Source: Patescibacteria group bacterium (GTDB lineage Bacteria; Patescibacteriota; Minisyncoccia; Minisyncoccales; GWA2-38-27). From it: a stretch of DNA of 64,000 bases. The DNA is taken from NCBI GenBank assembly GCA_020148045.1, contig JAHCRG010000003.1, positions 34,087 through 98,086 on the forward strand. Reading direction: 5' to 3'. Position numbers and translations under genes: made by a program. Positions within the stretch are counted from its first letter, which is position 1, and the number at the start of each line of letters is the position of its first letter. Below, piece by piece: positions 1 to 64,000 of the stretch. The notes beneath the pieces were generated by a model, which worked only from the letters and a program-made list of their open reading frames with translations, made no database searches and was not told the DNA's origin.

Positions 1-148
1 GATTGTGGATCCAACTAAAGTTGTTAGGTCTGCTCTTCAAAATGCTGCTTCAGCAGCTAGTATGTTTTTGACTACTGAATGTGTTGTTGCTGAACGAAAA
101 GAGGAAAAAGGAAAAGAAATGCCTCAAATGCCTGGCATGGGATATTAA
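1..148 (+). CDS. groL: chaperonin GroEL, C-terminal fragment (5' end lies outside the window)
   Basis: Frame 2 translation reads ...[48 protein letters not shown]. This matches the conserved GroEL C-terminus including the Gly/Met-rich tail. Confidence 0.85.
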
Positions 149-173
149 ATTATGTTAGAATAAACAAAAGGGT

Positions 174-1058
174 ATGAAAAACCAAGCTTTAAAAAACTTG
201 TTAGTAGAATATTTAGTTGAGACGACCAAAGAGGTAAAAAAGATAGCTGTCCAAGGAAAGGGCAGGCAGGTTTTGGGTGAGACAATCAACAGGCCAGAGG
301 ACCTGGAAATTGGAATTGATAGAGTAGGAGAAGAAATTTTAGAAAAGCTTTTGAAAAAGCACAGAGTGAAAGCAACTATCTTTTCTGAACCAGAAGACAG
401 AGATATTGAAAACGGAGGAGAAATTTACGGTTCAGTTGATCCCTTTGATGGTTCAATGCTTTATCTTCGGGGCTTTGAACATAATTGGTACACAGCTCTA
501 AGTTTCTTTGATAAAAAAAGAAACCCTTTATGCTGCGGTATAGCTGATATTGTTAATGAGAAATATTACATCACAGAAGAAAATGGAAATTATTTAGTTT
601 CAATGAATAGTGGTAGAAAAAAGAAAATTAAGCCAGCTACCAGAAAAAAAATAACAGAACCTATTGTTTTGTCCAGTTACATAATGAGTTCTCAATATTC
701 TTCAAAGTTTCTTGATATTTTCGGGGACTTAATAAAAAATATGCACCCCAAAGGACTTTTTTATCCTCACGGTGGCTCTTATATTTACAGCTTCCTTGCT
801 TCGGGTTTAATTGACGCTTATATAATGTTTGATGAGCCTCGTTCAGAAATAGATCCCGGTTTTCCAATTGCTAAAAATGCTGGCTGTCGGGTTGTCAGTG
901 TTGATTCTGATGGAAGCTACCAGGATTACCAATTTATTCCTGGGGGACAACATAGCAAGGTAGATTTATTAATTGCTACTTCAACTCCTCAACTTCGTGA
1001 TCAATTAATAAAACATTATGTGAAAAAATATGCAGAAAAATACTCTTTTAAGCCTTAA
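174..1058 (+). CDS. inositol monophosphatase / FBPase family protein
   Basis: Contains a VDPFDGS motif resembling the IMPase metal-binding DPIDGT motif, and the overall size fits the IMPase/FBPase fold. Confidence 0.5.
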   Translation: MKNQALKNLLVEYLVETTKEVKKIAVQGKGRQVLGETINRPEDLEIGIDRVGEEILEKLLKKHRVKATIFSEPEDRDIENGGEIYGSVDPFDGSMLYLRGFEHNWYTALSFFDKKRNPLCCGIADIVNEKYYITEENGNYLVSMNSGRKKKIKPATRKKITEPIVLSSYIMSSQYSSKFLDIFGDLIKNMHPKGLFYPHGGSYIYSFLASGLIDAYIMFDEPRSEIDPGFPIAKNAGCRVVSVDSDGSYQDYQFIPGGQHSKVDLLIATSTPQLRDQLIKHYVKKYAEKYSFKP

Positions 1059-1962
1059 ACCAATAAAGAAATTTATTAAAGGAGTTGGTAAAGATGTAAT
1101 AAAGTATTTTGGTAAAGACAAAGGATGCATAATTGGTTTGGAAGATGACGGTGTTTTTTATGGAGAAGGCCTTTATGAATGGTTATCTCAGAAAAAGAAA
1201 AATGTCACTTTTACTACAATGGATGATTATGGAAAAGGATTGGAACAAGAGAAAGTCAAAGGAAGAAAAGTTTTATTAGTTGACAATGATATCGTTACTG
1301 GCAAGGCCTATAGAATAGTCATGAAGTTTATGAGAGAGAAAAAAGAGAGATTAGAGATAAAGGATATAAAGTTTGCTGTTTTGTGTGACAGAATGAAGGT
1401 GGCTGATTTTTCAGTTGAAGATTATCCCGCCCCAACCTCTTGGAGTTTAAGGGCTTTAGATGAAATTGATCTTGAAGTAATTAGGTCATTATCTGAGGAT
1501 GGAAGAAAAAGCTTTGTGGATATTGCCAAGAAAACAGGATTAACTCCAGTTGGCGTTAAAAATAGGGTTGAGAAGTTAATTAAGCATGATATTTTGAAAA
1601 TCCGAGCATTATTAAATATTGAAAAATTTTATTCTGTCTCAGCCAATATAGGTATTGAAGCACCCCCTGATATTATTTCTAAATTAATAAGAAAATTTGA
1701 AAATTGTCCTTTGGTATATAATTTAGTTAGAGTTTCCTCTGGTCAGCATAATCTAATCATAGGAATTTTAGCTCCTAATCTTAAAAGGATAAATGATTTT
1801 GCTAAGAAACAAATAAGGTCTGAGCCGAAGATAAGAGATATTCATGTTAACTTTGGGGAAATACCATTAATACCTAAAGGACATTTACCACCTAATCTTT
1901 CTGATATATCTAAAAAATGTCTTTGTGAAGAAAAATGCAATGAGTGCGAGCATTTTCTATAG
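1030..1962 (+). CDS. fusion protein: PRTase-like domain + Lrp/AsnC-type HTH regulator + C-terminal Cys cluster
   Basis: The N-terminal half carries a type I phosphoribosyltransferase-like loop (KVLLVDNDIVTGKAYR). The middle carries an AsnC/Lrp HTH (LDEIDLEVIRSLSEDGRKSFVDIAKKTGLTPVGVKNRVEKLIKHDIL). The C-terminus is CLCEEKCNECEH. Confidence 0.5.
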   Translation: MQKNTLLSLKPIKKFIKGVGKDVIKYFGKDKGCIIGLEDDGVFYGEGLYEWLSQKKKNVTFTTMDDYGKGLEQEKVKGRKVLLVDNDIVTGKAYRIVMKFMREKKERLEIKDIKFAVLCDRMKVADFSVEDYPAPTSWSLRALDEIDLEVIRSLSEDGRKSFVDIAKKTGLTPVGVKNRVEKLIKHDILKIRALLNIEKFYSVSANIGIEAPPDIISKLIRKFENCPLVYNLVRVSSGQHNLIIGILAPNLKRINDFAKKQIRSEPKIRDIHVNFGEIPLIPKGHLPPNLSDISKKCLCEEKCNECEHFL

Positions 1963-2007
1963 AAGGTATTAGACAATAGGAATAGGTGAATAGATAAATT
2001 TTATTAA

Positions 2008-2028
2008 ACCCTTAAAGGGTTTTTTGTT
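2008..2028 (+). terminator. intrinsic terminator (AACCCTTTAAGGGTT + T-run)
   Basis: Perfect short hairpin followed by TTTTTTG, downstream of the 1030..1962 CDS. Confidence 0.5.
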
Positions 2029-2057
2029 TGTTCTCTAATTTTCAACAGTTTGCTCTT

Positions 2058-2134
2058 GCCCTCACAACCAAACAGGGACAGGGCGCCGAAGGCGCCCTAA
2101 AAGGGGTAGCCGGTCCTTGTTATGGTGTGAGGGC
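2058..2134. other. GC-rich 77-nt structured palindromic element (candidate small RNA or recombination/MITE-like site)
   Basis: Outer inverted repeat GCCCTCACA(A)CC / GGTGTGAGGGC encloses an inner hairpin AGGGCGCC-GAA-GGCGCCCT. The element is strongly GC-rich against an AT-rich background and lies between a terminator and the greA promoter. Confidence 0.35.
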
Positions 2135-2286
2135 TTGACAAACTATCTTGATCGGATAAAATAATATATACCTGTGGAAAACTTTAAAAAACAAAGTTGA
2201 AAGGTCAAATCACTAAATTTTACTAACTGCTCTTGACAAACTGTTTTGGAAAACTAAAATGAAAGGGGGTTAGCAAAAACAAAAAT

Positions 2287-2757
2287 ATGGTACAAAGAAA
2301 AAAGTTTTATTTAACATCAAAAGGACTTGGGGATATAGAAAAAGAATATAAAGTTTTAAAAAATCTTCGGCTTGCTAAAACCAGAGGGGAAGTTCCAAAA
2401 ATTTGGGAATCTGAAGATTTGAATCCTGAATATCTTTCTTTCCAAGAAGATTTAAGTTTTCTTGAGACAAGAATAGCCGAACTTGAAAATATTTTAAAGA
2501 ATGTAGAATTAATTAAAACTCCTTCCAAGAAAAAGCGAGATGTTATAGAGCTTGGGGCGACAGTGGTAGTAGAAGTAGATAGAGATAAAGATGAATTTAG
2601 AGTTGTAGGAACTCTTGAAGCTAATCCTTCCTTGGGTAAGATTAGTAATGAGTCACCAGTTGGAATGGCTCTTTTAGGCCATAAAGTTGGAGATGAAGTT
2701 ATTATTTCCTCGCCAATAAAAACAGTTTATAAAATTAATAAGATAAAATATAACTGA
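2287..2757 (+). CDS. greA: transcription elongation factor GreA
   Basis: N-terminal coiled-coil and C-terminal FKBP-like domain (…GATVVVEVDRDKDEFRVVG…EVIISSPIKTVYKI); size 156 aa. Confidence 0.8.
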   Translation: MVQRKKFYLTSKGLGDIEKEYKVLKNLRLAKTRGEVPKIWESEDLNPEYLSFQEDLSFLETRIAELENILKNVELIKTPSKKKRDVIELGATVVVEVDRDKDEFRVVGTLEANPSLGKISNESPVGMALLGHKVGDEVIISSPIKTVYKINKIKYN

Positions 2758-2897
2758 TTTATTATAATTAACAAAAAAGAGTTGAGTTTTCTTAGCTCTT
2801 TTTTAATGTTATAATTACAAGTGAGGGAAGAAAAGAAAAATTTATTTTTCTTTTTTGACCGAACGACGCAATTCCAAGCTTTGCTTATAATAATTAT

Positions 2898-3554
2898 ATG
2901 ATTGACTTTGTTAATTTTTTACATGAAGTAGGAAAACTAAGAAGAATACCAAGAAGAGGTTGGGTTTTAATTGGGGTGAAGAAGGATCCTGCCAGTGTTA
3001 CTGATCATAGTTTTCGATTGGCAATTATGGCCTGGATTTTGGGAAAGAAAAAAAGATTAAATCTTGAAAGAGCTATTAAGATGGCCTTAATTCATGATCT
3101 TTGCGAGCTATATGCTGGAGATATAACTCCTTATGATCACAAGTCATTACCTAAAAATAAAAAAGAATGGCCTAAATTGTTTGACTCTTGGCCAAGATTT
3201 ACAAAGTCTAAAAAACTTAAAAATTTTCTTAAAAAACATAAAAAAGAGAAAATCGCTTTAACAAAAATTACTTCAGGATTGCCTTTAGAATTAAAAAAAG
3301 AGATTTTAAATCTTTGGTATGATTATGAAAAAGGATCCACAAAAGAGGCGCGATTCGTTAGGCAGGTAAATAGATTAGAAACTCTTTTGCAGGCGTTTGA
3401 ATATAGTAAAGAAACTAAAAAACGCCCTTTTCATTCTTGGTGGGTTGGGACAGAAGAACAAATAGACGACCCCTTTTTAGTAAAGTTTATGGAAAAGATA
3501 GCTGAAAAGTTTTATCGTAGACCGAGAAAGAAAACTAAAAAGACAAGAAAATGA
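2898..3554 (+). CDS. HD-domain 5'-deoxynucleotidase (YfbR-like)
   Basis: HSFRLAIMAW…LIHDLCELYAGDITP matches the YfbR HD hydrolase motifs. Confidence 0.7.
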   Translation: MIDFVNFLHEVGKLRRIPRRGWVLIGVKKDPASVTDHSFRLAIMAWILGKKKRLNLERAIKMALIHDLCELYAGDITPYDHKSLPKNKKEWPKLFDSWPRFTKSKKLKNFLKKHKKEKIALTKITSGLPLELKKEILNLWYDYEKGSTKEARFVRQVNRLETLLQAFEYSKETKKRPFHSWWVGTEEQIDDPFLVKFMEKIAEKFYRRPRKKTKKTRK

Positions 3555-4297
3555 ACAAAGGTAAAATATATATCGGTACTTCTGGGTGGGTTTATCGCCA
3601 CTGGGAAAATATTTTCTATCCAGAAAGCCTGTCTTCAAAAGATAAACTAAAATACTTTTCTCAACATCTTAAAACAACTGAAGTAAACTATTCTTTTTAT
3701 CGTCTGCCAAGACCGAGTACTTATCAAAATTGGTACTCCCAAACGCCGGGAGATTTTTTATTTACTGTAAAGGCAAGTCGTTTCATTACCCATATTAAGA
3801 GATTGAAAGATGTTAAGGAGCCCTGGAAAATATTTATTAAAAATGCTCTGAATCTTAAAGAAAAGCTCGGCCCAATTTTATTTCAATTCCCTCCTTCTTT
3901 TAAAGCAACTGAAGAAAATATAAAAAGATTAGAAGAATTTTTAAAGTTTATTCGCAAAAATAACAAAAAATTACGATTTGCTTTTGAGTTTCGTCATAAA
4001 ACCTGGTGCGAAGAGAAAATTTACAAACTTTTAAAAAAACATAGAGTTGCTTGGGTAATTGCTGATTCTCCTTCTTTCCCCAGAGCTGAAAAAATAACTG
4101 CTGATTTTGTCTATATCAGAATGCACGGGTCTAAAGTTTTATTCTCTTCAAAATATACAAAAAAGGAATTAAAGGATTTAGCTGAAAAAATCAAAAAGTG
4201 GAAGAGAAATAAAGATGTCTTTGTCTATTTCAACAACGATGCCCACGGCCACGCAATTGAGAATGCCAAAACCTTAAGAGGATTTTTAGGTAAATAG
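3551..4297 (+). CDS. DUF72 (YecE-like) family protein
   Basis: N-terminal IYIGTSGWVYRHWENIFYP is the DUF72 signature. Confidence 0.7.
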   Translation: MNKGKIYIGTSGWVYRHWENIFYPESLSSKDKLKYFSQHLKTTEVNYSFYRLPRPSTYQNWYSQTPGDFLFTVKASRFITHIKRLKDVKEPWKIFIKNALNLKEKLGPILFQFPPSFKATEENIKRLEEFLKFIRKNNKKLRFAFEFRHKTWCEEKIYKLLKKHRVAWVIADSPSFPRAEKITADFVYIRMHGSKVLFSSKYTKKELKDLAEKIKKWKRNKDVFVYFNNDAHGHAIENAKTLRGFLGK

Positions 4298-4319
4298 AAT
4301 TTGAAGTATAATATATACA

Positions 4320-5321
4320 ATGAAAAAGGTTTTGGTTTTTTTGTTTTCTTTTGTAATCGGGTTGGGTCTTTTTTTCTTAGTTATTGAGCGGGTTGGGTGG
4401 GAAGAGATAAAAGAAATTCTTTTCACTTTTTCTGGCTGGAAGGGAATAGCTATTTTAGGAATAACATTGCTAATTTGGTTAGTTGGAATTTGGAAATATA
4501 AATTTATTTTTAAATCTCAGGGATATAATTTTTCAGCTTGGAGTTTAGGAGAAATTTTATTTGCTAGCTTCACTATTACTTATTTATTTCCAACCACTTA
4601 CTTTGGAGGAGAGGTCTTTAAATTTTACGCTATTAAGAAAAAATTTTCTCTACCCTGGAAGAAAAATCTGGCTGCAATTGCTATTGAAAAATTAGTTAGC
4701 TTAAGTATTCTTTTATTATTTTTAGTTGTTGGAGCAGTGTCTTTTCTTTTATTAAGTAACTCGCTCTTAAAAAATTTCGGGATAATAACTTTAGTTCTTA
4801 TCGGAGCTTTAGCTATCGGAGTGACTATTTTTTATTTCAAAAGTTTTAAAAAAGAAAGCATTTTAAAATGGTTTTTTAGATTTTTTGGAATAGAAAACAA
4901 AAAGAACCATTTAGTTGGAGATATTGAAAAAGAAATCTTTCTTTTTTTCGATTTTAGAAAAATTCTAATGTGGAAAGGTTTGGGAATTGCTTTTTTAAGA
5001 TATCTTTTGGTTCTAATTCGCTGTTGGTTCCTGCTTTTCTTTTTAAAAGGAGAAATAAATATTTTTATTTCCTTGGCAATATTTTCTTTCTTCTATTTAT
5101 CTTATCTCTTTCCTTTCCCAGCCCGACTAGGAAGTTCAGAGGCAGCTCAGGTTTTTGCTTTTGGTTGTTTAGGATTGGGAACAGCTACTGGGATTACTTT
5201 TAGTTTTATTTTAAGGGGGGCAGAAATTTTAATTGCCCTTTTAGGACTTATATTTTTAGTAAAACTGGGAATAAAATTTTTCCTCAAGAGCAAGTTAAAA
5301 AAGTTGCCCCATAACCTTTAA
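4320..5321 (+). CDS. polytopic membrane protein (flippase-like / UPF0104-type)
   Basis: Eight or more hydrophobic segments and a KK-rich N-terminus; no soluble domain. Confidence 0.35.
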   Translation: MKKVLVFLFSFVIGLGLFFLVIERVGWEEIKEILFTFSGWKGIAILGITLLIWLVGIWKYKFIFKSQGYNFSAWSLGEILFASFTITYLFPTTYFGGEVFKFYAIKKKFSLPWKKNLAAIAIEKLVSLSILLLFLVVGAVSFLLLSNSLLKNFGIITLVLIGALAIGVTIFYFKSFKKESILKWFFRFFGIENKKNHLVGDIEKEIFLFFDFRKILMWKGLGIAFLRYLLVLIRCWFLLFFLKGEINIFISLAIFSFFYLSYLFPFPARLGSSEAAQVFAFGCLGLGTATGITFSFILRGAEILIALLGLIFLVKLGIKFFLKSKLKKLPHNL

Positions 5322-5338
5322 CGGGGTAGAATGAGATA

Positions 5339-5743
5339 ATGAGATTTTCTCTAAAAACAAAAGGATTTAATGATATTATTGATATTACAGACGAGATTTC
5401 AGGGGCAGTAGAGAAAGCAGGAAAAGAAGAGGGGATATGTTTGATATCTTGTCCTGGTTCAACCTGCGGGATTACTACAATTGAATATGAAAAGGGAGTG
5501 ATTGAAGATTTGAAAAGGGCTTTAGAAAAAATAGCTCCAATGAATAAAGATTACGAGCATTGTAAAAAATGGGGTGATTGTAATGGTTACGCCCATATCA
5601 GGTCAGCCTTAATTCAACCATTTTTAGCAGTGCCAGTTGAAGATGAAAAATTAGCTTTGGGCACGTGGCAACAAATTATTTTCTTGGATTTTGACAATAG
5701 ACCGAGAGAAAGAGAGGTAATTGTTAAAGTGATTGGTAATTAG
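5339..5743 (+). CDS. YjbQ/UPF0047 family (secondary thiamine-phosphate synthase-like)
   Basis: ICLISCPGSTCGITTIEYE…GTWQQIIFLDFD…REVIVKVIG is the conserved UPF0047 pattern. Confidence 0.7.
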   Translation: MRFSLKTKGFNDIIDITDEISGAVEKAGKEEGICLISCPGSTCGITTIEYEKGVIEDLKRALEKIAPMNKDYEHCKKWGDCNGYAHIRSALIQPFLAVPVEDEKLALGTWQQIIFLDFDNRPREREVIVKVIGN

Positions 5744-5748
5744 TAAAT

Positions 5749-6384
5749 ATGCTTAAGTCTATCAACAAAGTTATAAAAGTTTTGATACTCGGTGATTTCT
5801 TTATGAATTCTGCCTGGGGTTTGTTTGCTCCTGTTTTCGCTTTATTTATTGCCCAGAATATTACCATCGGAAGTACGGCAGAAGCAGCTGAAGTTGCGGG
5901 TCTTGCCACTCTTTTCTATTGGGGTACAAGATCTCTTTTACAAATTCCAATTGGCCGGTATCTTGATAAGAATCATGGAGAGAAAGATGATTTCTGGTTT
6001 ATGGTTATAGGAATATTTTTAACTGCTTTGCCTCCATTTGGCTTTCTTATTTCTTTTTTACCTTGGCATATTTATGGTTTTCAAGTATTACATGCAATCG
6101 GTATGGCAATGTTTGTTCCCTCTATTTTAGCTATTTTTACTCGCCATATTGATAGAGGCAAAGAGGCTTTTGAATGGGGAGTGAAAAGTACTTCTCTTGG
6201 TTTTGGTATAGGAGTTACCGGAGCTATTGGCGGAGCTATAGCTGCTTTTCTTGGTTTTAAGCCCCTTTTTATTTTAGCCGGAGCTATAAATATGATAGCT
6301 GTTTTTATCTTTTTATTTATTCGCAAAAGAATATTTTCTAAAGACCACGTTGTGTATAAAATTCCTTCTCCAGAATCTTTTTAG
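5749..6384 (+). CDS. 6-TM half-size MFS-like transporter, paralog A
   Basis: Six TM segments and an MFS motif-A-like loop IGRYLDKNHGEKDD; tandem paralog of the next gene. Confidence 0.45.
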   Translation: MLKSINKVIKVLILGDFFMNSAWGLFAPVFALFIAQNITIGSTAEAAEVAGLATLFYWGTRSLLQIPIGRYLDKNHGEKDDFWFMVIGIFLTALPPFGFLISFLPWHIYGFQVLHAIGMAMFVPSILAIFTRHIDRGKEAFEWGVKSTSLGFGIGVTGAIGGAIAAFLGFKPLFILAGAINMIAVFIFLFIRKRIFSKDHVVYKIPSPESF

Positions 6385-6409
6385 AAATTAAGATTTATCA
6401 ATTAAATCT

Positions 6410-7030
6410 ATGTTTAAAACTCTTAACAAAGTTGTAAAAGTAATGGTTTTTTCTGATTTGGTTTTGAATTCTGGCTGGGGCTTGGTTGGCCCAATTTTAG
6501 CTATTTATATTGTAGGAAGCATTCAGGGAGGAAACGTTAAAGTGGCTGGAATTGCTATGGGAGTTTACTGGTTGGGCAAATCAATTCTCCAAATACCATT
6601 TTCTCATTATTTAGACGAGAATCATGGAGAGAAAGACGATTATTATGCCTTATTTGGAGGAACTCTTCTGGCTAGCCTTACTCCGATTGGCTTTATTTTT
6701 GCCACATTGCCCTGGCATATATATGTTCTCCAAGGAGTCCATGCCGTAGGTATGGCTCTGGCTATTCCTTCTTGGTCAGCTATTTTCACTCGCCATATTG
6801 AGAAAAAAAGAGAGGCCTTTTGCTGGGGCTTAGACAGTTCTGCTATTGGGCTTGGAGCGGGAGTAGCTGCAATTTTAGGAGGAGCAATAGCTGAGATTTT
6901 CGGATTTATTCCTCTTTTTATTGGGGTGAGCGCTTTTGGAATAGTAGCTTCCTTTTTGTTTTTACTAATTAGAAAAGAAATTTTGCCGAAAGTGCCAGAA
7001 GAAAGAGTATTCCCAATGCCAAAACCATGA
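6410..7030 (+). CDS. 6-TM half-size MFS-like transporter, paralog B
   Basis: About 45% identical to the preceding ORF, with the same loop motif (HYLDENHGEKDD). Confidence 0.45.
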   Translation: MFKTLNKVVKVMVFSDLVLNSGWGLVGPILAIYIVGSIQGGNVKVAGIAMGVYWLGKSILQIPFSHYLDENHGEKDDYYALFGGTLLASLTPIGFIFATLPWHIYVLQGVHAVGMALAIPSWSAIFTRHIEKKREAFCWGLDSSAIGLGAGVAAILGGAIAEIFGFIPLFIGVSAFGIVASFLFLLIRKEILPKVPEERVFPMPKP

Positions 7031-8769
7031 GAAATCAGGAGTTAGCTAAAATTTTTTATGACATTGCTAATTATCTTGAGATGGAAGAGGTTGCTTTTAA
7101 ACCCTATGCTTATCAAAAAGTAGCTATTACTTTAGAATCATTGGAAGAAGACGTTGAAGAAATTTATAAAAAAGGAGGGTTAAAGGGGCTTGAAGAGATT
7201 CCTGGGGTAGGAAAAAACATTGCTCTGAAAATTGAAGAATATCTTAAAACCGGAAGAATTAAATTTTACGAGAAATTAAAAAAGAAAACTCCGATAAATT
7301 TAGAAGAAATGATTACTGTGGAAGGAATGGGGCCTAGAAAAGTAAAGATTCTTTATCAGAAATTGGGAATTAAGAATTTAAAGGATTTAGAAAAAGCAGC
7401 TAAGTCACATAAAATTGCTCCTTTGTTTGGCTTTGGAGAAAAAACAGAAAAGAATATTTTAGAGGGAATTGCTTTTTTGAAAAAGAGTAAAGGAAGATTT
7501 CTTTTGGGAGACATAATGCCGGTTGTCAAAGAGGTTTCAGAAGAGTTAAAAGGTTTAAAAGAAGTTAAAGAAATAAGTGTGGCAGGTTCAGTTAGAAGGA
7601 TGAAAGAGACAATTGGTGACGTTGATTTTTTAATAATTTCAAAAAATCCAAAGAAAGTGATGGATTTTTTTGTTTCTTTACCAGATGTAATTAAAATCTG
7701 GAGTAAAGGGCCGACAAAGTCTTCTGTCAGGATGAAAAATGGCTTTGATATGGATTTAAGAGTAGTTCCTGCTAAAAGTTATGGTTCAGCTCTTCAATAT
7801 TTTACTGGCTCAAAAGAACATAATATTGCTACTCGGCGGATTGCTATAGCTAAAGGTTTGAAGTTGAATGAATATGGAGTTTTCAAGGGCTCTAAAATGA
7901 TAGCTGGCAGGACTGAAAAAGAAGTTTATAAGACAATTGGTCTTCCCTTGATGCCTCCTGAAATGAGAGAAAACGAGGGAGAAATTGAAGCAGCCCTTCG
8001 GCAAGCTCGGGGCAGGCCCAACGGGTTACCAAAAATTATTGGCTACGATGACATTCGGGGAGATTTACATTGTCATTCAGATTGGGATGGTGGAACAAAT
8101 TCAATTAAAGAGATGGCCGAAGCTGCAATTGTTCAGGGATATGAATATTTGGGCATTGCAGACCATACTAAGTTTTTGAGGATAGAGCATGGATTAAATG
8201 AGAGGCAACTATCTCAACAAAGAAAAGAAATTGAAAAATTAAATTCAAAATTCAAAATTCAAAATTCAAAATTTAGAGTATTACAGGGCTGCGAAGCAAA
8301 CATTATGAATGACGGTTCTATTGATATTAAAGATGAAGCTCTTAAAAAATTAGATTATGTTATTGCTGGAGTTCATTCAAGTATGAAAATGGAAAAAGAA
8401 AAAATGACAGAAAGAATAATCAAAGCAATGAAAAATCCTAATGTTGATATTATCTCCCACCCAACAGGAAGAATAATTAAGCGCCGGGATGAGTATCAGG
8501 TTGATTTTGAAAAGATTTTAAGAGCGGCCAGGGAACTAGGAACAATCTTAGAAATAAACTCTTCTCCAGACAGATTAGATTTAAAAGATGTGTATATTAG
8601 GAGAGTAAAAGAAGTAGGGGTAAAAATGGTAATTAATACTGATTCTCATCATAGAGATCAGTTGAGATTTATTAGATTTGGAATTGCCCAAGCTCGGCGC
8701 GGCTGGGCAGAGAAAAAAGATATCATCAACACCCAGTCATTAAGTGAGCTTTTAAAATTTTTTAGATAA
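7027..8769 (+). CDS. polX: DNA polymerase X family with C-terminal PHP phosphoesterase domain
   Basis: N-terminal PolX HhH region (IPGVGKNIALKIEEYL) and nucleotidyltransferase (GSVRRMKETIGDVDFLI); C-terminal PHP (HCHSDWDGG…IADHT). Confidence 0.8.
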   Translation: MRNQELAKIFYDIANYLEMEEVAFKPYAYQKVAITLESLEEDVEEIYKKGGLKGLEEIPGVGKNIALKIEEYLKTGRIKFYEKLKKKTPINLEEMITVEGMGPRKVKILYQKLGIKNLKDLEKAAKSHKIAPLFGFGEKTEKNILEGIAFLKKSKGRFLLGDIMPVVKEVSEELKGLKEVKEISVAGSVRRMKETIGDVDFLIISKNPKKVMDFFVSLPDVIKIWSKGPTKSSVRMKNGFDMDLRVVPAKSYGSALQYFTGSKEHNIATRRIAIAKGLKLNEYGVFKGSKMIAGRTEKEVYKTIGLPLMPPEMRENEGEIEAALRQARGRPNGLPKIIGYDDIRGDLHCHSDWDGGTNSIKEMAEAAIVQGYEYLGIADHTKFLRIEHGLNERQLSQQRKEIEKLNSKFKIQNSKFRVLQGCEANIMNDGSIDIKDEALKKLDYVIAGVHSSMKMEKEKMTERIIKAMKNPNVDIISHPTGRIIKRRDEYQVDFEKILRAARELGTILEINSSPDRLDLKDVYIRRVKEVGVKMVINTDSHHRDQLRFIRFGIAQARRGWAEKKDIINTQSLSELLKFFR

Positions 8770-8773
8770 AAAT

Positions 8774-9229
8774 ATGCCAAAGGAAACATCAGCTGGAGCT
8801 GTAATTTTTAGAAAAGAGGATAGTAATATTTACTATCTCCTTTTGCATTACAAATCAGGCCATTGGGATTTTCCTAAGGGAAATATTGAAAAAGGGGAGA
8901 AAGAAGGAGAGACGGTAAAGAGAGAAGTAGCGGAAGAAACAGGAATTGAGGATATTAAGATAGTTGAAGGTTTTAAAGAATGGATAAAATATTTTTATCG
9001 CAAAACCTATGGTTTAAATGAAAATGAGAAGAAAAAAGTTCCCTGGACTTTCAAAATAGTTACTTTTTATTTAGCTGAGACCAGGACTAAAGAAGTGAAA
9101 ATTTCTTTTGAACATATAGGATATGAATGGTTAATATATAAAGAGGCGATTGAAAGAGTAACATATAAGAATGCTAAGGAGGTTTTAAAGAAAGCAAATG
9201 AATACCTTATTTCAAAGAAAAGTATATAA
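8774..9229 (+). CDS. NUDIX hydrolase
   Basis: Nudix box GNIEKGEKEGETVKREVAEETGI (G-x5-E-x7-REUxEExGU). Confidence 0.8.
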   Translation: MPKETSAGAVIFRKEDSNIYYLLLHYKSGHWDFPKGNIEKGEKEGETVKREVAEETGIEDIKIVEGFKEWIKYFYRKTYGLNENEKKKVPWTFKIVTFYLAETRTKEVKISFEHIGYEWLIYKEAIERVTYKNAKEVLKKANEYLISKKSI

Positions 9230-9476
9230 AGTGGTTAAAGAGATTCCAAAAGGTAAGGTTTTGACATACAAAATAGTAGCTAAGAAAGCAGGCTATCCAC
9301 GAGCGTGGAGAGCAGTAGGAAATGTTTTGAATAGAAATAAAAATCCTGAGATTCCTTGCCATCGGGTAATAAGAAGCAATGGAAATATTGGAGGATACAA
9401 CCGAGGAGTAAAACGAAAAAGAACTTTACTTTTAAAAGAAGGTGTGGTAGTAAAGAATATCAAAGTTGTTCGTTGA
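9198..9476 (+). CDS. ogt: methylated-DNA-protein-cysteine methyltransferase (MGMT/Ogt C-terminal domain, standalone)
   Basis: PCHRV active-site motif and an HTH (YKIVAKKAGYPRAWRAVGNVL). Confidence 0.7.
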   Translation: MNTLFQRKVYKVVKEIPKGKVLTYKIVAKKAGYPRAWRAVGNVLNRNKNPEIPCHRVIRSNGNIGGYNRGVKRKRTLLLKEGVVVKNIKVVR

Positions 9477-9511
9477 AAACAGAAGATAGGGTTTTAAAGA
9501 AGGAGAAAGAA

Positions 9512-10981
9512 ATGAGTGCTGGACTGTTTGCATTAAGTATTAATCCGGAGAGTTTTCAGGGCGATTTTCAGGAGATAATTTTTTGGGGTACTTCTTATGC
9601 TCAGCATTTTAGCGGAAAGTTTTCTGGTTTTGCTTCGTTTGATGGTAAGAGGATCATCAGCGACAGTAAATCCGGACTATTTGCTCCTAATTTTGAAGAA
9701 AGGATAAGCGAATTTATCGGGCCAGAAGCTATTGGATATTGCGGCCCAGCTGAGGAACCTTTCTATGTAGGAAAATCAGATGTCGGTAGTTTTAGTGCTT
9801 GTTTCGGTGGCAACATTAGAAACTGCGATGAATTAATAAGGGATTTTTTACACGCCAAGCACAATTTCGAAAGAACAGATGACATCGTAGCAATGAGCAA
9901 ACTTATTATCCAAGGGGCAGATATCATCGATGGTATTAGGCGGATGAGCGAAAAAATTGACGGGGCTTATACTCTTTTGCTCCTTACTCCAGAAGGGATT
10001 TATGCTGTTCGTTCTCCCGACGGTCACTGGCCCCTAGTAATTGGCTGCAGCAAGGAACAAGACGCAGTAATAGTTGCTTCTGAGTGTGTAGGATTTGATA
10101 ATCTTGGTTTTAAACGAGTTAGAGATATTGAGCCGGGAGAGATTGTGTTGCTGAAAGACGGACATTGGTTCAAAAAAAGTGCGCTTCCAAAAACACAAGT
10201 TCAAGAATGTAGTTTCTTTGGAGCATATACTTCTTCTCGTGCTGCGATAGTTCATGGGATTCCAGCTACTTTAATCAGGAGGGGGTTAGGAGCCGCTTCA
10301 GCCAAACGAGACATTGCCGATGATTTTACTCCCCATGTAGTAATGGGCGTGCCTGCCTCTGGTCTTTCCTCTGCCGAGGGTTATAAGGAGACATTTGATG
10401 CTGAAATAAATCGACAGATAAGCTCAGGGAATATAACTCTGAAATGGGTTCCTTTTTATCGTCAGGATTTAATTAAGCATATCATGGTGAGGAGCTATCT
10501 AGCCCCGACTCAGGAAGAGAGAGAAAGAAGAGCTTATTACAAAATTGTGATTACTAGTGAGACCATTAAGCACATTCTTCAGTGGTTAGAAGAAGAAGGT
10601 TTGACAGTAATATTGGGGGATATAAAGTCAAAAAGGAGGATAATCTTAGTTGTCTGCGATGATTCTATTGTTAGGGGAAGTCAGATGAAGTCGAATCTGG
10701 CTCCAAAAACAAGAATAATATATGAGATGGAAGTAGATGGGGTTGATATAAAAGTTGAAATTCATCTAAGAATCTCTTTCCCTCCACTCCGTTCTTATTG
10801 TCCTCACGGAAAGACAACCAAAAGGGGGGAAACTTTAGTTGAGCAACATCCGGATGAAGAAGATAGAATTAGAGCATTAGGAGTAGATGGTTTGAAGTAT
10901 AACAGTGTTGATGATTTGGTTGGGATAATTGGCAAGCCCCGAGAGCAACTATGTATAGATTGCTGCTTCCGTAGAGAATAA
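9512..10981 (+). CDS. PurF-like amidophosphoribosyltransferase homolog with Cys1 replaced (MSAG…)
   Basis: Gn_AT_II-like core (DGAYTLLLLTPEGIYAVRSPDGHWPLVIG…VIVASECVGFDNLGF) and PRTase domain (VVMGVPASGLSSAEGY…ILVVCDDSIVRGSQ). The ATG at 9512 has a good RBS (AAGGAGAAAGAA ATG). The ORF-track start at 9356 overlaps ogt and is unlikely. Confidence 0.6.
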   Translation: MSAGLFALSINPESFQGDFQEIIFWGTSYAQHFSGKFSGFASFDGKRIISDSKSGLFAPNFEERISEFIGPEAIGYCGPAEEPFYVGKSDVGSFSACFGGNIRNCDELIRDFLHAKHNFERTDDIVAMSKLIIQGADIIDGIRRMSEKIDGAYTLLLLTPEGIYAVRSPDGHWPLVIGCSKEQDAVIVASECVGFDNLGFKRVRDIEPGEIVLLKDGHWFKKSALPKTQVQECSFFGAYTSSRAAIVHGIPATLIRRGLGAASAKRDIADDFTPHVVMGVPASGLSSAEGYKETFDAEINRQISSGNITLKWVPFYRQDLIKHIMVRSYLAPTQEERERRAYYKIVITSETIKHILQWLEEEGLTVILGDIKSKRRIILVVCDDSIVRGSQMKSNLAPKTRIIYEMEVDGVDIKVEIHLRISFPPLRSYCPHGKTTKRGETLVEQHPDEEDRIRALGVDGLKYNSVDDLVGIIGKPREQLCIDCCFRRE

Positions 10982-10985
10982 GAAG

Positions 10986-11030
10986 AATTTAAAAAGCCAT
11001 CTTTCAAAGGTGGCTTTCTTTTTATCATAG
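10986..11030. terminator. bidirectional intrinsic terminator between the convergent PurF-like gene and rplT
   Basis: AAAAAGCCATCTTTCAAAGGTGGCTTTCTTTTT hairpin with A-run and T-run flanks. Confidence 0.5.
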
Positions 11031-11031
11031 G

Positions 11032-11379
11032 TTATTTTTTTACCTCTTCTACGATCTTTTCAAAGATGTTGGGATTGTTTTTTGCGAGGTCGGCTAAGAT
11101 TTTTCTATCAAGTTCAATCTTTTTTTCTTTTAGTTCGTGGATAAAACGACTGTAGGATAAACCCTGCTTTCTACAGGCAGAATTTATTTGAATTTGCCAG
11201 AGTTTTCTAAATTCCCTTTTTTTGACCCTTCTATCTCGATAAGCATATTTCCAGGCATGCATTAATGCCTCTTTTGCTGCTTTGTACTTTGATTTTCTTC
11301 CCCAACGAAAACCTTTAGTATGTTTTAATACTTTTTTTCTTCTTTTGTGTGCAGCTTTTCCTCTTTTTACACGAACCAT
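11032..11379 (-). CDS. rplT: 50S ribosomal protein L20
   Basis: MVRVKRGKAAHKRRKKVLKHTKGFRWGRKSKYKAAKEALMHAW… is a canonical L20. Confidence 0.9.
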   Translation of the reverse strand: MVRVKRGKAAHKRRKKVLKHTKGFRWGRKSKYKAAKEALMHAWKYAYRDRRVKKREFRKLWQIQINSACRKQGLSYSRFIHELKEKKIELDRKILADLAKNNPNIFEKIVEEVKK

Positions 11380-11380
11380 A

Positions 11381-11563
11381 TTACTTAATTAACTTCTTAA
11401 TCTTCCTGGCAAATGGCTTGGAAACTTTAACCCATTTCCGGCCTTTTCTTTTCCTCTTACCCGTTTTTTTCGCCCGATAATGGTCCTGTCCAGTCGCTCT
11501 TCTTAGAACCTTACCGGTTTTAGTTATTTTAAAACGTTTTTTGATTGATTTTCTCGTTTTCAT
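11381..11563 (-). CDS. rpmI: 50S ribosomal protein L35
   Basis: 60-aa basic protein MKTRKSIKKRFKITKTGKVLRR; infC-rpmI-rplT operon order. Confidence 0.85.
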   Translation of the reverse strand: MKTRKSIKKRFKITKTGKVLRRATGQDHYRAKKTGKRKRKGRKWVKVSKPFARKIKKLIK

Positions 11564-11575
11564 AGTTAAATTTTT

Positions 11576-12085
11576 CTATTTTTTGGAAATAATCATTGTT
11601 AATCCTCTTGGTTGTCTTTTTAATTCTCTTTCAATTTTTATTGGAATTGACTTTTCTAATGCCTCAAGAAATTTTTTTATTTTTTCTTTAGCAAAATCTT
11701 GATGTGCTTTTTCTCTTCCTCTCAATTTCATCTCTATTCTAACCTTATATCCTGACTTTAAAAATTTTTCTGTTTGTCTGACTCTTGTTTCTAAATCGTG
11801 TTCAGAAATTCCAAAAGTTAATCTTATTCCTTTAAGTAAGCTTATCCGGTGATCTTTAGCTGATTTTTCTTTCTTTTTCAGTTGATAAAGATATTTTCCA
11901 TAGTCCATTAGTTTACAAACAGGCGGCTCAACTTTTTCTGTAACCTGGATTAAATCGAAACCGCGCTCCCTTGCTATTTGGAGCGCTTTTGTTAATACCA
12001 AAACTCCCAGTTGTTTTCCAGCTTCATCAATCACCCTTACTTCTCTGGCCCTTATTCGATTGTTGACTAATGGTTTTCTTTGCAC
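11576..12085 (-). CDS. infC: translation initiation factor IF-3 (GTG start)
   Basis: N- and C-domain motifs (IRAREVRVIDEAGKQLGVL…); upstream of rpmI-rplT. Confidence 0.85.
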   Translation of the reverse strand: MQRKPLVNNRIRAREVRVIDEAGKQLGVLVLTKALQIARERGFDLIQVTEKVEPPVCKLMDYGKYLYQLKKKEKSAKDHRISLLKGIRLTFGISEHDLETRVRQTEKFLKSGYKVRIEMKLRGREKAHQDFAKEKIKKFLEALEKSIPIKIERELKRQPRGLTMIISKK

Positions 12086-12086
12086 T

Positions 12087-12425
12087 GTGGAGATGGCGAG
12101 GGTGAACTCGCGTCCAAAAGTTTTGCCAAAATAGTTCTACAGATTTAGTCTGTTTTAATTTTCAGATACCAAGCAAGAAACAGACAAAATCTTAGTATCT
12201 TATCCTCGTTTGTTTCAATAATTCCCTTGAGGAAGAAAATTATCTATCTCGCGATTATAACGCCAAAGATTGCTTAGCGAGAATCAGTAATCCCGACGGC
12301 GTTAAGCAAATGCTAACGCAGGTTTCTTAAATAAGTTAGCACTTATTTTTTCTGGAAGTTTTACCAGATTCCAAGCTGGAACTGCTTTATCCTGACAAAA
12401 ACTTCTGTCAAAACTTTTCATCCCC
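12087..12425 (-). ncRNA. ssrA: tmRNA (SsrA); predicted tag peptide ANLFKKPALAFA
   Basis: Minus-strand transcript begins GGGGAUGAAAAG… and ends …GGACGCGAGUUCACCCUCGCCAUCUCCAC. The 5' GGGGAUG pairs with 3' CAUCUCC to form the acceptor stem, and a T-arm GCGAG-UUCACCC-CUCGC is present. An internal ORF GCU AAC UUA UUU AAG AAA CCU GCG UUA GCA UUU GCU UAA is present. The gene lies immediately downstream of smpB. Confidence 0.75.
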
Positions 12426-12867
12426 GTGATTTTAATTCTCTTTTTAATTCTCTTTCTGCTTCTCGTTTTTTAATTAGCTCTCTTTTGTCAGCTTTTTTTC
12501 TTCCTTTAGCTATTCCAAATTCAAGCTTAATTTTACCTCTCTTAGTATACACTCTTAAGGGTATTAAAGTCAAGCCCTTTTGTTTTGTTTTCCCGATTAA
12601 ATGTTTAATTTCTAACTTATTCAAAAGAAGTTTTCTTGACTTTTCTGGTTCATAATCTTTAGGAGCGTTTTTTGGTTGATAAGGAGGGATATTAGCTCCG
12701 ATTAAATACGGTTCCTCTCCCTTTAGAACCACATAAGAACCTTTTAAGCTCATCCTCCCTGATTTTATTGACTTTACTTCCTGTCCAATCAAAACCATGC
12801 CTGCTTCAAATTTCTCCAGGATTTCATAGTCAAACCTCGCTTTTCTATTTTCCGCAAGAACCTTCAT
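12418..12867 (-). CDS. smpB: SsrA-binding protein SmpB
   Basis: MKVLAENRKARFDYEILEKFEAGMVLIGQEVKSIKSGRMSLKGSYV… is a canonical SmpB. Confidence 0.9.
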   Translation of the reverse strand: MKVLAENRKARFDYEILEKFEAGMVLIGQEVKSIKSGRMSLKGSYVVLKGEEPYLIGANIPPYQPKNAPKDYEPEKSRKLLLNKLEIKHLIGKTKQKGLTLIPLRVYTKRGKIKLEFGIAKGRKKADKRELIKKREAERELKRELKSRG

Positions 12868-12908
12868 ATCACTTTTATTTTATCAGAAAATAAGCTAAAC
12901 TGGAAACA

Positions 12909-14459
12909 ATGATTAGGAATGATATCAGGAAATTAATAGAGAAAGCAGTAAAGGAGCTTGGTTTTAAGGTTCCAGAGGTTTTGGTTGAGGAGCCGAGGGA
13001 GAAGGCATACGGTAATTATGCCACTAATGTTGCAATGACGATTGGGAAAGAAGATCCAATAAAGATAGCTGAAATGATAAAATCAAAAATTAAAAGCAAT
13101 ATTATCGAGAAGATTGATGTTGTTAAACCGGGTTTTATTAATTTTTTTATTTCCAAAGAGTATTTGCAAGAACAAGTAGGGGAGATTTTAAAAGAAAAAG
13201 AGAAATTTGGTGATTTGAAACTCGGGAAGGGTAAAAAAGTTCAAGTAGAATTTATTTCCGCGAATCCAACAGGTCCCTTAACAGTAGGTAATGCTCGAGG
13301 CGGTCCTTTTGGTGATGCCTTGGGGAATATCCTGAAAAAAGCTGGTTTTAACGTTGAAAAAGCTTTTTATATCAATAATTACGGGATGCAAATTTTAGCT
13401 TTGGGAAATTCTGTTTTGAAAAATAAAGAAGCTAAATACAAAGGTAAATATATTGATTATTTAAGCAAAAAAATTAAAGGGAAAGATCCTTATAAAGCAG
13501 GGGAGAAGGCAGCTAAAATTATTGTTGATGAAATGATTAAGAAGACAGCTGATAGAATGGGAATAAAGTATGACGAGTGGTTTTCAGAAACAAAACTTCA
13601 CAAATCTGGAGAAGTTGATAAGGTTTCAGAGTTTTTAAAGAAAAAAGGTTTAGCTTATAAAAAAGAAGGAGCTTTGTGGTTTAAATCTACAAAATTTGGT
13701 GATAATAGAGACAGGGTTATTATCAAAAAAGATAGCTGGAAAACTTATTTGGCTGGAGATATTGCCTATCATAAATATAAATTTGAGAAGAAGAAGTTTG
13801 ATAAAGTAATCGATGTTTGGGGGGCTGACCATGCTGGCGATGTTTTTGGTTTGCAGGCTGGAATGACTGCTTTTGGCCACAAAGGAAAGCTTGATATAAT
13901 TCTTTTACAATTTGTTACTCTCTTGGAAAAAAAGAAAAAAATCAAAATGTCCAAAAGGCGGGGTGTTTATGTTGCCATGGATGAGCTACTTGATAAAGTT
14001 GGAGCTGATGTTACTAAGTTCTTTTTCTTACAAAAGTCAGCTGACACTCACTTAAATTTTGACGTCTCTATAGCTAAAGAGCAATCAGAGAAGAATCCGG
14101 TTTATTATGTCCAATACGCTCATGCCAGGATTTGTAGCATTTTACGTAAAGCAAAAGGTTTCAAGTTTCAAGTTTCAAGTTTCAGGTTATTAGATCATCC
14201 AAGCGAACTATCTTTAATTAAGCGGTTGATTAGATTCCCAGAAATTATTGGAGATACTGCTAAAGATTATCAGGTGCAGAGAGTTCCTCAATATGCAACT
14301 GATTTAGCTACTGAGTTTCATAAATTTTATCGCGATTGTAAGGTTATTTCAGACGATAAAGAGTTAAGCCAGGCAAGATTATCTTTAATTTTAGCAACCC
14401 AAACCGTTCTTAAAAATACTTTAGATTTAATGGGAATTAGCGCCCCAAAAAAAATGTAA
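12909..14459 (+). CDS. argS: arginyl-tRNA synthetase
   Basis: ISANPTGPLTVGNARGG (HIGH-region variant of ArgS), KMSKRRG, and the C-terminal anticodon-binding domain. Confidence 0.85.
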   Translation: MIRNDIRKLIEKAVKELGFKVPEVLVEEPREKAYGNYATNVAMTIGKEDPIKIAEMIKSKIKSNIIEKIDVVKPGFINFFISKEYLQEQVGEILKEKEKFGDLKLGKGKKVQVEFISANPTGPLTVGNARGGPFGDALGNILKKAGFNVEKAFYINNYGMQILALGNSVLKNKEAKYKGKYIDYLSKKIKGKDPYKAGEKAAKIIVDEMIKKTADRMGIKYDEWFSETKLHKSGEVDKVSEFLKKKGLAYKKEGALWFKSTKFGDNRDRVIIKKDSWKTYLAGDIAYHKYKFEKKKFDKVIDVWGADHAGDVFGLQAGMTAFGHKGKLDIILLQFVTLLEKKKKIKMSKRRGVYVAMDELLDKVGADVTKFFFLQKSADTHLNFDVSIAKEQSEKNPVYYVQYAHARICSILRKAKGFKFQVSSFRLLDHPSELSLIKRLIRFPEIIGDTAKDYQVQRVPQYATDLATEFHKFYRDCKVISDDKELSQARLSLILATQTVLKNTLDLMGISAPKKM

Positions 14460-14460
14460 A

Positions 14461-15045
14461 ATGAGAAATAAATATATTCTTTTGCGGCATGGAGAGACGA
14501 TTTATCAAACCAAAAAAGATGATCTTTTGTATCCTTGGCCTGATTTTATTACTAGTTTGACTAAAACAGGTAAGAAACAGGCAGAAACTGCGGCTAAGAA
14601 ACTTAAAAGTAAAAAGATTGATTTAATCTATTCTTCAGATTTTCTAAGGGCTCGCCGAACAGCAGAAATTGTGGCTAAAGAGCTTGGTTTGAAAGTTAAG
14701 GTTGATAAACGGCTTAGGGATATAAATTGGGGAGTTTATCAAGATAGGCCAGTAAAAGATTATCTTCAATTTTTTTCTTCAATAAAACAGAGATTTTCAA
14801 AACGTCCTCCTAAAGGCGAAAACTGGAGAGATGTGAAAAAAAGAATGATGGATTTTATAAAAGATATTGACAAAAGACATAGAAATAAGAAGATTTTAAT
14901 TGTTAGTCATGGAGATCCTTCGTGGCTTTTAATCGGAACAATGAGAGGTCTAAACGAAGATAAGCTTTTTAAAAAAAGGACTGAAAGGTTTAGTCCTTAT
15001 AAAGATTTTTATCCAAATGTTGGAGAATTTTTAAAAGTTAAATAA
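14461..15045 (+). CDS. histidine phosphatase family protein (phosphoglycerate mutase-like)
   Basis: LLRHGET catalytic motif and SHGD. Confidence 0.7.
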   Translation: MRNKYILLRHGETIYQTKKDDLLYPWPDFITSLTKTGKKQAETAAKKLKSKKIDLIYSSDFLRARRTAEIVAKELGLKVKVDKRLRDINWGVYQDRPVKDYLQFFSSIKQRFSKRPPKGENWRDVKKRMMDFIKDIDKRHRNKKILIVSHGDPSWLLIGTMRGLNEDKLFKKRTERFSPYKDFYPNVGEFLKVK

Positions 15046-15046
15046 C

Positions 15047-17866
15047 ATGAATTTTGATTTTCCGAAAATTGAAGAGAAAATTCTAAAGTTTTGGCAGGAG
15101 AAGAAGATCTTTGAAAAACTTAGAAAGAAAAATCAGGGCAAAGAACGCTGGTCATTTTTAGATGGACCAATAACAGCTAACAATCCAATGGGCGTGCATC
15201 ATGCTTGGGGAAGGACTTACAAAGATTTATTCCAGAGATATAAAGCAATGCAGGGTTTTGACCAGAGGTTTCAAAATGGCTTTGATTGCCAGGGGCTTTG
15301 GGTTGAGGTTGAGGTTGAAAAAGAAATGGGCTTTAAAACAAAAAAGGACATTGAGAAATTTGGTATTGAGAAATTTGTTGAGGCCTGCAAGAAAAGAGTT
15401 TTGAAATATTCTAAGATTCAGACAGAGCAGTCAATTCGCTTGGGCCAGTGGATGGATTGGAAGAATTCCTATTACACAATGTCTGATGAAAATAATTATG
15501 CTATTTGGAGTTTTCTTAAAACTTGCTGGAAAAAAGGATTATTGTACAAAGGCAGGGATGTTGTTCCTTGGTGTCCTCGTTGTGGCACAGCTATTTCCCA
15601 GCATGAGATTTTAACTGAAGAGTATAAAGAACTTACTCATAAATCAATTTTTGTAAAATTGCCAGTTGAGGGACGGAAGAATACCTTTTTCCTTGTTTGG
15701 ACAACCACGCCCTGGACTTTACCAGCTAATATTGCCTTAGCTGTTCAGCCAAGATTAACTTATGCTGAAGTCCGGGATAAGAAAGGAGGTATTTTTATTG
15801 TTCTTAAAGAAAAAGCTGATTTAATTCCAGATGGAAGGATAATTAAAGAGTTTCCTGGAAAAGAATTGGATAATTTAAAGTATCAAGGCATGTTTGACGA
15901 GTTGGAGGCAGTTAAGAAGAGCATGAAAAAAGAAAAGCACAGAGTTATTTTATGGAAGGATGTTTCTGAAGAAGAAGGGACTGGGATTGTTCATATTGCT
16001 CCTGGTTGTGGACAAGAGGATTTCCAATTAAGTAAAGAACTTAAATTTCCAGTTGTTGATCCAACAGATGAGGAAAGTAGATACAAAGATGGTTTTGGAT
16101 TTTTAGCTGGGAAATTAGTGAGCGAGGTGAACGAGCAGATTTTTGAGAATTTAACCAAAAAAGGTTTAGTTTTCAAAATTGAAGATTATATTCACCGTTA
16201 TCCAACTTGCTGGCGTTGTAAAGAAGAATTGATTTTCCGCTTAGTTGATGAGTGGTATATTTCAATGGATAGATTGAGAAAATCCTTGATGAAAGTAGCA
16301 AAGAAAATAAAATGGATTCCTTCTTTTGGTTTAGATAGAGAATTGGATTGGTTAAAAAATATGCAGGATTGGTTAATTTCCAAGAAACGTTATTGGGGCT
16401 TGGCTTTACCAATTTATGAATGTAAATGTGGTAATTTTGAAGTGATTGGTTCAAAAGAGGAATTGAAAGAAAAGGCAGTTTCTGGTTGGGATAAATTTGA
16501 AGGTCGTTCTCCTCATCGTCCTTGGGTAGACGAAGTGAAAACTAAATGTTCAAAATGCAAGAAATTAGTTTCTCGGATTCCTGATGTAGGAAATCCCTGG
16601 CTTGATGCTGGCATAGTTCCTTTTTCTACAATGGAAAAAGAATGGTTTCCAGCTGAATTTATTTGCGAATCTTTCCCTGGCCAATTTAAAAATTGGTTTT
16701 ATGCTTTGATTGTGATGAGCACTTTTTTAGAAAATACTGAGCCGGTAAAGACAATTTTTGGTTTTGCTTCAGTTAAGGACGAAAAAGGAGAAGAGATGCA
16801 TAAGTCAAAAGGAAATGTTATTTGGTTTGATGAGGCAGTTGATAAAATTGGAGCTGATCCAATGCGTTGGATGTACAGCAGGCAGAATCCTGTTTATAAC
16901 TTGAAGTTTGGCTATGGACCAGCAGAAGAGATAAAGAGGAAGTTATTAACTTTATATAATGTCTATGCTTTTTTTGAAACGTATGTCTCAAAAAAAGAAC
17001 TACCAACTACCAACTACCAACTACAATCTAATAATATTTTAGGTAGATGGATTATTTCCAGATTAAATAATTTGATTGGAAGGGTTACTAGAAGTTTGGA
17101 TAGATATAATACCTCTGCTGCCACGGTGGCAATTGAGAAATTTTTTATTGATGATTTATCCCTTTGGTATGTTAGAAGGTCTAGAAAAAGATTTCACCAG
17201 GGAGCTAAAGGAAGAAAAGAAGCAATTGAAACCCTTTATTATGTGCTTCTAGATTTAACCAAACTCATAGCTCCTATTATGCCCTTTTTTGCTGAAGAGA
17301 TGTATTCTAATTTGCGTTTAGAAAATATGCCAGAGTCAATTCATTTGTTTGATTGGCCAAAAGTATATAAAGAGAAAATTGACAAGGATTTAGAAGAAAA
17401 AATGAAACAAGTTCGGGAGAGTGTTACCCAAGCTTTAGCTCAAAGAGCAGAATTAGGAATTAAAGTGCGCCAGCCGTTAGCTGGGTTGAAGATTAAGAAT
17501 AAGTTAGATGAAGAATTATTAGAATTGATTAAGGATGAAGTTAATGTTAAGAAAATTACTTTTGGCAAGGAAGTTAAATTAGATACTAAGATTAGCAAAG
17601 AGCTGAGAGAGGAAGGGATAGTTAGGGAAGTTATTCGGCATATTCAAGAAATGAGAAAGAAAGCTGGATTAAAGACAAAAGATAGAATTTTAGTTCAATG
17701 CCATGGTTCAGATAAATTGAATAAGATTTTGGTTGCGAAGAAGGATTTTATTATCAAAGAGACAGTGGCTGAAGATTTTAAAATAGAGAAGGAAGAAAAA
17801 TTTGAGATTAAAAAAGAAATAAAAGCCGATAAAGAAAAATTATGGCTTGGAATTAAGAAAGTTTAA
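15047..17866 (+). CDS. ileS: isoleucyl-tRNA synthetase
   Basis: PITANNPMGVHHAWGRT, KMSKSKGN, CP1 editing region; 939 aa. Confidence 0.9.
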   Translation: MNFDFPKIEEKILKFWQEKKIFEKLRKKNQGKERWSFLDGPITANNPMGVHHAWGRTYKDLFQRYKAMQGFDQRFQNGFDCQGLWVEVEVEKEMGFKTKKDIEKFGIEKFVEACKKRVLKYSKIQTEQSIRLGQWMDWKNSYYTMSDENNYAIWSFLKTCWKKGLLYKGRDVVPWCPRCGTAISQHEILTEEYKELTHKSIFVKLPVEGRKNTFFLVWTTTPWTLPANIALAVQPRLTYAEVRDKKGGIFIVLKEKADLIPDGRIIKEFPGKELDNLKYQGMFDELEAVKKSMKKEKHRVILWKDVSEEEGTGIVHIAPGCGQEDFQLSKELKFPVVDPTDEESRYKDGFGFLAGKLVSEVNEQIFENLTKKGLVFKIEDYIHRYPTCWRCKEELIFRLVDEWYISMDRLRKSLMKVAKKIKWIPSFGLDRELDWLKNMQDWLISKKRYWGLALPIYECKCGNFEVIGSKEELKEKAVSGWDKFEGRSPHRPWVDEVKTKCSKCKKLVSRIPDVGNPWLDAGIVPFSTMEKEWFPAEFICESFPGQFKNWFYALIVMSTFLENTEPVKTIFGFASVKDEKGEEMHKSKGNVIWFDEAVDKIGADPMRWMYSRQNPVYNLKFGYGPAEEIKRKLLTLYNVYAFFETYVSKKELPTTNYQLQSNNILGRWIISRLNNLIGRVTRSLDRYNTSAATVAIEKFFIDDLSLWYVRRSRKRFHQGAKGRKEAIETLYYVLLDLTKLIAPIMPFFAEEMYSNLRLENMPESIHLFDWPKVYKEKIDKDLEEKMKQVRESVTQALAQRAELGIKVRQPLAGLKIKNKLDEELLELIKDEVNVKKITFGKEVKLDTKISKELREEGIVREVIRHIQEMRKKAGLKTKDRILVQCHGSDKLNKILVAKKDFIIKETVAEDFKIEKEEKFEIKKEIKADKEKLWLGIKKV

Positions 17867-17882
17867 GGTAAAATAAATTAAT

Positions 17883-18896
17883 ATGCTTATTCTTTGGATT
17901 GTTATTTTTATCGCAAGTTTAGCTGTATTGGTAAAATCAGCTGATTGGGTTGTTGAAAGCTCAGAAAAAATTGGTCTGGCTTTAAAACTTTCACCTTTTA
18001 TTGTTGGAGTAACTATTGTTGCTATTGGTACATCTTTTCCGGAACTGGCAACAACTTTAATTGCTACTTTTAAAGGAAATACTGAATTTGTTGTTGATAC
18101 TGCTTTTGGTTCTAATATCGCCACTATTCTTTTGATTGTTGGTTTGGCAACAGTAGTAGGTCGTAAACTCATAGTCAAAAGAAGCTTGATTGATTTAGAC
18201 GCTCCTTTATTTGCAGTAAGTACAGTTTTAATTCTTTTTATGGCTTTGGATAGAAAAATAGTTTTCTGGGAAGGGGTTTTACTTATACTGGGTTTTATAG
18301 TTTATTTTTTGTATACGATTTTTCAACGAGGAAATGGAGAAGAAGAAACCCCAGAAGCGGTTGAGGTTTTGCCTTTGCGGCCAGAAAGAAGAGAAGCAAG
18401 AATTCAAAGGGAAATTAAAGAGGAAAAGAAAAAAATAGTAGAGGCAAAATTAAGCTTTAAAATTTTCCTTTTTCTGACTTTAGGAATAGCTGGCTTGGTT
18501 ATTGGGTCTAACTATATAGTGGAATCGGTTTCAAGCTTATCAGAGCTTTTGAAAATCAACGCTTCTTTTATCACTATCACCGCGGTAGCTGTGGGTACTT
18601 CTTTGCCAGAGCTGGTTGTTTCAGTTGGGGCTGCTCTCAAGAAAAAATATGAGCTTGCTTTGGGAAATGTTTTTGGTTCAAATGTTTTTACCATATTTTT
18701 AGTTATAGGTCTGCCGGCTCTTATTAAGCCGTTAGCAATTAACGAGACTACCTTCTCGGTTGGTCTTCCTTATTTAGTTGTTGCTACTTTACTTTTTGTA
18801 GTTTCGGGAATTTCCAGAAGAATTCATATCTGGGAGGGACTAATGTATATTTTAATTTTTGTCTTATTTATAGCCCAGTTTTTTGGTCTATTTTAA
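17883..18896 (+). CDS. Na+/Ca2+ exchanger (CaCA, YrbG-like)
   Basis: Two alpha-repeats GTSFPELATT / GTSLPELVVS. Confidence 0.75.
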   Translation: MLILWIVIFIASLAVLVKSADWVVESSEKIGLALKLSPFIVGVTIVAIGTSFPELATTLIATFKGNTEFVVDTAFGSNIATILLIVGLATVVGRKLIVKRSLIDLDAPLFAVSTVLILFMALDRKIVFWEGVLLILGFIVYFLYTIFQRGNGEEETPEAVEVLPLRPERREARIQREIKEEKKKIVEAKLSFKIFLFLTLGIAGLVIGSNYIVESVSSLSELLKINASFITITAVAVGTSLPELVVSVGAALKKKYELALGNVFGSNVFTIFLVIGLPALIKPLAINETTFSVGLPYLVVATLLFVVSGISRRIHIWEGLMYILIFVLFIAQFFGLF

Positions 18897-18952
18897 GATT
18901 ATATATTTATACATTAGCGAAACAAGGTTCTGACGGAGTCAGGTTCTTATTT
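18894..18952 (+). promoter_or_regulatory. conserved promoter/leader motif copy A (AAGAYTATATATTTATA…TTAGCGAAnCAAGGTTCTGA-hairpin-GGTTCTTATTTT)
   Basis: Near-identical to 52251..52323 upstream of nrdD. The hairpin sequences differ (CTGAC-gga-GTCAG vs GAAACGC-gaga-GCGTTTC) but both retain pairing. Confidence 0.5.
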
Positions 18953-18995
18953 TAGAAAGGTCGTAAAAATTAGCGATTAAGTTTTTAATACCACT

Positions 18996-19292
18996 ATGGG
19001 ACTTTTTGATAAAAAACAATCAATTTCAAGGAGCAGATTTAGGTCTGCTCTTAGAAAAACCACATTGCCAAAACCAAGAACCGGTGGCAGGAGATACGCC
19101 CGAGGAGAACGGATAGGTTTTGAAAAGGAATTATTTCACCGCAAATACGGACGGCAGATTTCTAAAAAAGAGTATGGAACTGTTCTTGAGAAAATGAGGA
19201 GAAGTAAAATTAGAGCAAAAGGTACGGCTGAAAAATTGGAGATTCAGAGAAAGGTTGATTTTTTAAAAAGATTAGGAGGGGTAAAGAAGTGA
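18996..19292 (+). CDS. hypothetical basic protein (98 aa)
   Basis: Lys/Arg-rich ORF, no recognisable motif; preceded by leader motif copy A. Confidence 0.3.
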   Translation: MGLFDKKQSISRSRFRSALRKTTLPKPRTGGRRYARGERIGFEKELFHRKYGRQISKKEYGTVLEKMRRSKIRAKGTAEKLEIQRKVDFLKRLGGVKK

Positions 19293-19314
19293 CCAATCTT
19301 ATATTATATTAGAA

Positions 19315-20040
19315 ATGGCGGTCCACTATAGAACTCAAGGTTTTGTATTAAAAAAAACTGATTTGCGGGAAGCAGACCAAGTTTTTTCTATTTATACTCA
19401 AGATTTTGGCAAGTTGGAGATTTTAGGAAAAGCAATCAGAAAGATAAAATCAAAGCTAAGGTTAGGAGCTGAACTTTTTTATTTATCAGAAACTGAATTT
19501 ATTCAAGGAAAAACCTATAAAACCTTAACTGATGCAATAGTAATTGATAAGTTTAAAAATATAAGGAGTGATTTGGAAAGATTAAAGATTGCCTATCAAA
19601 TTGCTGAAACCGCAGATAATTTAATCAGTGGTCAAGAAAAAGACGAAAAGATTTGGAATTTATTAAATGAAGTATTTGATAAGTTGGAGAACTATGAATT
19701 AAGAATTAAGAATTATGGATTGATTTATTTGTATTTTATTTGGAACTTGCTTTCAATTTTGGGGTATCAGATTGACCTTTATAATTGCGCTGTTTGTCAG
19801 AAAAAATTAGTTCCTCAAAAACTTTACTTTAACCCGGAAGAAGGAGGGACAATTGATTTGGAATGTTTTAAAAAGATAGAAAAAGGAGAGGAGGTTTCTC
19901 CAGAGTTAGTGAAGATATTACGGCTTTTACTAAAAAAGGATTGGAACATTTTATCAAGATTAAAAATTCAAGATTTACATAAAAAAGAATTAGAAAATAT
20001 TTCTGAAAATTATATTTCTTTTTACAAACAAGGAGCTTAG
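19315..20040 (+). CDS. recO: DNA repair protein RecO
   Basis: N-terminal OB fold (YRTQGFVLKKTDLREADQVFSIYTQDFGKLEI) and C-terminal zinc motif CAVCQKK…C. Confidence 0.75.
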   Translation: MAVHYRTQGFVLKKTDLREADQVFSIYTQDFGKLEILGKAIRKIKSKLRLGAELFYLSETEFIQGKTYKTLTDAIVIDKFKNIRSDLERLKIAYQIAETADNLISGQEKDEKIWNLLNEVFDKLENYELRIKNYGLIYLYFIWNLLSILGYQIDLYNCAVCQKKLVPQKLYFNPEEGGTIDLECFKKIEKGEEVSPELVKILRLLLKKDWNILSRLKIQDLHKKELENISENYISFYKQGA

Positions 20041-20071
20041 TTTCTTAAGGGAATAATGATATAATAAAAAT

Positions 20072-20887
20072 ATGAAGCAGAGATCATTCACTCTAATTGA
20101 AGTTTTAGTAGTTGTTGCTATAATAGGTTTTTTAGCCAGTATTACTTTAGTATCTATAAAAGAAGCAAGAGAAAGGGCCAGAGTTGCTGTAGGTCTTAAT
20201 TTTGCTGCCCAAGTCCATCACGCTCTCGGTGCTTATGCAGTAGGTATTTGGGATTTTAATGAAGGCAGCGACGGAACCGCAAAAGACACCAGCGGCAATG
20301 GAAATGATGGAACAATTGTTGGTGCCAGCTGGACCGGAGATACCCCAAGCGGAAAAGGTTATGCTTTGGAGTTTAATGGAAGCACTGATTATGTTAATTG
20401 CGGGAATGACCCTTCTATTGATATTACACACCCAATTACAATCAGTGCTTGGGTTTATCCAAAAGGATTCGGTGCTTATAACACAATCGTTGGAAAAAGA
20501 GATAATAGCGCTGCCACTAACTATGCATTGAGAATAAATAATAACACTGTTTTGTCTTACTATTTTGGAAATGGTAGTTGGAGAGTATATACAGCAAGCT
20601 ATACTTTTTCCCAAGATACTTGGTATCATGTTGGAGTAACAGTAAACTCCAGTGGCAATATTATATTCTATGTGAATGGGAAGGATATCGGCTCGTCTTC
20701 AACTTCATACACGCCTGTTCCAGCAAGCAACCCTCTGGGGGTTGGTAGTTACCGTGGTGATGCAGCAGCCGAGGCATTCAACGGCACAATCGACGAAGTC
20801 GGAATTTACGAAGAAGCCCTATCTTCAGCCCAGATTAAAAAACTCTATGTAGAGGGGCTGGAAAGGCATAAATTAGCTGAGAAATAA
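20072..20887 (+). CDS. type IV pilin-like protein (prepilin N-terminal methylation motif) fused to a LamG/concanavalin-like domain
   Basis: MKQRSFTLIEVLVVVAIIGFLA class III signal. Gly/Thr-rich jelly-roll-like domain with elevated GC. Confidence 0.6.
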   Translation: MKQRSFTLIEVLVVVAIIGFLASITLVSIKEARERARVAVGLNFAAQVHHALGAYAVGIWDFNEGSDGTAKDTSGNGNDGTIVGASWTGDTPSGKGYALEFNGSTDYVNCGNDPSIDITHPITISAWVYPKGFGAYNTIVGKRDNSAATNYALRINNNTVLSYYFGNGSWRVYTASYTFSQDTWYHVGVTVNSSGNIIFYVNGKDIGSSSTSYTPVPASNPLGVGSYRGDAAAEAFNGTIDEVGIYEEALSSAQIKKLYVEGLERHKLAEK

Positions 20888-20937
20888 AAAAACAGAGAAC
20901 GGGTCCCTGTTAAAGGTCTCTGTTAAACCCTTGGGTT

Positions 20938-22620
20938 ATGAAGAAATTTATTTTTATTATTATTATTTTATGTATAGCGCTGGGGGCAGCTGGGTTTTGG
21001 TATTGGCAGAGAAATCCTTACTCAAAAGAAATTTTGAAATTAGAAATTTTAGGTCCTGGAGAGGCAGCAATTTTTCAGGAAGTTGAATACACAGTGAAGT
21101 ATAAAAATAATGGCAATGTTAGATTGGAAGAGCCCCGTCTTATTTTTGAGTTCCCAGAATATACTTTACTGGAGGAGGGTCTTTCAAGAAGGCAAGAAAT
21201 AGGACCCGAAGAATTGGGAGATATCTATCCTGGTGAAGAAAAAACCCTCCAGTTTAAAGGCCGGCTTTTTGGAAAAGAGGGCGATATAAAAACAGCTAAG
21301 GCCTGGTTGAGTTACCGTCCTAAAAATCTTCAAGCTCGTTATGAATCAACCACCACTTTTACCACTGAGATTAAATTTGTGCCTTTGACTTTTGATTTTG
21401 ACCTTTCTTCAAAAATAGAGGCAGGCAGAGATTTCAAATTTTCTTTGAATTACTATTCCAGTTTAGACTACCCGCTCTCTAATTTAGGGATAAAGATTGA
21501 ATATCCTTCAGGCTTTGAATTTTTAGAAAGCGATCCTCAAGGATTGGCAAAAACCGAATGGGAACTTTCTCTTTTAAATCAAGCCGAAGGAGGAAGGGTT
21601 GAGATTACAGGAAGGTTGTCAGGGGAAGTTAAAGAACAGAAAATTTTTAAAGCTACTCTTGGAATTTGGCAAGAAGACGAGTTTGTTTTATTGAAAGAAA
21701 TAACAAGGGGCGTAGAAATTACCAGACCCCGCCTTTTCGTTTTTCAGCGAATAAATGGCCAAAGCCAATATATTGCTAATCACGGAGGTTTACTTCATTA
21801 CGAAATTTTCTTCAGAAATATTGGAGAAGAGCCTTTTACAGATTTATTTTTGGTAGCAACCCTTGGGGGCAGAGGTTTTGATCTCGAAACAGTAAAAGCT
21901 GATTCGAGTCAATTTAAAAAAGGTGATAACTCCATAATTTGGGATTGGAGAGATGTTCCTAAGCTCCGATTTTTAGGACAGGGAGAAGAAGGAAAGGTTG
22001 AATTCTGGATAAACCTAAAAGATGAGTGGGAAATTAGCAGCCCCCAAGAGAAAAATGCTATTTTAAAAAATACGGTTTTAATTTCTCAAATAAAGGAAGA
22101 ATTTGAAACAAAAATAAATTCAAAATTAGCCATTTCCCAAAGAGGTTATTATCAAGAAGAGGTCTTTGGCAATTCAGGACCCATCCCTCCAGAAGTTGGC
22201 GAAGCCACTACTTATACGATAATCTGGCAGGCAAAGAATTATTTTAATGATGTTAAAAATGTAAAAGTGAAAGCAGTTTTGCCTTCAAATGTTAGATTAA
22301 CTGGTAAAATTTTCCCCGAACAAGAATCCTCAAAATTTGCCTTTGATATTCAGAGTCGAGAGATTATCTGGATGGTCAGAGATAATCAGGTGATGGAGAC
22401 GGGGACAGGAGTTTTAAATCCAGCCCCGAATATTGCCTTTCAGGTTGCTTTAACTCCAACTTCCGGCCAAAAAGGTAAAGTTTCGCCAATTATTAAAGAG
22501 GCGATGATTACAGGTGAAGACCAATGGACAGAATCGTTTATTGAAGGAACTGATTCCGGAATAGATACTACTCTGCCAGATGATTCAACTGTTTCTTCTG
22601 GCCAGGGAATTGTCCAGTAA
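20938..22620 (+). CDS. large secreted/membrane-anchored hypothetical protein
   Basis: N-terminal TM anchor and internally repetitive beta-rich sequence; adjacent to the pilin-like gene. Confidence 0.3.
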   Translation: MKKFIFIIIILCIALGAAGFWYWQRNPYSKEILKLEILGPGEAAIFQEVEYTVKYKNNGNVRLEEPRLIFEFPEYTLLEEGLSRRQEIGPEELGDIYPGEEKTLQFKGRLFGKEGDIKTAKAWLSYRPKNLQARYESTTTFTTEIKFVPLTFDFDLSSKIEAGRDFKFSLNYYSSLDYPLSNLGIKIEYPSGFEFLESDPQGLAKTEWELSLLNQAEGGRVEITGRLSGEVKEQKIFKATLGIWQEDEFVLLKEITRGVEITRPRLFVFQRINGQSQYIANHGGLLHYEIFFRNIGEEPFTDLFLVATLGGRGFDLETVKADSSQFKKGDNSIIWDWRDVPKLRFLGQGEEGKVEFWINLKDEWEISSPQEKNAILKNTVLISQIKEEFETKINSKLAISQRGYYQEEVFGNSGPIPPEVGEATTYTIIWQAKNYFNDVKNVKVKAVLPSNVRLTGKIFPEQESSKFAFDIQSREIIWMVRDNQVMETGTGVLNPAPNIAFQVALTPTSGQKGKVSPIIKEAMITGEDQWTESFIEGTDSGIDTTLPDDSTVSSGQGIVQ

Positions 22621-22627
22621 AGTTAAT

Positions 22628-22859
22628 ATTGACAAAAACATTATAAAAAGCTATCTTTTATAATATAGTATGGTTCTTTTCGCAAAAAAGGGTGATTGTG
22701 GCGCCGGTAAGCTACGCTTATTCATAAAGGTGTTGAGATTACAACTACGGTAATTCGCAAAAAAACCTTAACGCCCTTTCACTCTTTTTATAAACCATGC
22801 CCTGCATTTTCGCTTTCTGGCTCCCCCCACCGGAAGGTTGTAGAATGCAGGGTTTTTTT
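22628..22859 (+). promoter_or_regulatory. long glyQS 5' leader: promoter (TTGACA…) plus ~200-nt structured region ending in a strong intrinsic terminator
   Basis: TTGACA at 22628. Nested hairpin CCCTGCAT…(CUUUCUGG-CUCCCCCCA-CCGGAAGG)…ATGCAGGG followed by T7 at 22853-22859. The glyQS ATG is 39 nt downstream. Confidence 0.45.
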
Positions 22860-22897
22860 CTCTTGCCCTGTAATCTCTAACGGGGTAAAATATAATA

Positions 22898-24226
22898 ATG
22901 GCTGACTTAATGCAGAAAATTGTATCTTTTAGCAAAAGAAGAGGTTTTATTTTTCCTTCGTCTGAGATTTATGGGGGGTTTGGCTCTTGTTATGATTTTG
23001 GGCCTTTGGGAGTGGAGATGAAAAATAATATTAAGAGGGCTTGGTGGGATGAAATGCTCAAGAAGCACGACGATATTGTTGGCTTGGATGCGGCAATTTT
23101 AATGAGTCCAAAAGTTTGGAAAGCATCTGGTCACTTAACTGCTGGCTTTGCTGATGAATTAGTAGAGTGTAAGAGTTGTCACCATCGTTTTAGAAAAGAT
23201 TTTTTAAAGGGGAACAAATGCCCAGATTGCGGAGGTATCTTAACAAAGCCAAAAAAGTTTAATTTAATGATGAAAACCTTTGTGGGACCTGTTGAAGATA
23301 AGGCAGCGGCAACTTATTTGAGAGCTGAGACCTGTCAAGGGATTTACGTTAATTTTAAAAATGTTTTGCAAACAATGCGCTTGAAAATCCCTTTTGGAAT
23401 AGCCCAGATTGGTAAAGCATTTAGAAACGAGATTACTCCAAAAGATTTTATTTACAGAACTCGGGAATTTGAGCAAATGGAAATGCAGTGGTTTTGTCAT
23501 CCTAAAGAAACTTCAAGACTTTTTGATTATTGGAAAAAAGAGCGACTAAACTGGTATTTAAATTTAGGAATTAAAAAAGAGAATTTGAGAATAAAAGAGG
23601 TTTCTGAAAAAGAACTTCCTCATTACGCAAAGAGGGCTTTGGATATTGAATATAAATTTCCTTTTGGTTGGCAGGAAATTGAAGGAATTCATAATCGAGT
23701 GGATTGGGATTTATCTAATCACTCAAAACACAGCGGAGAGGATTTGAAATATTATGATGAGGAAACCAAGAAAAAATATTTCCCTCATATTATTGAAACC
23801 TCGGTTGGGGTAGATAGGTCTCTTTTTGCTTTTTTGTGTGATGCTTATCAGGAGGTAAGCGGCGGCAGGACAAAAACTACTAAAGCTGCAAAAGAGGTTG
23901 AGGTTTTGCTTCGCCTCCATAAATCTTTAGCTCCAATCAAAGTAGCAATTTTGCCATTGGTGAAAAATAAACCAAAATTGGTAAAGAAAGCAAAAGAAGT
24001 TTATCAGATATTAAAGCCCTATTTTATGTGTCAGTATGATGAGATTGGTTCAATTGGCAGAAGATACAGAAGGCAAGATGAAATAGGGACTATTTTTGCC
24101 CTGACCGTGGATTTTGAAAGCTTAGAGCAGGATGATGTAACTGTTAGAAACCGCGACACAATGAAGCAAAAAAGAGTAAAAATTAAAGATTTAGCAGAAG
24201 TTTTAAAAGAAAAACTAGGAAAATGA
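22898..24226 (+). CDS. glyQS: glycyl-tRNA synthetase (alpha2 type)
   Basis: RRGFIFPSSEIYGGFGSCYDFGPLG (class II motif 1 region), FRNEITP motif 2, and C-terminal anticodon-binding domain. Confidence 0.85.
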   Translation: MADLMQKIVSFSKRRGFIFPSSEIYGGFGSCYDFGPLGVEMKNNIKRAWWDEMLKKHDDIVGLDAAILMSPKVWKASGHLTAGFADELVECKSCHHRFRKDFLKGNKCPDCGGILTKPKKFNLMMKTFVGPVEDKAAATYLRAETCQGIYVNFKNVLQTMRLKIPFGIAQIGKAFRNEITPKDFIYRTREFEQMEMQWFCHPKETSRLFDYWKKERLNWYLNLGIKKENLRIKEVSEKELPHYAKRALDIEYKFPFGWQEIEGIHNRVDWDLSNHSKHSGEDLKYYDEETKKKYFPHIIETSVGVDRSLFAFLCDAYQEVSGGRTKTTKAAKEVEVLLRLHKSLAPIKVAILPLVKNKPKLVKKAKEVYQILKPYFMCQYDEIGSIGRRYRRQDEIGTIFALTVDFESLEQDDVTVRNRDTMKQKRVKIKDLAEVLKEKLGK

Positions 24227-24885
24227 AAGTTGCGGCTATTGTTCCGGCTTTAAATGAAGAGGCAAATATAGGGAATGTTTTGAAAGTGCTTTTAAAATCA
24301 AAAGATCTTGATGAAGTTATTTTAGTGGATGATGGGTCTGAAGATAGGACAGCTGAAATAGGTGAAGAGATGGGGGTTAAAGTGATAAAATTGCCTAAAA
24401 AAGGAGGCAGTGGTAAGGGGAATGCAATGAAAAAAGGAGTAGAAAGCACTGATGCTGATATAATAGCTTTTTTTGATGCTGATTTGATTGGTTTGACAAC
24501 AGAGCACGTTTCTTTAGTAGTCCGGCCTGTTTTAGAAAATAGGGCTGTAATGTGCGTTGGAGCAAGGCAACGTTACGGGGGTCTACCAAAGCTTTTTATT
24601 AAAATTGATCCTCTTTTAGCTGTTGGAGGAGAAAGAGCAATGAAGCGTTTTGTATTTGAGAGCATACCTGAAAGATTTATCCAGGGATTTGCTGTTGAAA
24701 CATCTTTGAATTATTACTGCCGGAAGAAAAAATTAAAAGTGCTTTATCCTGAATTAAAAGATTTAACCGTGGTAATAAAAGAGAAAAAATGGGGTTTGCT
24801 AAAAGGGTTTAAAAATAGAATGAAAATGTTTTGGCAACTTTTTAAAATTAGAGTTTTAATATTAACGAATAGAAAAGAGTTTTAA
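24223..24885 (+). CDS. family 2 glycosyltransferase (dolichyl-phosphate mannose / glucosyl-3-phosphoglycerate synthase-like)
   Basis: VPALNEEANI…LVDDGSEDRT…FDADL (GT-A DxD). Confidence 0.65.
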   Translation: MKVAAIVPALNEEANIGNVLKVLLKSKDLDEVILVDDGSEDRTAEIGEEMGVKVIKLPKKGGSGKGNAMKKGVESTDADIIAFFDADLIGLTTEHVSLVVRPVLENRAVMCVGARQRYGGLPKLFIKIDPLLAVGGERAMKRFVFESIPERFIQGFAVETSLNYYCRKKKLKVLYPELKDLTVVIKEKKWGLLKGFKNRMKMFWQLFKIRVLILTNRKEF

Positions 24886-24897
24886 CTAGGTGAATAA

Positions 24898-26163
24898 ATG
24901 TTTAAAAAAACTACTCTTAAAAATGGTTTAAGGATTATTACTGTTCCTCAAAAAAGCACTCAAGCAGTGACTGTTTTGGTATTGACTGGGACTGGTTCCA
25001 AATATGAGAAAAAGGAAATAAATGGTATTTCTCATTTTTTAGAACATATGCTCTTCAAGGGGACAAAAAAACGTCCCAATACCATAGCTATTGCTGAAAC
25101 TTTAGATAAGGTGGGCGGAATTTACAATGCTTTTACCGGTGAAGAATATACTGGCTATTTTGCAAAGCTTGATGTCAGCCACTTAGACTTAGCCTTAGAT
25201 TGGGTCTCTGATATTTTTTTAAACTCCAAATTGGATCCCTTAGAAATTAAAAGAGAAAAAGGGGTAATTCTTGAAGAAATTAATATGCTCTTTGATAACC
25301 CGATGTCTTATGCCCAAATTTTATGGAGAGAACTTTTATACGGAGACCAGCCTGCTGGCTGGAATATTGCCGGAACTAAAGAAACCGTGCTCGGTATTTC
25401 TCGCCAGAAATTGGCAGATTATCTGAGAACTCAATATGTTGCTCCAAATACTATTGTTTGCATAGCAGGGAAAATAAAAGATTCTCAGATAATAGAGAAA
25501 GTTAAAAAATATTTTTCCAAGATAAAAAGTGCCGGAGTTCTAAAAAAACCGAAAGTTATTGAAAGACAAACAGGACCGGAATGTCTTTTAAAAGAAAGAA
25601 AGACCGACCAAACTCACCTTTGCTTGGGAGTGAGAGTATATAATCTTTTTCATCCTTTGAGATACGCTCAAGAGATTTTGGGAATAATTTTAGGTGGAAT
25701 GATGAGCTCAAGATTATTTATTAGGGTAAGAGAAAGATTGGGCTTGGCTTATTATATAACCACTGAGGTTTCGGTTGACCCGGATACCGGATTTTTGGTT
25801 ACTCAGGCAGGTGTTGATAATGAAAATGTTGAGAAAGCTATCATAACTATCTTGAAAGAATACAAAAAAATTTCTCAGAAAAAAATCCCGGCTGCTGAAC
25901 TGAAAAAAGTAAAAGATTATATCAAAGGGAAAATGACCCTACAGTTGGAAGCTTCTGATGCTCAGGCATCTTTTTACGGAATACAGGAACTTCTGGAAAA
26001 TAAAATTTTAACCCAAAAAGAAATCTATGCTAAAATTAATAAAGTAAGTACTGATGATATCTTGAAACTTAGCAAAGATATTTTTCAGCCCCAAAAATTA
26101 AATTTAGCCCTGATAGGACCGTTTAAAAATAAAAAGAGGTTCGAAAAACTATTAAAGATTTAA
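24898..26163 (+). CDS. M16 family zinc peptidase (insulinase-like)
   Basis: HFLEHMLFKGT inverted zinc motif HxxEH. Confidence 0.8.
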   Translation: MFKKTTLKNGLRIITVPQKSTQAVTVLVLTGTGSKYEKKEINGISHFLEHMLFKGTKKRPNTIAIAETLDKVGGIYNAFTGEEYTGYFAKLDVSHLDLALDWVSDIFLNSKLDPLEIKREKGVILEEINMLFDNPMSYAQILWRELLYGDQPAGWNIAGTKETVLGISRQKLADYLRTQYVAPNTIVCIAGKIKDSQIIEKVKKYFSKIKSAGVLKKPKVIERQTGPECLLKERKTDQTHLCLGVRVYNLFHPLRYAQEILGIILGGMMSSRLFIRVRERLGLAYYITTEVSVDPDTGFLVTQAGVDNENVEKAIITILKEYKKISQKKIPAAELKKVKDYIKGKMTLQLEASDAQASFYGIQELLENKILTQKEIYAKINKVSTDDILKLSKDIFQPQKLNLALIGPFKNKKRFEKLLKI

Positions 26164-26164
26164 T

Positions 26165-27196
26165 ATGGATCAGACAGAAAAAATTTTAGACATCTCTTGG
26201 AGAACAATTCTGAAAATTTCTATTGCTGCTGTTTGCTTTTACGTCCTTTATTCAGTTAAAGATATTCTGATTTGGTTTATTTTTGCTTTGACAATTTCAG
26301 TTTTGTTTAATCCAGCCATTAATTTTTTACAGAAAAGAAAAATCCCCCGTATTCTTGGGGTCGTGCTTGTTTATGTTGGCTTCTTTGGGCTCTTAAGTCT
26401 TTTAGTTTATTTAGTAACCCCTTTATTTGCTTCTGAAATTCAAGGGTTTTTGCAATCTTTCCCCCAGTATTTTGAAAAAATTTCTCCTCTCCTAAAAGGG
26501 CTTGGCTTTCAGGCATTTGAAAATATTGAGAGTTTTCTAAAAGCTCTGGGAGGTACTTTGGAAGGAATGGCAGATAATATTTTTAGTGTTTTATTTACTA
26601 TTTTTGGTGGAGTTTTCACAACTTTATTTGTTATTATTACGGCAATTTTTCTTTCTTTGGAAGAAAAAACGATTGAGAAGGCTTTAATTCTTCTTTTCCC
26701 CAAAAAATATGAAGTGCAGGTTTTAGATGTTTGGACAAGATGCCAAAAAAAAGTTTCAGGTTGGTTTGGGGCAAGGATATTAGCTTGTTTATTTGTTGGA
26801 GTTGTTTCTTATGTTGCTTTTTTACTTTTTAATGTAAAATATCCTTTCACTTTAGCATTGTTCGCCGGTGTCTTTAATTTTATTCCTTATGTGGGGCCTC
26901 TTTTAACCGGTATTATCCTCTTTTTGATTATTTTCCCAACGGAGGCGTTTAAAGCTATTTTTGTTCTAGTTGCTTTTGCCCTCATTCAGCAGATTGAAAA
27001 TAGTATTTTGTCTCCGATATTGATGAAAAAATTTGTTGGGCTTCCTCCTGCCTTAGTTTTAATTTCTTTAGTTGTTGGAGGAAAACTTTGGGGATTATTG
27101 GGAGCAATTTTAGCTGTTCCTTTGTCTGGAATATTATTTGAATTCCTCCGCGAATTCCTCCAAAAAAGAAAAGACAAAAAAGCCGAAGTGGTTTAG
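26165..27196 (+). CDS. AI-2E family transporter (PerM/UPF0118)
   Basis: 8-TM topology and characteristic N-terminal region. Confidence 0.6.
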   Translation: MDQTEKILDISWRTILKISIAAVCFYVLYSVKDILIWFIFALTISVLFNPAINFLQKRKIPRILGVVLVYVGFFGLLSLLVYLVTPLFASEIQGFLQSFPQYFEKISPLLKGLGFQAFENIESFLKALGGTLEGMADNIFSVLFTIFGGVFTTLFVIITAIFLSLEEKTIEKALILLFPKKYEVQVLDVWTRCQKKVSGWFGARILACLFVGVVSYVAFLLFNVKYPFTLALFAGVFNFIPYVGPLLTGIILFLIIFPTEAFKAIFVLVAFALIQQIENSILSPILMKKFVGLPPALVLISLVVGGKLWGLLGAILAVPLSGILFEFLREFLQKRKDKKAEVV

Positions 27197-27268
27197 ATAA
27201 AAACTTAAAATTATGCTAAAATAAAAGGAGGTTAAACCCTCCTTTTAAGATTATAGAATGTCTTATAT

Positions 27269-28714
27269 ATGAAAAAGTTTTATATTCCAACCAGTATTCC
27301 TTATACCAATGCCCCGCCTCATATAGGATTTGCCCTGGAGGCGGTTCAGGCAGATGTTTTGGCGCGCTATCACCGCATTTTAGGCGAGGATGTTTTTTTC
27401 TTAACTGGAACAGATGAGCACGGCTTAAAAATTAAAAAAGCAGCACAAGAAGCTGGCAAAGATCCAAAAGAATTTACTGATGAGATTTCAGCAGAATTCA
27501 AAAAATTAGAAAAAACGTTAAACCTTTCTAACGATGATTTTATTCGGACTACTGATGAAAAAAGGCATTGGCCAACAGTAAAAAAAATTTGGTTAAAATT
27601 AAAAGAAAACGGCGATATTTACAAAAAAAAGTATAAAGGTTTTTATTGTTCTGGTTGTGAGGCATTTATTACAGAAAAAGATTTAGTGGATGGTAAATGT
27701 CCAAATCATCAGATAGAGCCAGAATTAGTTGAAGAAGAAAACTATTTCTTTCGTCTTTCTAAATATTTGAATCAGATTGAAAAATCAATAAAAAAAGATG
27801 AATTGAAAATTATTCCCGAAACCAGAAAGAATGAAGTTTTAGGTTATATTAAAACAGGTTTTGGGGATATTAGTTTTTCCAGAGCAAAAGAAAAATATTG
27901 GGGATTCCCAGTCCCAGATGATGATACCCAAATAATCTATGTTTGGGGAGATGCGCTCCCGAATTATATTTCAGCCTTAGGTTTCGCAGAGAATGGTGAC
28001 AAATTCAAGAAATACTGGCCAGCTGATGTACATTGTATCGGAAAAGATATATTAAAATTCCATGCTTTAATTTGGCCAGGTATGCTTTTATCTTTAGGAT
28101 TGTCATTGCCAAAGAAGATATTTGTTCATGGGTTTATTACTGTGGGGGGACAGAAGATGTCAAAATCTTTGGGGAACGTGATCGATCCTTTTGAGCTTGT
28201 TGAGAAATATGGAATAGATGCTGTTAGATATTATCTCTTGCGGGAAATTCCTCCAACCGAGGACGGCGACTTTACTTATGAAAAATTTGAGCAAAGATAT
28301 AATTCTGATTTAGCATCTGGAATCGGAAACTTGCTTGCCAGAGTTAGAGTAATGGCAGAAGGGGTAAGTTTTAAAGAAGATAATCTTAAAATCGTAGAGC
28401 CCAAAATAAAAGAAACCCGGGGAAATTATAAAAAAGCATTAGAAGAATTTAAATTCAATGAAGCATTGAGAGCAATTTGGGATTTGATTAGTTTTTGTGA
28501 CAAATATATTGAAAAGGAAAGGCCTTGGGAGAAAAAAGAAAATTCTCCTCAAGTTTTAGGTAATTTATTAGTTATTTTGAATAATATAGCTGAATTACTT
28601 CAGCCGTTTTTACCAGAGACCTCAGAGAGAATTACTAAGGGAATAGAGAGAGATGAAAAATCTGGAAAATTTAAAAACAAAAGAGGCAAACTGTTATTTC
28701 CAAGACTTGACTAA
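27269..28714 (+). CDS. metG: methionyl-tRNA synthetase (short form)
   Basis: PYTNAPPHIGFA (HIGH), KMSKSLGN, zinc knuckle CSGCEAF…C. Confidence 0.9.
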   Translation: MKKFYIPTSIPYTNAPPHIGFALEAVQADVLARYHRILGEDVFFLTGTDEHGLKIKKAAQEAGKDPKEFTDEISAEFKKLEKTLNLSNDDFIRTTDEKRHWPTVKKIWLKLKENGDIYKKKYKGFYCSGCEAFITEKDLVDGKCPNHQIEPELVEEENYFFRLSKYLNQIEKSIKKDELKIIPETRKNEVLGYIKTGFGDISFSRAKEKYWGFPVPDDDTQIIYVWGDALPNYISALGFAENGDKFKKYWPADVHCIGKDILKFHALIWPGMLLSLGLSLPKKIFVHGFITVGGQKMSKSLGNVIDPFELVEKYGIDAVRYYLLREIPPTEDGDFTYEKFEQRYNSDLASGIGNLLARVRVMAEGVSFKEDNLKIVEPKIKETRGNYKKALEEFKFNEALRAIWDLISFCDKYIEKERPWEKKENSPQVLGNLLVILNNIAELLQPFLPETSERITKGIERDEKSGKFKNKRGKLLFPRLD

Positions 28715-28792
28715 TATTTTTGCTTGTTTAAAATTAAAATTAGCGTGCTTAATAATTAAATAAAGAAAGCTAAAAATGAAAGGAGGTCTTTT

Positions 28793-29134
28793 ATGGATGG
28801 GTTCCAGGAATTGAGAGAGAAATTAAGGAAGGTTATCCTTGGCGAAAAAGATAAGATTAGTAAAGTGTTTCCAAAACTTAATTTAAATGATGGAAACCTT
28901 TCTTCTTTTACTAAAAAAGTTTTATCAGAAGCTGAGTATTTTCGTTTTAGCTGTCGGCTTAGTGATGAAATAGAATCTCCCGAGGAGCTGCGAGAGAAAT
29001 ATAGTGACGGAAGACATTTCGCTGTTGAAGATAACAAAGTGATAATATCAATTGATGATGAAAAGAAGCTCCACGATTTTTTAAGCGCTAGCAATGAATG
29101 GGTTAAAGATGGAAGCGTTGAACTTGTTATTTAA
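28793..29134 (+). CDS. hypothetical protein (113 aa)
   Basis: Good RBS AAAGGAGG; the antisense ORF 28756..29094 is judged to be a shadow. Confidence 0.35.
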   Translation: MDGFQELREKLRKVILGEKDKISKVFPKLNLNDGNLSSFTKKVLSEAEYFRFSCRLSDEIESPEELREKYSDGRHFAVEDNKVIISIDDEKKLHDFLSASNEWVKDGSVELVI

Positions 29135-29159
29135 CAAAGATATTGAAAGGAGGATTTGA

Positions 29160-29273
29160 ATGGGACAGAGAAATAGACGTCCTAGTCAGAAGAAAACGCA
29201 TTGTAATATCTGTAACAGAAGAACACTTACTAAGAAAAACGGTAATTGTGAAAGGTGTGGTAAGCCAAAGTAA
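29160..29273 (+). CDS. small zinc-ribbon protein (37 aa, CxxC…CxxC)
   Basis: Ideal RBS GAAAGGAGGATTTGA ATG. MGQRNRRPSQKKTHCNICNRRTLTKKNGNCERCGKPK*. Not in the ORF track because it is under 60 aa. Confidence 0.45.
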   Translation: MGQRNRRPSQKKTHCNICNRRTLTKKNGNCERCGKPK

Positions 29274-29427
29274 AGGGGAATATCCCTATGGCTATAAAGC
29301 GCTTCTTATCTTAACGGAGCGCTTTTTCACTTGTTAAAAAACTTGACAAAAATTTATGGATTTGGTATGATGTAGGCAATCAAAGACTGTTTTTTTAACA
29401 AGTGAATATGGATATAGAATTTCAGAA
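29260..29427 (+). repeat. 168-bp direct repeat copy 1 (terminator hairpin + sigma70-like promoter TTGACA-17-TATGAT + 5' UTR)
   Basis: Matches 30795..30961 at all but 3 substitutions and a 1-bp indel. Hairpin AGCGCTtc…ggAGCGCT+T5 at 29298-29326; TTGACA 29343-29348; TATGAT 29366-29371. Confidence 0.85.
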
Positions 29428-29524
29428 AAGAGGTGAAAGTGAAGCAAAAGTGTTTTTTAAGGTTTTGTAAAATGATAGGAATATTGTTAGGAAGATTAAC
29501 AGAGTTCTTTGGAGGAATGAGAAA

Positions 29525-30760
29525 ATGTTTACTTCATGCAAATGGCCTCAATTAATAACTTGCAAACAAAGCAGTAAATTAACAATGCCGTTACTTGTAT
29601 TGCTTGCCATCTTTCTATTCGGCCGATCGGCCGAGGCACAATACGGCGGCGGCACCGGAGACCCCAGTGACCCTTACCTGATTTACACGGCCGAGCAGGT
29701 GAATGCAATTGGGGCCGAGCCCAACGATTGGGACAGGCACTTTAAGCTCATGGCAGATATTGATTTGAGCGGCGTTACGGGAACAGATTTTAACATCATC
29801 GGATACTATCGAACTTGGCAAGACCACAAGCCATTTACCGGCGTTTTTGACGGCAGCGGCAAGATAATCTCAAACTTCAGCTACACTTCTACGGATACAG
29901 ACTACATAGGACTTTTCGGGTACGTTATGGGAGGAAATGCAGTAATTAAGGATTTGGGATTGATTGACCCAAATATTGATGCGGGAACAGGAAATTGCGT
30001 TGGCTCGCTGGTCGCAATCAATATTGGCACAATCACCAACTGCTATGCCCAGGGCGGCAGCGTTTCTGGCAATGACGAAGTCGGCGGCCTGGTGGGATGG
30101 AATAAGTGGAGAACAATCTCCGACTGCTATTCAACCAGCTACGTTTCGGGAAATTGGCGTGTCGGCGGCCTGGCGGGATTCAATGATTGTGCCCCAATCA
30201 CCAACTGCTATTCAACCGGCAGCGTTTCAGGAACAACAGATGTCGGCGGCCTGGTGGGAAATAATGAGGGCACAATCACCAACTGCTATTCAACCAGCTA
30301 TGTTTTGGGAAATCGGCGTGTCGGTGGCCTTGTGGGAGAAAATGGGTACGAAGGCTACTTGGGGAGCACATATGGTACGATATCCAACTGCTATTCGAGC
30401 GGCAGCGTTTTGGGAGATGGTTATGTCGGAGGCCTGGCGGGATATAATCGTTCTGGCACAATCATCAACTGCTATTCAACCAGCTACGTTTCGGGAGATA
30501 GTTATGTCGGTGGCCTGGTGGGAGAAAATTTTTGGGGTGGTGAGGTTATGGCTTCTTTCTGGGATATTGAAACCAGCGGACAGACAGCGAGTGCTGGGAC
30601 GGGTAAAACAACGGCCGAGATGCAGACCGAGAGCACGTTTTCTGATGCTGGCTGGGATTTTCTAGTCGAGAGCGTAAATGGCACCGAGGATATCTGGTGG
30701 ATTCTCGAAGGTCAGGATTATCCCCGGCTGAGTTGGGAGCTCATCGGAGACGGCTCGTAG
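29525..30760 (+). CDS. secreted GLUG-motif repeat protein (GC-rich)
   Basis: Signal-peptide-like MPLLVLLAIFLFGRSAEA. About six tandem ~27-aa repeats TI(T/S)NCYS…V(S/L)G…VGGL(V/A)G, the GLUG motif. GC content is far above flanking DNA. Confidence 0.65.
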   Translation: MFTSCKWPQLITCKQSSKLTMPLLVLLAIFLFGRSAEAQYGGGTGDPSDPYLIYTAEQVNAIGAEPNDWDRHFKLMADIDLSGVTGTDFNIIGYYRTWQDHKPFTGVFDGSGKIISNFSYTSTDTDYIGLFGYVMGGNAVIKDLGLIDPNIDAGTGNCVGSLVAINIGTITNCYAQGGSVSGNDEVGGLVGWNKWRTISDCYSTSYVSGNWRVGGLAGFNDCAPITNCYSTGSVSGTTDVGGLVGNNEGTITNCYSTSYVLGNRRVGGLVGENGYEGYLGSTYGTISNCYSSGSVLGDGYVGGLAGYNRSGTIINCYSTSYVSGDSYVGGLVGENFWGGEVMASFWDIETSGQTASAGTGKTTAEMQTESTFSDAGWDFLVESVNGTEDIWWILEGQDYPRLSWELIGDGS

Positions 30761-30794
30761 CTATTCATAGCTACGGTTGTTGCCAACAGCAAGA

Positions 30795-30961
30795 GTAAAC
30801 CAAAGTAAAGGGGAATATCCCTACGGCTATAAAGCGCTTCTTATCTTAACGGAGCGCTTTTTCACTTGTTAAAAAACTTGACAGAAATTTATGGGTTTGG
30901 TAATGTAGGCAATCAAAGACTGTTTTTTTAACAAGTGAATATGGATATAGAATTTCAGAAA
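30795..30961 (+). repeat. 168-bp direct repeat copy 2 (terminator + promoter TTGACA-17-TAATGT + 5' UTR)
   Basis: See copy 1. Hairpin 30833-30861; TTGACA 30878-30883. Confidence 0.85.
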
Positions 30962-30977
30962 TCAGAAAGGAGAAAAA

Positions 30978-31823
30978 ATGATTAGCAAACAAACAAATAC
31001 AATCAGAATCTTGGTAGTAGCCTGTTTGATTTTATGTTGTCTCTATCTTATTGGTGTTGTGAGAAGAGAGGCAAGGGCGTTAAATTTACGCAACGTGACC
31101 GACAGTCTTATTTTGTCTATTGAGTTTACGACTGAGCCAGGTATGGATTATATTCAGGCTAAAGCTGATTATGTGGAGATATTATATAAATATGTCAGAC
31201 ACATGGAGAATCGGCATATACCCTTGTTGTTTTTCTTTTCAAGGAGTAATATTGCGGGAGACCTGAAACGTGTAGTGAGGGATTTGGAAAAAGCCGATGA
31301 ACTAAACGCTCGTGAGGCTATAGAAAAGGCTTCAGAAGCAATCGCTGAATTTTTCACCAAAACGAAGCCGTTCACAGATGAATCAATTATTACCTTTGAA
31401 TCCGAAGTTATATCTGAGGAAATACAAACTGCTATCAAGGATTCGCTTCAGGAAGCGCATGAGAAAGCAGAGACATGTGCCAATGATTCAAATGTGGCTA
31501 ATTTTGAAGCGCTATATCGGGCCAACAGAAAAGCGATAGTTTATTTGTACCTTGCTCGTTTTGAGTATCAAGAAATCGTTGATGAAGAAAAACTTAGAAC
31601 GTTTCGAACAGATCTAAACGCGACTTGCTATCGGAACGAGGCTTTGCAAGATTCTGATACCGTGGAAATCAGTGAGGAAGAGTGTTCGCGGCTTACTGTA
31701 TATTATGGTAGCGAGCTTCGCCGTCTTGGGATTTTGTATGCGATCATAGACAATAATATACAGCAAGCTTATGATTTATTACAAACAGAAATGGCTGCAA
31801 GAAAAGCTATCCCCGATATTTAA
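30978..31823 (+). CDS. membrane-anchored hypothetical protein (281 aa, GC-rich)
   Basis: RBS AAAGGAGAAAAAATG, one N-terminal TM, acidic helical rest; driven by repeat copy 2. Confidence 0.4.
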   Translation: MISKQTNTIRILVVACLILCCLYLIGVVRREARALNLRNVTDSLILSIEFTTEPGMDYIQAKADYVEILYKYVRHMENRHIPLLFFFSRSNIAGDLKRVVRDLEKADELNAREAIEKASEAIAEFFTKTKPFTDESIITFESEVISEEIQTAIKDSLQEAHEKAETCANDSNVANFEALYRANRKAIVYLYLARFEYQEIVDEEKLRTFRTDLNATCYRNEALQDSDTVEISEEECSRLTVYYGSELRRLGILYAIIDNNIQQAYDLLQTEMAARKAIPDI

Positions 31824-31923
31824 TTCATAGATATACCGTACTTAAAGCGTGGGAATATTGATTAGTCAATACTCATCCGCGCTTTTTATTTGAAATCATT
31901 TTCGTCTTTGATAAGATAGAGTA

Positions 31924-32742
31924 ATGCTAATAGATACTCATGCGCATCTTAATTTTAATGCATTTAGAGGTGACTTAGATGAAGTCATTGAGCGTTCTTT
32001 GGCTGAAAATGTTTGGGTGATAAATGTTGGCTCAAAATATGAGACAAGCAAAAGAGCAGTTGAGATTGCTGAAAAATATGAAAAAGGTATATATGCAACA
32101 ATTGGGCTTCATCCTATTTATTCAACAGCTGGAATAGTCAAAATAAAAACTGATCCCGAAGAGGGTAATTTTGTAGCGAGCGGAGAGGATTTTGATAACG
32201 AAAGATATAAAGAGCTTGCGAAGTCAGAAAAAGTAGTAGCAATTGGAGAGATTGGTTTGGATTATTATTACAAGCCGAAAACAAAAAGAAAACTTGAATT
32301 ATTTAAAGAAAAACAGAGAACAGTTCTCTGGAAACAATTAGATTTAGTTAAGGAATTAAATCTGCCAGTAATTTTCCATTGTAGAATGGCCCATAATGAC
32401 TTGCTGGAGATTTTGAAAAATCATCAAGTCCCAGGCGTTATCCATTGCTTTACTGGAAATTGGAACCAAGCAAAAGAATATTTAGAAATGGGATTTTATT
32501 TGGGAATTAATGGGATAATTTACAAATTAGATTTAAAAGAGGTGATTGAGAAAGCACCTTTGGAGAAAATTCTAATAGAAACCGATTGTCCTTATCTTAC
32601 GCCACCACAAGCAGGAGTTGAACGTAACGAGCCGATTTTTGTAAAATACATTGCTCAAGACATTGCCAGAATAAAAAACTTAGATTTCCAAAAAGTGGCT
32701 GAAACTACCTCCCAAAACGCCAAAAATTTATTCGGAATATAA
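31924..32742 (+). CDS. tatD: TatD family hydrolase
   Basis: MLIDTHAHLNF…GEIGLDYYY…HCF…ETDCPYL metal-ligand pattern. Confidence 0.8.
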   Translation: MLIDTHAHLNFNAFRGDLDEVIERSLAENVWVINVGSKYETSKRAVEIAEKYEKGIYATIGLHPIYSTAGIVKIKTDPEEGNFVASGEDFDNERYKELAKSEKVVAIGEIGLDYYYKPKTKRKLELFKEKQRTVLWKQLDLVKELNLPVIFHCRMAHNDLLEILKNHQVPGVIHCFTGNWNQAKEYLEMGFYLGINGIIYKLDLKEVIEKAPLEKILIETDCPYLTPPQAGVERNEPIFVKYIAQDIARIKNLDFQKVAETTSQNAKNLFGI

Positions 32743-32770
32743 TTAAGGAGCTTAGCTCCTCGAATTAGCT

Positions 32771-32806
32771 TAGCTCCGAAAGAAAGAGGCCTATTCGATT
32801 TCACGA
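32771..32806. terminator. bidirectional hairpin GAGGCCT…AGGCCTTTTCT after tatD
   Basis: Palindromic AGGCCT arms and a T-run. Confidence 0.4.
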
Positions 32807-33091
32807 ACAGGCCTTTTCTGAATTTTTTTATTTTGGGAGTTTTTAGATTCTTTTTGAGCCTTCAGAAAGAAAACCCAAAGTATTAAAGGAACTCCAAAGA
32901 TTATAATATAACTAATAATTAATACAATGGTTAGGGTGGTTGGGTTCATTGGGTTCATTTTAGTGCCCTTCTTTTTTAGAGAGATAAACTATTATTTACT
33001 TGTTTAAGTAACTACTTCTATATTATGCCATTATTTTTAGATTGTCAACTTTTTTAAAAAAGCTAATTATGTTATGATAAAAAATTAGAAT

Positions 33092-35551
33092 ATGGAGAAA
33101 TATAATCCGAGGAAAATTGAGAAAAAGTGGCAGAAGAGGTGGGAGGAATTGGATGTTTTTCGGGCTTTTGATAGGTCAAAAAAGCCAAAGTTTTATGTTT
33201 TAGTTGAGTTTCCTTATCCTTCTGGTGAAGGCCTTCATGTTGGTCATTGCAGAGGCTACGTTGCTATGGATGTTTTGGCTCGGAAAAGAAGAATGCAAGG
33301 TTTTAATGTTTTATTTCCCATGGGCTGGGATGCTTTTGGTTTGCCAACAGAAAACTATGCTATCAAAACCGGAATTCATCCGGCAATCGCCACTAAAAAA
33401 AATACAGCTGTTTTTAAACGCCAGCAGAAAAACTTAGGCCTTTCTTTTGATTGGAGCAGAGAGATTAATACTACTGACCCTTTTTATTATAAATGGACTC
33501 AATGGATATTTGTCCAATTATTTAAAAAGGGCTTAACTTACAAAGCAAAAATGCCCATTAACTGGTGCCCGAGTTGCAAGATTGGCTTGGCTAACGAGGA
33601 GGTAGTTGACGGCAAGTGTGAACGGTGCGGGGAGAAAGTAGTCAGAAAAGAAAAAGGGCAGTGGATGCTGAAGATTACCAAATATGCTGAGAGATTAATT
33701 CAAGATTTAGATAAGGTTGATTATCCAGAAAGAGTTAAGATTTCCCAAAAAGAATGGATAGGCAAGTCAGAGGGAGTAGAAGTTGAATTCAAAATTCAAA
33801 ACCAACCCTCCGGGGAGTCTCTCACTTCGTTCAATCCAGCAAAATTCAAAATTCCCGTCTTTACTACTAGGACAGACACCTTGTTTGGATGTACCTATTT
33901 AGTATTAGCACCGGAATATCCATTAATTGAAGAACTTAAAGATAAAATTACAAATTATAAACAGGTTAAAGATTATATTGAAAAATCAAAAAAGAAAATA
34001 GAGAAAGAGAGAACTACCGAAGATAAGGAAAAAACTGGTATAAAACTTAGAGGCGTTAAAGCTATAAATCCGGTTAATAACAGGGAAATTCCTATTTTTG
34101 TGGCAGATTATGTGCTAATGCATTATGGAACCGGGGCAATTATGGCAGTGCCAGCTCACGACCAGCGTGACTTTGATTTTGCTAAACGCTATAATCTTCC
34201 CATAATTGAGGTCATCAAACCCAAAAATGCCAAACCCAGAGTTTTAGATAGAGCTTATGAAGGAGAAGGTATTTTAATCGACTCGGGACGTTTCACTGGA
34301 ATGAGATCAGAAGATGCCAGAGGGAGGATGGGCCAGTGGTTAGCTAAAAAGGATTTAGCTAAAAAAGCAGTTCACTACAAACTAAGAGATTGGATTTTTT
34401 CCAGACAGCGATACTGGGGTGAGCCAATACCAATGGTAAAATGTGAGAAGTGTGGCTGGCAGCCGGTGCTGGAAGACGATCTACCAGTTAAATTGCCCAG
34501 AGTTAAGGAATACAAGCCAACTGAAAAAGGTGAGTCACCTTTGGCAAAAGTTAAAAATTGGGTGAATACTAAATGTCCTAAATGTGGGGACCCAGGGCAA
34601 AGAGAAACTGACGTGATGCCAAATTGGGCCGGTTCTAATTGGTATTATCTTCGTTATTGTGATCCTCAAAATGAGAGGAAATTAGCTGACCCAAAGTTGC
34701 TGAAACACTGGATGCCGGTGGATTGGTATAATGGCGGTATGGAACACGTTACTTTGCATTTATTGTATTCTCGTTTTATTTACAAATTTTTATGGGATAT
34801 TAAAGCTGTGCCAAAATCTATTGGTTCAGAACCTTATAAAAGACGAACTTCTCATGGGATAGTTCTCGGGGAAGGAGGAATTAAAATGTCAAAATCAAAA
34901 GGCAATGTGATTAATCCCGAAAAGGTTGTAAAAGAACACGGAGCTGATACTATGAGAGTTTATGAAATGTTTATGGGCCCTTTTGAGCAGATGATTCCCT
35001 GGGATACAAAAGGAGTAAAAGGAGTAAGAAGGTTTTTGGAGAAAGTTTGGAAATTGCAATATAAAGTTGGCCAAAAATTAGGCGATGGCCCTGGGTTGGA
35101 AAGATTAGTTCACAAGACAATTAAAAAAGTAGGGGAGGATATTGAGAGCTTGAAATATAATACAGCGGTTTCTGCTTTAATGGTTTTAACTAACAAAATG
35201 GGTAGCTATAAAGAGATTTCTCTGAATTATTATTCATTACTCTTGATTCTTTTGTGCCCTTTTGCTCCGCATATTACAGAAGAGCTCTGGTATAGAGCAA
35301 AGATTAAAGGATTATGCTGTAATCAAGAATGGCTTAAGTATAATCCGAAATTAATTAAAGAAAAGAAAGTAATTTTAGTTATTCAGATTAATGGTAAAAT
35401 TCGTGGTAAAATAGAAGTCGAAGCTGGTATATCTGAAAAGAAAGCAAAAGAGCTTGCCTTAATCCAAGAAAAAATAATAAAATGGACAAAAGGCAAGAAA
35501 ATTAAAAAGACAATATTTGTCCCTGGAAAATTAATTAATTTTGTAGTATGA
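33092..35551 (+). CDS. leuS: leucyl-tRNA synthetase
   Basis: YPSGEGLHVGHCRGY (HIGH), KMSKSKGN, CP1 editing domain; 819 aa. Confidence 0.9.
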   Translation: MEKYNPRKIEKKWQKRWEELDVFRAFDRSKKPKFYVLVEFPYPSGEGLHVGHCRGYVAMDVLARKRRMQGFNVLFPMGWDAFGLPTENYAIKTGIHPAIATKKNTAVFKRQQKNLGLSFDWSREINTTDPFYYKWTQWIFVQLFKKGLTYKAKMPINWCPSCKIGLANEEVVDGKCERCGEKVVRKEKGQWMLKITKYAERLIQDLDKVDYPERVKISQKEWIGKSEGVEVEFKIQNQPSGESLTSFNPAKFKIPVFTTRTDTLFGCTYLVLAPEYPLIEELKDKITNYKQVKDYIEKSKKKIEKERTTEDKEKTGIKLRGVKAINPVNNREIPIFVADYVLMHYGTGAIMAVPAHDQRDFDFAKRYNLPIIEVIKPKNAKPRVLDRAYEGEGILIDSGRFTGMRSEDARGRMGQWLAKKDLAKKAVHYKLRDWIFSRQRYWGEPIPMVKCEKCGWQPVLEDDLPVKLPRVKEYKPTEKGESPLAKVKNWVNTKCPKCGDPGQRETDVMPNWAGSNWYYLRYCDPQNERKLADPKLLKHWMPVDWYNGGMEHVTLHLLYSRFIYKFLWDIKAVPKSIGSEPYKRRTSHGIVLGEGGIKMSKSKGNVINPEKVVKEHGADTMRVYEMFMGPFEQMIPWDTKGVKGVRRFLEKVWKLQYKVGQKLGDGPGLERLVHKTIKKVGEDIESLKYNTAVSALMVLTNKMGSYKEISLNYYSLLLILLCPFAPHITEELWYRAKIKGLCCNQEWLKYNPKLIKEKKVILVIQINGKIRGKIEVEAGISEKKAKELALIQEKIIKWTKGKKIKKTIFVPGKLINFVV

Positions 35552-35591
35552 AAAAATTAATTTACCAAAGTGTCACTTTAAACATGCTTCT

Positions 35592-36968
35592 ATGATTAAA
35601 AAAGTAGTTATTGCTGCTGCGGGTCAGGGGACTCGCATGCTTCATCTTACCAAAGAAAAATCTAAACATCTTATTAGGGTCAAAAAAAGACCCTTTTTAG
35701 CTTATCTTTTAGATAATCTTTTTTTAGCAGGTTATAGAGATTTGATTTTGGTGACTGGTTTTAAAGAAGAGTTAATAGAAGAATTTTTAAATAGATACAA
35801 ACCGCCTCTTAAAAGTTTAAGAAAGAGTCAGTATAAAATTAGGATGGTCAGTCAGTATGAGATTTTAGGACCAAAAGATAAAATGTATGGCACTGCCTGT
35901 CCCTTGATGTGTGTTAAAGACATTGTTAAAAAAAGCCAATTTATTTATCTTTGCGGAGATAATCTTTATTCTGTTAGAGATTTAAAAGCAATGAATATTG
36001 GAGGAAATCATAGTTATGTCGCCGGTATTTATCAAAAAAATCCTGAAAAATATGGTGTTCTTGTTGGAGATGATGGATTTTTATTAAAAATTGTTGAAAA
36101 GCCAAAAGAGTTTATAGGTAATTTAGTTAATACCGGCCTTTATAAATTTACCTTTGATATTTTTGATAAGCTTGGAAAAATTAAGAAATCTCCTCGGGGC
36201 GAGTACGAAATTACAGATGCTATTAATCTTTTGGCAAGAAAAAAGAAAGTGAAAATTCAGAAAATTAAGGATTTTTGGTTGGATTTTGGCAATCCGGCAG
36301 ATATAATAAAGATTTCTTACTTTTTAAGGTCTTTTAAAAAGTTTAAAGAACTTTTCTGGAAACACAAAGATTTTGAAATTATTTCTTACCGGGCGAGAGA
36401 TGTAGTTGAAAAAGCTGTAGAATTTCTTGAAAGGGGACAGGTTGTAGTTTGTCCTACAGATACTGTCTATGGACTTTTGGCTGATGCCACTAATGATAAA
36501 GCAGTAGAGAAAGTTTTTGAAATAAAGAGAAGAGATAAGAAAAAAGCTATCCCTATTTTTGTTAAGGATATGAAGATGGCAAAAAAGCTGGCTCTGATGA
36601 ACAAAAATTTGGAAGAATTTTTGGAAGAAATTTGGCCCGGGAAAATAACAGTAGCTTTAAAAAGGAAAGAAAGGTGCAGTTTACCAAAAACATTATTTGG
36701 CCGGAAGGAAACAATTGGTCTAAGAATCCCGGATTATAAATTAGTTGCCCAAATTCTTAAAAAAATAAACAAACCTCTGACTAGCACTTCAGCTAACATT
36801 TCTGGCAGAGCTTCTTCAACAAAAATTAGAGAAATTTTAGAACAATTTGAGGAACAAGAAGTTAAACCAGATTTAATTTTGGATGCCGGCAACCTGTCAA
36901 AAAGTTTCCCTTCAACCGTAGTTGATTTTAGTGAGAAGAAACCTAAAATTTTAAGAAAGGGGAGATAA
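35592..36968 (+). CDS. fusion: sugar-phosphate nucleotidyltransferase-like N-domain + YrdC/Sua5 (TsaC) threonylcarbamoyl-AMP synthase domain
   Basis: N-terminal VIAAAGQGTRM (G-x-G-T-R NTP-transferase loop). C-terminal VVVCPTDTVYGLLADATNDKAVEKVFEIKRRDKKKAIPIF is the YrdC signature. Confidence 0.6.
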   Translation: MIKKVVIAAAGQGTRMLHLTKEKSKHLIRVKKRPFLAYLLDNLFLAGYRDLILVTGFKEELIEEFLNRYKPPLKSLRKSQYKIRMVSQYEILGPKDKMYGTACPLMCVKDIVKKSQFIYLCGDNLYSVRDLKAMNIGGNHSYVAGIYQKNPEKYGVLVGDDGFLLKIVEKPKEFIGNLVNTGLYKFTFDIFDKLGKIKKSPRGEYEITDAINLLARKKKVKIQKIKDFWLDFGNPADIIKISYFLRSFKKFKELFWKHKDFEIISYRARDVVEKAVEFLERGQVVVCPTDTVYGLLADATNDKAVEKVFEIKRRDKKKAIPIFVKDMKMAKKLALMNKNLEEFLEEIWPGKITVALKRKERCSLPKTLFGRKETIGLRIPDYKLVAQILKKINKPLTSTSANISGRASSTKIREILEQFEEQEVKPDLILDAGNLSKSFPSTVVDFSEKKPKILRKGR

Positions 36969-37102
36969 TAGTATATCTCCCGGCAAAATCCCTGACAAAT
37001 CTGTCAACCTATGACACAGTGTAAGTGTTATGGTGAAGTAGTTATAACTTCGCAAAATGTTAATTAAAAACCAATAGTAGATAAATATCAAGGAGATGAA
37101 AA

Positions 37103-37336
37103 ATGAAAGTAGGAACGAAAGTAGAAATGAAAGTAAAAATGATTTTGATGCCAGGAATTTTCTTTCTGATGCTCGCGGTAGCATTAATTTATATAACTTT
37201 TTCCGGGGAAGCATCTGATCCGAGTAAAACAGCGATTGCTGGGATTGTGGCAGCTGTGCCTGGTATAACTTTCACAAGTATTGGACTTTTATGGATTAAG
37301 GAAGCCGTTAAGAAAGGTATTAAGAAAGCCACATGA
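37103..37336 (+). CDS. small membrane protein (77 aa)
   Basis: RBS CAAGGAGATGAAAAATG; two TM helices. The 5' end contains a 12-nt x3 tandem repeat. Terminator at 37371-37398. Confidence 0.4.
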   Translation: MKVGTKVEMKVKMILMPGIFFLMLAVALIYITFSGEASDPSKTAIAGIVAAVPGITFTSIGLLWIKEAVKKGIKKAT

Positions 37337-37420
37337 TAAAGTACATTTCAAACACTGCACATTACACCAGAGCCGAGTAGGTGATGCTCGGCCTTTTTAT
37401 TTTTGATTTTTTAATATTTT

Positions 37421-37458
37421 GAGAACTGTTCCTGTAGAGCTCTACGAGAACAGTTCTC
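37421..37458. repeat. 38-bp near-perfect palindrome GAGAACTGTTC-CTGTAGAGCTCTACGA-GAACAGTTCTC
   Basis: Contains CTCTACGAGAACAGTTCTC, also present at 56768-56790; the GAGAACnGTTCTC core is also at 32314-32330. Confidence 0.6.
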
Positions 37459-37494
37459 TTAACATTAATCGAAAATGTAGTAAAATAAAAGAAT

Positions 37495-38736
37495 ATGGAG
37501 CTTAGTAAAATCGACCCAAAAATTGCAGAGCTTATTGAAAAAGAAAAAGAAAGGCAGAAAACTACGCTGGAGATGATTCCTTCTGAAAATCATACCTCTC
37601 CAGCGGTACGAGAGGCTTTGGGTTCTGTTTTAACTGATAAATACGCTGAAGGATATCCTAAAAAAAGATATTATGCTGGCTTGGAATTCTATGATAAGAT
37701 TGAAGCCCTTTGCCAGGAAAGAGCAAAGAAGATATTTAAAGTAGCTCATGTTAATGTTCAACCCTATTCTGGCTCACCAGCAAATCAAGCAGTTTATTTC
37801 GCTCTTTTAGAGCCAAGAGATACTGTAATGGGAATGTCTCTTCCTCATGGAGGCCATTTAACCCATGGCTGGAAAGTAAGTTTTTCCGGAAAGTATTTTA
37901 AATCTGTTCAGTATGGAGTTGATAAAAAAACAAATTTGCTTAATTATCAAGAAATAGGAAAGTTAGCTAAAAAAGCAAAGCCAAAACTTATTTGGGTTGG
38001 AGCTACTGCTTATCCTCGGATTTTTGACTGGAAAAAATTAGGCATGATTGCTGATTCAGTCAGGGCTTATCTTGTAGCTGATATCGCTCATATCGCAGGA
38101 TTAATTGTTGCTGGAGTTCATCCCAGTCCTGTTCCTTATGTTCATATTGTTACAACTACTACTCATAAAACTTTAAGAGGTCCTAGGGGTGGAATGATAA
38201 TGGTTACTAGAAAAGGATTAAAAAAAAATCCAGAGCTTACTCAAAAGATTGATAAGTCAGTTTTTCCTGGTCTTCAAGGTGGTCCTCATGAAAATAATAT
38301 AGCTGCTATTGCTGTTTGCTTAAAAGAAGCATCAAAACCAGGTTTTAAAAGATATGGAAAGCAGATTGTGAAAAATTGTAAGATATTAGCTTCAGAACTT
38401 TTAAAATATGGCTTTGATTTAGTCACTGCTGGCACTGATAATCATTTAATTTTAATTGATTTGAGGAATAAGAAAATTTCAGGAAAAGAAGCTCAAAACC
38501 GGCTGGAAAAAGCTGGCATTACTGTTAATAAAAATACTATTCCTTTTGATCCCAATCCTCCATTTAATCCTTCTGGAATTCGCTTAGGCACACCAGCTAT
38601 AACAACCAGGGGAATGAAAGAAAAAGAAATGAGAAAAATTACTTTTTGGATTAATGAAGTTATTTCTGATGCTAAAAATTGTTTAAGAGTTAGGAAAGAA
38701 GTTAAAAAACTTTGTAGAAAATTTCTTTTGCCATGA
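37495..38736 (+). CDS. glyA: serine hydroxymethyltransferase
   Basis: LEMIPSENHTSPAV…TTTTHKTLRGPRGG PLP-lysine region. Confidence 0.9.
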   Translation: MELSKIDPKIAELIEKEKERQKTTLEMIPSENHTSPAVREALGSVLTDKYAEGYPKKRYYAGLEFYDKIEALCQERAKKIFKVAHVNVQPYSGSPANQAVYFALLEPRDTVMGMSLPHGGHLTHGWKVSFSGKYFKSVQYGVDKKTNLLNYQEIGKLAKKAKPKLIWVGATAYPRIFDWKKLGMIADSVRAYLVADIAHIAGLIVAGVHPSPVPYVHIVTTTTHKTLRGPRGGMIMVTRKGLKKNPELTQKIDKSVFPGLQGGPHENNIAAIAVCLKEASKPGFKRYGKQIVKNCKILASELLKYGFDLVTAGTDNHLILIDLRNKKISGKEAQNRLEKAGITVNKNTIPFDPNPPFNPSGIRLGTPAITTRGMKEKEMRKITFWINEVISDAKNCLRVRKEVKKLCRKFLLP

Positions 38737-39497
38737 AGATTCTAGATGGGAAAAAAATATCTAAGAAGATTTTGAAGAACCTTAAAAGAGAAATAGAAAA
38801 AAAGGGACTGAAATTGAAATTAGCTGTAATTTTTGTTGGAAAGGACCCAGCTTCAAAGATCTTTATTAGAGAAAAAAAGAAAGCTTGTGAGTTTGTTAGG
38901 ATTGATTTTGAATTATTTAGATTTCCAGCAAGGATTAGTAACTCAGTACTGAAAAAAGAAATTAAGAAAATTGTCAAAAACCCTACTATCTCTGGAGTTG
39001 TAATTCAATTGCCTTTGCCAGAGAAATTTAATGTTCAAGAATTCTTAAGCCTTGTTCCTTCAGAAAAAAATATTGAAGCTGTTTCGCCGGTTGTTTGCGC
39101 TATAGATTATATTTTGAGGAGGTATAAAATTTCTTTGAAAAGAAAAACCATAGTTTTAGTAGGACACGGAAGATTGGTTGGGAGACCCTTGGCTAAATGG
39201 TTTAAAAATAAAAAAATCAAGTTCTACAATATTAATAAAATCAAAAAAGCAGATATTATAATTTCCGGAGTGGGCAGACCGGGTTTTATTACCGGAGATA
39301 TGGTTAAAAAAGGAGCAGTAATAATTGATGTTGGTTTTTCTCACAATAAAAAGAGGAAAGCAGCCGGCGATGTAGATTTCAAAAGCGTCTCTAAAAAAGC
39401 AAGCTATATTACTCCAGTTCCCGGAGGCGTTGGTCCTATGACCATTGCTTGCTTGCTTAAAAACTTAGTATGGACTTATACTTATTCCAACAAATAA
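38733..39497 (+). CDS. folD: methylenetetrahydrofolate dehydrogenase/cyclohydrolase
   Basis: ILDGKKISKKI…LAVIFVGKDPASKIF…VVIQLPLP…VPGGVGPMT. Confidence 0.75.
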   Translation: MKILDGKKISKKILKNLKREIEKKGLKLKLAVIFVGKDPASKIFIREKKKACEFVRIDFELFRFPARISNSVLKKEIKKIVKNPTISGVVIQLPLPEKFNVQEFLSLVPSEKNIEAVSPVVCAIDYILRRYKISLKRKTIVLVGHGRLVGRPLAKWFKNKKIKFYNINKIKKADIIISGVGRPGFITGDMVKKGAVIIDVGFSHNKKRKAAGDVDFKSVSKKASYITPVPGGVGPMTIACLLKNLVWTYTYSNK

Positions 39498-39961
39498 ATC
39501 AATTCGCTGGTAGATGGCTTTGGCTTGATACTTTAGGTATTTATCTCGCTGAATATTTTGAATATGTTGTAGTTTTTTGTTTGCTTTTATTTTTATTGAA
39601 ACTTAAAAAGTACTGGAAGATGGTTTTTCAGGCAATTATTTCTGCTGTTTTGGCAAGGTTTATTGTTGTAGAGCTTATTCGCTGGCTTTGGTCACGGTCA
39701 AGGCCTTTTGTTGAAAACAATGTTAATTTGCTTTTGACTCATAACAAAGCTTCTTTTCCTTCTGGTCATGCAGCTTTCTTTTTCGCTCTTTCCTTTATTG
39801 TCTATCTTCATAATAAAAAAATAGGAATTCTATTTTTTATAGCCAGTTTTCTGATTTGTTTAGCTAGAATTTTTACCGGCATCCACTGGCCAACTGATAT
39901 TCTCGCTGGCGCTTTCATTGGCATTCTCTCTGGCTGGTTGCTATATAAGATTTTCAAATAA
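39470..39961 (+). CDS. PAP2 family phosphatase
   Basis: KASFPSGHAAFFFAL…TGIHWPTD PAP2 motifs. Confidence 0.7.
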   Translation: MDLYLFQQINQFAGRWLWLDTLGIYLAEYFEYVVVFCLLLFLLKLKKYWKMVFQAIISAVLARFIVVELIRWLWSRSRPFVENNVNLLLTHNKASFPSGHAAFFFALSFIVYLHNKKIGILFFIASFLICLARIFTGIHWPTDILAGAFIGILSGWLLYKIFK

Positions 39962-39982
39962 AGCAATTATCTCAATAATAAA

Positions 39983-40012
39983 AAAATGCCTCGCGAACGA
40001 GGCATTTATTTT
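39983..40012. terminator. bidirectional terminator AATGCCTCGCGAACGAGGCATTTATTTTT
   Basis: 9-bp perfect stem, with an A-run upstream and a T-run downstream. Confidence 0.6.
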
Positions 40013-40051
40013 TGGCTGAGATGCTTTATTCAACTTTTTTCCGTGTAATTA

Positions 40052-40579
40052 TTATGGGCTTTTTTTCATTGGAGGAGTGGTAAGTTTTTTTAAAAACCAA
40101 GGTTCAGTATATATCGCTATTAACCCTACTGGCACAGCAATTCCACTAAAGTCATGGATTATTTTCCCCCAATGCTCGTTACCGAGAGTTAAAGCGAGCA
40201 TAATGATTATTATTCGTATTGTATTACAAAGCAGAGCAATGGGCAGGCTTGAGGCCAGGACAATTAGTTTTTCCCAGCACGAAGATTTAACCAACAATGT
40301 CACTAAGCTACTGAACATCAAAAAGGCAATTATTATTTTCAATCCATTGCAGCCTTTGGTTATTTTAACTCTCATATCACCGATACGGATAATATTATCT
40401 TCTTGGATAATTTCATAGCCTATTATCTCCAAGCCGAATACGGTTGATAAAACAGTCCAGCGCACTAAAGGTTTTGCTACGGCATCCTCAAGTGTGGACC
40501 AATAAGACTGAAGAAAGGCAATTAAAACTAAGCTGGCCAGAAACCACACAATAATTTTAGATATTTTAGAGTTTGTCAT
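40052..40579 (-). CDS. small exosortase/archaeosortase-family protein (175 aa)
   Basis: Polytopic, with a conserved Cys (ITKGCNGLKII) and an N-x-x-R motif (LLCNTIRIII) ~35 aa downstream, as in exosortases. The start is trimmed to M at 40579 because the longer ORF runs into the tRNA. Confidence 0.45.
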   Translation of the reverse strand: MTNSKISKIIVWFLASLVLIAFLQSYWSTLEDAVAKPLVRWTVLSTVFGLEIIGYEIIQEDNIIRIGDMRVKITKGCNGLKIIIAFLMFSSLVTLLVKSSCWEKLIVLASSLPIALLCNTIRIIIIMLALTLGNEHWGKIIHDFSGIAVPVGLIAIYTEPWFLKKLTTPPMKKSP

Positions 40580-40626
40580 TTTATTCCTCGCTTTCAAGTA
40601 TAAAGTTTTTAACGTTCTATTTTTTG

Positions 40627-40710
40627 TGCCTGGGGTGGGACTCGAACCCACATGAGATTGCTCTCACATCGTTTTGAGCGATGCGCGTAAACCAATTCCG
40701 CCACCCAGGC
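40627..40710 (-). tRNA. tRNA-Leu (anticodon CAA), type II with long variable arm
   Basis: GCCTGGG acceptor pairs with CCCAGGC. D-loop GGAATTGGTTTA. Anticodon stem CATCG/CGATG with loop CTCAAAA. Variable arm TGAGAgcaaTCTCA. T-arm GTGGG-TTCGAGT-CCCAC. Discriminator A. Confidence 0.85.
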
Positions 40711-40723
40711 TTTTTTAACTTTC

Positions 40724-42757
40724 TTATTCTACCACTTTTTTCTCAAATTGGCAATCTTTATTGGAGCACTTGATTTGCTTCTTTTTTGTTTCAATTAATA
40801 GTGTATTACATTCTGGGCATTTTTCATTTATAGGCTTGTCCCACAAAGCAAAATCGCATTTTGGAAATTGATTGCAGCCATAAAATACTTTCCTAGTTTT
40901 AGTCCTTTTCTCAGTAATTTCTCCTTTGCCGCATTTAGGACATTTTATCCCCAAGGTTTTTTCTTCTAAGGATTCAGTATATTTACATTTTGGGAAATTG
41001 GGACAAGCATAAAATCTTCCGAATTTCCCTAAGCGGATTACCAAAAGAGCTCCACATTTCGGACATTTCTTTTTAGTCGGCTTTTCAGTAATATCTTTCT
41101 TATCAACTTCTTGATATTTTTTCCGGAGATTTTTCTCAAAAGGGCCATAAAAATCTTGGCAAACTTCAACCCATTTTTCTTTTCCTTGGGCAATTTCGTC
41201 TAAATCCTCTTCCATCTCCGCGGTAAATTTAATATTTACAATTTTGGGAAAGTGTTTTACTAAAAGGTCATTAACCACTATTCCAATTTCGGTTGGACAG
41301 AATTTCTTTTGTTCATCTTTTTCAATATAATTTCTGTTTTGAATTGTTGATAAAATTGGGGCATAGGTTGAAGGGCGACCAATTCCATTTTGCTCCAAAG
41401 CTTTGATTAAAGTAGCTTCACTATATCTTTGGGGAGGTTGGGTAAAATGTTGAGAGGGGATAAGTTTGATTAAATCTAATATTTCTTTTTCTTTTAAGTC
41501 AGGTAATTCATTTTCTTCAAACTTAAGGGGATAAACTTTTAAGAATCCATCAAATTTCATAATCTGCCCACTAGCTCGAAAAGTATATTTGTTTCTTGCT
41601 TCGATTTCGACGACAGTCGAATCGAATCTCGCCTGAGCCATTTGTGATGAAATGAATCTCCGCCAAATAAGATCATAGAGTTTTTGCTGGTTTTTCTCTA
41701 ATTTTATCTGTTCTGGTGTTTTTTGGGCAAAGGTAGGACGGATTGCTTCATGAGCTTCTTGGACCCTGCCTTTTGCTTTATATTTTCTTAGAAATCCTGC
41801 CCAATATTCTTTGCCAAAATTTTTTTCAATAAATTTTTTAGCTGCAAAGAGAGAAAGATTAGAAAGATTTAAAGAATCGGTTCGGTGATAAGTAATATGT
41901 CCCTTTTCATAAAGTTGCTGTGCAAGACCCATTGTAAATCTTGCTGGAAACTTAAATCTTTTCCAGGCCTCTTGTTGGAGAGTGCTGGTAGTAAATGGCG
42001 GTAGGGGATTCTTTTTTACTTCTTTTTTCTCAATTTTTCCAACCTTATATTCAGCTCCATCCAAATCTTTAACAATCTTATCTGTTTCTTTTTTTGTTTT
42101 AATACCAAGTTTGGGAATTGCCTTATCATCTTTTTTGACAAGCAGGGCGCTAAATTTGTTTTCTTGTTTCTGCTTTTTAAGCAAAGCTTCGATTGTCCAA
42201 TACTCTTGAGGAACAAAATTTTCAATTTCTTTTTCTCTTCCCACCACTAATCTTACCGTGACTGATTGGACTCTTCCAGCAGATAACCTCCGGGCCACTT
42301 TTTTCCATAAAAAAGGCGAGAGTTTATAACCAACAATTCTGTCTAGGATTCTTCGTGCCTGTTGAGCGTCAACTAAATCCTTGTTAATTCCTCTGGGATT
42401 TTTCAGGGCTTGGTCAATTGCTGATTTAGTAATTTCATGAAAAACAATTCTTTCTGGTTTTTTTAAATCAAGAGCTTGGGAAAGATGCCAGGCAATAGCT
42501 TCTCCTTCTCTGTCTTCATCAGTAGCCAAAATAGTTATTTTGGCTTTTTGAACTTCGCTTTTTAGAGTCCGAATAACTTTTTCTGATTTTAGAGGAATAA
42601 TATATTTTGGTTTAAAATCTTTTCCAATATCCACACCAAGCTCATCTTCCGGCAAATCTCGGATGTGCCCAAAAGAAGACCTAACTGTATAGTTGGGCCC
42701 TAAAAAGCCTTGAAGGGTTTTTGATTTAGTTGGGCTTTCGACAATAACGAGGTTCAT
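40724..42757 (-). CDS. topA: DNA topoisomerase I with C-terminal zinc ribbons
   Basis: Toprim N-terminus MNLVIVESPTKSKT…; active-site region …YITYHRTDS…; four C-terminal C4 zinc fingers. Confidence 0.9.
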   Translation of the reverse strand: MNLVIVESPTKSKTLQGFLGPNYTVRSSFGHIRDLPEDELGVDIGKDFKPKYIIPLKSEKVIRTLKSEVQKAKITILATDEDREGEAIAWHLSQALDLKKPERIVFHEITKSAIDQALKNPRGINKDLVDAQQARRILDRIVGYKLSPFLWKKVARRLSAGRVQSVTVRLVVGREKEIENFVPQEYWTIEALLKKQKQENKFSALLVKKDDKAIPKLGIKTKKETDKIVKDLDGAEYKVGKIEKKEVKKNPLPPFTTSTLQQEAWKRFKFPARFTMGLAQQLYEKGHITYHRTDSLNLSNLSLFAAKKFIEKNFGKEYWAGFLRKYKAKGRVQEAHEAIRPTFAQKTPEQIKLEKNQQKLYDLIWRRFISSQMAQARFDSTVVEIEARNKYTFRASGQIMKFDGFLKVYPLKFEENELPDLKEKEILDLIKLIPSQHFTQPPQRYSEATLIKALEQNGIGRPSTYAPILSTIQNRNYIEKDEQKKFCPTEIGIVVNDLLVKHFPKIVNIKFTAEMEEDLDEIAQGKEKWVEVCQDFYGPFEKNLRKKYQEVDKKDITEKPTKKKCPKCGALLVIRLGKFGRFYACPNFPKCKYTESLEEKTLGIKCPKCGKGEITEKRTKTRKVFYGCNQFPKCDFALWDKPINEKCPECNTLLIETKKKQIKCSNKDCQFEKKVVE

Positions 42758-42775
42758 AAAATTTCCAATTTTCGA

Positions 42776-43642
42776 TTAACGCCGTAAGGCATAAATATTT
42801 CTTCCTAAGTTTCTCACTTTTCCTTTTATTTCTAAAACACTAAGAGTACTGGCTACAATGGTTGCCTTTAATTTTGTTTTTTCAATGATTTTATCAATAT
42901 ACAAGGATTCTTCTTTTAGAGTATTTAAAATCAGATTTTCTTCAAGAGTTTGGTTGTCATACCCGTCCACCTCGCCTCGCGAAGCGAGGTGGGCGGGTAA
43001 ATTTAATTCTTGCAAGATGTCATCAGCTTTGTCAAGGAGCTTAGCTCCTTTTTTTATCAGGATGTGGGGGCCTCGAGAGTTTAAAGCATAAATTGGGCCT
43101 GGCACGGCAAATACCTTTCTTTTTTGAGAAAAAGCAAAATTAGCAGTAATTAAAGCCCCGCTTTTTTCTTTAGCTTCAATTACTAATGTTCCCAAAGAAA
43201 GACCTGAGATTATTCGATTTCTGTCAGGGAAAGTGAAGCGAGTACCTCTTGTTCCCGGAGGATATTCTGAAATTAAAAGGCCTCCTGAATCAACAATTTT
43301 TCTGGCTAATTTAATATTTTCTTTTGGATAGATGCTTTTTTCATCAAGACCGGTGCCAAGAACAGCAATTGTTCTTCTTCCTTGCTCAACTACTGCTGTG
43401 TGGGCAAAAGTATCAATTCCCGGAGCTAAACCACTAACAATAGTAAGTCCAGATTCAGCTAAGTTACCTGCAATTTCCAGGGCTACTTGCTTTCCATAAG
43501 AAGAGCATCTCCTTGTGCCGACCACGGCGAAACATAATTCATCTGGTTTAATTTCGCCTTTAAAATAGAGAATTTTCGGTGCTTTTTTGATTCTTTTAAG
43601 CTGTTCTGGATAATCCTTGTCTTCTATTGTTATTTTTTCCAT
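42776..43642 (-). CDS. dprA: DNA processing protein DprA (Smf)
   Basis: Rossmann-like core FAVVGTRRCSSYGKQVALEIAGNLAESGLTIVSGLAPGIDTFAH. Confidence 0.8.
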   Translation of the reverse strand: MEKITIEDKDYPEQLKRIKKAPKILYFKGEIKPDELCFAVVGTRRCSSYGKQVALEIAGNLAESGLTIVSGLAPGIDTFAHTAVVEQGRRTIAVLGTGLDEKSIYPKENIKLARKIVDSGGLLISEYPPGTRGTRFTFPDRNRIISGLSLGTLVIEAKEKSGALITANFAFSQKRKVFAVPGPIYALNSRGPHILIKKGAKLLDKADDILQELNLPAHLASRGEVDGYDNQTLEENLILNTLKEESLYIDKIIEKTKLKATIVASTLSVLEIKGKVRNLGRNIYALRR

Positions 43643-43832
43643 TCTTAAATCATAACATTAACCTCTAACGGGGTAAAATAAAAAAAACTTGAAATTCTTT
43701 TAATTCTTTGGTATTATATAAGAACCTGCTCGCTTTGCCCGCAGAACCTTGATTCGCTATTGTATGATTATTTAATCTTGAATTAAAATTACAAAGCACA
43801 TTGACAAATTATAAAGAAAGGAGAAGGCGGCA

Positions 43833-44429
43833 ATGAAAGACGCTAAAAAAAGAGTAAAAAGGTTTATTATAGGCGGGGCCAGTTTTTTAAAGAGGGAAAA
43901 AAGAGTTATTGATACAGAACAGATCAAGTCAACTCTTCCTCATACGGGAAGAATGCTTCTTTTGGACCGAGCTATATTCACTCGCAAGAAAATTATTGGT
44001 GAACTTTTAATGAGACCAGAAATCTGCGCGGGACATGAAATTGGCGGAAAGCCAATCACTAGAGGAATGGAGTTTGGAGACATGGCAGCTCAGCTTTTGG
44101 GAGTTTGGTTAGTCCAACAAACAGATGAGTATCCTAAACTTAATGGTAAATTAGCTCCTTTTAGAGAAGCTCATATCAAGTCTCTTGGTCCTGTTTTTCC
44201 TGGTGATTTTGTAACTTTAGAGATACCTGTAAGAGAAGCTGAAGAAAATGAGCCAGAAAAGAAGAATCCTAAAATTGTAGTCCTCGAAGATGAGGCTAGA
44301 CCGGAACGTTCAATCCGACGAGCAGTTGCAGTAGATGGTGAAGTTTGGGTGAGGGGCCAGAAGCAGAAAAAGGCAGTAATTTATTTTGTTGAATTGAATA
44401 TCGTTGGTGCCGAAAGCTTAGCTAAATGA
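43833..44429 (+). CDS. FabZ/FabA-like hotdog-fold dehydratase homolog (orphan)
   Basis: LPHTGRMLLLDRA (cf. FabZ LPHRYPFLLVDRV) and CAGHEIGGKPITRG (cf. GHFPGKPIMPG); GC-rich; promoter TTGAAA-17-TATTAT upstream. Confidence 0.5.
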   Translation: MKDAKKRVKRFIIGGASFLKREKRVIDTEQIKSTLPHTGRMLLLDRAIFTRKKIIGELLMRPEICAGHEIGGKPITRGMEFGDMAAQLLGVWLVQQTDEYPKLNGKLAPFREAHIKSLGPVFPGDFVTLEIPVREAEENEPEKKNPKIVVLEDEARPERSIRRAVAVDGEVWVRGQKQKKAVIYFVELNIVGAESLAK

Positions 44430-44433
44430 TTGG

Positions 44434-44946
44434 CTAAGCTTTTTTTATTGCTTCTTTGATAACTTGTTTTATTATTTTCTCTTCTTCTTTGTCAAATTTT
44501 TGAAGAACATATTTCTCTACATTTTTTGATTTTCCTATTTTGGGTGAAATTCCAATTCTGAATCTTGTAAAGTTTTTGGTGCCAATTTCTTTAGTTATTG
44601 ATTCCACGCCTTTGTGGCCAGCTGCGCCTCTATTTTTAGAAATTCTAATTTTTCCTAAAGGCAAATCAATATCGTCGTGAATTATAATTATTTCTTTAGT
44701 TTTGTAAAAGTTAATTAAAGCGCTCACTGCTTCGCCGGATTTATTCATAAAAGTTTGGGGTTTGACTAAAATTATTTTTTCATTATTTAAAATACTCTCT
44801 GAAACAAGAGAGTTGAATTTTTTAGATAATCTGAATTCAGGGAAATTATTTTCCTTGGCAAATTCATCAACAACTTGAAAACCAATATTATGCCGAGTAT
44901 ATATATATTTTTTCCCGGGATTCCCAAGACCTACAATAATTGTCAT
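44434..44946 (-). CDS. pth: peptidyl-tRNA hydrolase
   Basis: MTIIVGLGNPGKKYIYTRHNIGF…. Confidence 0.85.
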   Translation of the reverse strand: MTIIVGLGNPGKKYIYTRHNIGFQVVDEFAKENNFPEFRLSKKFNSLVSESILNNEKIILVKPQTFMNKSGEAVSALINFYKTKEIIIIHDDIDLPLGKIRISKNRGAAGHKGVESITKEIGTKNFTRFRIGISPKIGKSKNVEKYVLQKFDKEEEKIIKQVIKEAIKKA

Positions 44947-45177
44947 GTTGTATTATTATACCAAATAATTATTCTTGTGGAAAAATTACTATTGACAGGA
45001 TTTTTTAACGGGATTATACTAAAAAAACAGTTCTTTATTGTTCCTTTGAAAAAGCAATCTGGCTCTTGGAGTAGAATGATGTACAAAACCAGTTTTTATG
45101 TTTTGTCAACAGGGTATAAGAAAGGAGGTTAATTAGTTTTTTAGCTTGTCAGGGCTAAACAAAAATGTTATGAATCT

Positions 45178-45417
45178 TTCGATGAACAAACATGTTAAGA
45201 AAGGTTGGGTAGAAATTATGTACGAGAAAACTTTGTTCTACGGTTCGGCAAAAAAGAAGAAAGACCTGGCAGTTGTAGCTAAGGGGCTAAGACGAAGGTG
45301 CCTCGAGCAGGCCATCATCCTGTTGTAACGACAATTTCCCATAGAACAGGCAGCGTGGCCAAGCAAAGACAATATGTCTATTGCTTTGTGAGCCGAGATA
45401 ATACCTCGGCTCTTTTT
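45178..45417 (+). ncRNA. candidate small RNA or leader-encoded small ORF (GC-rich, multi-hairpin, ends in intrinsic terminator)
   Basis: TTGTCA-17-TATGAA promoter at ~45141-45170. Hairpins GGCC…CCTGTT…AACAGG…GGCC. Terminator GAGCCGAGataataCCTCGGCTC+T5 at 45391-45417. Alternative reading: a 36-aa ORF at 45218..45328. Confidence 0.3.
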
Positions 45418-45502
45418 ATTTGACAAGGATTAATAATTTTGTTAGAAGGGAGGATATCGTTCTTTAAGAGTATTATTAATCAAAAATGAAAGGAGACCTG
45501 AA

Positions 45503-45847
45503 ATGGGAGCAATGATTCCATGGCTGATCTTTGGTTTTGGTATAATAGTTTTAGTAGGTATATGGGCGCATATACGCATTACTAAACTTGAGGAGAAAAT
45601 TAAACGGGTTGATAAGAGACTCACAAAATTTTTATCTGTAGATGGGCAAATTATTCAGAGAATTTTCCCTCGTGTTTTTCGTATAATTGAAGAGAATTCA
45701 GATATTTTGGACACCGAAACCAAAGAATTTATACAGGAGATTATGCAGGGCATCAAAGAAGAGATAGAGGGAATATTTGGATCGATTTTTAAAGAAAAAA
45801 AAGAAGAGACAGAGGCAGTGAACTTAGGAGAGGATAAAAGGGGCTAG
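45503..45847 (+). CDS. hypothetical membrane-anchored protein (114 aa)
   Basis: RBS AAAGGAGACCTGAAATG; one N-terminal TM, acidic tail. Confidence 0.35.
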   Translation: MGAMIPWLIFGFGIIVLVGIWAHIRITKLEEKIKRVDKRLTKFLSVDGQIIQRIFPRVFRIIEENSDILDTETKEFIQEIMQGIKEEIEGIFGSIFKEKKEETEAVNLGEDKRG

Positions 45848-45904
45848 AAATAGCCCTTATTTTTTATTGCATAAATAAATAATATTTGCTATAATAGAAA
45901 AATC

Positions 45905-46450
45905 ATGAGAAAGTTTTTCATATTCATCTGGGAGATTGCAAAAATAGTTGTCATTGCTGCTGTAATAGTAGTTCCGATTAGATATTTTTTATTTCAACCG
46001 TTTTTTGTGAGGGGTCAGTCAATGAACCCGAGTTTTGAAAATGGCGATTATTTGATTATAGATGAGATTAGCTATCGCTTTAAGACTCCTCAGAGAGGAG
46101 AGGTAGTAGTTTTTAAATCTCCCCAAAATCCTTCCCAACGTTTTATCAAAAGAGTTATTGGTCTTCCAGGAGAAACCGTGGAGATTAAAGATGGTGAGAC
46201 AATAATTTATAAGGATGGCTTCTCCCAAGTTTTAGACGAATCAGAATATCTCTTTTCTGATTTATCGACATCAGGAAATACCAAGGTTATTTTGGCTGAA
46301 AATGAATATTTTGTTTTGGGCGATAATCGTTCTTATTCTTTTGATTCAAGAAGATTCGGGGCCTTGCCTGAAGAAAATATTATTGGCCGGGTAATTTTCA
46401 GAGCTTGGCCATTTGTTGCTGCGGCCAAGTTTGAGGCCCCTTCGTATTGA
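45905..46450 (+). CDS. lepB: signal peptidase I
   Basis: GQSMNPSF (Ser nucleophile box), RVIGLPGETV (Lys box region), GDNRSYSFDSR. Confidence 0.8.
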   Translation: MRKFFIFIWEIAKIVVIAAVIVVPIRYFLFQPFFVRGQSMNPSFENGDYLIIDEISYRFKTPQRGEVVVFKSPQNPSQRFIKRVIGLPGETVEIKDGETIIYKDGFSQVLDESEYLFSDLSTSGNTKVILAENEYFVLGDNRSYSFDSRRFGALPEENIIGRVIFRAWPFVAAAKFEAPSY

Positions 46451-46453
46451 TTT

Positions 46454-47749
46454 ATGAGAAAACCCAAGTTTCAACGTCCAACCGGGATGCGCGATATATT
46501 ACCAGAAGAGCAGAAATATTATCAAAAGATTTATGATATAGTTTCCAATATTGCTGATTTTTATGGATTTGGAAAAATTGATACTCCCATTGTTGAAGAA
46601 ACAGAGCTTTTTTCCAAAGGGATTGGATTGGCCACTGACATTGTAAAAAAGCAAATGTATAGTTTAAAAACCAAAGGAGGAGATTCTTTGAGTTTGAGAC
46701 CAGAATGGACTGCTCCGGTAGTTAGGGCTTATATTGAAAATGGCATGCAAAACTTGCCTCAACCATTAAAACTTTGGTATTTTGGCCCTTGTTATCGCCA
46801 TGAACGGCCCCAGGCTGACAGATACCGTCAATTTTGGCAATTCGGCTTCGAGGTTTTAGGAGAAAAAAGTCCGGTAATAGACGCTCAGATTATCCAGATT
46901 TTTTATAATATTTTGCGAGAACTTAAATTAAAGAATTTAATTGTTGAGGTAAATAGTATTGGAGATAGTAATTGCCGGCCCTACTATAAAAAACTTTTAG
47001 CAAATTATTTCAGGACAAGGGAAGCCTCATTGTGTGCTGATTGTAAAAAACGGCTTAGAGAAAATGTTTTAAGAATTTTAGATTGCAAAGAAGAAAAATG
47101 CCAGCCCATAAAAGCTGAGGCGCCTCAGATACTTGACCATCTTTGTGAAGAATGCCACTCACATTTTAAAGAGGTTTTGGAATTTTTGGACGAAATTGAA
47201 ATACCTTATAATCTTAATCCTTATTTAGTTAGAGGCCTTGATTATTATACTAAAACTGTTTTTGAAATTTTTCCTGGGGCAGCTGAAAAGAAAGAAAGTT
47301 CCCAGAACGCTTTAGCAGGCGGGGGAAGATACGATAGGTTAGTTAAGCTTTTGGGGGGAAAGGAAACGTCAGCTTGCGGGGCGGCAGTCGGAATAGAAAG
47401 AATTATAAATTTGATGAAGTCCCAAGAGATAAAACGGGCGGATAAAGAAGCTGAAGCTCAGATATTTTTAGCTCAACTTGGTAATTTAGCAAAGAGGAAA
47501 AGTTTGAAGCTTTTGGAAGATTTTAGAAAAGCAAAAATAAGGGTTGCTGAATCTTTTGGTAGGGATTCTTTAAAAGCCCAGTTGAGCAGAGCTGATAAAG
47601 TTGGAGCAAGATATACTCTTATTCTTGGACAGAAAGAATCTTTGGAAGGGATAATTATAATCAGAGATATGAAGAGCGGGAAGCAGGAAATAGTGAAGCT
47701 GGATAAAGTAGTAGCAACGATGAGAAAGAAACTAAAGAAATCATCTTAA
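46454..47749 (+). CDS. hisS: histidyl-tRNA synthetase
   Basis: RPTGMRDILPEE N-terminus, class II motifs, and C-terminal anticodon-binding domain. Confidence 0.85.
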   Translation: MRKPKFQRPTGMRDILPEEQKYYQKIYDIVSNIADFYGFGKIDTPIVEETELFSKGIGLATDIVKKQMYSLKTKGGDSLSLRPEWTAPVVRAYIENGMQNLPQPLKLWYFGPCYRHERPQADRYRQFWQFGFEVLGEKSPVIDAQIIQIFYNILRELKLKNLIVEVNSIGDSNCRPYYKKLLANYFRTREASLCADCKKRLRENVLRILDCKEEKCQPIKAEAPQILDHLCEECHSHFKEVLEFLDEIEIPYNLNPYLVRGLDYYTKTVFEIFPGAAEKKESSQNALAGGGRYDRLVKLLGGKETSACGAAVGIERIINLMKSQEIKRADKEAEAQIFLAQLGNLAKRKSLKLLEDFRKAKIRVAESFGRDSLKAQLSRADKVGARYTLILGQKESLEGIIIIRDMKSGKQEIVKLDKVVATMRKKLKKSS

Positions 47750-47814
47750 CATTTTAGCATTTAAACATCTAAACATTCTGAATTTGAATTTTGTTTAAAT
47801 GTTAATATGTTTAT

Positions 47815-48150
47815 ATGACGAGAGATTGTATTTTTTGTAAAATTGCAAATAAGGAGATACCCAAAGATTTTGTTTATGAAGACGAAAAAATTATGGCCTT
47901 TGAAGATATTAATCCCAAGGCCCCGGTCCACCTTTTAATTATTCCTAAAAAACACATTCCTTCAGTGGACCATCTTGGAGTTGAAGATAAAACATTAATG
48001 GGGGAGATAATTTTAACTGCCAAAAAAATAGCCAAAGAAAAAGACTTAAAGGGCTATAAATTAATAATTAATGTTGGCAGGAGCGCTGGGCAGCTAATTG
48101 ACCATTTACATTTGCATCTCTTAGCTGGAAGACCAATGAGGATGCCTTGA
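47815..48150 (+). CDS. HIT family protein (Hint-like)
   Basis: CIFCKI…HLHLHLL histidine triad. Confidence 0.8.
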   Translation: MTRDCIFCKIANKEIPKDFVYEDEKIMAFEDINPKAPVHLLIIPKKHIPSVDHLGVEDKTLMGEIILTAKKIAKEKDLKGYKLIINVGRSAGQLIDHLHLHLLAGRPMRMP

Positions 48151-48153
48151 AAT

Positions 48154-48372
48154 ATGCCTTTAGAAATAAAAAAAGAAGAGAGAGAAACATCACAGAGCTT
48201 AGTTCGCCGCTTTTCAAGAAGAATGAAACAAAGCGGGATTTTGCTTCGGGCCAGAAAAACCCGTTTTAGGGGAAGAGCAAAAAGTCGTCAGATGAAAAAA
48301 AGATCAGCTCTGAGAAGAGAACAATTGAAAAGAGAATACGAGAAATTAGAAAAATTAGGTAAGCCCCGTTAG
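48154..48372 (+). CDS. rpsU: 30S ribosomal protein S21
   Basis: Basic 72-aa protein with …LVRRFSRRMKQSGIL…RKTRFRGRAKSRQMKKRSALRR. Confidence 0.8.
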   Translation: MPLEIKKEERETSQSLVRRFSRRMKQSGILLRARKTRFRGRAKSRQMKKRSALRREQLKREYEKLEKLGKPR

Positions 48373-48398
48373 AAATCTTTGACTTCTAACGGGGTAAG
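48364..48398 (+). terminator. hairpin CCCCGTTAGAA-atctttgac-TTCTAACGGGG after rpsU
   Basis: 11-bp perfect stem; contains the recurring CTAACGGGGTA motif. Confidence 0.4.
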
Positions 48399-48405
48399 CA
48401 GATTA

Positions 48406-48912
48406 ATGCTAAAAGATAAAATTCAAAGCGATCTTAATCAAGCTCTTAAAAGAGGTGATGAAATCACCTGTTCTACTCTGCGGATGCTTTTGGCTGCTAT
48501 TTTGAGTAAGGAAAAGGAAAAGAGATATAAAATTTCCAAAGAGGAGCCAGAATTAACTGAGAAAGAACTTGCTGAGAAATCTAATTTAACAGACGAGGAA
48601 GTAATTGAAGTTATTTCTTCTGAGATTAAAAAAAGAAAAGAAGCGATTTTAGGATTTGAGAAAGGCGAAAGAAAAGAGCTTGCTGAAAAAGAAAAAGCAG
48701 AAATGGAAGTTTTAGAAAAGTATTTGCCAGAGCAGCTCTCGGAACAAGAAATTAAAAGAATAGCTAAAGAAGTTATTGAAAAAGTTGGGGCTACGGAAAT
48801 AAAAGATATGGGAAGGGTGATGGCAGAGATGATGCCTCAAGTTAGAGGAAAAGCAGATGGAGGACTAGTAAGTAAAGTTGTAAAAGAGTTATTAACCACA
48901 GAAGAGACATAA
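48406..48912 (+). CDS. GatB/YqeY domain protein
   Basis: MLKDKIQSDLNQALKRGDE…TLRMLLAAI… is the YqeY pattern. Start moved to 48406 because the ORF-track start lies inside the hairpin. Confidence 0.65.
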   Translation: MLKDKIQSDLNQALKRGDEITCSTLRMLLAAILSKEKEKRYKISKEEPELTEKELAEKSNLTDEEVIEVISSEIKKRKEAILGFEKGERKELAEKEKAEMEVLEKYLPEQLSEQEIKRIAKEVIEKVGATEIKDMGRVMAEMMPQVRGKADGGLVSKVVKELLTTEET

Positions 48913-48914
48913 AT

Positions 48915-49637
48915 ATGGAAAATCAACAGGTTTCATCTCTAGTTGGGCCAGGTGAATTATTAAGGAAAACCTTTCAGATTTATAAAAGTAGGATTGGAGT
49001 TTTTCTTGGAATAGCGGTTATCCCCTTTCTTGTTTATTTGCTTTTTATCCCCTTTTTTCTTTTGCCTTTATTTTTTAATTTATCATTTATTGCCTTTTAT
49101 AAATCCTTAGGCCTTATTTTGTTACCCCTTACCTTGTCAGTAATGATTGTTTTGGGGATTATGGCGTTTGTTGTTAATCTTTGGGCGTCTATAGCTTTGC
49201 TCTATGCTATCAAAGAAAGAGATCAGAAAATTGGCATTAAAGAATCATTTACTAAGGGTTGGTCTAAAATACTTTCCTATTGGTGGATTTCTATTTTGGT
49301 TGGGCTTATTACAATGGTGGGTTTTTTGCTTTTTATTATTCCTGGAATTATCTTTAGTCTTTGGTTTAGTTTAGCGGGCTATGTTTTAGTCTCAGAAGAT
49401 ATAAAAGGAATGAAGGCTCTTTTTAGAAGTAAGCAATTAATAAAAGGATATTGGTGGAAGGTTTTTTGGAGATATCTGGCGCTAACTTTTCTTATTATCT
49501 TAGTTCTTTGCATTGTTGGATTCATTCCTTTTGTTAGAAATATTATTTACATATTTATTACCCCGTTCTCTGTTACTTTCAGCTTCTTAATTTATGAGAA
49601 CCTAAAACAATTAAAATGCTCGAAATTAACAACTTAA
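48915..49637 (+). CDS. hypothetical polytopic membrane protein
   Basis: Six or more hydrophobic segments. Confidence 0.3.
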   Translation: MENQQVSSLVGPGELLRKTFQIYKSRIGVFLGIAVIPFLVYLLFIPFFLLPLFFNLSFIAFYKSLGLILLPLTLSVMIVLGIMAFVVNLWASIALLYAIKERDQKIGIKESFTKGWSKILSYWWISILVGLITMVGFLLFIIPGIIFSLWFSLAGYVLVSEDIKGMKALFRSKQLIKGYWWKVFWRYLALTFLIILVLCIVGFIPFVRNIIYIFITPFSVTFSFLIYENLKQLKCSKLTT

Positions 49638-50008
49638 CTACCAGTTCTGTTGATGAGGAATTTTTAAAAGGGGTTGCAAAAAAAGTTTTAAAAGGTGAAG
49701 ATAGAAAAGAAGTTGGTTTATCTATCGTTTTCGTTGGCCAGGGGAAAATGAGAAAACTAAATAAGAAATATCGGGGCAAGAACAAGGTAACGGATGTTTT
49801 ATCTTTTGATAATGGATTAAATGAGATTGTTATTTGCCTCAGGGAGGTTAAGAAGAATGCTAAGAGATATAATTCAACATTTAAAAAAGAATTAGCTCAG
49901 GTTTTAATTCACGGTATTTTACATCTTTTGGGTTATGAGCACGAAAAAACTAAAAAAGAAGCTGAGGTAATGGAGAATAAACAAAGTTATTATTTATCTC
50001 AAATTTAA
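49616..50008 (+). CDS. ybeY: rRNA maturation endoribonuclease YbeY
   Basis: HGILHLLGYEH zinc motif. Confidence 0.8.
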   Translation: MLEINNLTTSSVDEEFLKGVAKKVLKGEDRKEVGLSIVFVGQGKMRKLNKKYRGKNKVTDVLSFDNGLNEIVICLREVKKNAKRYNSTFKKELAQVLIHGILHLLGYEHEKTKKEAEVMENKQSYYLSQI

Positions 50009-50011
50009 TTT

Positions 50012-51220
50012 ATGCCAAGGCCTTACATTATAACTGCTTTAGATATTGGCTCAGGTAGTATAAAGCTGCTTACTGTTTCTAAAAAACCCGGGGAAGCAGA
50101 TTTTGAAATTTTGAGCTATAACCAGCAAGCTTCTTTGGGAATTAGAAAAGGAGTGGTGATTGATGTTCCCAAAGTAGCAGAAATTGTTTCTTCTTTAAAG
50201 GAAAAAGCTGAGCAAGATTGTGGCCGAAGAATAGACAACGTTTATGCCAGCATTGGAGGAGGGCATATATTTTGCACTTCTTCTCGAGGATTAGTTTCTG
50301 TTTCTCGAGCCGACCAAAAAATTTCAGAAGAAGATATTGCAAGGGTTTTACAGGCTGCCCAGGCTATTTCTCTTCCTTCAAATAAAGAAATTATTGAAGT
50401 TTTCCCCAAAGAGTTTATTGTTGATGGAGAGGGAGGGGTGAGGGAGGCGATAGGAATGGAAGGAGTAAGATTAGAAGCAGAAACATTGATTCTTTGTGGC
50501 TTTTCTCCTTATTTAAAAAATTCCAGCCAAAGTATTTTAAATTCCGGTTTCCAGATTAACTATTTATTTCCTGATCCTTTAGCTAGCGCCCGGGCAGTCC
50601 TAACTCCCCGAGAAAAAGAATTGGGAGTTTGCGTTTTAGATATTGGAGCCGGGACTACCGGATTAGCAGTATTTGAAGAAGGGAATTTAATCCATACCGC
50701 TGTTTTTCCTATCGGGTCAGGTCATATTACCGGTGACATTGCCATTTGCCTCAAAACAGATATTGATACCGCAGAAAAAATAAAGTTGGAATTTGGAAGT
50801 TGCCTGGCGTCTTCTAAAGAGAAAAAGAAAATAAAAATTGAGCAGGAAGAGCCACTTATTTTTTCAAAAAAAGCATTAGCAGATATTATTGAAGCTCGAG
50901 TTTCGGAAATTTTCGCGATATCTAATAAAGAATTAAAGAAAATTTCTCGTCAAAGATTACTTCCGGCTGGAGTAGTTTTAACCGGAGGAGGAGCAAAGCT
51001 ACCAGGGATTAGAGAATTGACGAAAAAAGAATTAAAACTGCCCTGTCGCATTGGAGTTTCCCAAGTTTCTCCCGCCTTTCAAGAGGACCCGAGCTTATCT
51101 ACTCTTTATGGATTAATTTTAGAAGGAGTTGATTCGGAAGAGGAACAAGGGAATTTTCCAAGCTCTAGAAAAGGAATTAAAAATAAATTAAAAAAGATAT
51201 TTAGAGTTTTTATACCATAG
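50012..51220 (+). CDS. ftsA: cell division protein FtsA
   Basis: ALDIGSGSIKLL actin-fold phosphate-1 motif…VLDIGAGTT…LTGGGAKLPGI. Confidence 0.8.
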   Translation: MPRPYIITALDIGSGSIKLLTVSKKPGEADFEILSYNQQASLGIRKGVVIDVPKVAEIVSSLKEKAEQDCGRRIDNVYASIGGGHIFCTSSRGLVSVSRADQKISEEDIARVLQAAQAISLPSNKEIIEVFPKEFIVDGEGGVREAIGMEGVRLEAETLILCGFSPYLKNSSQSILNSGFQINYLFPDPLASARAVLTPREKELGVCVLDIGAGTTGLAVFEEGNLIHTAVFPIGSGHITGDIAICLKTDIDTAEKIKLEFGSCLASSKEKKKIKIEQEEPLIFSKKALADIIEARVSEIFAISNKELKKISRQRLLPAGVVLTGGGAKLPGIRELTKKELKLPCRIGVSQVSPAFQEDPSLSTLYGLILEGVDSEEEQGNFPSSRKGIKNKLKKIFRVFIP

Positions 51221-51223
51221 ACC

Positions 51224-52153
51224 ATGACTTCAAATACAAAAATTAAAGTAGTTGGAGTGGGAGGTTCAGGGTCAAATGTAATTTCCCGGATGATGAGGTG
51301 TAAAATTAAAGGTGTGGAATTAGTTGCCGTAAATGCTGATGCCCAAGACCTTCAGAGAACTAAAGCCCATCAGAAAATTCGGATTGGCAAAAATTTAACC
51401 AAGGGTTTAGGAACAGGGATGAATCCTGAAACAGGGAAGGAGGCAGCTAAAGAACAAAGAGAGGAAATTCAAGAAGTTTTAAGCGGCTCAGATATGCTTT
51501 TTATTACTTGCGGTATGGGCGGCGGCTGTGGAAGCGGGGCTTCTCCTATTGTGGCTGATATCGCTAAAAAATCAGGAGCCTTAACACTGGCTGTAGTTAC
51601 CAAGCCCTTTTCTTTTGAGGGAATTCAACGGATGGAAATTGCTCGGGATAGTTTGAGAAAACTTAGAGGAAAAGTTGACACTTTAATTAGTATTTCCAAT
51701 GATAAGTTACTTTCAATCTTAGAACCAAAAACTACAGTTTTAAATGCTTTTTGGGTTTGTGACGAAATTTTAAGACAGGCAGTTCAGGGGATTTCTGATT
51801 TGATTGTCCTGCCTGGAATAATTAATATTGATTTTGCTGATGTTAAAGCAATTATGAAGGACTCTGGCTCTGCCCTGTTTGGCATAGGAAAAGCTACGGG
51901 CTCAGAGCGAGCAAAAGAGGCAGCTCAGAAAGCTCTTAGTTCTCCTTTGCTTGGTTTGTCTTGCAAAGGAGCAAAGGGAGTTTTATTTAATGTTTCTGGA
52001 GGCAAAGATATTAGTTTGTCTGAAATAGATGAGGTGGCTAAAATTATCACTCAGGAGGTTTCTCCAGAAGCAAAAGTAATTTTTGGAGCAATTCAGAATG
52101 AGAAACTAAAAAAAGGAGAGATAAAAGTGACGGTAATCGCCACAGGGTTCTAA
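51224..52153 (+). CDS. ftsZ: cell division GTPase FtsZ
   Basis: GVGGSGSNV…TCGMGGGCGSGASPIVA tubulin signature. Confidence 0.9.
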   Translation: MTSNTKIKVVGVGGSGSNVISRMMRCKIKGVELVAVNADAQDLQRTKAHQKIRIGKNLTKGLGTGMNPETGKEAAKEQREEIQEVLSGSDMLFITCGMGGGCGSGASPIVADIAKKSGALTLAVVTKPFSFEGIQRMEIARDSLRKLRGKVDTLISISNDKLLSILEPKTTVLNAFWVCDEILRQAVQGISDLIVLPGIINIDFADVKAIMKDSGSALFGIGKATGSERAKEAAQKALSSPLLGLSCKGAKGVLFNVSGGKDISLSEIDEVAKIITQEVSPEAKVIFGAIQNEKLKKGEIKVTVIATGF

Positions 52154-52185
52154 AAAAGAGAAATTAGGGACTTATCCACAGTTTT

Positions 52186-52220
52186 TGGTTTCTAACGGGG
52201 CTTGACCCGTTTTTTTTATG
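52186..52220 (+). terminator. intrinsic terminator after ftsZ (AACGGGGcttgaCCCGTT + T8)
   Basis: Hairpin plus TTTTTTTT. Confidence 0.6.
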
Positions 52221-52250
52221 AGTTAAAATAGAATAATTGATTTTTAATTC

Positions 52251-52323
52251 AAGACTATATATTTATATACCTTAGCGAATCAAGGTTCTGAAACGCGAGA
52301 GCGTTTCATGGTTCTTATTTTTT
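52251..52323 (+). promoter_or_regulatory. conserved promoter/leader motif copy B, immediately upstream of nrdD
   Basis: See copy A at 18894..18952. Confidence 0.5.
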
Positions 52324-54465
52324 ATGAAAAATAGAATTACCAAAGTTCACCTTCCAAAATTTTCCAAAAGAAAAATTACGAAGGTAAAAAAAAGGGATGA
52401 GACGATTGTAGATTTTGAGCAAGAAAAAATTACTGATGCTATTTTTAAAGCCATAACTGCAACTGGTCAGGGCGATGGGAAAAGGTCAAAAAAACTTTCA
52501 GATAGGGTGGTTAAATTTTTAAATCGTCGCTTTAAAAAAGATGAAATTCCTCAAGTAGAACAGATTCAGGACATTGTTGAGGAAGTTTTAATTTTGGATG
52601 GCTTAGTTGAGACCGCCCGAGCATATATTCTATACCGTGAGCAAAGAAGAAGAATCCGCGAGGCAGTAGCAGTTGTTGATGAGTCAAGCGAAAGGATTGA
52701 TAAATATTTGCAAGAACTTGATTGGCAGGTTTACGAAAACGCTAATATGACTTTTTCTTTGCAGGGTTTGAATCAATATGCAATTACAGATATTTCTAAG
52801 AAATATTGGTTAAACAAAATTTATCCTAAAGAGATAAGAGAAGCGGCTCTTAACGAAGATTTCCATATCCATGATTTAGAAAGTATTAGTACATATTGTA
52901 TGGGTTGGGATCTTTATGATTTACTAAAGAGAGGATTTAGAGGGGTGTCAGGAAAACTGGAATGCCGTCCAGCAAAACATTTCAGAACAGCTTTAGGTCA
53001 GTTGGTAAATTTCTTCTATACAGTCCAAGGTGAGTCGGCAGGTGCGCAAGCTGTTTCTAATTTTGATACACTCCTTGCTCCTTTTATCCGTTATGATGGT
53101 TTAAGCTACCCTCAGGTTAAACAAGCAATGCAGGAATTTTTATATAATTGTATGGTGCCCACTCGAGTTGGTTTCCAGACCCCTTTCTTAAATGTAACTC
53201 TTGATATTAAGCCACCCTCTTTTCTGGCTAAGCAGCCAGTAATTATTGGAGGCGAGCCCCAAAAAGAGACCTATGGCGAGTTTCAGGAAGAGATGGATAT
53301 GTTTATTCGGACTTTTTACGAAGAATTAATGGAAGGTGATGCTAAAGGAAGACCTTTTACATTTCCTATTCCAACAGTTTCCATAACTAAAGATTTTGAT
53401 TGGGATAATCCGGCTCTAAATCCTTTGTGGGAGGCAACCGCAAAGTACGGGGTTAATTATTTCCAGAATTTCATTCAATCAGATATGCGTCCAGAGGATT
53501 TCCGTTCGATGTGTTGCCGGCTTCGTTTGTCAAAGAAAGAACTCTATATGAGAGGAGGAGGATTGTTTGGATCACAGCCCTTAACAGGAAGCTTGGGTGT
53601 AGTAACTATAAATCTGTCCCGGATTGGTTATCTTTCTAAAACCAAAAAAGAGTTTTTTGAAAGATTAGAGAATCTAATGGACTTAGCTAAAGAGAGTTTG
53701 GAAATTAAGAGGAAAGCTTTAGATAATTTTATGGAAAAAGGCCTCTATCCTTATTCAAAATTTTATTTAGCTTCGGTTAAAAAAATACGAAATTCTTACC
53801 TTGGAAACCACTTTTCAACTATTGGGTTAATAGGGATGAATGAAGCTCTTTTGAATTTTATTGGAGAGGATGTAGGTTCTCGTCGGGGAAAAAGGTTTGC
53901 TTTTGAACTTTTGGATTTTATGCGGGAAAGATTAATTAAATATCAGGAGGAAACCGGGAATTTATATAATCTTGAAGCTACTCCTGGCGAGGGGACGAGC
54001 TATCGTCAGGCAAAAGCTGACAAAGACGAATATCCGGATATTGTTACTGCCGGTACAAAAGAAGCACCGTATTATACAAACTCCTCTCAACTGCCGGTTA
54101 ACTATACTGATGATATTTTTGATGCCTTAAAACTCCAAGATGAACTTCAATGTAAATATACAGGAGGCACAGTTCTCCATATATTTTTGGGCGAAAGGAT
54201 TCATGATTCCCAGATGGCTAAAAATTTAGTTAAAAAAGTTTTTGAGAATTTCCATTTACCTTATATTACTTTGACCCCAACCTTTTCAATCTGTCCTAGT
54301 CATGGTTATTTGACTGGAGAACACTTTTATTGCCCGAAATGCACAATCAAGCAGCCTTGCGAGGTTTATTCAAGAATTGTGGGGTACATTCGTCCCGTGT
54401 CCCAATGGCATATTGGCAAGCGCCGGGAATTTAAAGAGAGGAAAGAGTTTAAAATAAAAGTATAA
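52324..54465 (+). CDS. nrdD: anaerobic ribonucleoside-triphosphate reductase (class III)
   Basis: ATP-cone N-terminus, CCRLRL thiyl region, C-terminal C4 zinc (CPSHG…CPKC) and glycyl-radical motif RIVGY. Confidence 0.85.
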   Translation: MKNRITKVHLPKFSKRKITKVKKRDETIVDFEQEKITDAIFKAITATGQGDGKRSKKLSDRVVKFLNRRFKKDEIPQVEQIQDIVEEVLILDGLVETARAYILYREQRRRIREAVAVVDESSERIDKYLQELDWQVYENANMTFSLQGLNQYAITDISKKYWLNKIYPKEIREAALNEDFHIHDLESISTYCMGWDLYDLLKRGFRGVSGKLECRPAKHFRTALGQLVNFFYTVQGESAGAQAVSNFDTLLAPFIRYDGLSYPQVKQAMQEFLYNCMVPTRVGFQTPFLNVTLDIKPPSFLAKQPVIIGGEPQKETYGEFQEEMDMFIRTFYEELMEGDAKGRPFTFPIPTVSITKDFDWDNPALNPLWEATAKYGVNYFQNFIQSDMRPEDFRSMCCRLRLSKKELYMRGGGLFGSQPLTGSLGVVTINLSRIGYLSKTKKEFFERLENLMDLAKESLEIKRKALDNFMEKGLYPYSKFYLASVKKIRNSYLGNHFSTIGLIGMNEALLNFIGEDVGSRRGKRFAFELLDFMRERLIKYQEETGNLYNLEATPGEGTSYRQAKADKDEYPDIVTAGTKEAPYYTNSSQLPVNYTDDIFDALKLQDELQCKYTGGTVLHIFLGERIHDSQMAKNLVKKVFENFHLPYITLTPTFSICPSHGYLTGEHFYCPKCTIKQPCEVYSRIVGYIRPVSQWHIGKRREFKERKEFKIKV

Positions 54466-54528
54466 TTACTTTCTAAGTATATCCCTGAACTCGTTGACTT
54501 TAAAGGGATTTTTTTATTTAATTAACTA

Positions 54529-55215
54529 ATGATTATAGGCGGATTACAAAAACTTACTTTAATAGATTATCCTGGCAAATTAGCTGCCACGGTTTTTCTG
54601 GCTGGCTGTAATTTTTGCTGTCCCTGGTGTTACAGTTCGGAGCTTGTTCTTCCAGAAAAAATTAAAAAGCAACCTAAAATCTCAGAGAAAGAATTTTTTG
54701 AGTTTTTAGAAGAACGAAAAGGATTATTGAAAGGAGTGACGGTCTGTGGAGGAGAGCCAACCATTAATAAAGATTTGCCAAATTTTGCCAAAGAAATAAA
54801 AAAACTTGGATATTCAGTAAAACTTGATACTAATGGCTCTAATCCAACGATGCTAAAAAAGTTAATTGATAATAATTTAATTGACTATGTAGCTATGGAT
54901 GTGAAACTTCCCAAGGAAAAATACTCAGAACTATATTCAAAAGTTGAAAATATAGAAAAAAGCATTAAAATATTGAAAGAAGACAAAATAGATTGTGAAT
55001 TTAGGACCACGGTAATACCTACTGTTTTGGAGAAAAAAGATATCTTGAAAATTGCCAGATGGATTTCCCCAGCTAAAAAATATTATCTTCAAAACTTTCG
55101 GCCAGAAAAAACCATTGACCCAAAATTTAAAAAAATAAAACCTTATTCTGAAAAATATCTCTCGGAGATTAAAAAAGCAATTTCTCCATTTTTTGAAGTT
55201 TGTCAAATTAGATAA
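54529..55215 (+). CDS. nrdG: anaerobic RNR activating protein (radical SAM)
   Basis: AGCNFCCPWC CxxxCxxC and GGEPT. Confidence 0.8.
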   Translation: MIIGGLQKLTLIDYPGKLAATVFLAGCNFCCPWCYSSELVLPEKIKKQPKISEKEFFEFLEERKGLLKGVTVCGGEPTINKDLPNFAKEIKKLGYSVKLDTNGSNPTMLKKLIDNNLIDYVAMDVKLPKEKYSELYSKVENIEKSIKILKEDKIDCEFRTTVIPTVLEKKDILKIARWISPAKKYYLQNFRPEKTIDPKFKKIKPYSEKYLSEIKKAISPFFEVCQIR

Positions 55216-55254
55216 AAACAGGCCGAGCTTTTAGATAAACCCGGCCTTTTCGTT

Positions 55255-55330
55255 GGCTGTGCTCTACGACTAATTCACTTTTGTTTTTCTTCTTTACTTA
55301 GTAAAAGTGAGTACTTGCCGTAGCCAGCCG
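55255..55330. repeat. imperfect ~76-bp palindrome GGCTGTGCTCTACGACTAATTCACTTTT…AAAAGTGAGTACTTGCCGTAGCCAGCC
   Basis: Shares the CTCTACGA core with the 37421 and 56768 palindromes. Confidence 0.4.
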
Positions 55331-55425
55331 TTTTCTCTTTACCATAATTAGATCCTCCTAAAAAGGTTAAAGAGAGAATTAAAGTTACTATATTTATTTT
55401 ATAATATATAAGTAAAAAGTAAACT

Positions 55426-56766
55426 GTGGATAAATCAAAGATTTTTTATTTTTGCTTTTGCTTTGTCTTTTTAATTTTAGGGATTTGGAGATACCAAGTG
55501 TTGGAATTAAGAATTAAGAATTATGAATTAAGAAAATATAACGATTCAGAAGAAGAAATTACTTTGATTGGGGCAGTAGTGAAGGAACCGGATGTTAGAG
55601 AAAATAATATAAAGCTTACAATACAAGTTGATAGGGGGAAGATTTTAGCAACAGTTGGACGTTATCCTGAGTATAAATACGGCGATGAATTAAAGATTAC
55701 AGGTAAGTTGCAAACTCCTCCTATTTTTGAAGATTTCAATTATAAAAATTATTTAGTTAAAGATGGAATCTATTCTGTGGTTTATTATCCAAAAGTTGAA
55801 TTGTTAAGTAGGGAAGAGTATAAAAACTTTATTTCTGCATCTTATGCAGGAATTTTATTTTTCAAAGATAAATTAAGACAAGGCGTTTACAGCTCATTAT
55901 CGCCTCCCAAAAGTTCAATTTTAGGAGCAATGCTTTTAGGAGATAAAAATAGAATGTCTCAGGATTTGAAAGAGAAATTAAATATTGCTGGTGTTCGTCA
56001 TATTACAGCAGTTTCCGGCATGCATGTTGTTATACTAAGCGGCATTTTAATGTCTTTGTTGCTCTGGCTGGGATTTTGGCGGGGCCAGGCATTTTATATT
56101 TCAATAATTATTATCTTTCTTTTTATTGCTATGACAGGATTTCAAGCATCTGGTGTCAGAGCAGGAATCATGGGTGGTTTATTTCTTCTAGGACAAAAAA
56201 TTGGCAGAAAATCTGTAAGTTCTCGGGCTATAGTAATGGCAGCAGGAATAATGCTTGTTATAAATCCTTTGCTTTTGTTGAATGATGTTGGTTTTCAACT
56301 TTCATTTTTAGCAGCAATGGGGATTATTTATTTATCCTCTACTTTTAGAAGATGGCTAAGGTTTATTCCCCAAAAGCTTGTTAGGTTAAAAGAGATTATA
56401 GCAATGACCTTTGCTGCCCAAATTTTCACTTTACCAATTTTGGTTTATAATTTCGGCAGGATATCTTTAGTAGCTCCTTTAACTAATGTTTTAATTCTAC
56501 CCTTTGTTTATTGGATTATGACTTTCGGCTTTATTTTTGGCTTGGCAGGAATACTCTGGCAACCCTTGGGAATGATTCTTTCTTTGCCTTGCTGGTTTTT
56601 ATTAACTTATCTAACAAAAATTGTAGATTTCTTTTCTCGGGCTGGGTGGGCAGCCAAAACTTTTGAAAACGTCCACTGGCTTTGGCTGATAATTTCTTAT
56701 CTAATTTTAGGCTTTCTGGCTTGGAGATTAAATAAAAGAGAAAAACTGAAATTCCTGAATTACTAA
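55426..56766 (+). CDS. comEC: ComEC/Rec2-like DNA internalisation channel (no C-terminal lactamase domain)
   Basis: DUF4131-like N-terminal OB region and competence domain …AGVRHITAVSGMHVVIL…. Confidence 0.7.
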   Translation: MDKSKIFYFCFCFVFLILGIWRYQVLELRIKNYELRKYNDSEEEITLIGAVVKEPDVRENNIKLTIQVDRGKILATVGRYPEYKYGDELKITGKLQTPPIFEDFNYKNYLVKDGIYSVVYYPKVELLSREEYKNFISASYAGILFFKDKLRQGVYSSLSPPKSSILGAMLLGDKNRMSQDLKEKLNIAGVRHITAVSGMHVVILSGILMSLLLWLGFWRGQAFYISIIIIFLFIAMTGFQASGVRAGIMGGLFLLGQKIGRKSVSSRAIVMAAGIMLVINPLLLLNDVGFQLSFLAAMGIIYLSSTFRRWLRFIPQKLVRLKEIIAMTFAAQIFTLPILVYNFGRISLVAPLTNVLILPFVYWIMTFGFIFGLAGILWQPLGMILSLPCWFLLTYLTKIVDFFSRAGWAAKTFENVHWLWLIISYLILGFLAWRLNKREKLKFLNY

Positions 56767-56767
56767 T

Positions 56768-56790
56768 CTCTACGAGAACTGTTCTCGTAG
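56768..56790. repeat. palindrome CTCTACGAGAACTGTTCTCGTAG
   Basis: Same element as in 37421-37458. Confidence 0.6.
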
Positions 56791-56797
56791 AATTCTT

Positions 56798-56839
56798 TAG
56801 AAAGAAAAAAGACCCGATAAGGATATAATCCTTACCGGG
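56798..56839 (-). terminator. minus-strand intrinsic terminator CCCGGTAAGGATtataATCCTTATCGGG + TCTTTTTTCTTTC
   Basis: 12-bp perfect stem with the T-run on the minus strand only. No annotated minus-strand gene, which implies an unannotated antisense transcript. Confidence 0.5.
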
Positions 56840-56878
56840 TTCCCGCATAACATTTCTTGAAGGAGGTTGATTAAAGAA

Positions 56879-56980
56879 ATGTATAGGACTAATATTTTAA
56901 AAGAACAACGAGGCAAGGAAAGGGCAAACCGTTTTAAAATCCCTTTCCTCACCGAGTACGAAGACCTATCTTTATTTTAA
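56879..56980 (+). CDS. candidate 33-aa small ORF with ideal RBS
   Basis: GAAGGAGGTTGATTAAAGAAATG; MYRTNILKEQRGKERANRFKIPFLTEYEDLSLF*. Confidence 0.25.
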   Translation: MYRTNILKEQRGKERANRFKIPFLTEYEDLSLF

Positions 56981-57043
56981 TATAGCAAAAGAGCTTGTCA
57001 AATCCCTTAGAAATTTTGGATTAATAAGGTATAATAAGATAAT

Positions 57044-58333
57044 ATGTTTGAAAGCGACAATGCTTGGATAGTAGCAGTTAATATGGGCTATGGCCATCAG
57101 AGAACTGCTTATCCTTTAAGAAATTTTGTCCCTGATGGAAAAGTCATAAACGCCAATGATTATCAGGGAATTCCAGAAAAGGATAAAAAAGTCTGGGAGT
57201 CAACCAGGGGATTTTATGAATCTATTTCAAGGTTTAAAAGAATTCCTTTAATTGGTAATATAGCTTTCTCAATTTTTGATAAGTTTCAAAAAATTCCTAC
57301 TTTTTACCCTCACCGAGATTTATCCAAACCAACCTTTAGCTTAAAAAAAATCTTCTCTACAATTAAAAAAGGATGGGGGAGAGATTTAATTTTAAAGTTA
57401 AAAAAGAATCCTTTACCATTAATAACCACTTTCTTTACCCCGGCTTTTATGGCTGAGGTTTTTAACTACCCAGAAGATATTTTTTGTGTTGTTTGTGATG
57501 CTGATATTTCTAGGGCTTGGGTTTCCTTGGAACCAGCAAAAAGCAAAATAAAGTATTTTGCCCCTAATTCCTGGGTGGTTAATCGGCTAAAGCTTTACGG
57601 GGTAAAAGAAGAGAATATTTTTTTAACTGGTTTTCCTTTGCCAATAGAAAATATTGGAACAGAAAAACAGGAAATTTTAAAGAAAGATTTGGCTTATCGG
57701 GTTTTAAATTTAGATCCTCAAGGAAGATTTTATCAGAAGTACAAACCATTGGTTGATAAACATATAGGAGCTCTTCCTAAAAATTCAGACCATCCCTTAA
57801 CCGTAATGTTTTCTATTGGAGGAGCCGGAGCTCAAAAAGAAATAGTCATTGAATATGTCAAAAGTTTGGCTGAAAAGATTAGAGAAGAAAGAATTAGGAT
57901 AATCTTATCAGCTGGCATAAGAGAAAATGTTAAAGAATATTTTCTGGAAAATATTAAGAAGCTTGGGTTAGAGAATAAGCTGGATAGGACTATTGAGATA
58001 GTTTTTTCTGAAAAAATAGAAAATTATTTTGAAACTTTCAATCAAAAATTAAGAAAAACAGATATTCTTTGGACGAAACCAAGCGAGTTATCTTTTTACA
58101 CTGGCTTGGGAATTCCAACTATCATTGCTCCCTCTATTGGGTCTCAGGAGGATTTTAATCGGAAATGGCTGCGGGCAATAGGAGCAGGAATTTTACAGGA
58201 AAATCCAAGGTATGCTAATCAGTGGATTTTTGATTATTTAAATAGCGGAAGATTTGCCGAAGCTGCTTTGGATGGATTTATTGAAGTAGAAAAATTAGGA
58301 ACTTATAATATTAAAAAAATATGCTTTGGTTAG
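57044..58333 (+). CDS. GT-B glycosyltransferase, MGDG-synthase/UgtP-like
   Basis: N-terminal NMGYGHQRTAYPL (G-x-GH…A motif of the MGDG synthase family). C-terminal donor-binding half with E-x7-E-like region. Confidence 0.45.
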   Translation: MFESDNAWIVAVNMGYGHQRTAYPLRNFVPDGKVINANDYQGIPEKDKKVWESTRGFYESISRFKRIPLIGNIAFSIFDKFQKIPTFYPHRDLSKPTFSLKKIFSTIKKGWGRDLILKLKKNPLPLITTFFTPAFMAEVFNYPEDIFCVVCDADISRAWVSLEPAKSKIKYFAPNSWVVNRLKLYGVKEENIFLTGFPLPIENIGTEKQEILKKDLAYRVLNLDPQGRFYQKYKPLVDKHIGALPKNSDHPLTVMFSIGGAGAQKEIVIEYVKSLAEKIREERIRIILSAGIRENVKEYFLENIKKLGLENKLDRTIEIVFSEKIENYFETFNQKLRKTDILWTKPSELSFYTGLGIPTIIAPSIGSQEDFNRKWLRAIGAGILQENPRYANQWIFDYLNSGRFAEAALDGFIEVEKLGTYNIKKICFG

Positions 58334-59208
58334 CACTCATAATTTTAGCTTATTTCCTTTTTGCGATTGTTGCCTTGGGGGATAAATATCTTTTAAAAGG
58401 TCCTCCAAATCCAAAGATATATGCTTTTTATGTAGGGGTTCTGGGGATTTTAGCTTTGTTCTTGATTCCTTTTGTTGGTTTTTCAATCCCCGGGGTTCTT
58501 GGGATACTTTTTTGTTTATTAACAGGAGCAATTTATATCTTTGCCCTTTTAGGACTTTATGAGGGTTTGGAAAAGTTTGAAGTCTCCAGAATAATTCCAG
58601 CTGTTGGTGGATTTTTACCGATTTTTACTCTTGCTTTAACTTATTCTTTTTCTGGAGGAAAAGAAATTTTAGGGCCTTGGGAGTTGTTAGCTTTTCTCTT
58701 TCTTCTTTTAGGAAGCGTTTTGATTACCATCGAGCCAGCTAAAAAATTTTGGGGGGTAAAAAGTCTTAAAATCTCGGCACTTACCGCTTTTCTTTTGGCT
58801 TTAACCTTTGTTTTAACAAAATATGTATATTTAATGCTTCCTTTTTGGACCGGTTTTATTTGGATAAGAATTAGCGCTTTTCTGATTGCCTTATTTTTTA
58901 TTCTTTTTAGAGAAGTCAGAAAGGAAATTTTTTCTGCGAAATCCAGTTTTAGTAAAAAAACCAGTGCTTTTTTCCTTTTTAATCAAGGTATGGGAGCCGG
59001 AGCCTTTATTTTACAAAATTGGGCAATTGCTTTGGCAGGATTGGCTTATCTATCTATTATTAATGCCCTTCAAGGCATCCAATATGTTTTCTTATTTATT
59101 CTAACAGCTTTAATTCTAAAAGAAGGGCTTTCAAAGAAAGTTATTTTACAGAAAGTTATTGCTATTTTGCTTATAGGATTAGGGCTTGCTTTTTTAGTAT
59201 TTAAATAA
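58321..59208 (+). CDS. polytopic membrane protein (DMT/EamA-like)
   Basis: About ten TM helices. Confidence 0.3.
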   Translation: MLWLALIILAYFLFAIVALGDKYLLKGPPNPKIYAFYVGVLGILALFLIPFVGFSIPGVLGILFCLLTGAIYIFALLGLYEGLEKFEVSRIIPAVGGFLPIFTLALTYSFSGGKEILGPWELLAFLFLLLGSVLITIEPAKKFWGVKSLKISALTAFLLALTFVLTKYVYLMLPFWTGFIWIRISAFLIALFFILFREVRKEIFSAKSSFSKKTSAFFLFNQGMGAGAFILQNWAIALAGLAYLSIINALQGIQYVFLFILTALILKEGLSKKVILQKVIAILLIGLGLAFLVFK

Positions 59209-59213
59209 ACAAA

Positions 59214-60206
59214 ATGAAAAAAATGTTTATCTATTTTTTAGTTGTAATTTTAGGTTTATTTTTAATCATTATTTGCTGTTTTTTCATTGGCTTTCCAAAA
59301 CAAGCAGAGAATATCATTTGGGGGGTTAATTTTTCCCAAAAACATACTGAGGGATTAGGTTTGGACTGGAGAGAGACCTATTTAGCTATATTGGATGATT
59401 TAGGGGCAAGAGATATTAAAATAGCTGCTCATTGGGATTTCATTGGAGGAGAGGAGGGAAATTATTATTTTGATGATTTGGATTGGCAAATTAGAGAGGC
59501 AGAAAAAAGAGAAGCGAAAATTATTTTGGTAATAGGGATGAAAACTCCTCGTTGGCCAGAGTGTCATATTCCTGAATGGGCGGTTAATTTAAGTAAAGAA
59601 AAACAGCAAGAAAAAATATTAAAGTTGGTTGAAGAAATTGTTTTGCGTTACCGAGAGTCAGAAGCAATTAAATATTGGCAGGTGGAAAACGAACCATTTT
59701 TTTCTTTTGGAGAATGCCCCTGGTATGATAAAAAATTCTTAAAAAAAGAAATTGATTTAGTAAAATCCTTAGATTTACGAAAAAGACCGATAATAATTTC
59801 AGAGAGTGGGGAATTTTCATTATGGACTCGGGCAGCCAGATATGGAGATATGGTTGGAACAACTATCTATAGGAGGGTTTGGTCTAAAGAATTTAAAATT
59901 TATTTTACTCATTTTTTCCCTTCAACTTTTTATCATAGAAAAGCCCAAATTATTAAGAGAATTTTTGGCAAAGAAGTGATTTGCGTTGAACTCCAAACAG
60001 AACCCTGGGGTCCCAAATTACTTTATGATTCGTCTTTAGAAGAACAAGAAAAAAGTATGGACTTAGAGCGATTTCAGAAGAATATTAAATTTGCTAAAAA
60101 GACCGGCCTCAGAGAATTTTATCTTTGGGGAACCGAATGGTGGTATTGGCTGAAAATAAAACAAAATAAGCCCGAAATCTGGGAGGAGGCAAAGAAGTTG
60201 TTTTAA
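59214..60206 (+). CDS. membrane-anchored TIM-barrel glycoside hydrolase-like protein
   Basis: N-terminal TM; WQVENEP catalytic-acid-like motif of clan GH-A. Confidence 0.4.
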   Translation: MKKMFIYFLVVILGLFLIIICCFFIGFPKQAENIIWGVNFSQKHTEGLGLDWRETYLAILDDLGARDIKIAAHWDFIGGEEGNYYFDDLDWQIREAEKREAKIILVIGMKTPRWPECHIPEWAVNLSKEKQQEKILKLVEEIVLRYRESEAIKYWQVENEPFFSFGECPWYDKKFLKKEIDLVKSLDLRKRPIIISESGEFSLWTRAARYGDMVGTTIYRRVWSKEFKIYFTHFFPSTFYHRKAQIIKRIFGKEVICVELQTEPWGPKLLYDSSLEEQEKSMDLERFQKNIKFAKKTGLREFYLWGTEWWYWLKIKQNKPEIWEEAKKLF

Positions 60207-60211
60207 AAATT

Positions 60212-60940
60212 ATGATATCAATCATTGTTCCAGCTTATAATGAAGAAAAATATATTTCTCATTGTCTTGCATCTATCTTTCTTTTAAAAAAGACGGTTGA
60301 TTTTGAAGTTATTATGGTTAACAATGTTAGTACTGACAGAACACCAGAAATAGTAAAAAATAATTTTCCCCAGGTAAAGCTGATAAACGAAAATCGTAAG
60401 GGTTTAAGCATTGCTTATAATCGGGGAGCAAAAGAGGCCAAGGGAGAAATTCTGGTATTTGTTGATGCCGATGTAGTTTTACCCCCGAACCATTTAGAAA
60501 AAATTTTAAAGGAGTTTAATAAAAACCCAAAACTAGTAGCTTTGTCCGGACCCTATCTTTATAAAGATGGTGGATTTTTTCCAAAATTTACTTTTCTTTT
60601 AGCAGTTTTATTTATAGCTATGCCAACAGAATTTATTTTTAATCGTTTTTTAAATCTCGGAGCCAGCATAACTAGTGGCAATTCTGCTATAAAGAAAGAA
60701 TCCTTTAAGAAAGTGGGGGGTTTTAATGAAAAAATTTTTTATGGACTTGATACTGACCTTGCTTTAAGAATTAGAAAAACAGGTAAAGTTCGATACAAAT
60801 TTCATCTTTCAGTTGAAAGTTCGGCTCGCCGTCTAAAAAAAGAAGGAGTATTAAAAATATTGATTAGGTATATTCTTAATGTGGTTTGGGCCTATTTTTT
60901 TAGCAAACCATTTACAAAAGACCACATTGATGTGCGTTGA
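60212..60940 (+). CDS. family 2 glycosyltransferase
   Basis: IIVPAYNEEKYI…VDADV (DxD). Confidence 0.7.
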   Translation: MISIIVPAYNEEKYISHCLASIFLLKKTVDFEVIMVNNVSTDRTPEIVKNNFPQVKLINENRKGLSIAYNRGAKEAKGEILVFVDADVVLPPNHLEKILKEFNKNPKLVALSGPYLYKDGGFFPKFTFLLAVLFIAMPTEFIFNRFLNLGASITSGNSAIKKESFKKVGGFNEKIFYGLDTDLALRIRKTGKVRYKFHLSVESSARRLKKEGVLKILIRYILNVVWAYFFSKPFTKDHIDVR

Positions 60941-61010
60941 TTTTCCTTGGACTATTTAAAAAAAAGGAAAAACAAGCTATAATTGCAACGTAGGCTGCAA
61001 TAATTATAAT

Positions 61011-62321
61011 ATGTCAATATACGATTTGCCAAAATTTAATTTATCTTGGAAAAAGAAAAAACCCCTTCAGTTAATTGCTTTGGTGGTTTTCGTTTCCATT
61101 ATTTTTGGTTTTTTAGCCGGAGCTATTTCTAGCGCTTTTTTCTATTTTCAGATTAAAGATTATTTAGAAAAACTAAATATTTTACCGTCAGCGGTTGAAA
61201 AAGAGCTTGTTGAGAAAGAAACGATTGAAGAATATCTTCCTCAAACTTCTCAAGAAGAGACAATTATTAAAGTAGTGGAAAATGCCTCACCAGCTGTCGT
61301 TAGCATTATTATTTCCAAAGATTTACCAATTTTTGAGGAATATTTTGAACCGGGTCCTTTTGGGTTTCAGGTTCCTCAGTATCGCCAGAAGGGCACTGAA
61401 AAAAAAGAAATTGGAGGAGGGACAGGGTTTATTGTTTCCGAAGACGGGATGATTTTGACCAACAAGCATGTAGTTTTGGATGAAGAGGCGGAATACACGG
61501 TTTTTACTAATGACGGCAGAAAATTTTCAGCAAAAGTTTTAGCTCGAGACCCTATTCAGGATTTGGCAGTAATGAGAATTGAACAAGAAAAAACAGTAGA
61601 TGATGGCGGCGAGTTTGTTTTAGAGTCATTTCCAACAGTAAAATTAGGCAACTCGGATAAATTAGAGAGCGGCCAAACAGTAATTGCTATTGGCAATGCT
61701 CTGGGAGAGTTTCGAAACACTGTTTCAGTTGGAGTGATTTCTGGTTTAGGAAGAACTATTACAGCCTCGGGTGGGGGACTGGTTGAAACTCTGGAAGATG
61801 TTATTCAAACAGATGCTGCGATTAACAAAGGAAATTCTGGCGGCCCTCTTTTGAATCTAAAAAGTGAGGTAGTTGGAATAAATACGGCGATGGCTTTGGA
61901 GGCTCAAAGTATTGGTTTTGCTATTCCGATTAACAAAGCCAAAAAAGATATTGAGCAGGTGAGAAGTTTAGGTAAAATTGTCTATCCTTTTTTGGGAGTT
62001 CGTTATGTTTTGATAAGCGAAAAGATTAAAGAAGAAAATGATTTATCAGTAGATTATGGGGCTTTGATTGTTGATGGAGGGCCAGGAGAGCCGGCTGTTT
62101 GGCCGGATTCAGCTGCCCAGAGAGCTGGTTTAAAAGAAGGGGATATTGTTTTAGAGTTTAATAATGAGAAAATTACTGCTGAGAATACCTTGGCAAAAAT
62201 TATTATGAAATATAATCCCGGAGATGAAATAGTTTTGAAAATTTTAAGACCTCCTTCTTCAACAGACGGGGACTGGGAAGAAATAACCGTTGAAGCCACT
62301 CTAGGCGAGAGAAGCGAGTAA
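61011..62321 (+). CDS. htrA: HtrA/DegP-family serine protease with PDZ domain
   Basis: TNKHVV (His), D, GNSGGPLLN (Ser) triad and C-terminal PDZ. Confidence 0.85.
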   Translation: MSIYDLPKFNLSWKKKKPLQLIALVVFVSIIFGFLAGAISSAFFYFQIKDYLEKLNILPSAVEKELVEKETIEEYLPQTSQEETIIKVVENASPAVVSIIISKDLPIFEEYFEPGPFGFQVPQYRQKGTEKKEIGGGTGFIVSEDGMILTNKHVVLDEEAEYTVFTNDGRKFSAKVLARDPIQDLAVMRIEQEKTVDDGGEFVLESFPTVKLGNSDKLESGQTVIAIGNALGEFRNTVSVGVISGLGRTITASGGGLVETLEDVIQTDAAINKGNSGGPLLNLKSEVVGINTAMALEAQSIGFAIPINKAKKDIEQVRSLGKIVYPFLGVRYVLISEKIKEENDLSVDYGALIVDGGPGEPAVWPDSAAQRAGLKEGDIVLEFNNEKITAENTLAKIIMKYNPGDEIVLKILRPPSSTDGDWEEITVEATLGERSE

Positions 62322-62518
62322 TCCACTTGACAAGTTTTTTTGAATAAGTAAAAATAAAGGATTATGAAACAAACTAGCCCAAGATTTAATTTCTTTTTTG
62401 CCTTTTTTGCAAGAAGGGCTGGTTTGGATTTTGAGTAAAAATAAATAAAATTTTCCAAATTAGCCCTTTTCTCAAAAAGGGCTTTTTATTTTTAACGTTC
62501 TTTAAAAAGGAGTTAAAG

Positions 62519-62698
62519 ATGGATGCAATATTTGATAAAGAAGGAAATTGTTTAAGGTGTAAAGGAACAAACAAGTGTATTAGTTGCAGAGGTAGTGGTA
62601 GGAATAGGTTTGATGAAAAACTTGTTTGTCCAACATGCAAAGGTAGTGGGAAATGCAATCATTCCCAAAACCCAAAGGTAAAGCCCCTGATGAAATAA
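62519..62698 (+). CDS. small DnaJ-type zinc-finger protein (59 aa, 4 x CxxCxGxG-like)
   Basis: RBS AAAAGGAGTTAAAGATGG; CLRCKGTN / CISCRGSG / CPTCKGSG / KCNHS; flanked by terminators at 62459-62490 and 62681-62712. Confidence 0.5.
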   Translation: MDAIFDKEGNCLRCKGTNKCISCRGSGRNRFDEKLVCPTCKGSGKCNHSQNPKVKPLMK

Positions 62699-62828
62699 CC
62701 AGGGGCTTTTTTAATTGACAAATTTTTTATTAAAATGTATAATTAAAATACAAATTTACGAATTAAAACTGCTCTTTTAAAACAAGAAAGGAGGTGAATA
62801 TGGATTGATTCTGATAATATAAGCCATA

Positions 62829-63032
62829 ATGGCAGTGAGACCCAGAAGAATTCTGCGAGCCAAGGGAAGATTGAAACCCAATCATGTGTATGCGAGCCAG
62901 TCAGAAAATGAAACCCAAAGGGACGTTGCGAGCCAAAACTCCATTGAAACCCAAAGTAATTTTGCGAGCCACGACAAGAATGAAACCCAACATATTATTG
63001 CGAAAATTTCGCAGAAGGGAGAATTGAAATGA
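62829..63032 (+). CDS. possible repeat-encoded small protein, translationally coupled (ATGA overlap) to the downstream ORF
   Basis: Basic N-terminus plus 12-aa repeats. The stop TGA overlaps the next ATG. Confidence 0.25.
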   Translation: MAVRPRRILRAKGRLKPNHVYASQSENETQRDVASQNSIETQSNFASHDKNETQHIIAKISQKGELK

Positions 63033-63036
63033 AAGA
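62855..63036 (+). repeat. 36-bp tandem repeat x ~5 (GCGAGCCA-N11-TGAAACCCAA-N8)
   Basis: Unit starts at 62855, 62892, 62928, 62964 and 63000. Conserved 9-bp and 10-bp blocks separated by variable segments. Overlaps a 67-aa ORF (62829..63032) with 12-aa repeats ASQxxxETQxxx. Confidence 0.8.
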
Positions 63037-64000
63037 ATCAAAAAAAGATAGCCGAGTAATTAGTGAAATTGGAAGAACAATTGCAGGAGGATACGCTGAC
63101 CATCAGGATGTGCGTAAAAGTACGATGAATAGGATTCGCAGCTTGGTGCGTCATATCAGCGAGGGTATTCCCTTTGACCAACCAGAAGAAAAGAAAGAAG
63201 AAAGAACCTTTGATAGTAAGTACAGGGATGGTAATCTTTTAAAGCTTATTGAGATGATGTTTGCTCAAGGTAAAATAACCAAAGAGGAAAGTGATTATCT
63301 AAGTAAAGCCCTAGAGCTTGCCAAAAAGGCCTTATCACTGGAACAGAGCCACAAAGGTCCGATGAGAATTTTCATTTTAGCTGAGCCAGTATGGAAAGAA
63401 TTTCTTTCTCATGTCCCTGGTATTGGTGGGGTACTTGCTTCAAATTTAATCGCTAAGTTTGCTAACTGCGAGCGCTACGATAGAGTATCGTCTTTATGGA
63501 GGCATTGTGGTTTGCACCTGATATGTCCTGAGTGCGTTGAGGAGACTGAAGATAAAATTCTACCTGTTCCTGCCAATGTTAACGGCAAGTGCCCAAAATG
63601 TGGCAAGCAAGGGGTAGCTCCTAGAAGAAAGAAAGGCCGGAGGAATGATTATGATGGCCGGTTGAAGACGTTTGCCTGGAATATCGCTGACTGTTTGATA
63701 AAAAAGAAGTCACCTGTATACTACGAGATATACCTCAAAGAGAAAGAACGTCAGCTTAACCGGAGATTTAGTCGGGGCCAGCTTCAAAGAAATTATGGAA
63801 AACCCTATAAGAAAAGTGATACTACCTTGAAATTACTCCATGCTCACAACAGAGCCCGGCGCAAGATGGTCAAGATTTTCCTCCAGCATTACTGGGTGGC
63901 CTCCAGGGAACTGGCAGGGTTGTCAGTAATCGGACCTTATGTAAAAGACAAGCTTGAGCATGAGGACATTGTTACCTGGAGAGATGTCTTGAAGGCCAAT
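63029..64000 (+). CDS. GC-rich ORF (3' end lies outside the window) with an HhH domain resembling the IS110-family transposase C-terminal (Transposase_20) domain plus a CPEC…CPKC zinc ribbon, but no DEDD N-domain
   Basis: LSHVPGIGGVLASNLIAKFANCERYDRVSSLWRHCGLH compares with IS110 LLSVPGIGPLTASALVAEIGDISRF…LAAYAGLTP. Downstream G…RRKKGRR…YDGRLKTFAWNIA…VYYEIYL. The N-terminal 130 aa are unrelated to the DEDD domain. Runs off the window end. Confidence 0.4.
   Translation, partial: MKESKKDSRVISEIGRTIAGGYADHQDVRKSTMNRIRSLVRHISEGIPFDQPEEKKEERTFDSKYRDGNLLKLIEMMFAQGKITKEESDYLSKALELAKKALSLEQSHKGPMRIFILAEPVWKEFLSHVPGIGGVLASNLIAKFANCERYDRVSSLWRHCGLHLICPECVEETEDKILPVPANVNGKCPKCGKQGVAPRRKKGRRNDYDGRLKTFAWNIADCLIKKKSPVYYEIYLKEKERQLNRRFSRGQLQRNYGKPYKKSDTTLKLLHAHNRARRKMVKIFLQHYWVASRELAGLSVIGPYVKDKLEHEDIVTWRDVLKAN

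Follow-up and report, generated by a model that had tools for sequence, protein, structure and literature searches.

Introduction

Chromosomal integration hotspots, in which variable islets lie between conserved core genes, were reportedly characterised through comparative genomics by Oliveira, Touchon and Rocha in 2017. Variable surface-protein loci with conserved 5' expression cassettes are known from Mycoplasma, where they form the vlp and vsp families, and integron cassette arrays are built of tandem cargo units with a repeated element of inverted-repeat symmetry between them, the cargo being exchanged among relatives. Here we describe a locus between metG and tatD in a 64-kb stretch of a Patescibacteria genome (the whole of the DNA analysed, hereafter the window). 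With the hotspots it shares conserved core flanks (here metG and tatD), a gene content which differs at one site between relatives, and cargo that is foreign in composition and phylogeny; with the integron arrays it shares the features just named; and with the Mycoplasma families it shares a highly conserved block of promoter and leader repeated before different genes at one locus. For most lineages of Patescibacteria (CPR), neither the host nor the routes of gene flow have been established.

Results

Anatomy of the metG-tatD interval

The interval (Table 1) contains two copies, A and B, of a module, each of which is predicted to comprise an intrinsic terminator, a sigma-70-type promoter and an AU-rich, unstructured leader. 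The direct repeat described in the sequence-only reading is real, with four substitutions between the copies rather than three (29264, 29289, 29349 and 29360 in copy A coordinates) and one 2-nt indel (29368-29369), giving 96% identity. A search of the 64 kb with a 42-nt probe, allowing up to three mismatches, returned only copies A and B, with 0 matches expected by chance. An extension of the homology 5' of 29260 was rejected, as identity there is only about 55% over 22 nt and the boundary is therefore sharp; it falls, as had been noticed, in the last codons (GKPK and stop) of the 37-aa CxxC...CxxC ORF. At three of the three polarisable differences copy B carries the ancestral state, the comparison with copy B, L091, L092 and L007 (L numbers denote related loci) showing the TG insertion at 29368-29369 of copy A to be derived.

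Table 1. Features of the metG-tatD interval and its flanks, in window coordinates.
Feature	Position	Strand	Basis or remark
metG (methionyl-tRNA synthetase)	27269..28714	+	conserved left flank of slot; synteny
113-aa ORF, lineage-specific	28793..29134	+	host-like GC
37-aa CxxC...CxxC zinc-ribbon-like ORF	29160..29273	+	strong SD; last four codons and stop inside copy A
Repeat copy A	29260-29428, 169 nt	+	terminator, promoter and 5' leader module
Intrinsic terminator of copy A (predicted)	29296..29330	+	10-bp stem AAAGCGCUUC/GGAGCGCUUU, then U-tract
16-bp perfect inverted repeat TTCACTTGTTAAAAAA / TTTTTTAACAAGTGAA around promoter A	29326..29406	.	arms 29326-29341 and 29391-29406
Promoter A (predicted)	29343..29371	+	TTGACA-17-TATGAT, TG extended -10; 11/12 consensus matches
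Conserved leader	29429..29524	+	own SD and short uORF
GLUG-repeat protein gene, predicted secreted, 411 aa	29525..30760	+	Pfam Glug; composition; homologues
3'-end remnant of Gfo/Idh/MocA oxidoreductase gene (LFIATVVANSKSKPK, then stop)	30761..30808	+	in frame after GLUG stop
Repeat copy B	30795-30961, 167 nt	+	terminator, promoter and leader module as in copy A
Promoter B (predicted)	30878..30906	+	TTGACA-17-TAATGT, TG extended -10; weaker -10 box
281-aa protein gene, predicted membrane-anchored, all-helical	30978..31823	+	hydropathy, AlphaFold model
Terminator before tatD promoter	31844..31889	+	-16.9 kcal/mol, z -3.9
tatD	31924..32742	+	conserved right flank; Pfam TatD_DNase 1.3e-76; synteny

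The terminator hairpin previously read in each copy was found in both, with its U-tract (-12.9 kcal/mol, z about -3.3; ViennaRNA). The promoter formerly assigned to both copies, TTGACA-17-TATGAT, is present in copy A; in copy B the -10 box reads TAATGT because the 2-nt indel falls inside it, and a consensus promoter scan placed copy B below its threshold and did not list it. TTGACA and TGnTAnnnT are kept in all 11 homologous module copies, and transcription would be expected from both promoters, with starts predicted near 29378 and 30911 and copy A expected to be the stronger. The window is 80-84% identical to L091 and L092 over 29319-29504, and homology of the leader to relatives stops at 29504, 21 nt 5' of the GLUG ATG, with the SD of the GLUG gene (GGAGG, 29511-29515) lying 3' of this point. 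The leader end ...AGATTAACAGAG is common to L091, L092 and the window and is followed by different cargo in each, namely the isomerase (L091), a secreted 191-aa protein, p191 (L092), and GLUG (window).

A structured RNA in the leader or UTR was considered and rejected, the UTR fold having a z of about -1 and RNAalifold giving -3.5 kcal/mol with 0 compensatory pairs over four sequences; an Rfam scan of 28500-32500 gave nothing beyond a miRNA match to the terminator hairpin, attributable to chance. The inverted repeat was likewise rejected as an RNA or DNA pairing element, as its changes in L007 and L091 are non-compensatory.

The 113-aa ORF has no Pfam or PADLOC match and is absent from all related loci, the 37-aa ORF has only weak, sub-threshold zinc-ribbon Pfam matches, and PADLOC gave no significant match for any of the four ORFs of the island. 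The island comprises more than the two genes first described, each ORF between metG and tatD being lineage-specific. The membrane anchor proposed for the 281-aa protein agrees with a hydrophobic N-terminal segment (residues 9-27), and its AlphaFold model opens with one long N-terminal helix. Homologues of this protein in L002, L084 and L085 were rejected as instances of the same locus, their contexts being non-syntenic and without the module.

The GLUG gene and its probable origin

Pfam Glug (PF07581) matches the protein encoded behind copy A over five stretches with a score of 87.3 bits against a cut-off of 20.5, bearing out its earlier identification as a GLUG-motif protein. Its N-terminus carries lysines at positions 6, 14 and 18 and a hydrophobic segment at residues 23-33 (LLVLLAIFLFG, Kyte-Doolittle 3.15), followed by AEA/Q; this constitutes a putative signal peptide, judged from inspection and hydropathy alone, and the protein would thus be exported. 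The NCBI annotation of the gene is 391 aa long and starts at 29585. The 80 nt that separate the leader from the GC-rich portion of the gene (29505-29584) are AT-rich.

Composition sets the GLUG gene apart (GC 0.503, z 5.3; GC3 0.541, z 8.1). It had been claimed that both genes are much more GC-rich than the rest of the window; this holds for GLUG but not for the 281-aa gene, in which the enrichment is mild (GC 0.391, z 1.5) and inside the range of other ORFs. The internal repeats of about 80 bp, 5 or 6 in number, are coding repeats of the GLUG motif and are 64-82% alike (TRF period 81, 3.4 copies, 74% matches), not near-identical as first described. A protein search returned 7799 matches, the best of which are 56-62% identical over 85-97% of the query, and the best relatives are named as Planctomycetota, Phycisphaerae and Sedimentisphaerales, together with one Zixibacteria and one Gammaproteobacteria MAG. 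Pairwise alignment with a homologue covers residues 17-405. The window protein comprises one complete module in a family that is often two modules long, and its C-terminus stops where homologues go on.

Because of this composition, the Planctomycetota nearest relatives and the absence of the gene from 80 syntenic relatives, GLUG is clearly foreign, which supports the lateral acquisition that had been suggested. Exact-protein look-ups for GLUG (411 aa, 391 aa, P0001) and for the zinc-ribbon ORF returned no record, and the literature searched gave no account of the locus and no link of GLUG to Planctomycetota or CPR.

Remnant of an earlier cargo

Homology of the window to L091 and L092 ends at 29504 and resumes at 30760-30806, the resumed stretch corresponding to the C-terminus of a Gfo/Idh/MocA oxidoreductase; over 47 nt the remnant has 85-89% DNA identity to the end of this gene in both loci. 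It makes up the 45 nt that follow the GLUG stop codon. Since the homology of the leader ends before GLUG and resumes in the oxidoreductase remnant, GLUG appears to have replaced a pair of genes encoding a TIM-barrel sugar isomerase and the oxidoreductase. Hundreds of proteins match the oxidoreductase at 77-81% identity, those with a named source being from Planctomycetota/Sedimentisphaerales, and on the basis of best-match names the earlier cargo would itself be of Planctomycetota type. Further downstream, homology to L091 and L092 resumes from 31877-31883, at the terminator before the tatD promoter.

The slot in related genomes

The order up343-metG-tatD-leuS is syntenic in 80 related loci, and the slot is common to a Patescibacteria clade related to MAGs labelled Nealsonbacteria and Staskawiczbacteria. 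Among the 65 loci with both genes the gap between metG and tatD ranges from 0 to 6.9 kb, being at most 110 nt in 31 and holding an insert of 170-6900 nt in the other 34; with its differing cargo, this agrees with the cassette-like variability proposed from the window. Relatives carry none, one or two modules per slot, and the cargo differs: the isomerase and oxidoreductase, a secreted 191-aa protein, a DUF3870 protein, pilin-like proteins, or none. The GC of the cargo in relatives is about 0.50 versus 0.31-0.34 in the flanks. The isomerase-oxidoreductase arrangement, found in at least 15 independent contigs of relatives, is the commonest cargo, and as both enzymes are cytoplasmic the slot is not specific to surface proteins, as had first been supposed.

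Homologues of copy A occupy this slot in L007, L008, L010, L088, L091 and L092. Two copies per locus occur in L092, L007 and L010, in keeping with the suggestion that a promoter module accompanies each cargo; the repeat is present once or twice per slot in relatives, and L082 has one copy outside the slot; the genome of the window may likewise have more copies beyond the 64 kb. The search proposed for the module upstream of other secreted genes was also fruitful, the examples being the 191-aa signal-peptide protein of L092, a pilin-type NamZ fusion in L082 and a membrane protein in L010. Viral contigs scanned for the module gave 0 matches.

Discussion

The arrangement is probably best explained if the repeat natively serves as the expression module of a hypervariable metG-tatD slot, in which GLUG took the place of an earlier cargo. 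Foreign genes would land directly 3' of the module and leader and be expressed from the module, and a second cargo, when added, would have its own module copy. In the lineage of the window, a Planctomycetota-type, adhesin-like GLUG fragment bringing a putative signal peptide and one complete GLUG module would have displaced the earlier cargo via illegitimate recombination, leaving the last ~15 codons of the oxidoreductase, whilst copy B would drive the separately acquired 281-aa membrane protein, the left junction of this unit lying in a 12-nt microhomology patch. The most likely mechanism is a combination of illegitimate and homologous recombination, in which uptake of environmental DNA would be followed by illegitimate joining and then by homologous exchange or gene conversion between module copies. 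Loss or exchange of GLUG through recombination between the two copies, as predicted earlier, was not seen, the Logan contigs of the same run simply ending within both.

Copy B could have arisen by duplication of copy A, or the locus could have had two ancestral copies, as in L092, which were later homogenised by gene conversion. The second history, in which the 96% identity reflects recent gene conversion in place of a duplication linked to gene insertion, is rather unlikely, though the likeliest of the alternatives. The closest relative, L092, has modules before and after the isomerase-oxidoreductase pair, in positions that correspond to copies A and B, and there the two are 87% alike versus 96% in the window. 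However, the ends of the repeat are sharp, it takes in a terminator specific to the window as well as 12 coding nt, which is hard to obtain from a homology-bounded conversion tract, and the second copy of L092 lacks the upstream inverted-repeat arm that is present in both window copies.

A more ambitious interpretation, which we put forward as speculative and on balance improbable, is that module and leader form a dedicated capture-and-express platform, with unrelated genes joined at a fixed point just 5' of the SD and a cargo drawn mainly from Planctomycetota (Phycisphaerae/Sedimentisphaerales). Recurrent joining of such cargo at one fixed point would imply a targeted capture mechanism.

A site-specific process of the integron kind, in which the module with its 16-bp inverted repeat is a recombination site and a recombinase inserts and excises cassettes, is very unlikely, even though a repeated element stands between cargo units, three unrelated cargos share one joining point behind the leader, and an inverted repeat with GTTAAAA/TTTTAAC surrounds each promoter. 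No recombinase was found among the ten flanking ORFs (19315-27196 and 35592-39497; ~9 kb upstream and 7 kb downstream), all of which are housekeeping genes, nor does Pfam list one beside the slot of L092 or L094. Every unit comes with a promoter and terminator, as opposed to the promoterless cassettes of integrons; the arms decay without compensatory change, L091 and L007 having imperfect arms and L008, L010 and L082 none; and the right junction of GLUG falls within a gene remnant, a position typical of illegitimate recombination.

An assembly chimera, by which the assembler would have joined a Planctomycetota GLUG gene into a Patescibacteria contig, is more doubtful still. Composition does change abruptly, and the Logan assembly of the same run has no record of the GLUG protein, but a chimera requires two precise joins around exactly one complete ORF with a host-type SD and leader on its left, and the right side is the remnant of a gene found at the very same site in relatives. 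In addition, SNPs and an indel distinguish the repeat copies on either side, the Logan contigs of that run are interrupted within both repeats, as would be expected of a true repeat, and at least 15 independent assemblies of relatives have GC-rich cargo in this slot. The idea that the promoter segment is invertible and phase-variable can practically be dismissed, for although a perfect 16-bp inverted repeat brackets the promoter in both window copies, only 47-49 nt separate the arms, which to our knowledge is below the length of any known invertible segment, no invertase is found among the ten flanking ORFs, and 11/11 module copies in eight genomes share one orientation.

The native slot model, if accepted, makes this locus a compact and alignable case of repeated gene capture in a Patescibacteria genome, in which one native promoter and leader, both conserved, precede different foreign genes, and in which the former occupant can still be recognised from its remnant after GLUG. 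Judging by best-match names, the two successive cargos, the oxidoreductase and then GLUG, point to one donor phylum, and the locus offers a testable lead on the partners or food of these cells. Were the capture platform to prove correct, the cargo could mark a physical partner or prey lineage of this uncultured clade. One Nealsonbacteria strain has been reported as an epibiont of Methanothrix growing on cell lysate (bioRxiv 10.1101/2022.04.20.488981), and scavenged DNA is therefore an alternative source. A reduced genome may in this way express new surface proteins without mobile-element machinery, and for CPR genetics the module offers a candidate strong promoter.

Comparison with known systems

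Planctomycetota GLUG proteins (PF07581), like the window protein, have a putative signal peptide, an N-terminal domain, GLUG repeats and a C-terminal FWD..TSG..YPRLxWE block, and the similarity, at 56-62% identity, is full-length. The window protein differs in having a single module, at 411 aa versus 470-720 aa, in being cut where its homologues enter a second module or a dockerin-like tail, and in being encoded in an AT-rich Patescibacteria genome. With regard to the Mycoplasma vlp/vsp families, no phase-variable tract or site-specific inversion was found at the slot, where the cargo is made up of unrelated genes gained by horizontal transfer, some of them encoding cytoplasmic enzymes. The slot departs from integrons in that neither an IntI recombinase (ten flanking ORFs; syntenic relatives) nor attC architecture was found, in that each unit has its own promoter and terminator, and in that one junction lies inside a gene remnant. 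Finally, compared with chromosomal integration hotspots the slot is very small (0-7 kb) and without an integrase, tRNA or other mobile-element hallmark, and its cargo lies directly behind a conserved native promoter and leader, the module being duplicated with each cargo unit.

Results

The window derives from a 111-kb contig of a Patescibacteria MAG and has a mean GC content of ~35%. Housekeeping genes flank the locus on both sides, and the proteins encoded by the GLUG-repeat gene (hereafter GLUG) and the 281-aa gene are identical to NCBI KJA13_00325 and KJA13_00330 ("Patescibacteria group bacterium"). A MetRS scan, taking one genome per species, gathered 80 related loci that carry the labels Nealsonbacteria, Staskawiczbacteria or Patescibacteria and in which the order AI-2E transporter, metG, tatD, leuS is conserved. 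Where both genes are present (65 loci), metG and tatD lie ≤110 nt apart in 31 and are separated by an insert of 170-6900 nt in 34, the inserted ORFs being varied and csrA frequent. In the window this gap spans 3.2 kb and contains four ORFs (a 113-aa ORF, a 37-aa zinc-ribbon ORF, GLUG and the 281-aa gene), all absent from all 80 loci; the island, which had been read from sequence as two genes, is therefore the entire metG-tatD gap.

At least 12 related species (L023, L055, L037, L071, L016, L033, L066, L030, L056, L020, L034 and L029) have CsrA genes in this gap, and the one tested against Pfam matched CsrA (E 1.8e-25); thus a post-transcriptional regulator occupies the same slot in other lineages. 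The AI-2E transporter shares 94-98% amino acid identity with those of the related loci L007, L091 and L092, but the neighbouring metG only 75-79% (window 26165-28714), a mosaic divergence which suggests past recombination beside the slot.

The direct repeat proposed from sequence is real, its copies A and B differing by four substitutions and one 2-nt indel, and a 42-nt probe allowing ≤3 mismatches matched these two copies only within the 64 kb (none expected by chance). In each copy, a terminator (10-bp hairpin and U-tract; -12.9 kcal/mol, z about -3.3) precedes a promoter and a 5' leader, the three together being termed the module. The two promoters had been taken to be the same, but they are unequal: promoter A is TTGACA-17-TATGAT with an upstream TG (11/12 matches in the promoter scan) whereas the -10 box of copy B, within which the indel falls, is TAATGT, and promoter B was absent from the output of the consensus promoter scan. 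Comparison with homologous modules of other genomes showed copy B to be ancestral at all three polarisable differences; the derived copy is A, whose near-consensus -10 box results from its TG insertion.

A perfect 16-bp inverted repeat (TTCACTTGTTAAAAAA / TTTTTTAACAAGTGAA) surrounds each promoter. Its arms are imperfect in L091 and L007, having decayed without compensation, and are missing from more distant module copies; it could be an operator pair. Promoter inversion is implausible, also in view of the 47-49-nt spacing between the arms. The leader, which gave neither a conserved RNA structure nor an Rfam match, carries its own Shine-Dalgarno (SD) sequence and a short uORF (window 29433-29555; also in the leaders of L091, L092 and L007). 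This is 40 aa long in the window, beginning MKVKQK and overlapping the GLUG start, and 7-9 aa in relatives (MEQKLFC*, MKKKLSYS*, MKVKQKIVL*). Where other module copies have the start of the uORF, copy B has the ATG of the 281-aa gene.

Features of the window and module-bearing loci in relatives
Locus	Feature	Position	Arrangement
Window	Copy A	29260-29428	terminator, promoter, leader
Window	Copy B	30795-30961	terminator, promoter, leader
Window	Inverted-repeat arms, copy A	29326-29341 / 29391-29406	
Window	Inverted-repeat arms, copy B	30861-30876 / 30924-30939	
L091 and at least 14 further contigs	Slot		metG, module, leader, 334-aa TIM-barrel isomerase, 389-aa Gfo/Idh/MocA oxidoreductase, terminator, tatD
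L091	66-nt tandem repeats	about 1400-1530	reverse strand
L092	Slot		metG, module 1, isomerase, oxidoreductase, terminator, module 2 and leader, secreted 191-aa protein, tatD
L007, L087, L089	Slot		module a, DUF3870 protein, partly decayed module b and leader, 369-aa TIM-barrel protein
L088	Slot		module, 369-aa TIM-barrel protein, Tat-signal TIM-barrel protein
L010	Slot (two modules)		one ahead of membrane protein, one ahead of GC-rich 236-aa ORF
L008	Module	11438-11560	slot with module then directly intrinsic terminator; no cargo ORF
L082	Module copy outside slot	20611-21420	before pilin-type N-terminal methylation motif fused to exo-beta-N-acetylmuramidase NamZ domain

Homologues of the module occupy the same slot in several relatives (Table), as shown by BLASTN, by nhmmer with a profile and by scanning metagenomes for a conserved 24-mer; TTGACA, TGnTAnnnT and TTTTTTAACAA are kept across these copies. 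The closest relative is L092 (AI-2E transporter 97.7% identical). The observation made from sequence alone was largely correct, and its reading as a cassette-like locus with a promoter module for each cargo was right in outline; the slot is however not specific for surface proteins, as its cargo includes an isomerase and an oxidoreductase. The slot of L008 is either empty or encodes a small RNA of ~80 nt. Just upstream of tatD, perfect 66-nt tandem repeats, each containing a GC-rich hairpin (CCCCCGCCAAGGCGGGGG), are present in five copies in L007 (about 7800-8190) and two in L091; none occur in the window.

The GLUG assignment held in the Pfam HMM search (87.3 bits, five motifs). The ATG at 29525 is preceded by a GGAGG SD and opens a charged n-region, whereas the alternative NCBI start at 29585 has neither; the N-terminus (K-rich n-region, LLVLLAIFLFG, then AEA|Q) resembles a Sec signal by inspection only. 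GLUG deviates strongly in composition (GC 0.503, z 5.3; GC3 0.541, z 8.1), but the 281-aa gene, also claimed to be GC-rich, is not (GC 0.391, z 1.5), and the internal ~80-bp repeats described as near-identical are only 64-82% alike. A 233-aa alternative-frame ORF (29964-30665) is a by-product of the GC-rich repeats and no separate gene. The highest GC among non-GLUG ORFs (0.413) belongs to a pilin-like protein gene (N_methyl and Laminin_G_3; 20072-20887).

Discussion

The best relatives of GLUG are 56-62% identical, those with a named source being Planctomycetota, Phycisphaerae or Sedimentisphaerales, alongside two MAGs, one of Zixibacteria and one with the label Gammaproteobacteria. Similarly, hundreds of proteins share 77-81% identity with the oxidoreductase of L091, their named sources being Planctomycetota/Sedimentisphaerales, and cargo GC in the relatives is ~0.50 against 0.31-0.34 in the flanks. 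One donor phylum therefore appears to have supplied the slot at least twice, and the lateral acquisition first suspected from sequence is borne out for GLUG by its GC content and its mostly planctomycetal named relatives.

Homology of the window to L091 and L092 spans the module and leader up to 29504, 21 nt before the GLUG ATG, and resumes at 30760-30806 (47 nt, 85-89% identity), immediately 3' of the GLUG stop codon. The resumed stretch encodes LFIATVVANSKSKPK*; among oxidoreductase C-termini, this fits the Patescibacteria version (...GMLFIATVVASSKSKTKWYKMKE) better than the Planctomycetota version (...GMLFIETVLASTKSKQKW...). This remnant indicates that the window ancestor carried the isomerase-oxidoreductase pair; ~2.2 kb was replaced by ~1.25 kb with GLUG, which took the place of an earlier borrowed gene pair. 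The closest GLUG homologue comprises two modules in tandem, the window protein corresponding to one complete such protein module. As GLUG ends (...DYPRLSWELIGDGS*) where homologues run on (...YPRLTWQFVIGDFDGDG...), the donor gene was truncated at the junction, where the stop codon arose.

Relative to L091, 30807-31882 is specific to the window; in it lie the remainder of copy B, the 281-aa gene and part of a terminator. On its left side copy B ends within a 12-nt patch, GTAAACCAAAGT, which matches the 3' end of the zinc-ribbon ORF at 11/12 positions and the interrupted oxidoreductase sequence in L092 at 9/12, and is a microhomology junction. The pair may have arisen by a duplication of the module specific to the window or, alternatively, descend from two ancestral copies of the kind seen in L092 that gene conversion later made alike. 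In the window (96%) and in L010 (72%), the two module copies of the genome resemble each other more than any other copy; the two L092 modules are 87% alike, and L092 module 1 is 90-91% identical to the window copies. The 281-aa protein is membrane-anchored and all-helical, from a family of 26 known members. In L002 (341-2288, 5443-8227), a homologue of the 281-aa protein with 51% identity has two Phage_integrase genes, a transglutaminase-core protein and a DUF87 ATPase nearby, a hint that mobile elements carry the family.

It is very unlikely that the locus is an assembly chimera: two Logan contigs (run SRR10836662), one ending inside copy A and one starting inside copy B, break as a k-mer assembler does at a true repeat, the copies are distinguished by SNPs, GLUG has a host-type leader with SD to its left and, to its right, a gene remnant specific to this site, and GC-rich cargo recurs in this slot across many independent assemblies.

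No recombinase or transposase was found among ten flanking ORFs tested (19315-27196 and 35592-39497), and the annotations of L092 and L094 show none next to the slot. The best-supported reading is capture, retention and homologous reshuffling, in which illegitimate recombination would attach foreign DNA on the 3' side of a strong native promoter and its leader, joins placing an SD and ATG right behind the leader would be retained because they are expressed, and the module copies would then offer homology for unit duplication, conversion, loss or inter-strain exchange. With 167-nt repeats, 96% identical and containing 59-nt perfect blocks, and RecO encoded in the window, the predicted RecA-dependent deletion of GLUG could be supported. 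The locus is an integration hotspot, a known kind, but one unusual in having a promoter module for each cargo and a visible succession of captures from Planctomycetota.

Follow-up and report, generated by a model that had tools for sequence, protein, structure and literature searches.

Organization of the locus

At the end of the window, as we call the whole stretch of 64,000 nt analyzed here, an array of five contiguous 36/37-nt units that fill 62822-63002 without gaps lies just 5' of an open reading frame (ORF) that starts at 63029 on the same strand (Table 1). The array is preceded by a promoter and a short leader, and the genes immediately upstream encode a glycosyltransferase and an HtrA-like protease. 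A small CxxC-rich ORF (62519-62698) lies directly upstream. The protein encoded downstream of the array is 100% identical to MBZ9577505.1 (330 aa), and the final 6 residues of the ORF fall outside the window. A Logan contig (L002) that is identical to positions 62698-64000 extends past the window end and contains a second array just beyond it.

Table 1. Coordinates of the features of the array-tasA locus within the window
Feature	Position	Strand	Details
Terminator hairpin of the small upstream Zn-finger ORF; also copy 1 of the 30-nt direct repeat	62680..62709	+	
Promoter, sigma-70-type consensus	62715..62743	+	TTGACA, 17 nt, TATAAT; 12/12 consensus positions
Array leader	62787..62808	+	Shine-Dalgarno AAAGGAGGTG and two-codon mini-ORF ATG GAT TGA (62800-62808)
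5'-truncated first edge repeat	62818..62826	+	TATAAGCCA; from sequence
Predicted tigRNA 0	62822..62857	+	AGCCA / spacer A TAATGGCAG / loop TGAGACCCA / spacer B GAAGAATTC / TGCG
Predicted tigRNA 1 (37 nt)	62858..62894	+	spacer A AGGGAAGAT, loop TGAAACCCA, spacer B ATCATGTGTA (10 nt)
Predicted tigRNA 2	62895..62930	+	spacer A GTCAGAAAA, spacer B AAGGGACGT
Predicted tigRNA 3	62931..62966	+	spacer A AAACTCCAT, spacer B AAGTAATTT
Predicted tigRNA 4	62967..63002	+	spacer A CGACAAGAA, spacer B ACATATTAT
tasA ribosome-binding site	63014..63022	+	GAAGGGAGA, 6 nt before ATG
tasA, nuclease-free TIGR-associated Nop-domain protein	63029..64000	+	aa 1-324 of 330 in window
Coiled-coil (dimerization) hairpin	63041..63349	+	aa 5-107, extended tip ~aa 46-84; model helices H5-45, H85-107
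Zinc-ribbon insertion in the wedge loop	63515..63613	+	aa 163-195, C166/C169/C188/C191; alignment and model
Predicted metal-independent pre-tigRNA processing dyad	63938..63961	+	Tyr304 (63938-63940), His311 (63959-63961); alignment

Repeats, spacers and predicted guide RNAs

Each unit of the array is composed of an edge repeat TGCGAGCCA, spacer A, a loop repeat TGAAACCCA and spacer B, all 9 nt long, with a single 10-nt spacer B that brings unit 1 to 37 nt. The pattern AGCCA-N9/10-TGRRAYCCA-N9/10-TGCG gives five matches that tile the entire array, against an expectation of 0.00 from 100 shuffles, and Tandem Repeats Finder reports a period of 36 with 4.3 copies at 62836-62990. The four copies of the edge repeat present in the window all lie inside the array (0.09 expected), and of the five copies of the loop repeat in the window (0.67 expected), four belong to the array. 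No deviation is seen in the four full edge repeats or in four of the five loop repeats; the repeats of the first unit are degenerate.

Such an arrangement agrees with the published definition of the TIGR arrays, which consist of two alternating 8-12-nt repeats with 9-nt spacers and yield 36-nt tigRNAs. The respective TIGR-Tas systems are RNA-guided DNA-binding systems first described in 2025 (Faure et al., Science 2025, PMC12045711), and thousands of loci have already been catalogued. The repeats of TIGR arrays have box D (UG) at the 5' end and box C (CCA) at the 3' end and vary in concert. The same holds here for both repeats, the A-rich loop repeat and the edge repeat, which is able to form an extra G-C pair, like in the TasR structure. 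The array spans from the truncated TATAAGCCA to TGCGA, where tigRNA 4 ends in a 3'-truncated edge repeat (62999-63003) inside the palindrome TGCGAAAATTTCGCA (62999-63013), and is followed by the tasA ribosome-binding site. Truncated ends, which are typical of TIGR-Tas loci, are found in both the upstream and the downstream array. The boundaries of tigRNA 0 were inferred from the template used for in vitro transcription of TaTasR tigRNA1, (G)AGCCA...TGCG.

A first-pass annotation of this DNA had recognized a 36-bp repeat array with internal variable segments of 11 nt and 8 nt. The array is the same, but the boundaries are cut elsewhere, which leaves spacers of 9 nt. That annotation had also set the array apart from CRISPR, and rightly so: of the features of a CRISPR array, namely one repeat of 25-36 nt, spacers of similar length and cas genes nearby, the repeat-and-spacer part fails, given the two distinct 9-nt repeats with 9-nt spacers. 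The array is not covered by any Rfam family, whether E-value or gathering thresholds are applied.

The TasA protein

Upstream of the ORF, the last loop repeat supplies the in-frame stop (TGA, 62981-62983), and from there to 63029 there is no other start codon. Described in the first-pass annotation as GC-rich, the ORF is so only in relative terms (42.6% vs ~35% for the window). The full-length protein belongs to a well-characterized family, an outcome that the first-pass annotation had itself named as refuting its proposal: it matches the NCBIfam model NF052498 (TIGR-Tas) with 147.4 bits (cutoff 100, E = 5.6e-43) over profile positions 4-215 of 215. Sequence searches against PDB retrieved TasR (9mty, E = 3e-25) and TasH (E = 3e-13), and in BLASTP the protein shows 39% identity to the Nop domain of ParTasR (4e-34) and 26% identity to FpTasA over nearly the full length (E = 3e-17). 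The AlphaFold2 model, built with an alignment of 95 sequences, has a pLDDT of 94.3, and Foldseek ranks TasR first, followed by TasH, IS621/ISCro4 and Nop5/Prp31. Both sequence and fold place the family Nop (RNA-binding) domain in this protein. The GenBank product name for MBZ9577505.1 is still 'hypothetical', and the NCBIfam product name, 'endonuclease', would be misleading for a TasA that lacks a nuclease domain. The accession (locus tag KJA13) did not turn up among the entries covered here of the supplements of Faure 2025, which include a part of Table S1.

The N-terminal ~110 aa are predicted to form two long helices, with zero strands. Searches of Pfam and NCBIfam detected no RuvC, HNH or DEDD nuclease domain, and for DEDD/RuvC there was no match even at E <= 10, in agreement with the absence of a DEDD catalytic domain noted in the first-pass annotation. 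The coiled coil occupies the chain from residue 5 on, which leaves no room for a nuclease domain. Given the lack of RuvC, HNH and DEDD domains, the protein is a TasA, as opposed to TasR or TasH, the subtypes with an N-terminal RuvC or HNH domain.

The similarity to IS110 transposases that had been proposed for the C-terminal half is borne out as a relationship to the Transposase_20 (RNA-binding) domain, but the Pfam match is marginal: PF02371 reaches 21.1 bits (cutoff 21.3) and covers only aa 125-163. PF01548, the other profile suggested for checking, gave no hit at E <= 10. A degenerate IS110 protein was considered and rejected: NF033542, the NCBIfam IS110 model, yields 15.8 bits (cutoff 140), compared with the above-cutoff score of NF052498.

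Tyr304 and His311 align with Y289 and H296 of SpTasH. Among the 95 homologues, the first column contains Y in 83 sequences, F in 8 and W in 3, and the second contains H in 94. Because Phe or Trp replaces Tyr in 11 of the 95 relatives, the dyad may not be catalytic in all of them.

The inserted CxxC...CxxC zinc ribbon was correctly spotted in the first-pass annotation. It is placed between the positions that correspond to TaTasR residues 211 and 216, the wedge of TaTasR being G210-K230, and is modelled as beta hairpins with pLDDT > 94. About 20 of the 95 homologues possess the ribbon, and 61 of the remainder have a 5-residue loop in its place. This wedge zinc ribbon is without a characterized counterpart and could alter DNA engagement. 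Together with the conserved Shine-Dalgarno/mini-ORF leader and the flanking direct repeats, it is one of the minor features of the locus that lack an earlier description.

Promoter, leader, second array and flanking repeats

Judging from the layout, the promoter probably drives a single transcript that includes the leader, the array, tasA and the second array. Among the related loci, the -35 element is kept in L003 and L004, and the complete TTGACA-17-TATAAT is present in L028. The Shine-Dalgarno sequence followed by ATG, a single codon and a stop is kept in L003, L004, L005 and L028; in L030, the Shine-Dalgarno sequence alone is retained.

The second array, read from L002, comprises six units and spans from TCTAAGCCA to a truncated TGCG edge repeat, which is followed by a terminator hairpin. 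After this downstream array, at L002 1557-1586, lies the second copy of the 30-nt direct repeat AAAGCCCCTGATGAAATAACCAGGGGCTTT, and two Logan contigs end at one identical base within the repeat.

Related loci and the search for targets

The related Patescibacteria loci L003-L007 and L028-L030 have the repeats described here both 5' and 3' of tasA and on its strand, with differing spacers. TG and CCA vary the least among the positions of ~100 units compared across nine loci. Relatives located at the same chromosomal site encode TasA proteins that are 58-78% identical, and spacer turnover is much faster than the divergence of the protein. In all loci examined, the tasA-strand arrays flank the gene, are located downstream of the promoter or of the gene, and have a terminator at the end. 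The neighbors vary and include Fer4, Zn-finger ORFs, htrA and a prenyltransferase; htrA adjoins tasA in the window and in L004, L005 and L030. An archaeal contig (L001; 42% identity), the sole match in genome contigs, carries the gene at the contig end and contains no array in the upstream sequence shown.

We searched for targets in the window with both half-site orders and gaps of 0-2 nt, and the order was then fixed from the target oligonucleotide in Table S3 of Faure 2025, with spacer A first and spacer B after it as the reverse complement. The best matches in the window had at least 3 mismatches, equal to shuffled spacers, and the leader and promoter of the locus itself are not targeted by the spacers. 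The 86 guide units of the related loci, compared with the DNA of the window and of these loci, yielded 3 matches at 2 mismatches, against 4 for shuffled units. Exact scans of IMG/VR with three guides returned 6, 1 and 6 matches with no contig recurring, compared with 6 for a swapped-halves control, an 18-nt guide being too short for database-wide calling. As a separate observation, Shine-Dalgarno-like 5-mers are enriched ~5-fold in the spacers relative to the window background (P ~0.02 vs composition-matched shuffles, uncorrected for multiple testing), a weak lead.

Interpretation of the locus and alternative explanations

With a probability of roughly nine in ten, the locus is a fresh case of a known type of system, a dual-repeat TIGR-TasA system that consists of a TIGR guide-RNA array and its nuclease-free partner TasA and is encoded in the chromosome of a Patescibacteria (CPR) bacterium. 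The association of array and ORF perceived in the first-pass annotation is therefore real, as that of a TIGR array with TasA, and none of the three readings offered there, namely an iteron-type array, a domesticated or degenerate IS110 protein, or a repeat-encoded peptide, holds.

For transcription, processing, DNA binding and repression at this locus, we infer the likely course of events from published relatives. FpTasA has been reported to bind processed 36-nt tigRNAs, and TasA as well as catalytically dead TasR have been reported to mediate RNA-guided, reversible repression of transcription that leaves the DNA uncut. By the layout, one transcript would contain the short leader, the five-unit array, tasA, the six-unit second array and an intrinsic terminator. 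By homology, the edge UGCGAGCCA and loop UGAAACCCA repeats would be recognized by a TasA dimer at their UG (box D) and CCA (box C) termini, and the Tyr304/His311 dyad of TasA would cut every edge repeat at UGCG|AGCCA, freeing 36-nt tigRNAs with two 9-nt spacers apiece. The target would be an uninterrupted DNA site of 18 bp, one strand of which pairs with spacer A and the opposite one with spacer B. Read along one strand, this site would consist of spacer A and then spacer B in reverse complement, as in the predicted GTCAGAAAAACGTCCCTT; by the same homology, targeting would not require a PAM. Because TasA is without a nuclease domain, the complex is expected to bind and bend the target with no cleavage, and once bound, may block transcription or replication of the target.

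An alternative account, to which we would give rather poor odds, holds that TasA is only the targeting module and that a partner acting in trans, with a host nuclease, the neighboring small Zn-finger protein or a ParB-like factor as candidates, cleaves, recombines, partitions or modifies the target, so that the system would function in defence or in competition between elements and not as a plain repressor. Faure 2025 suggests non-cleaving interference, help to an integrase and ParB association for TasA; the CxxC-rich ORF directly upstream of the array has a similar counterpart in L006; and the spacers change faster than the protein, as expected of conflict systems. However, no partner gene is conserved among the loci examined, and in published assays TasA alone represses.

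Given that no targets were found in the window, in the related loci or in IMG/VR, and that the first unit contains degenerate repeats, the locus might be viewed as an inactive relic of a TIGR-Tas system. This seems very unlikely because the full edge repeats and all but one of the loop repeats are exact, the gene is intact, with the core residues and the Tyr/His dyad conserved, the promoter is at consensus, and the same chromosomal site is retained in the relatives with 58-78% identical TasA.

The leading reading of the first-pass annotation, that the repeats are iteron-like DNA binding sites for a domesticated protein derived from the C-terminal domain of IS110, is favored by the near-cutoff Transposase_20 score, by the position of the repeats next to the gene and by the resemblance of the predicted fold to IS621 (Foldseek E ~5e-3, TM-score ~0.35). 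It is nevertheless highly improbable: the repeats are identical to RNA repeats that were experimentally found to be transcribed, processed and Tas-bound, the variable segments are fixed at 9 nt, the length of a guide spacer, the tasA-strand arrays flank the gene and end in a terminator at every locus examined, and the IS110 family model remains far below its cutoff. Finally, there is next to no chance that the array encodes a repetitive peptide (ASQxxxETQxxx) translationally coupled to tasA: the ATGA with which the 67-aa ORF (62829-63032) overlaps the start codon of tasA is just the TGA contained in tasA's own ATG-AAA start; chance ORFs across the array are expected because the repeats leave two + frames free of stops, and another + frame (62884-63027) and a - frame (62901-63041) are open over the identical DNA; the 37-nt unit shifts the 67-aa ORF from the 'RAK..KPN' to the 'ASQ..ETQ' register; gene calls in related loci cross the arrays in other registers; the downstream array comes after the stop codon and has no start codon; and the ORF, which we do not consider a gene, has no Pfam/NCBIfam match.

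Within the preferred reading of a TIGR-TasA system, a more specific proposal, which we regard as speculative and more probably wrong than right by a wide measure, is that the locus represents a previously undescribed chromosomal TasA subclade of Patescibacteria with a wedge zinc ribbon, a ribosome-loading leader and cassette-like behavior, in which arrays grow by segmental duplication and point mutation and spacers regulate host gene starts, not defence. If this were the case, the ribbon would sit in the wedge loop, which keeps apart the two strands of the DNA as well as the two spacers; through the Shine-Dalgarno/mini-ORF leader, ribosomes would be loaded where the guide transcript begins, either to stabilize it or to couple it to translation; the flanking direct repeats and the varying position relative to neighbor genes would be signs of a cassette; and the purine-rich spacers, with their resemblance to Shine-Dalgarno sequences, would suggest that the bacterium's own gene starts are regulated.

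The value of the locus as a discovery is small since TIGR-Tas systems have been known since 2025 and an NCBI family model already recognizes the protein. What value it has is practical: this is a compact, complete TasA locus with a protein of 330 aa, 11 guides and the repeats of the well-studied TaTasR/ParTasR guides; its source is a CPR chromosome and not a virus, and relatives in synteny are on hand for comparison. Such a comparative set could be used to address two questions of the field, the gain and loss of spacers in TIGR arrays and the natural targets of nuclease-free TasA.

Comparison with known systems

Among the systems compared are the archaeal and eukaryotic box C/D snoRNPs (Nop5, Nop56/58), which likewise combine a coiled-coil dimer and a Nop domain with a two-guide box C/D RNA, and for which fibrillarin, L7Ae and a K-turn RNA are the published partners. 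The fold matches are weak (E 0.4-0.9), and the target is rRNA, in contrast to the DNA expected here. The IS110-family RNA-guided recombinases IS621 and ISCro4 share with TasA the Nop-like/Transposase_20 RNA-binding domain, both being retrieved with the TasA model at the Foldseek E-value given above, and their bridge RNAs, like tigRNAs, are two-spacer guides with flanking box C/D-like motifs. Unlike these, however, the protein described here contains no DEDD domain, and an array of 36-nt units takes the place of a single two-loop bridge RNA.

Among the Tas proteins, the Nop domain of SpTasH, the HNH TIGR nuclease of Salicola phage CGphi29, aligns with that of the TasA analyzed here, with the Tyr/His pairs in register, but HNH is missing, the repeats differ (box D of SpTIGR is AG), and the locus belongs to a CPR chromosome and not to a phage. 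The RuvC-containing TIGR nucleases TaTasR and ParTasR (PDB 9mty) have edge and loop repeats that are letter-identical to TGCGAGCCA and TGAAACCCA (Faure 2025, Tables S1 and S3), and the '..TAAGCCA' form of the first repeat is the same truncation as in both TaTasR arrays. In contrast to these nucleases, no N-terminal RuvC domain is present, and no DNA cleavage is thus expected; the coiled coil of TaTasR (K109-H168) has a 3-residue tip, whereas the tip is extended here.

In architecture, the counterpart is FpTasA from the dual-repeat TIGR-TasA system of Flavonifractor plautii (Faure et al., Science 2025, PMC12045711); the TasA for which repression has been demonstrated is another protein, MbTasA. 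FpTasA, too, is a solo Nop protein with a coiled coil, a C-terminal domain and no nuclease, and its gene, likewise, has neighboring arrays on both sides in which edge and loop repeats alternate, with spacers of 9 nt and a period of 36 nt. The repeats themselves differ, with box C being CCN in FpTIGR and both repeats ending in CCA here, and the protein from the CPR bacterium adds to this common plan a 33-aa wedge zinc ribbon and a longer coiled-coil tip.

A TIGR-Tas locus: the upstream array

The tandem repeat array close to the end of the window, together with the tasA gene that follows it, is a clear member of TIGR-Tas, a family described in 2025 and recognized by the current NCBI model. TIGR arrays, which encode the guide RNAs (tigRNAs), are defined by two distinct alternating repeats of 8-12 nt, the edge and loop repeats, with spacers of about 9 nt (Faure et al., Science 2025, PMC12045711). 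Tandem Repeats Finder detected an array of period 36, and the pattern AGCCA-N9/10-TGRRAYCCA-N9/10-TGCG yielded five matches that tile the region without gaps, against 0.00 expected from 100 dinucleotide-preserving shuffles; the array of 36-bp units reported in the first-pass annotation is thus real. Each unit consists of a 9-nt edge repeat (TGCGAGCCA), a 9-nt spacer, a 9-nt loop repeat (TGAAACCCA) and a second 9-nt spacer, except that the first unit carries the loop repeat TGAGACCCA, and that the unit after it (unit 1, counted from 0) is 37 nt long owing to a second spacer of 10 nt. The edge repeat occurs four times in the 64-kb window, always inside the array (0.09 expected), and TGAAACCCA five times, four in the array and one elsewhere. 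The array opens with the truncated repeat TATAAGCCA and closes with TGCGA, after which come the ribosome-binding site GAAGGGAGA and the tasA start codon.

The suggestion that the repeats encode a peptide was considered and rejected. Two plus-strand frames and one minus-strand frame are simultaneously open over the array, as expected from repeats that carry a stop codon in one plus-strand frame only; the 67-residue ORF switches from the RAK..KPN to the ASQ..ETQ register at the 37-nt unit; and the gene calls of homologues run into their arrays in other registers. Nor is there translational coupling through ATGA, because the TGA belongs to the ATG-AAA start of tasA itself.

Coordinates of the tasA locus and of other features, on the window or on the related contigs named
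Feature	Sequence	Coordinates	Strand
tmRNA gene	window	12085-12425	-
Segment of highest G+C	window	30001-31000	
tRNA-Leu(CAA) gene	window	40626-40710	-
59-aa ORF	window	62519-62698	
30-nt terminator sequence, first copy	window	62680-62709	
Stretch identical to L002	window	62698-64000	
Promoter	window	62715-62743	
Leader	window	62787-62808	
Upstream array, five units	window	62822-63002	
Upstream array, period-36 call	window	62836-62990	
tasA	window	63029-64000	+
Zinc ribbon of TasA	window	63515-63613	
Downstream array, part with similar units	L002	1362-1478	
30-nt terminator sequence, second copy	L002	1557-1586	
49-nt flanking repeat, first copy	L006	4214-4262	
49-nt flanking repeat, second copy	L006	6774-6822	
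Three-unit blocks	L029	3908-4630	

Operon organization and leader

A public contig of 1,586 nt (L002), identical to the end of the window, extends beyond it. Three bases past the tasA stop codon, L002 contains the truncated repeat TCTAAGCCA followed by six units in which the repeats are the same and the spacers new, and this downstream array closes with a truncated TGCG and a terminator hairpin. The system is therefore laid out as array, tasA, array, an arrangement documented for TIGR loci. A perfect promoter (TTGACA-17-TATAAT) lies upstream, and the first array stops 25 nt short of the start codon and lacks a terminator, from which we infer a single transcript that would extend from this promoter to the terminator past the second array.

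The leader between promoter and array has a strong Shine-Dalgarno sequence and, after it, a minimal ORF made up of ATG, a single codon and a stop (ATG GAT TGA). We compared the locus with related loci and their flanks (L003-L007 and L028-L030; 53-87% protein identity). The Shine-Dalgarno sequence and the ATG-codon-stop are kept in five loci (the window, L003, L004, L005 and L028), and the Shine-Dalgarno sequence alone in L030; the upstream array of the characterized protein TaTasR (Faure et al., Table S1) is likewise preceded by ATGGATTGAT. Given this layout, the arrays begin a few bases past a stop codon, that of the mini-ORF upstream and that of tasA downstream. The leader may be a ribosome-binding stabilizer of the 5' end.

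The TasA protein and its zinc ribbon

The tasA ORF leaves the window after 324 codons, and a protein of 330 residues from a Patescibacteria bacterium record (MBZ9577505.1) is 100% identical to it, so that the window lacks just six residues. The GenBank record is still annotated as "hypothetical". The ORF had been described as GC-rich, which holds in relative terms only (42.6% G+C against about 35% in the window). The NCBIfam model NF052498, "TIGR-Tas system RNA-guided endonuclease", matches over its full 215-position profile (E = 5.6e-43; 147.4 bits, cutoff 100). The best matches among PDB sequences are TasR (9mty, E = 3e-25) and TasH (E = 3e-13), the RuvC and HNH relatives, respectively; in BLASTP against the Table S1 proteins, the Nop domain of ParTasR shows 39% identity (E = 4e-34), and FpTasA aligns over nearly the whole length with 26% identity.

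An AlphaFold2 model built from 95 homologues (pLDDT 94.3, pTM 0.90) retrieves with Foldseek, in this order, TasR, TasH, the IS110-family proteins IS621 and ISCro4, and then Nop5, Nop56/58 and Prp31, a ranking that agrees with the relationship published for the Tas family. In the model, the N-terminus forms a long hairpin of two helices (5-45 and 85-107), predicted to be a coiled-coil dimerization element. The model shows neither a RuvC or HNH domain nor space for one; the protein is therefore a TasA under the published nomenclature. The product name of NF052498 would, if transferred automatically, overstate the activity of such a member without a nuclease domain.

The proposal that this protein is a degenerate IS110 transposase was also rejected. 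The similarity to Transposase_20 exists but is borderline, confined to residues 125-163 and just under the Pfam cutoff (21.1 against 21.3 bits), and the score with the NCBIfam IS110 model is far below its cutoff (15.8 against 140 bits). The reported lack of the DEDD catalytic domain stands, with no Pfam match to that domain in the tasA product. In the published view, the Nop domain is common to Tas and IS110, and a different nuclease is fused to it in IS110.

TasA also contains a 33-residue zinc ribbon (aa 163-195; C166, C169, C188 and C191, in the form CPEC...CPKC); its insertion point, between the counterparts of TaTasR residues 211 and 216, is inside the wedge of the Nop domain (G210-K230). 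The insertion is present in about 20 of the 95 homologues, the closest ones only, and in 61 of the others the loop at this place is five residues long.

Chromosomal neighborhood and flanking repeats

The context is a bacterial chromosome, as supported by the tmRNA and tRNA-Leu(CAA) genes in the window, and this fits the known status of CPR bacteria as non-viral hosts of TIGR arrays. An HtrA-like protease gene, the same in each case, adjoins the system in four loci (the window, L004, L005 and L030), and in the first three of these a glycosyltransferase gene precedes the protease gene. Two copies of a 30-nt terminator sequence enclose the whole module, and an identical base of this repeat is where two short-read contigs break off; in L006, the module is flanked by a 49-nt repeat (96% identity). 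Relative to a ferredoxin gene, the module lies on one side in L004 and on the other in L005. The flanking direct repeats in two lineages and the shift in position suggest cassette-like insertion or excision, or terminators that recombine with each other.

Immediately before the system is a 59-aa ORF with four CxxC motifs that resembles the DnaJ CXXCXGXG zinc finger at a score below the cutoff (20.5 bits); in L006, the corresponding position is taken by another, different small zinc-finger ORF. Elsewhere in the window, the segment with the highest G+C (48% against about 35%) contains no Rfam family at gathering score.

Array evolution and spacers

The edge repeat is the same in all related loci, and the loop repeats are close variants (TGAAACCCA, TGAGACCCA, TGAAATCCA); in every one, arrays in the orientation of tasA lie on both sides of the gene, and the spacers differ. 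TG and CCA vary least, and the center of the loop repeat is variable, as expected from the TasR structure. The units proximal to tas are partly common to close relatives (L003/L004 and L005/L028); the protein is the same in L006 and L007, but their downstream arrays diverge at the far end; in L029, three-unit blocks are repeated with point differences; and in the downstream array of L002, units 1 and 3 are alike (GATATCTGT and GATGTCTGT). Gain and loss of units, duplication of segments and point mutation thus reshape the arrays, and the protein diverges more slowly. The duplications and the shared units hint that TIGR arrays grow via duplication and mutation rather than by CRISPR-like acquisition.

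The target geometry is fixed by an oligonucleotide of Faure et al. (Table S3), one DNA strand of which is spacer A plus the reverse complement of spacer B, in agreement with the published 8-nt 3' overhangs. The target search of the source genome covered 64 kb. No target emerged: the best matches in this window and the related loci were at the level of shuffled spacers, and no spacer matched the system's own leader or promoter. Exact scans of IMG/VR with three guides gave 6, 1 and 6 matches, against 6 for a control with swapped halves, with no contig common to the guides; 18 nt is too short for database-wide target calling, as the original authors remarked. In the window array, L002 and all the related loci, the spacers are purine-rich (A 38-40%, C 13-15%). 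Shine-Dalgarno-like 5-mers (GGAGG, AGGAG) are about 5-fold over the window background and their complements are almost absent; against composition-matched shuffles, the excess is weak evidence (P ~0.02). Hybrid stability or the targeting of gene starts may lie behind this bias.

Predicted mechanism

By homology to characterized Tas proteins, a TasA dimer would bind box C/D of the edge and loop repeats. In SpTasH, Y289 and H296 form the dyad that processes pre-tigRNA (PMC13421893); they align with Y304 and H311 of TasA, and the respective columns contain Tyr in 83 and His in 94 of the 95 homologues. Such a dyad has been described as characteristic of dual-repeat systems, and Y304/H311 is the candidate for pre-tigRNA processing here. 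Guided by a tigRNA, the dimer would settle on an 18-bp site where each spacer pairs with a different strand, and, without a nuclease domain, the target would be bound and bent, not cleaved. In a recent preprint, a CPR TasA and catalytically dead TasR proteins repress transcription in an RNA-guided, reversible manner.

Comparison with known TIGR-Tas systems

This locus is of modest significance, mainly for its zinc-ribbon variant of the wedge and as part of a comparative set for array evolution. The zinc ribbon, the leader, the flanking repeats and the spacer composition are details that we did not find in the TIGR literature compared; the main texts do not mention the zinc ribbon, and we found no Tas-related article that pairs "tigRNA" with "zinc".

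The TasR structure shows UG (box D) at the start and CCA (box C) at the end of both repeats, an A-rich loop repeat and one extra G-C pair in the edge repeat; the window array has all of these features and those of the array definition. The in vitro transcription template for TaTasR tigRNA1, (G)AGCCA-N9-TGAAACCCA-N9-TGCG, places the processing site between TGCG and AGCCA, so that five tigRNAs are predicted from the window array. An iteron-like binding array had been proposed for these repeats, which are instead identical to RNA elements whose transcription, processing and binding have been demonstrated: the arrays of TaTasR and ParTasR have exactly TGCGAGCCA and TGAAACCCA, and those of TaTasR start with "..TAAGCCA", like the array described here.
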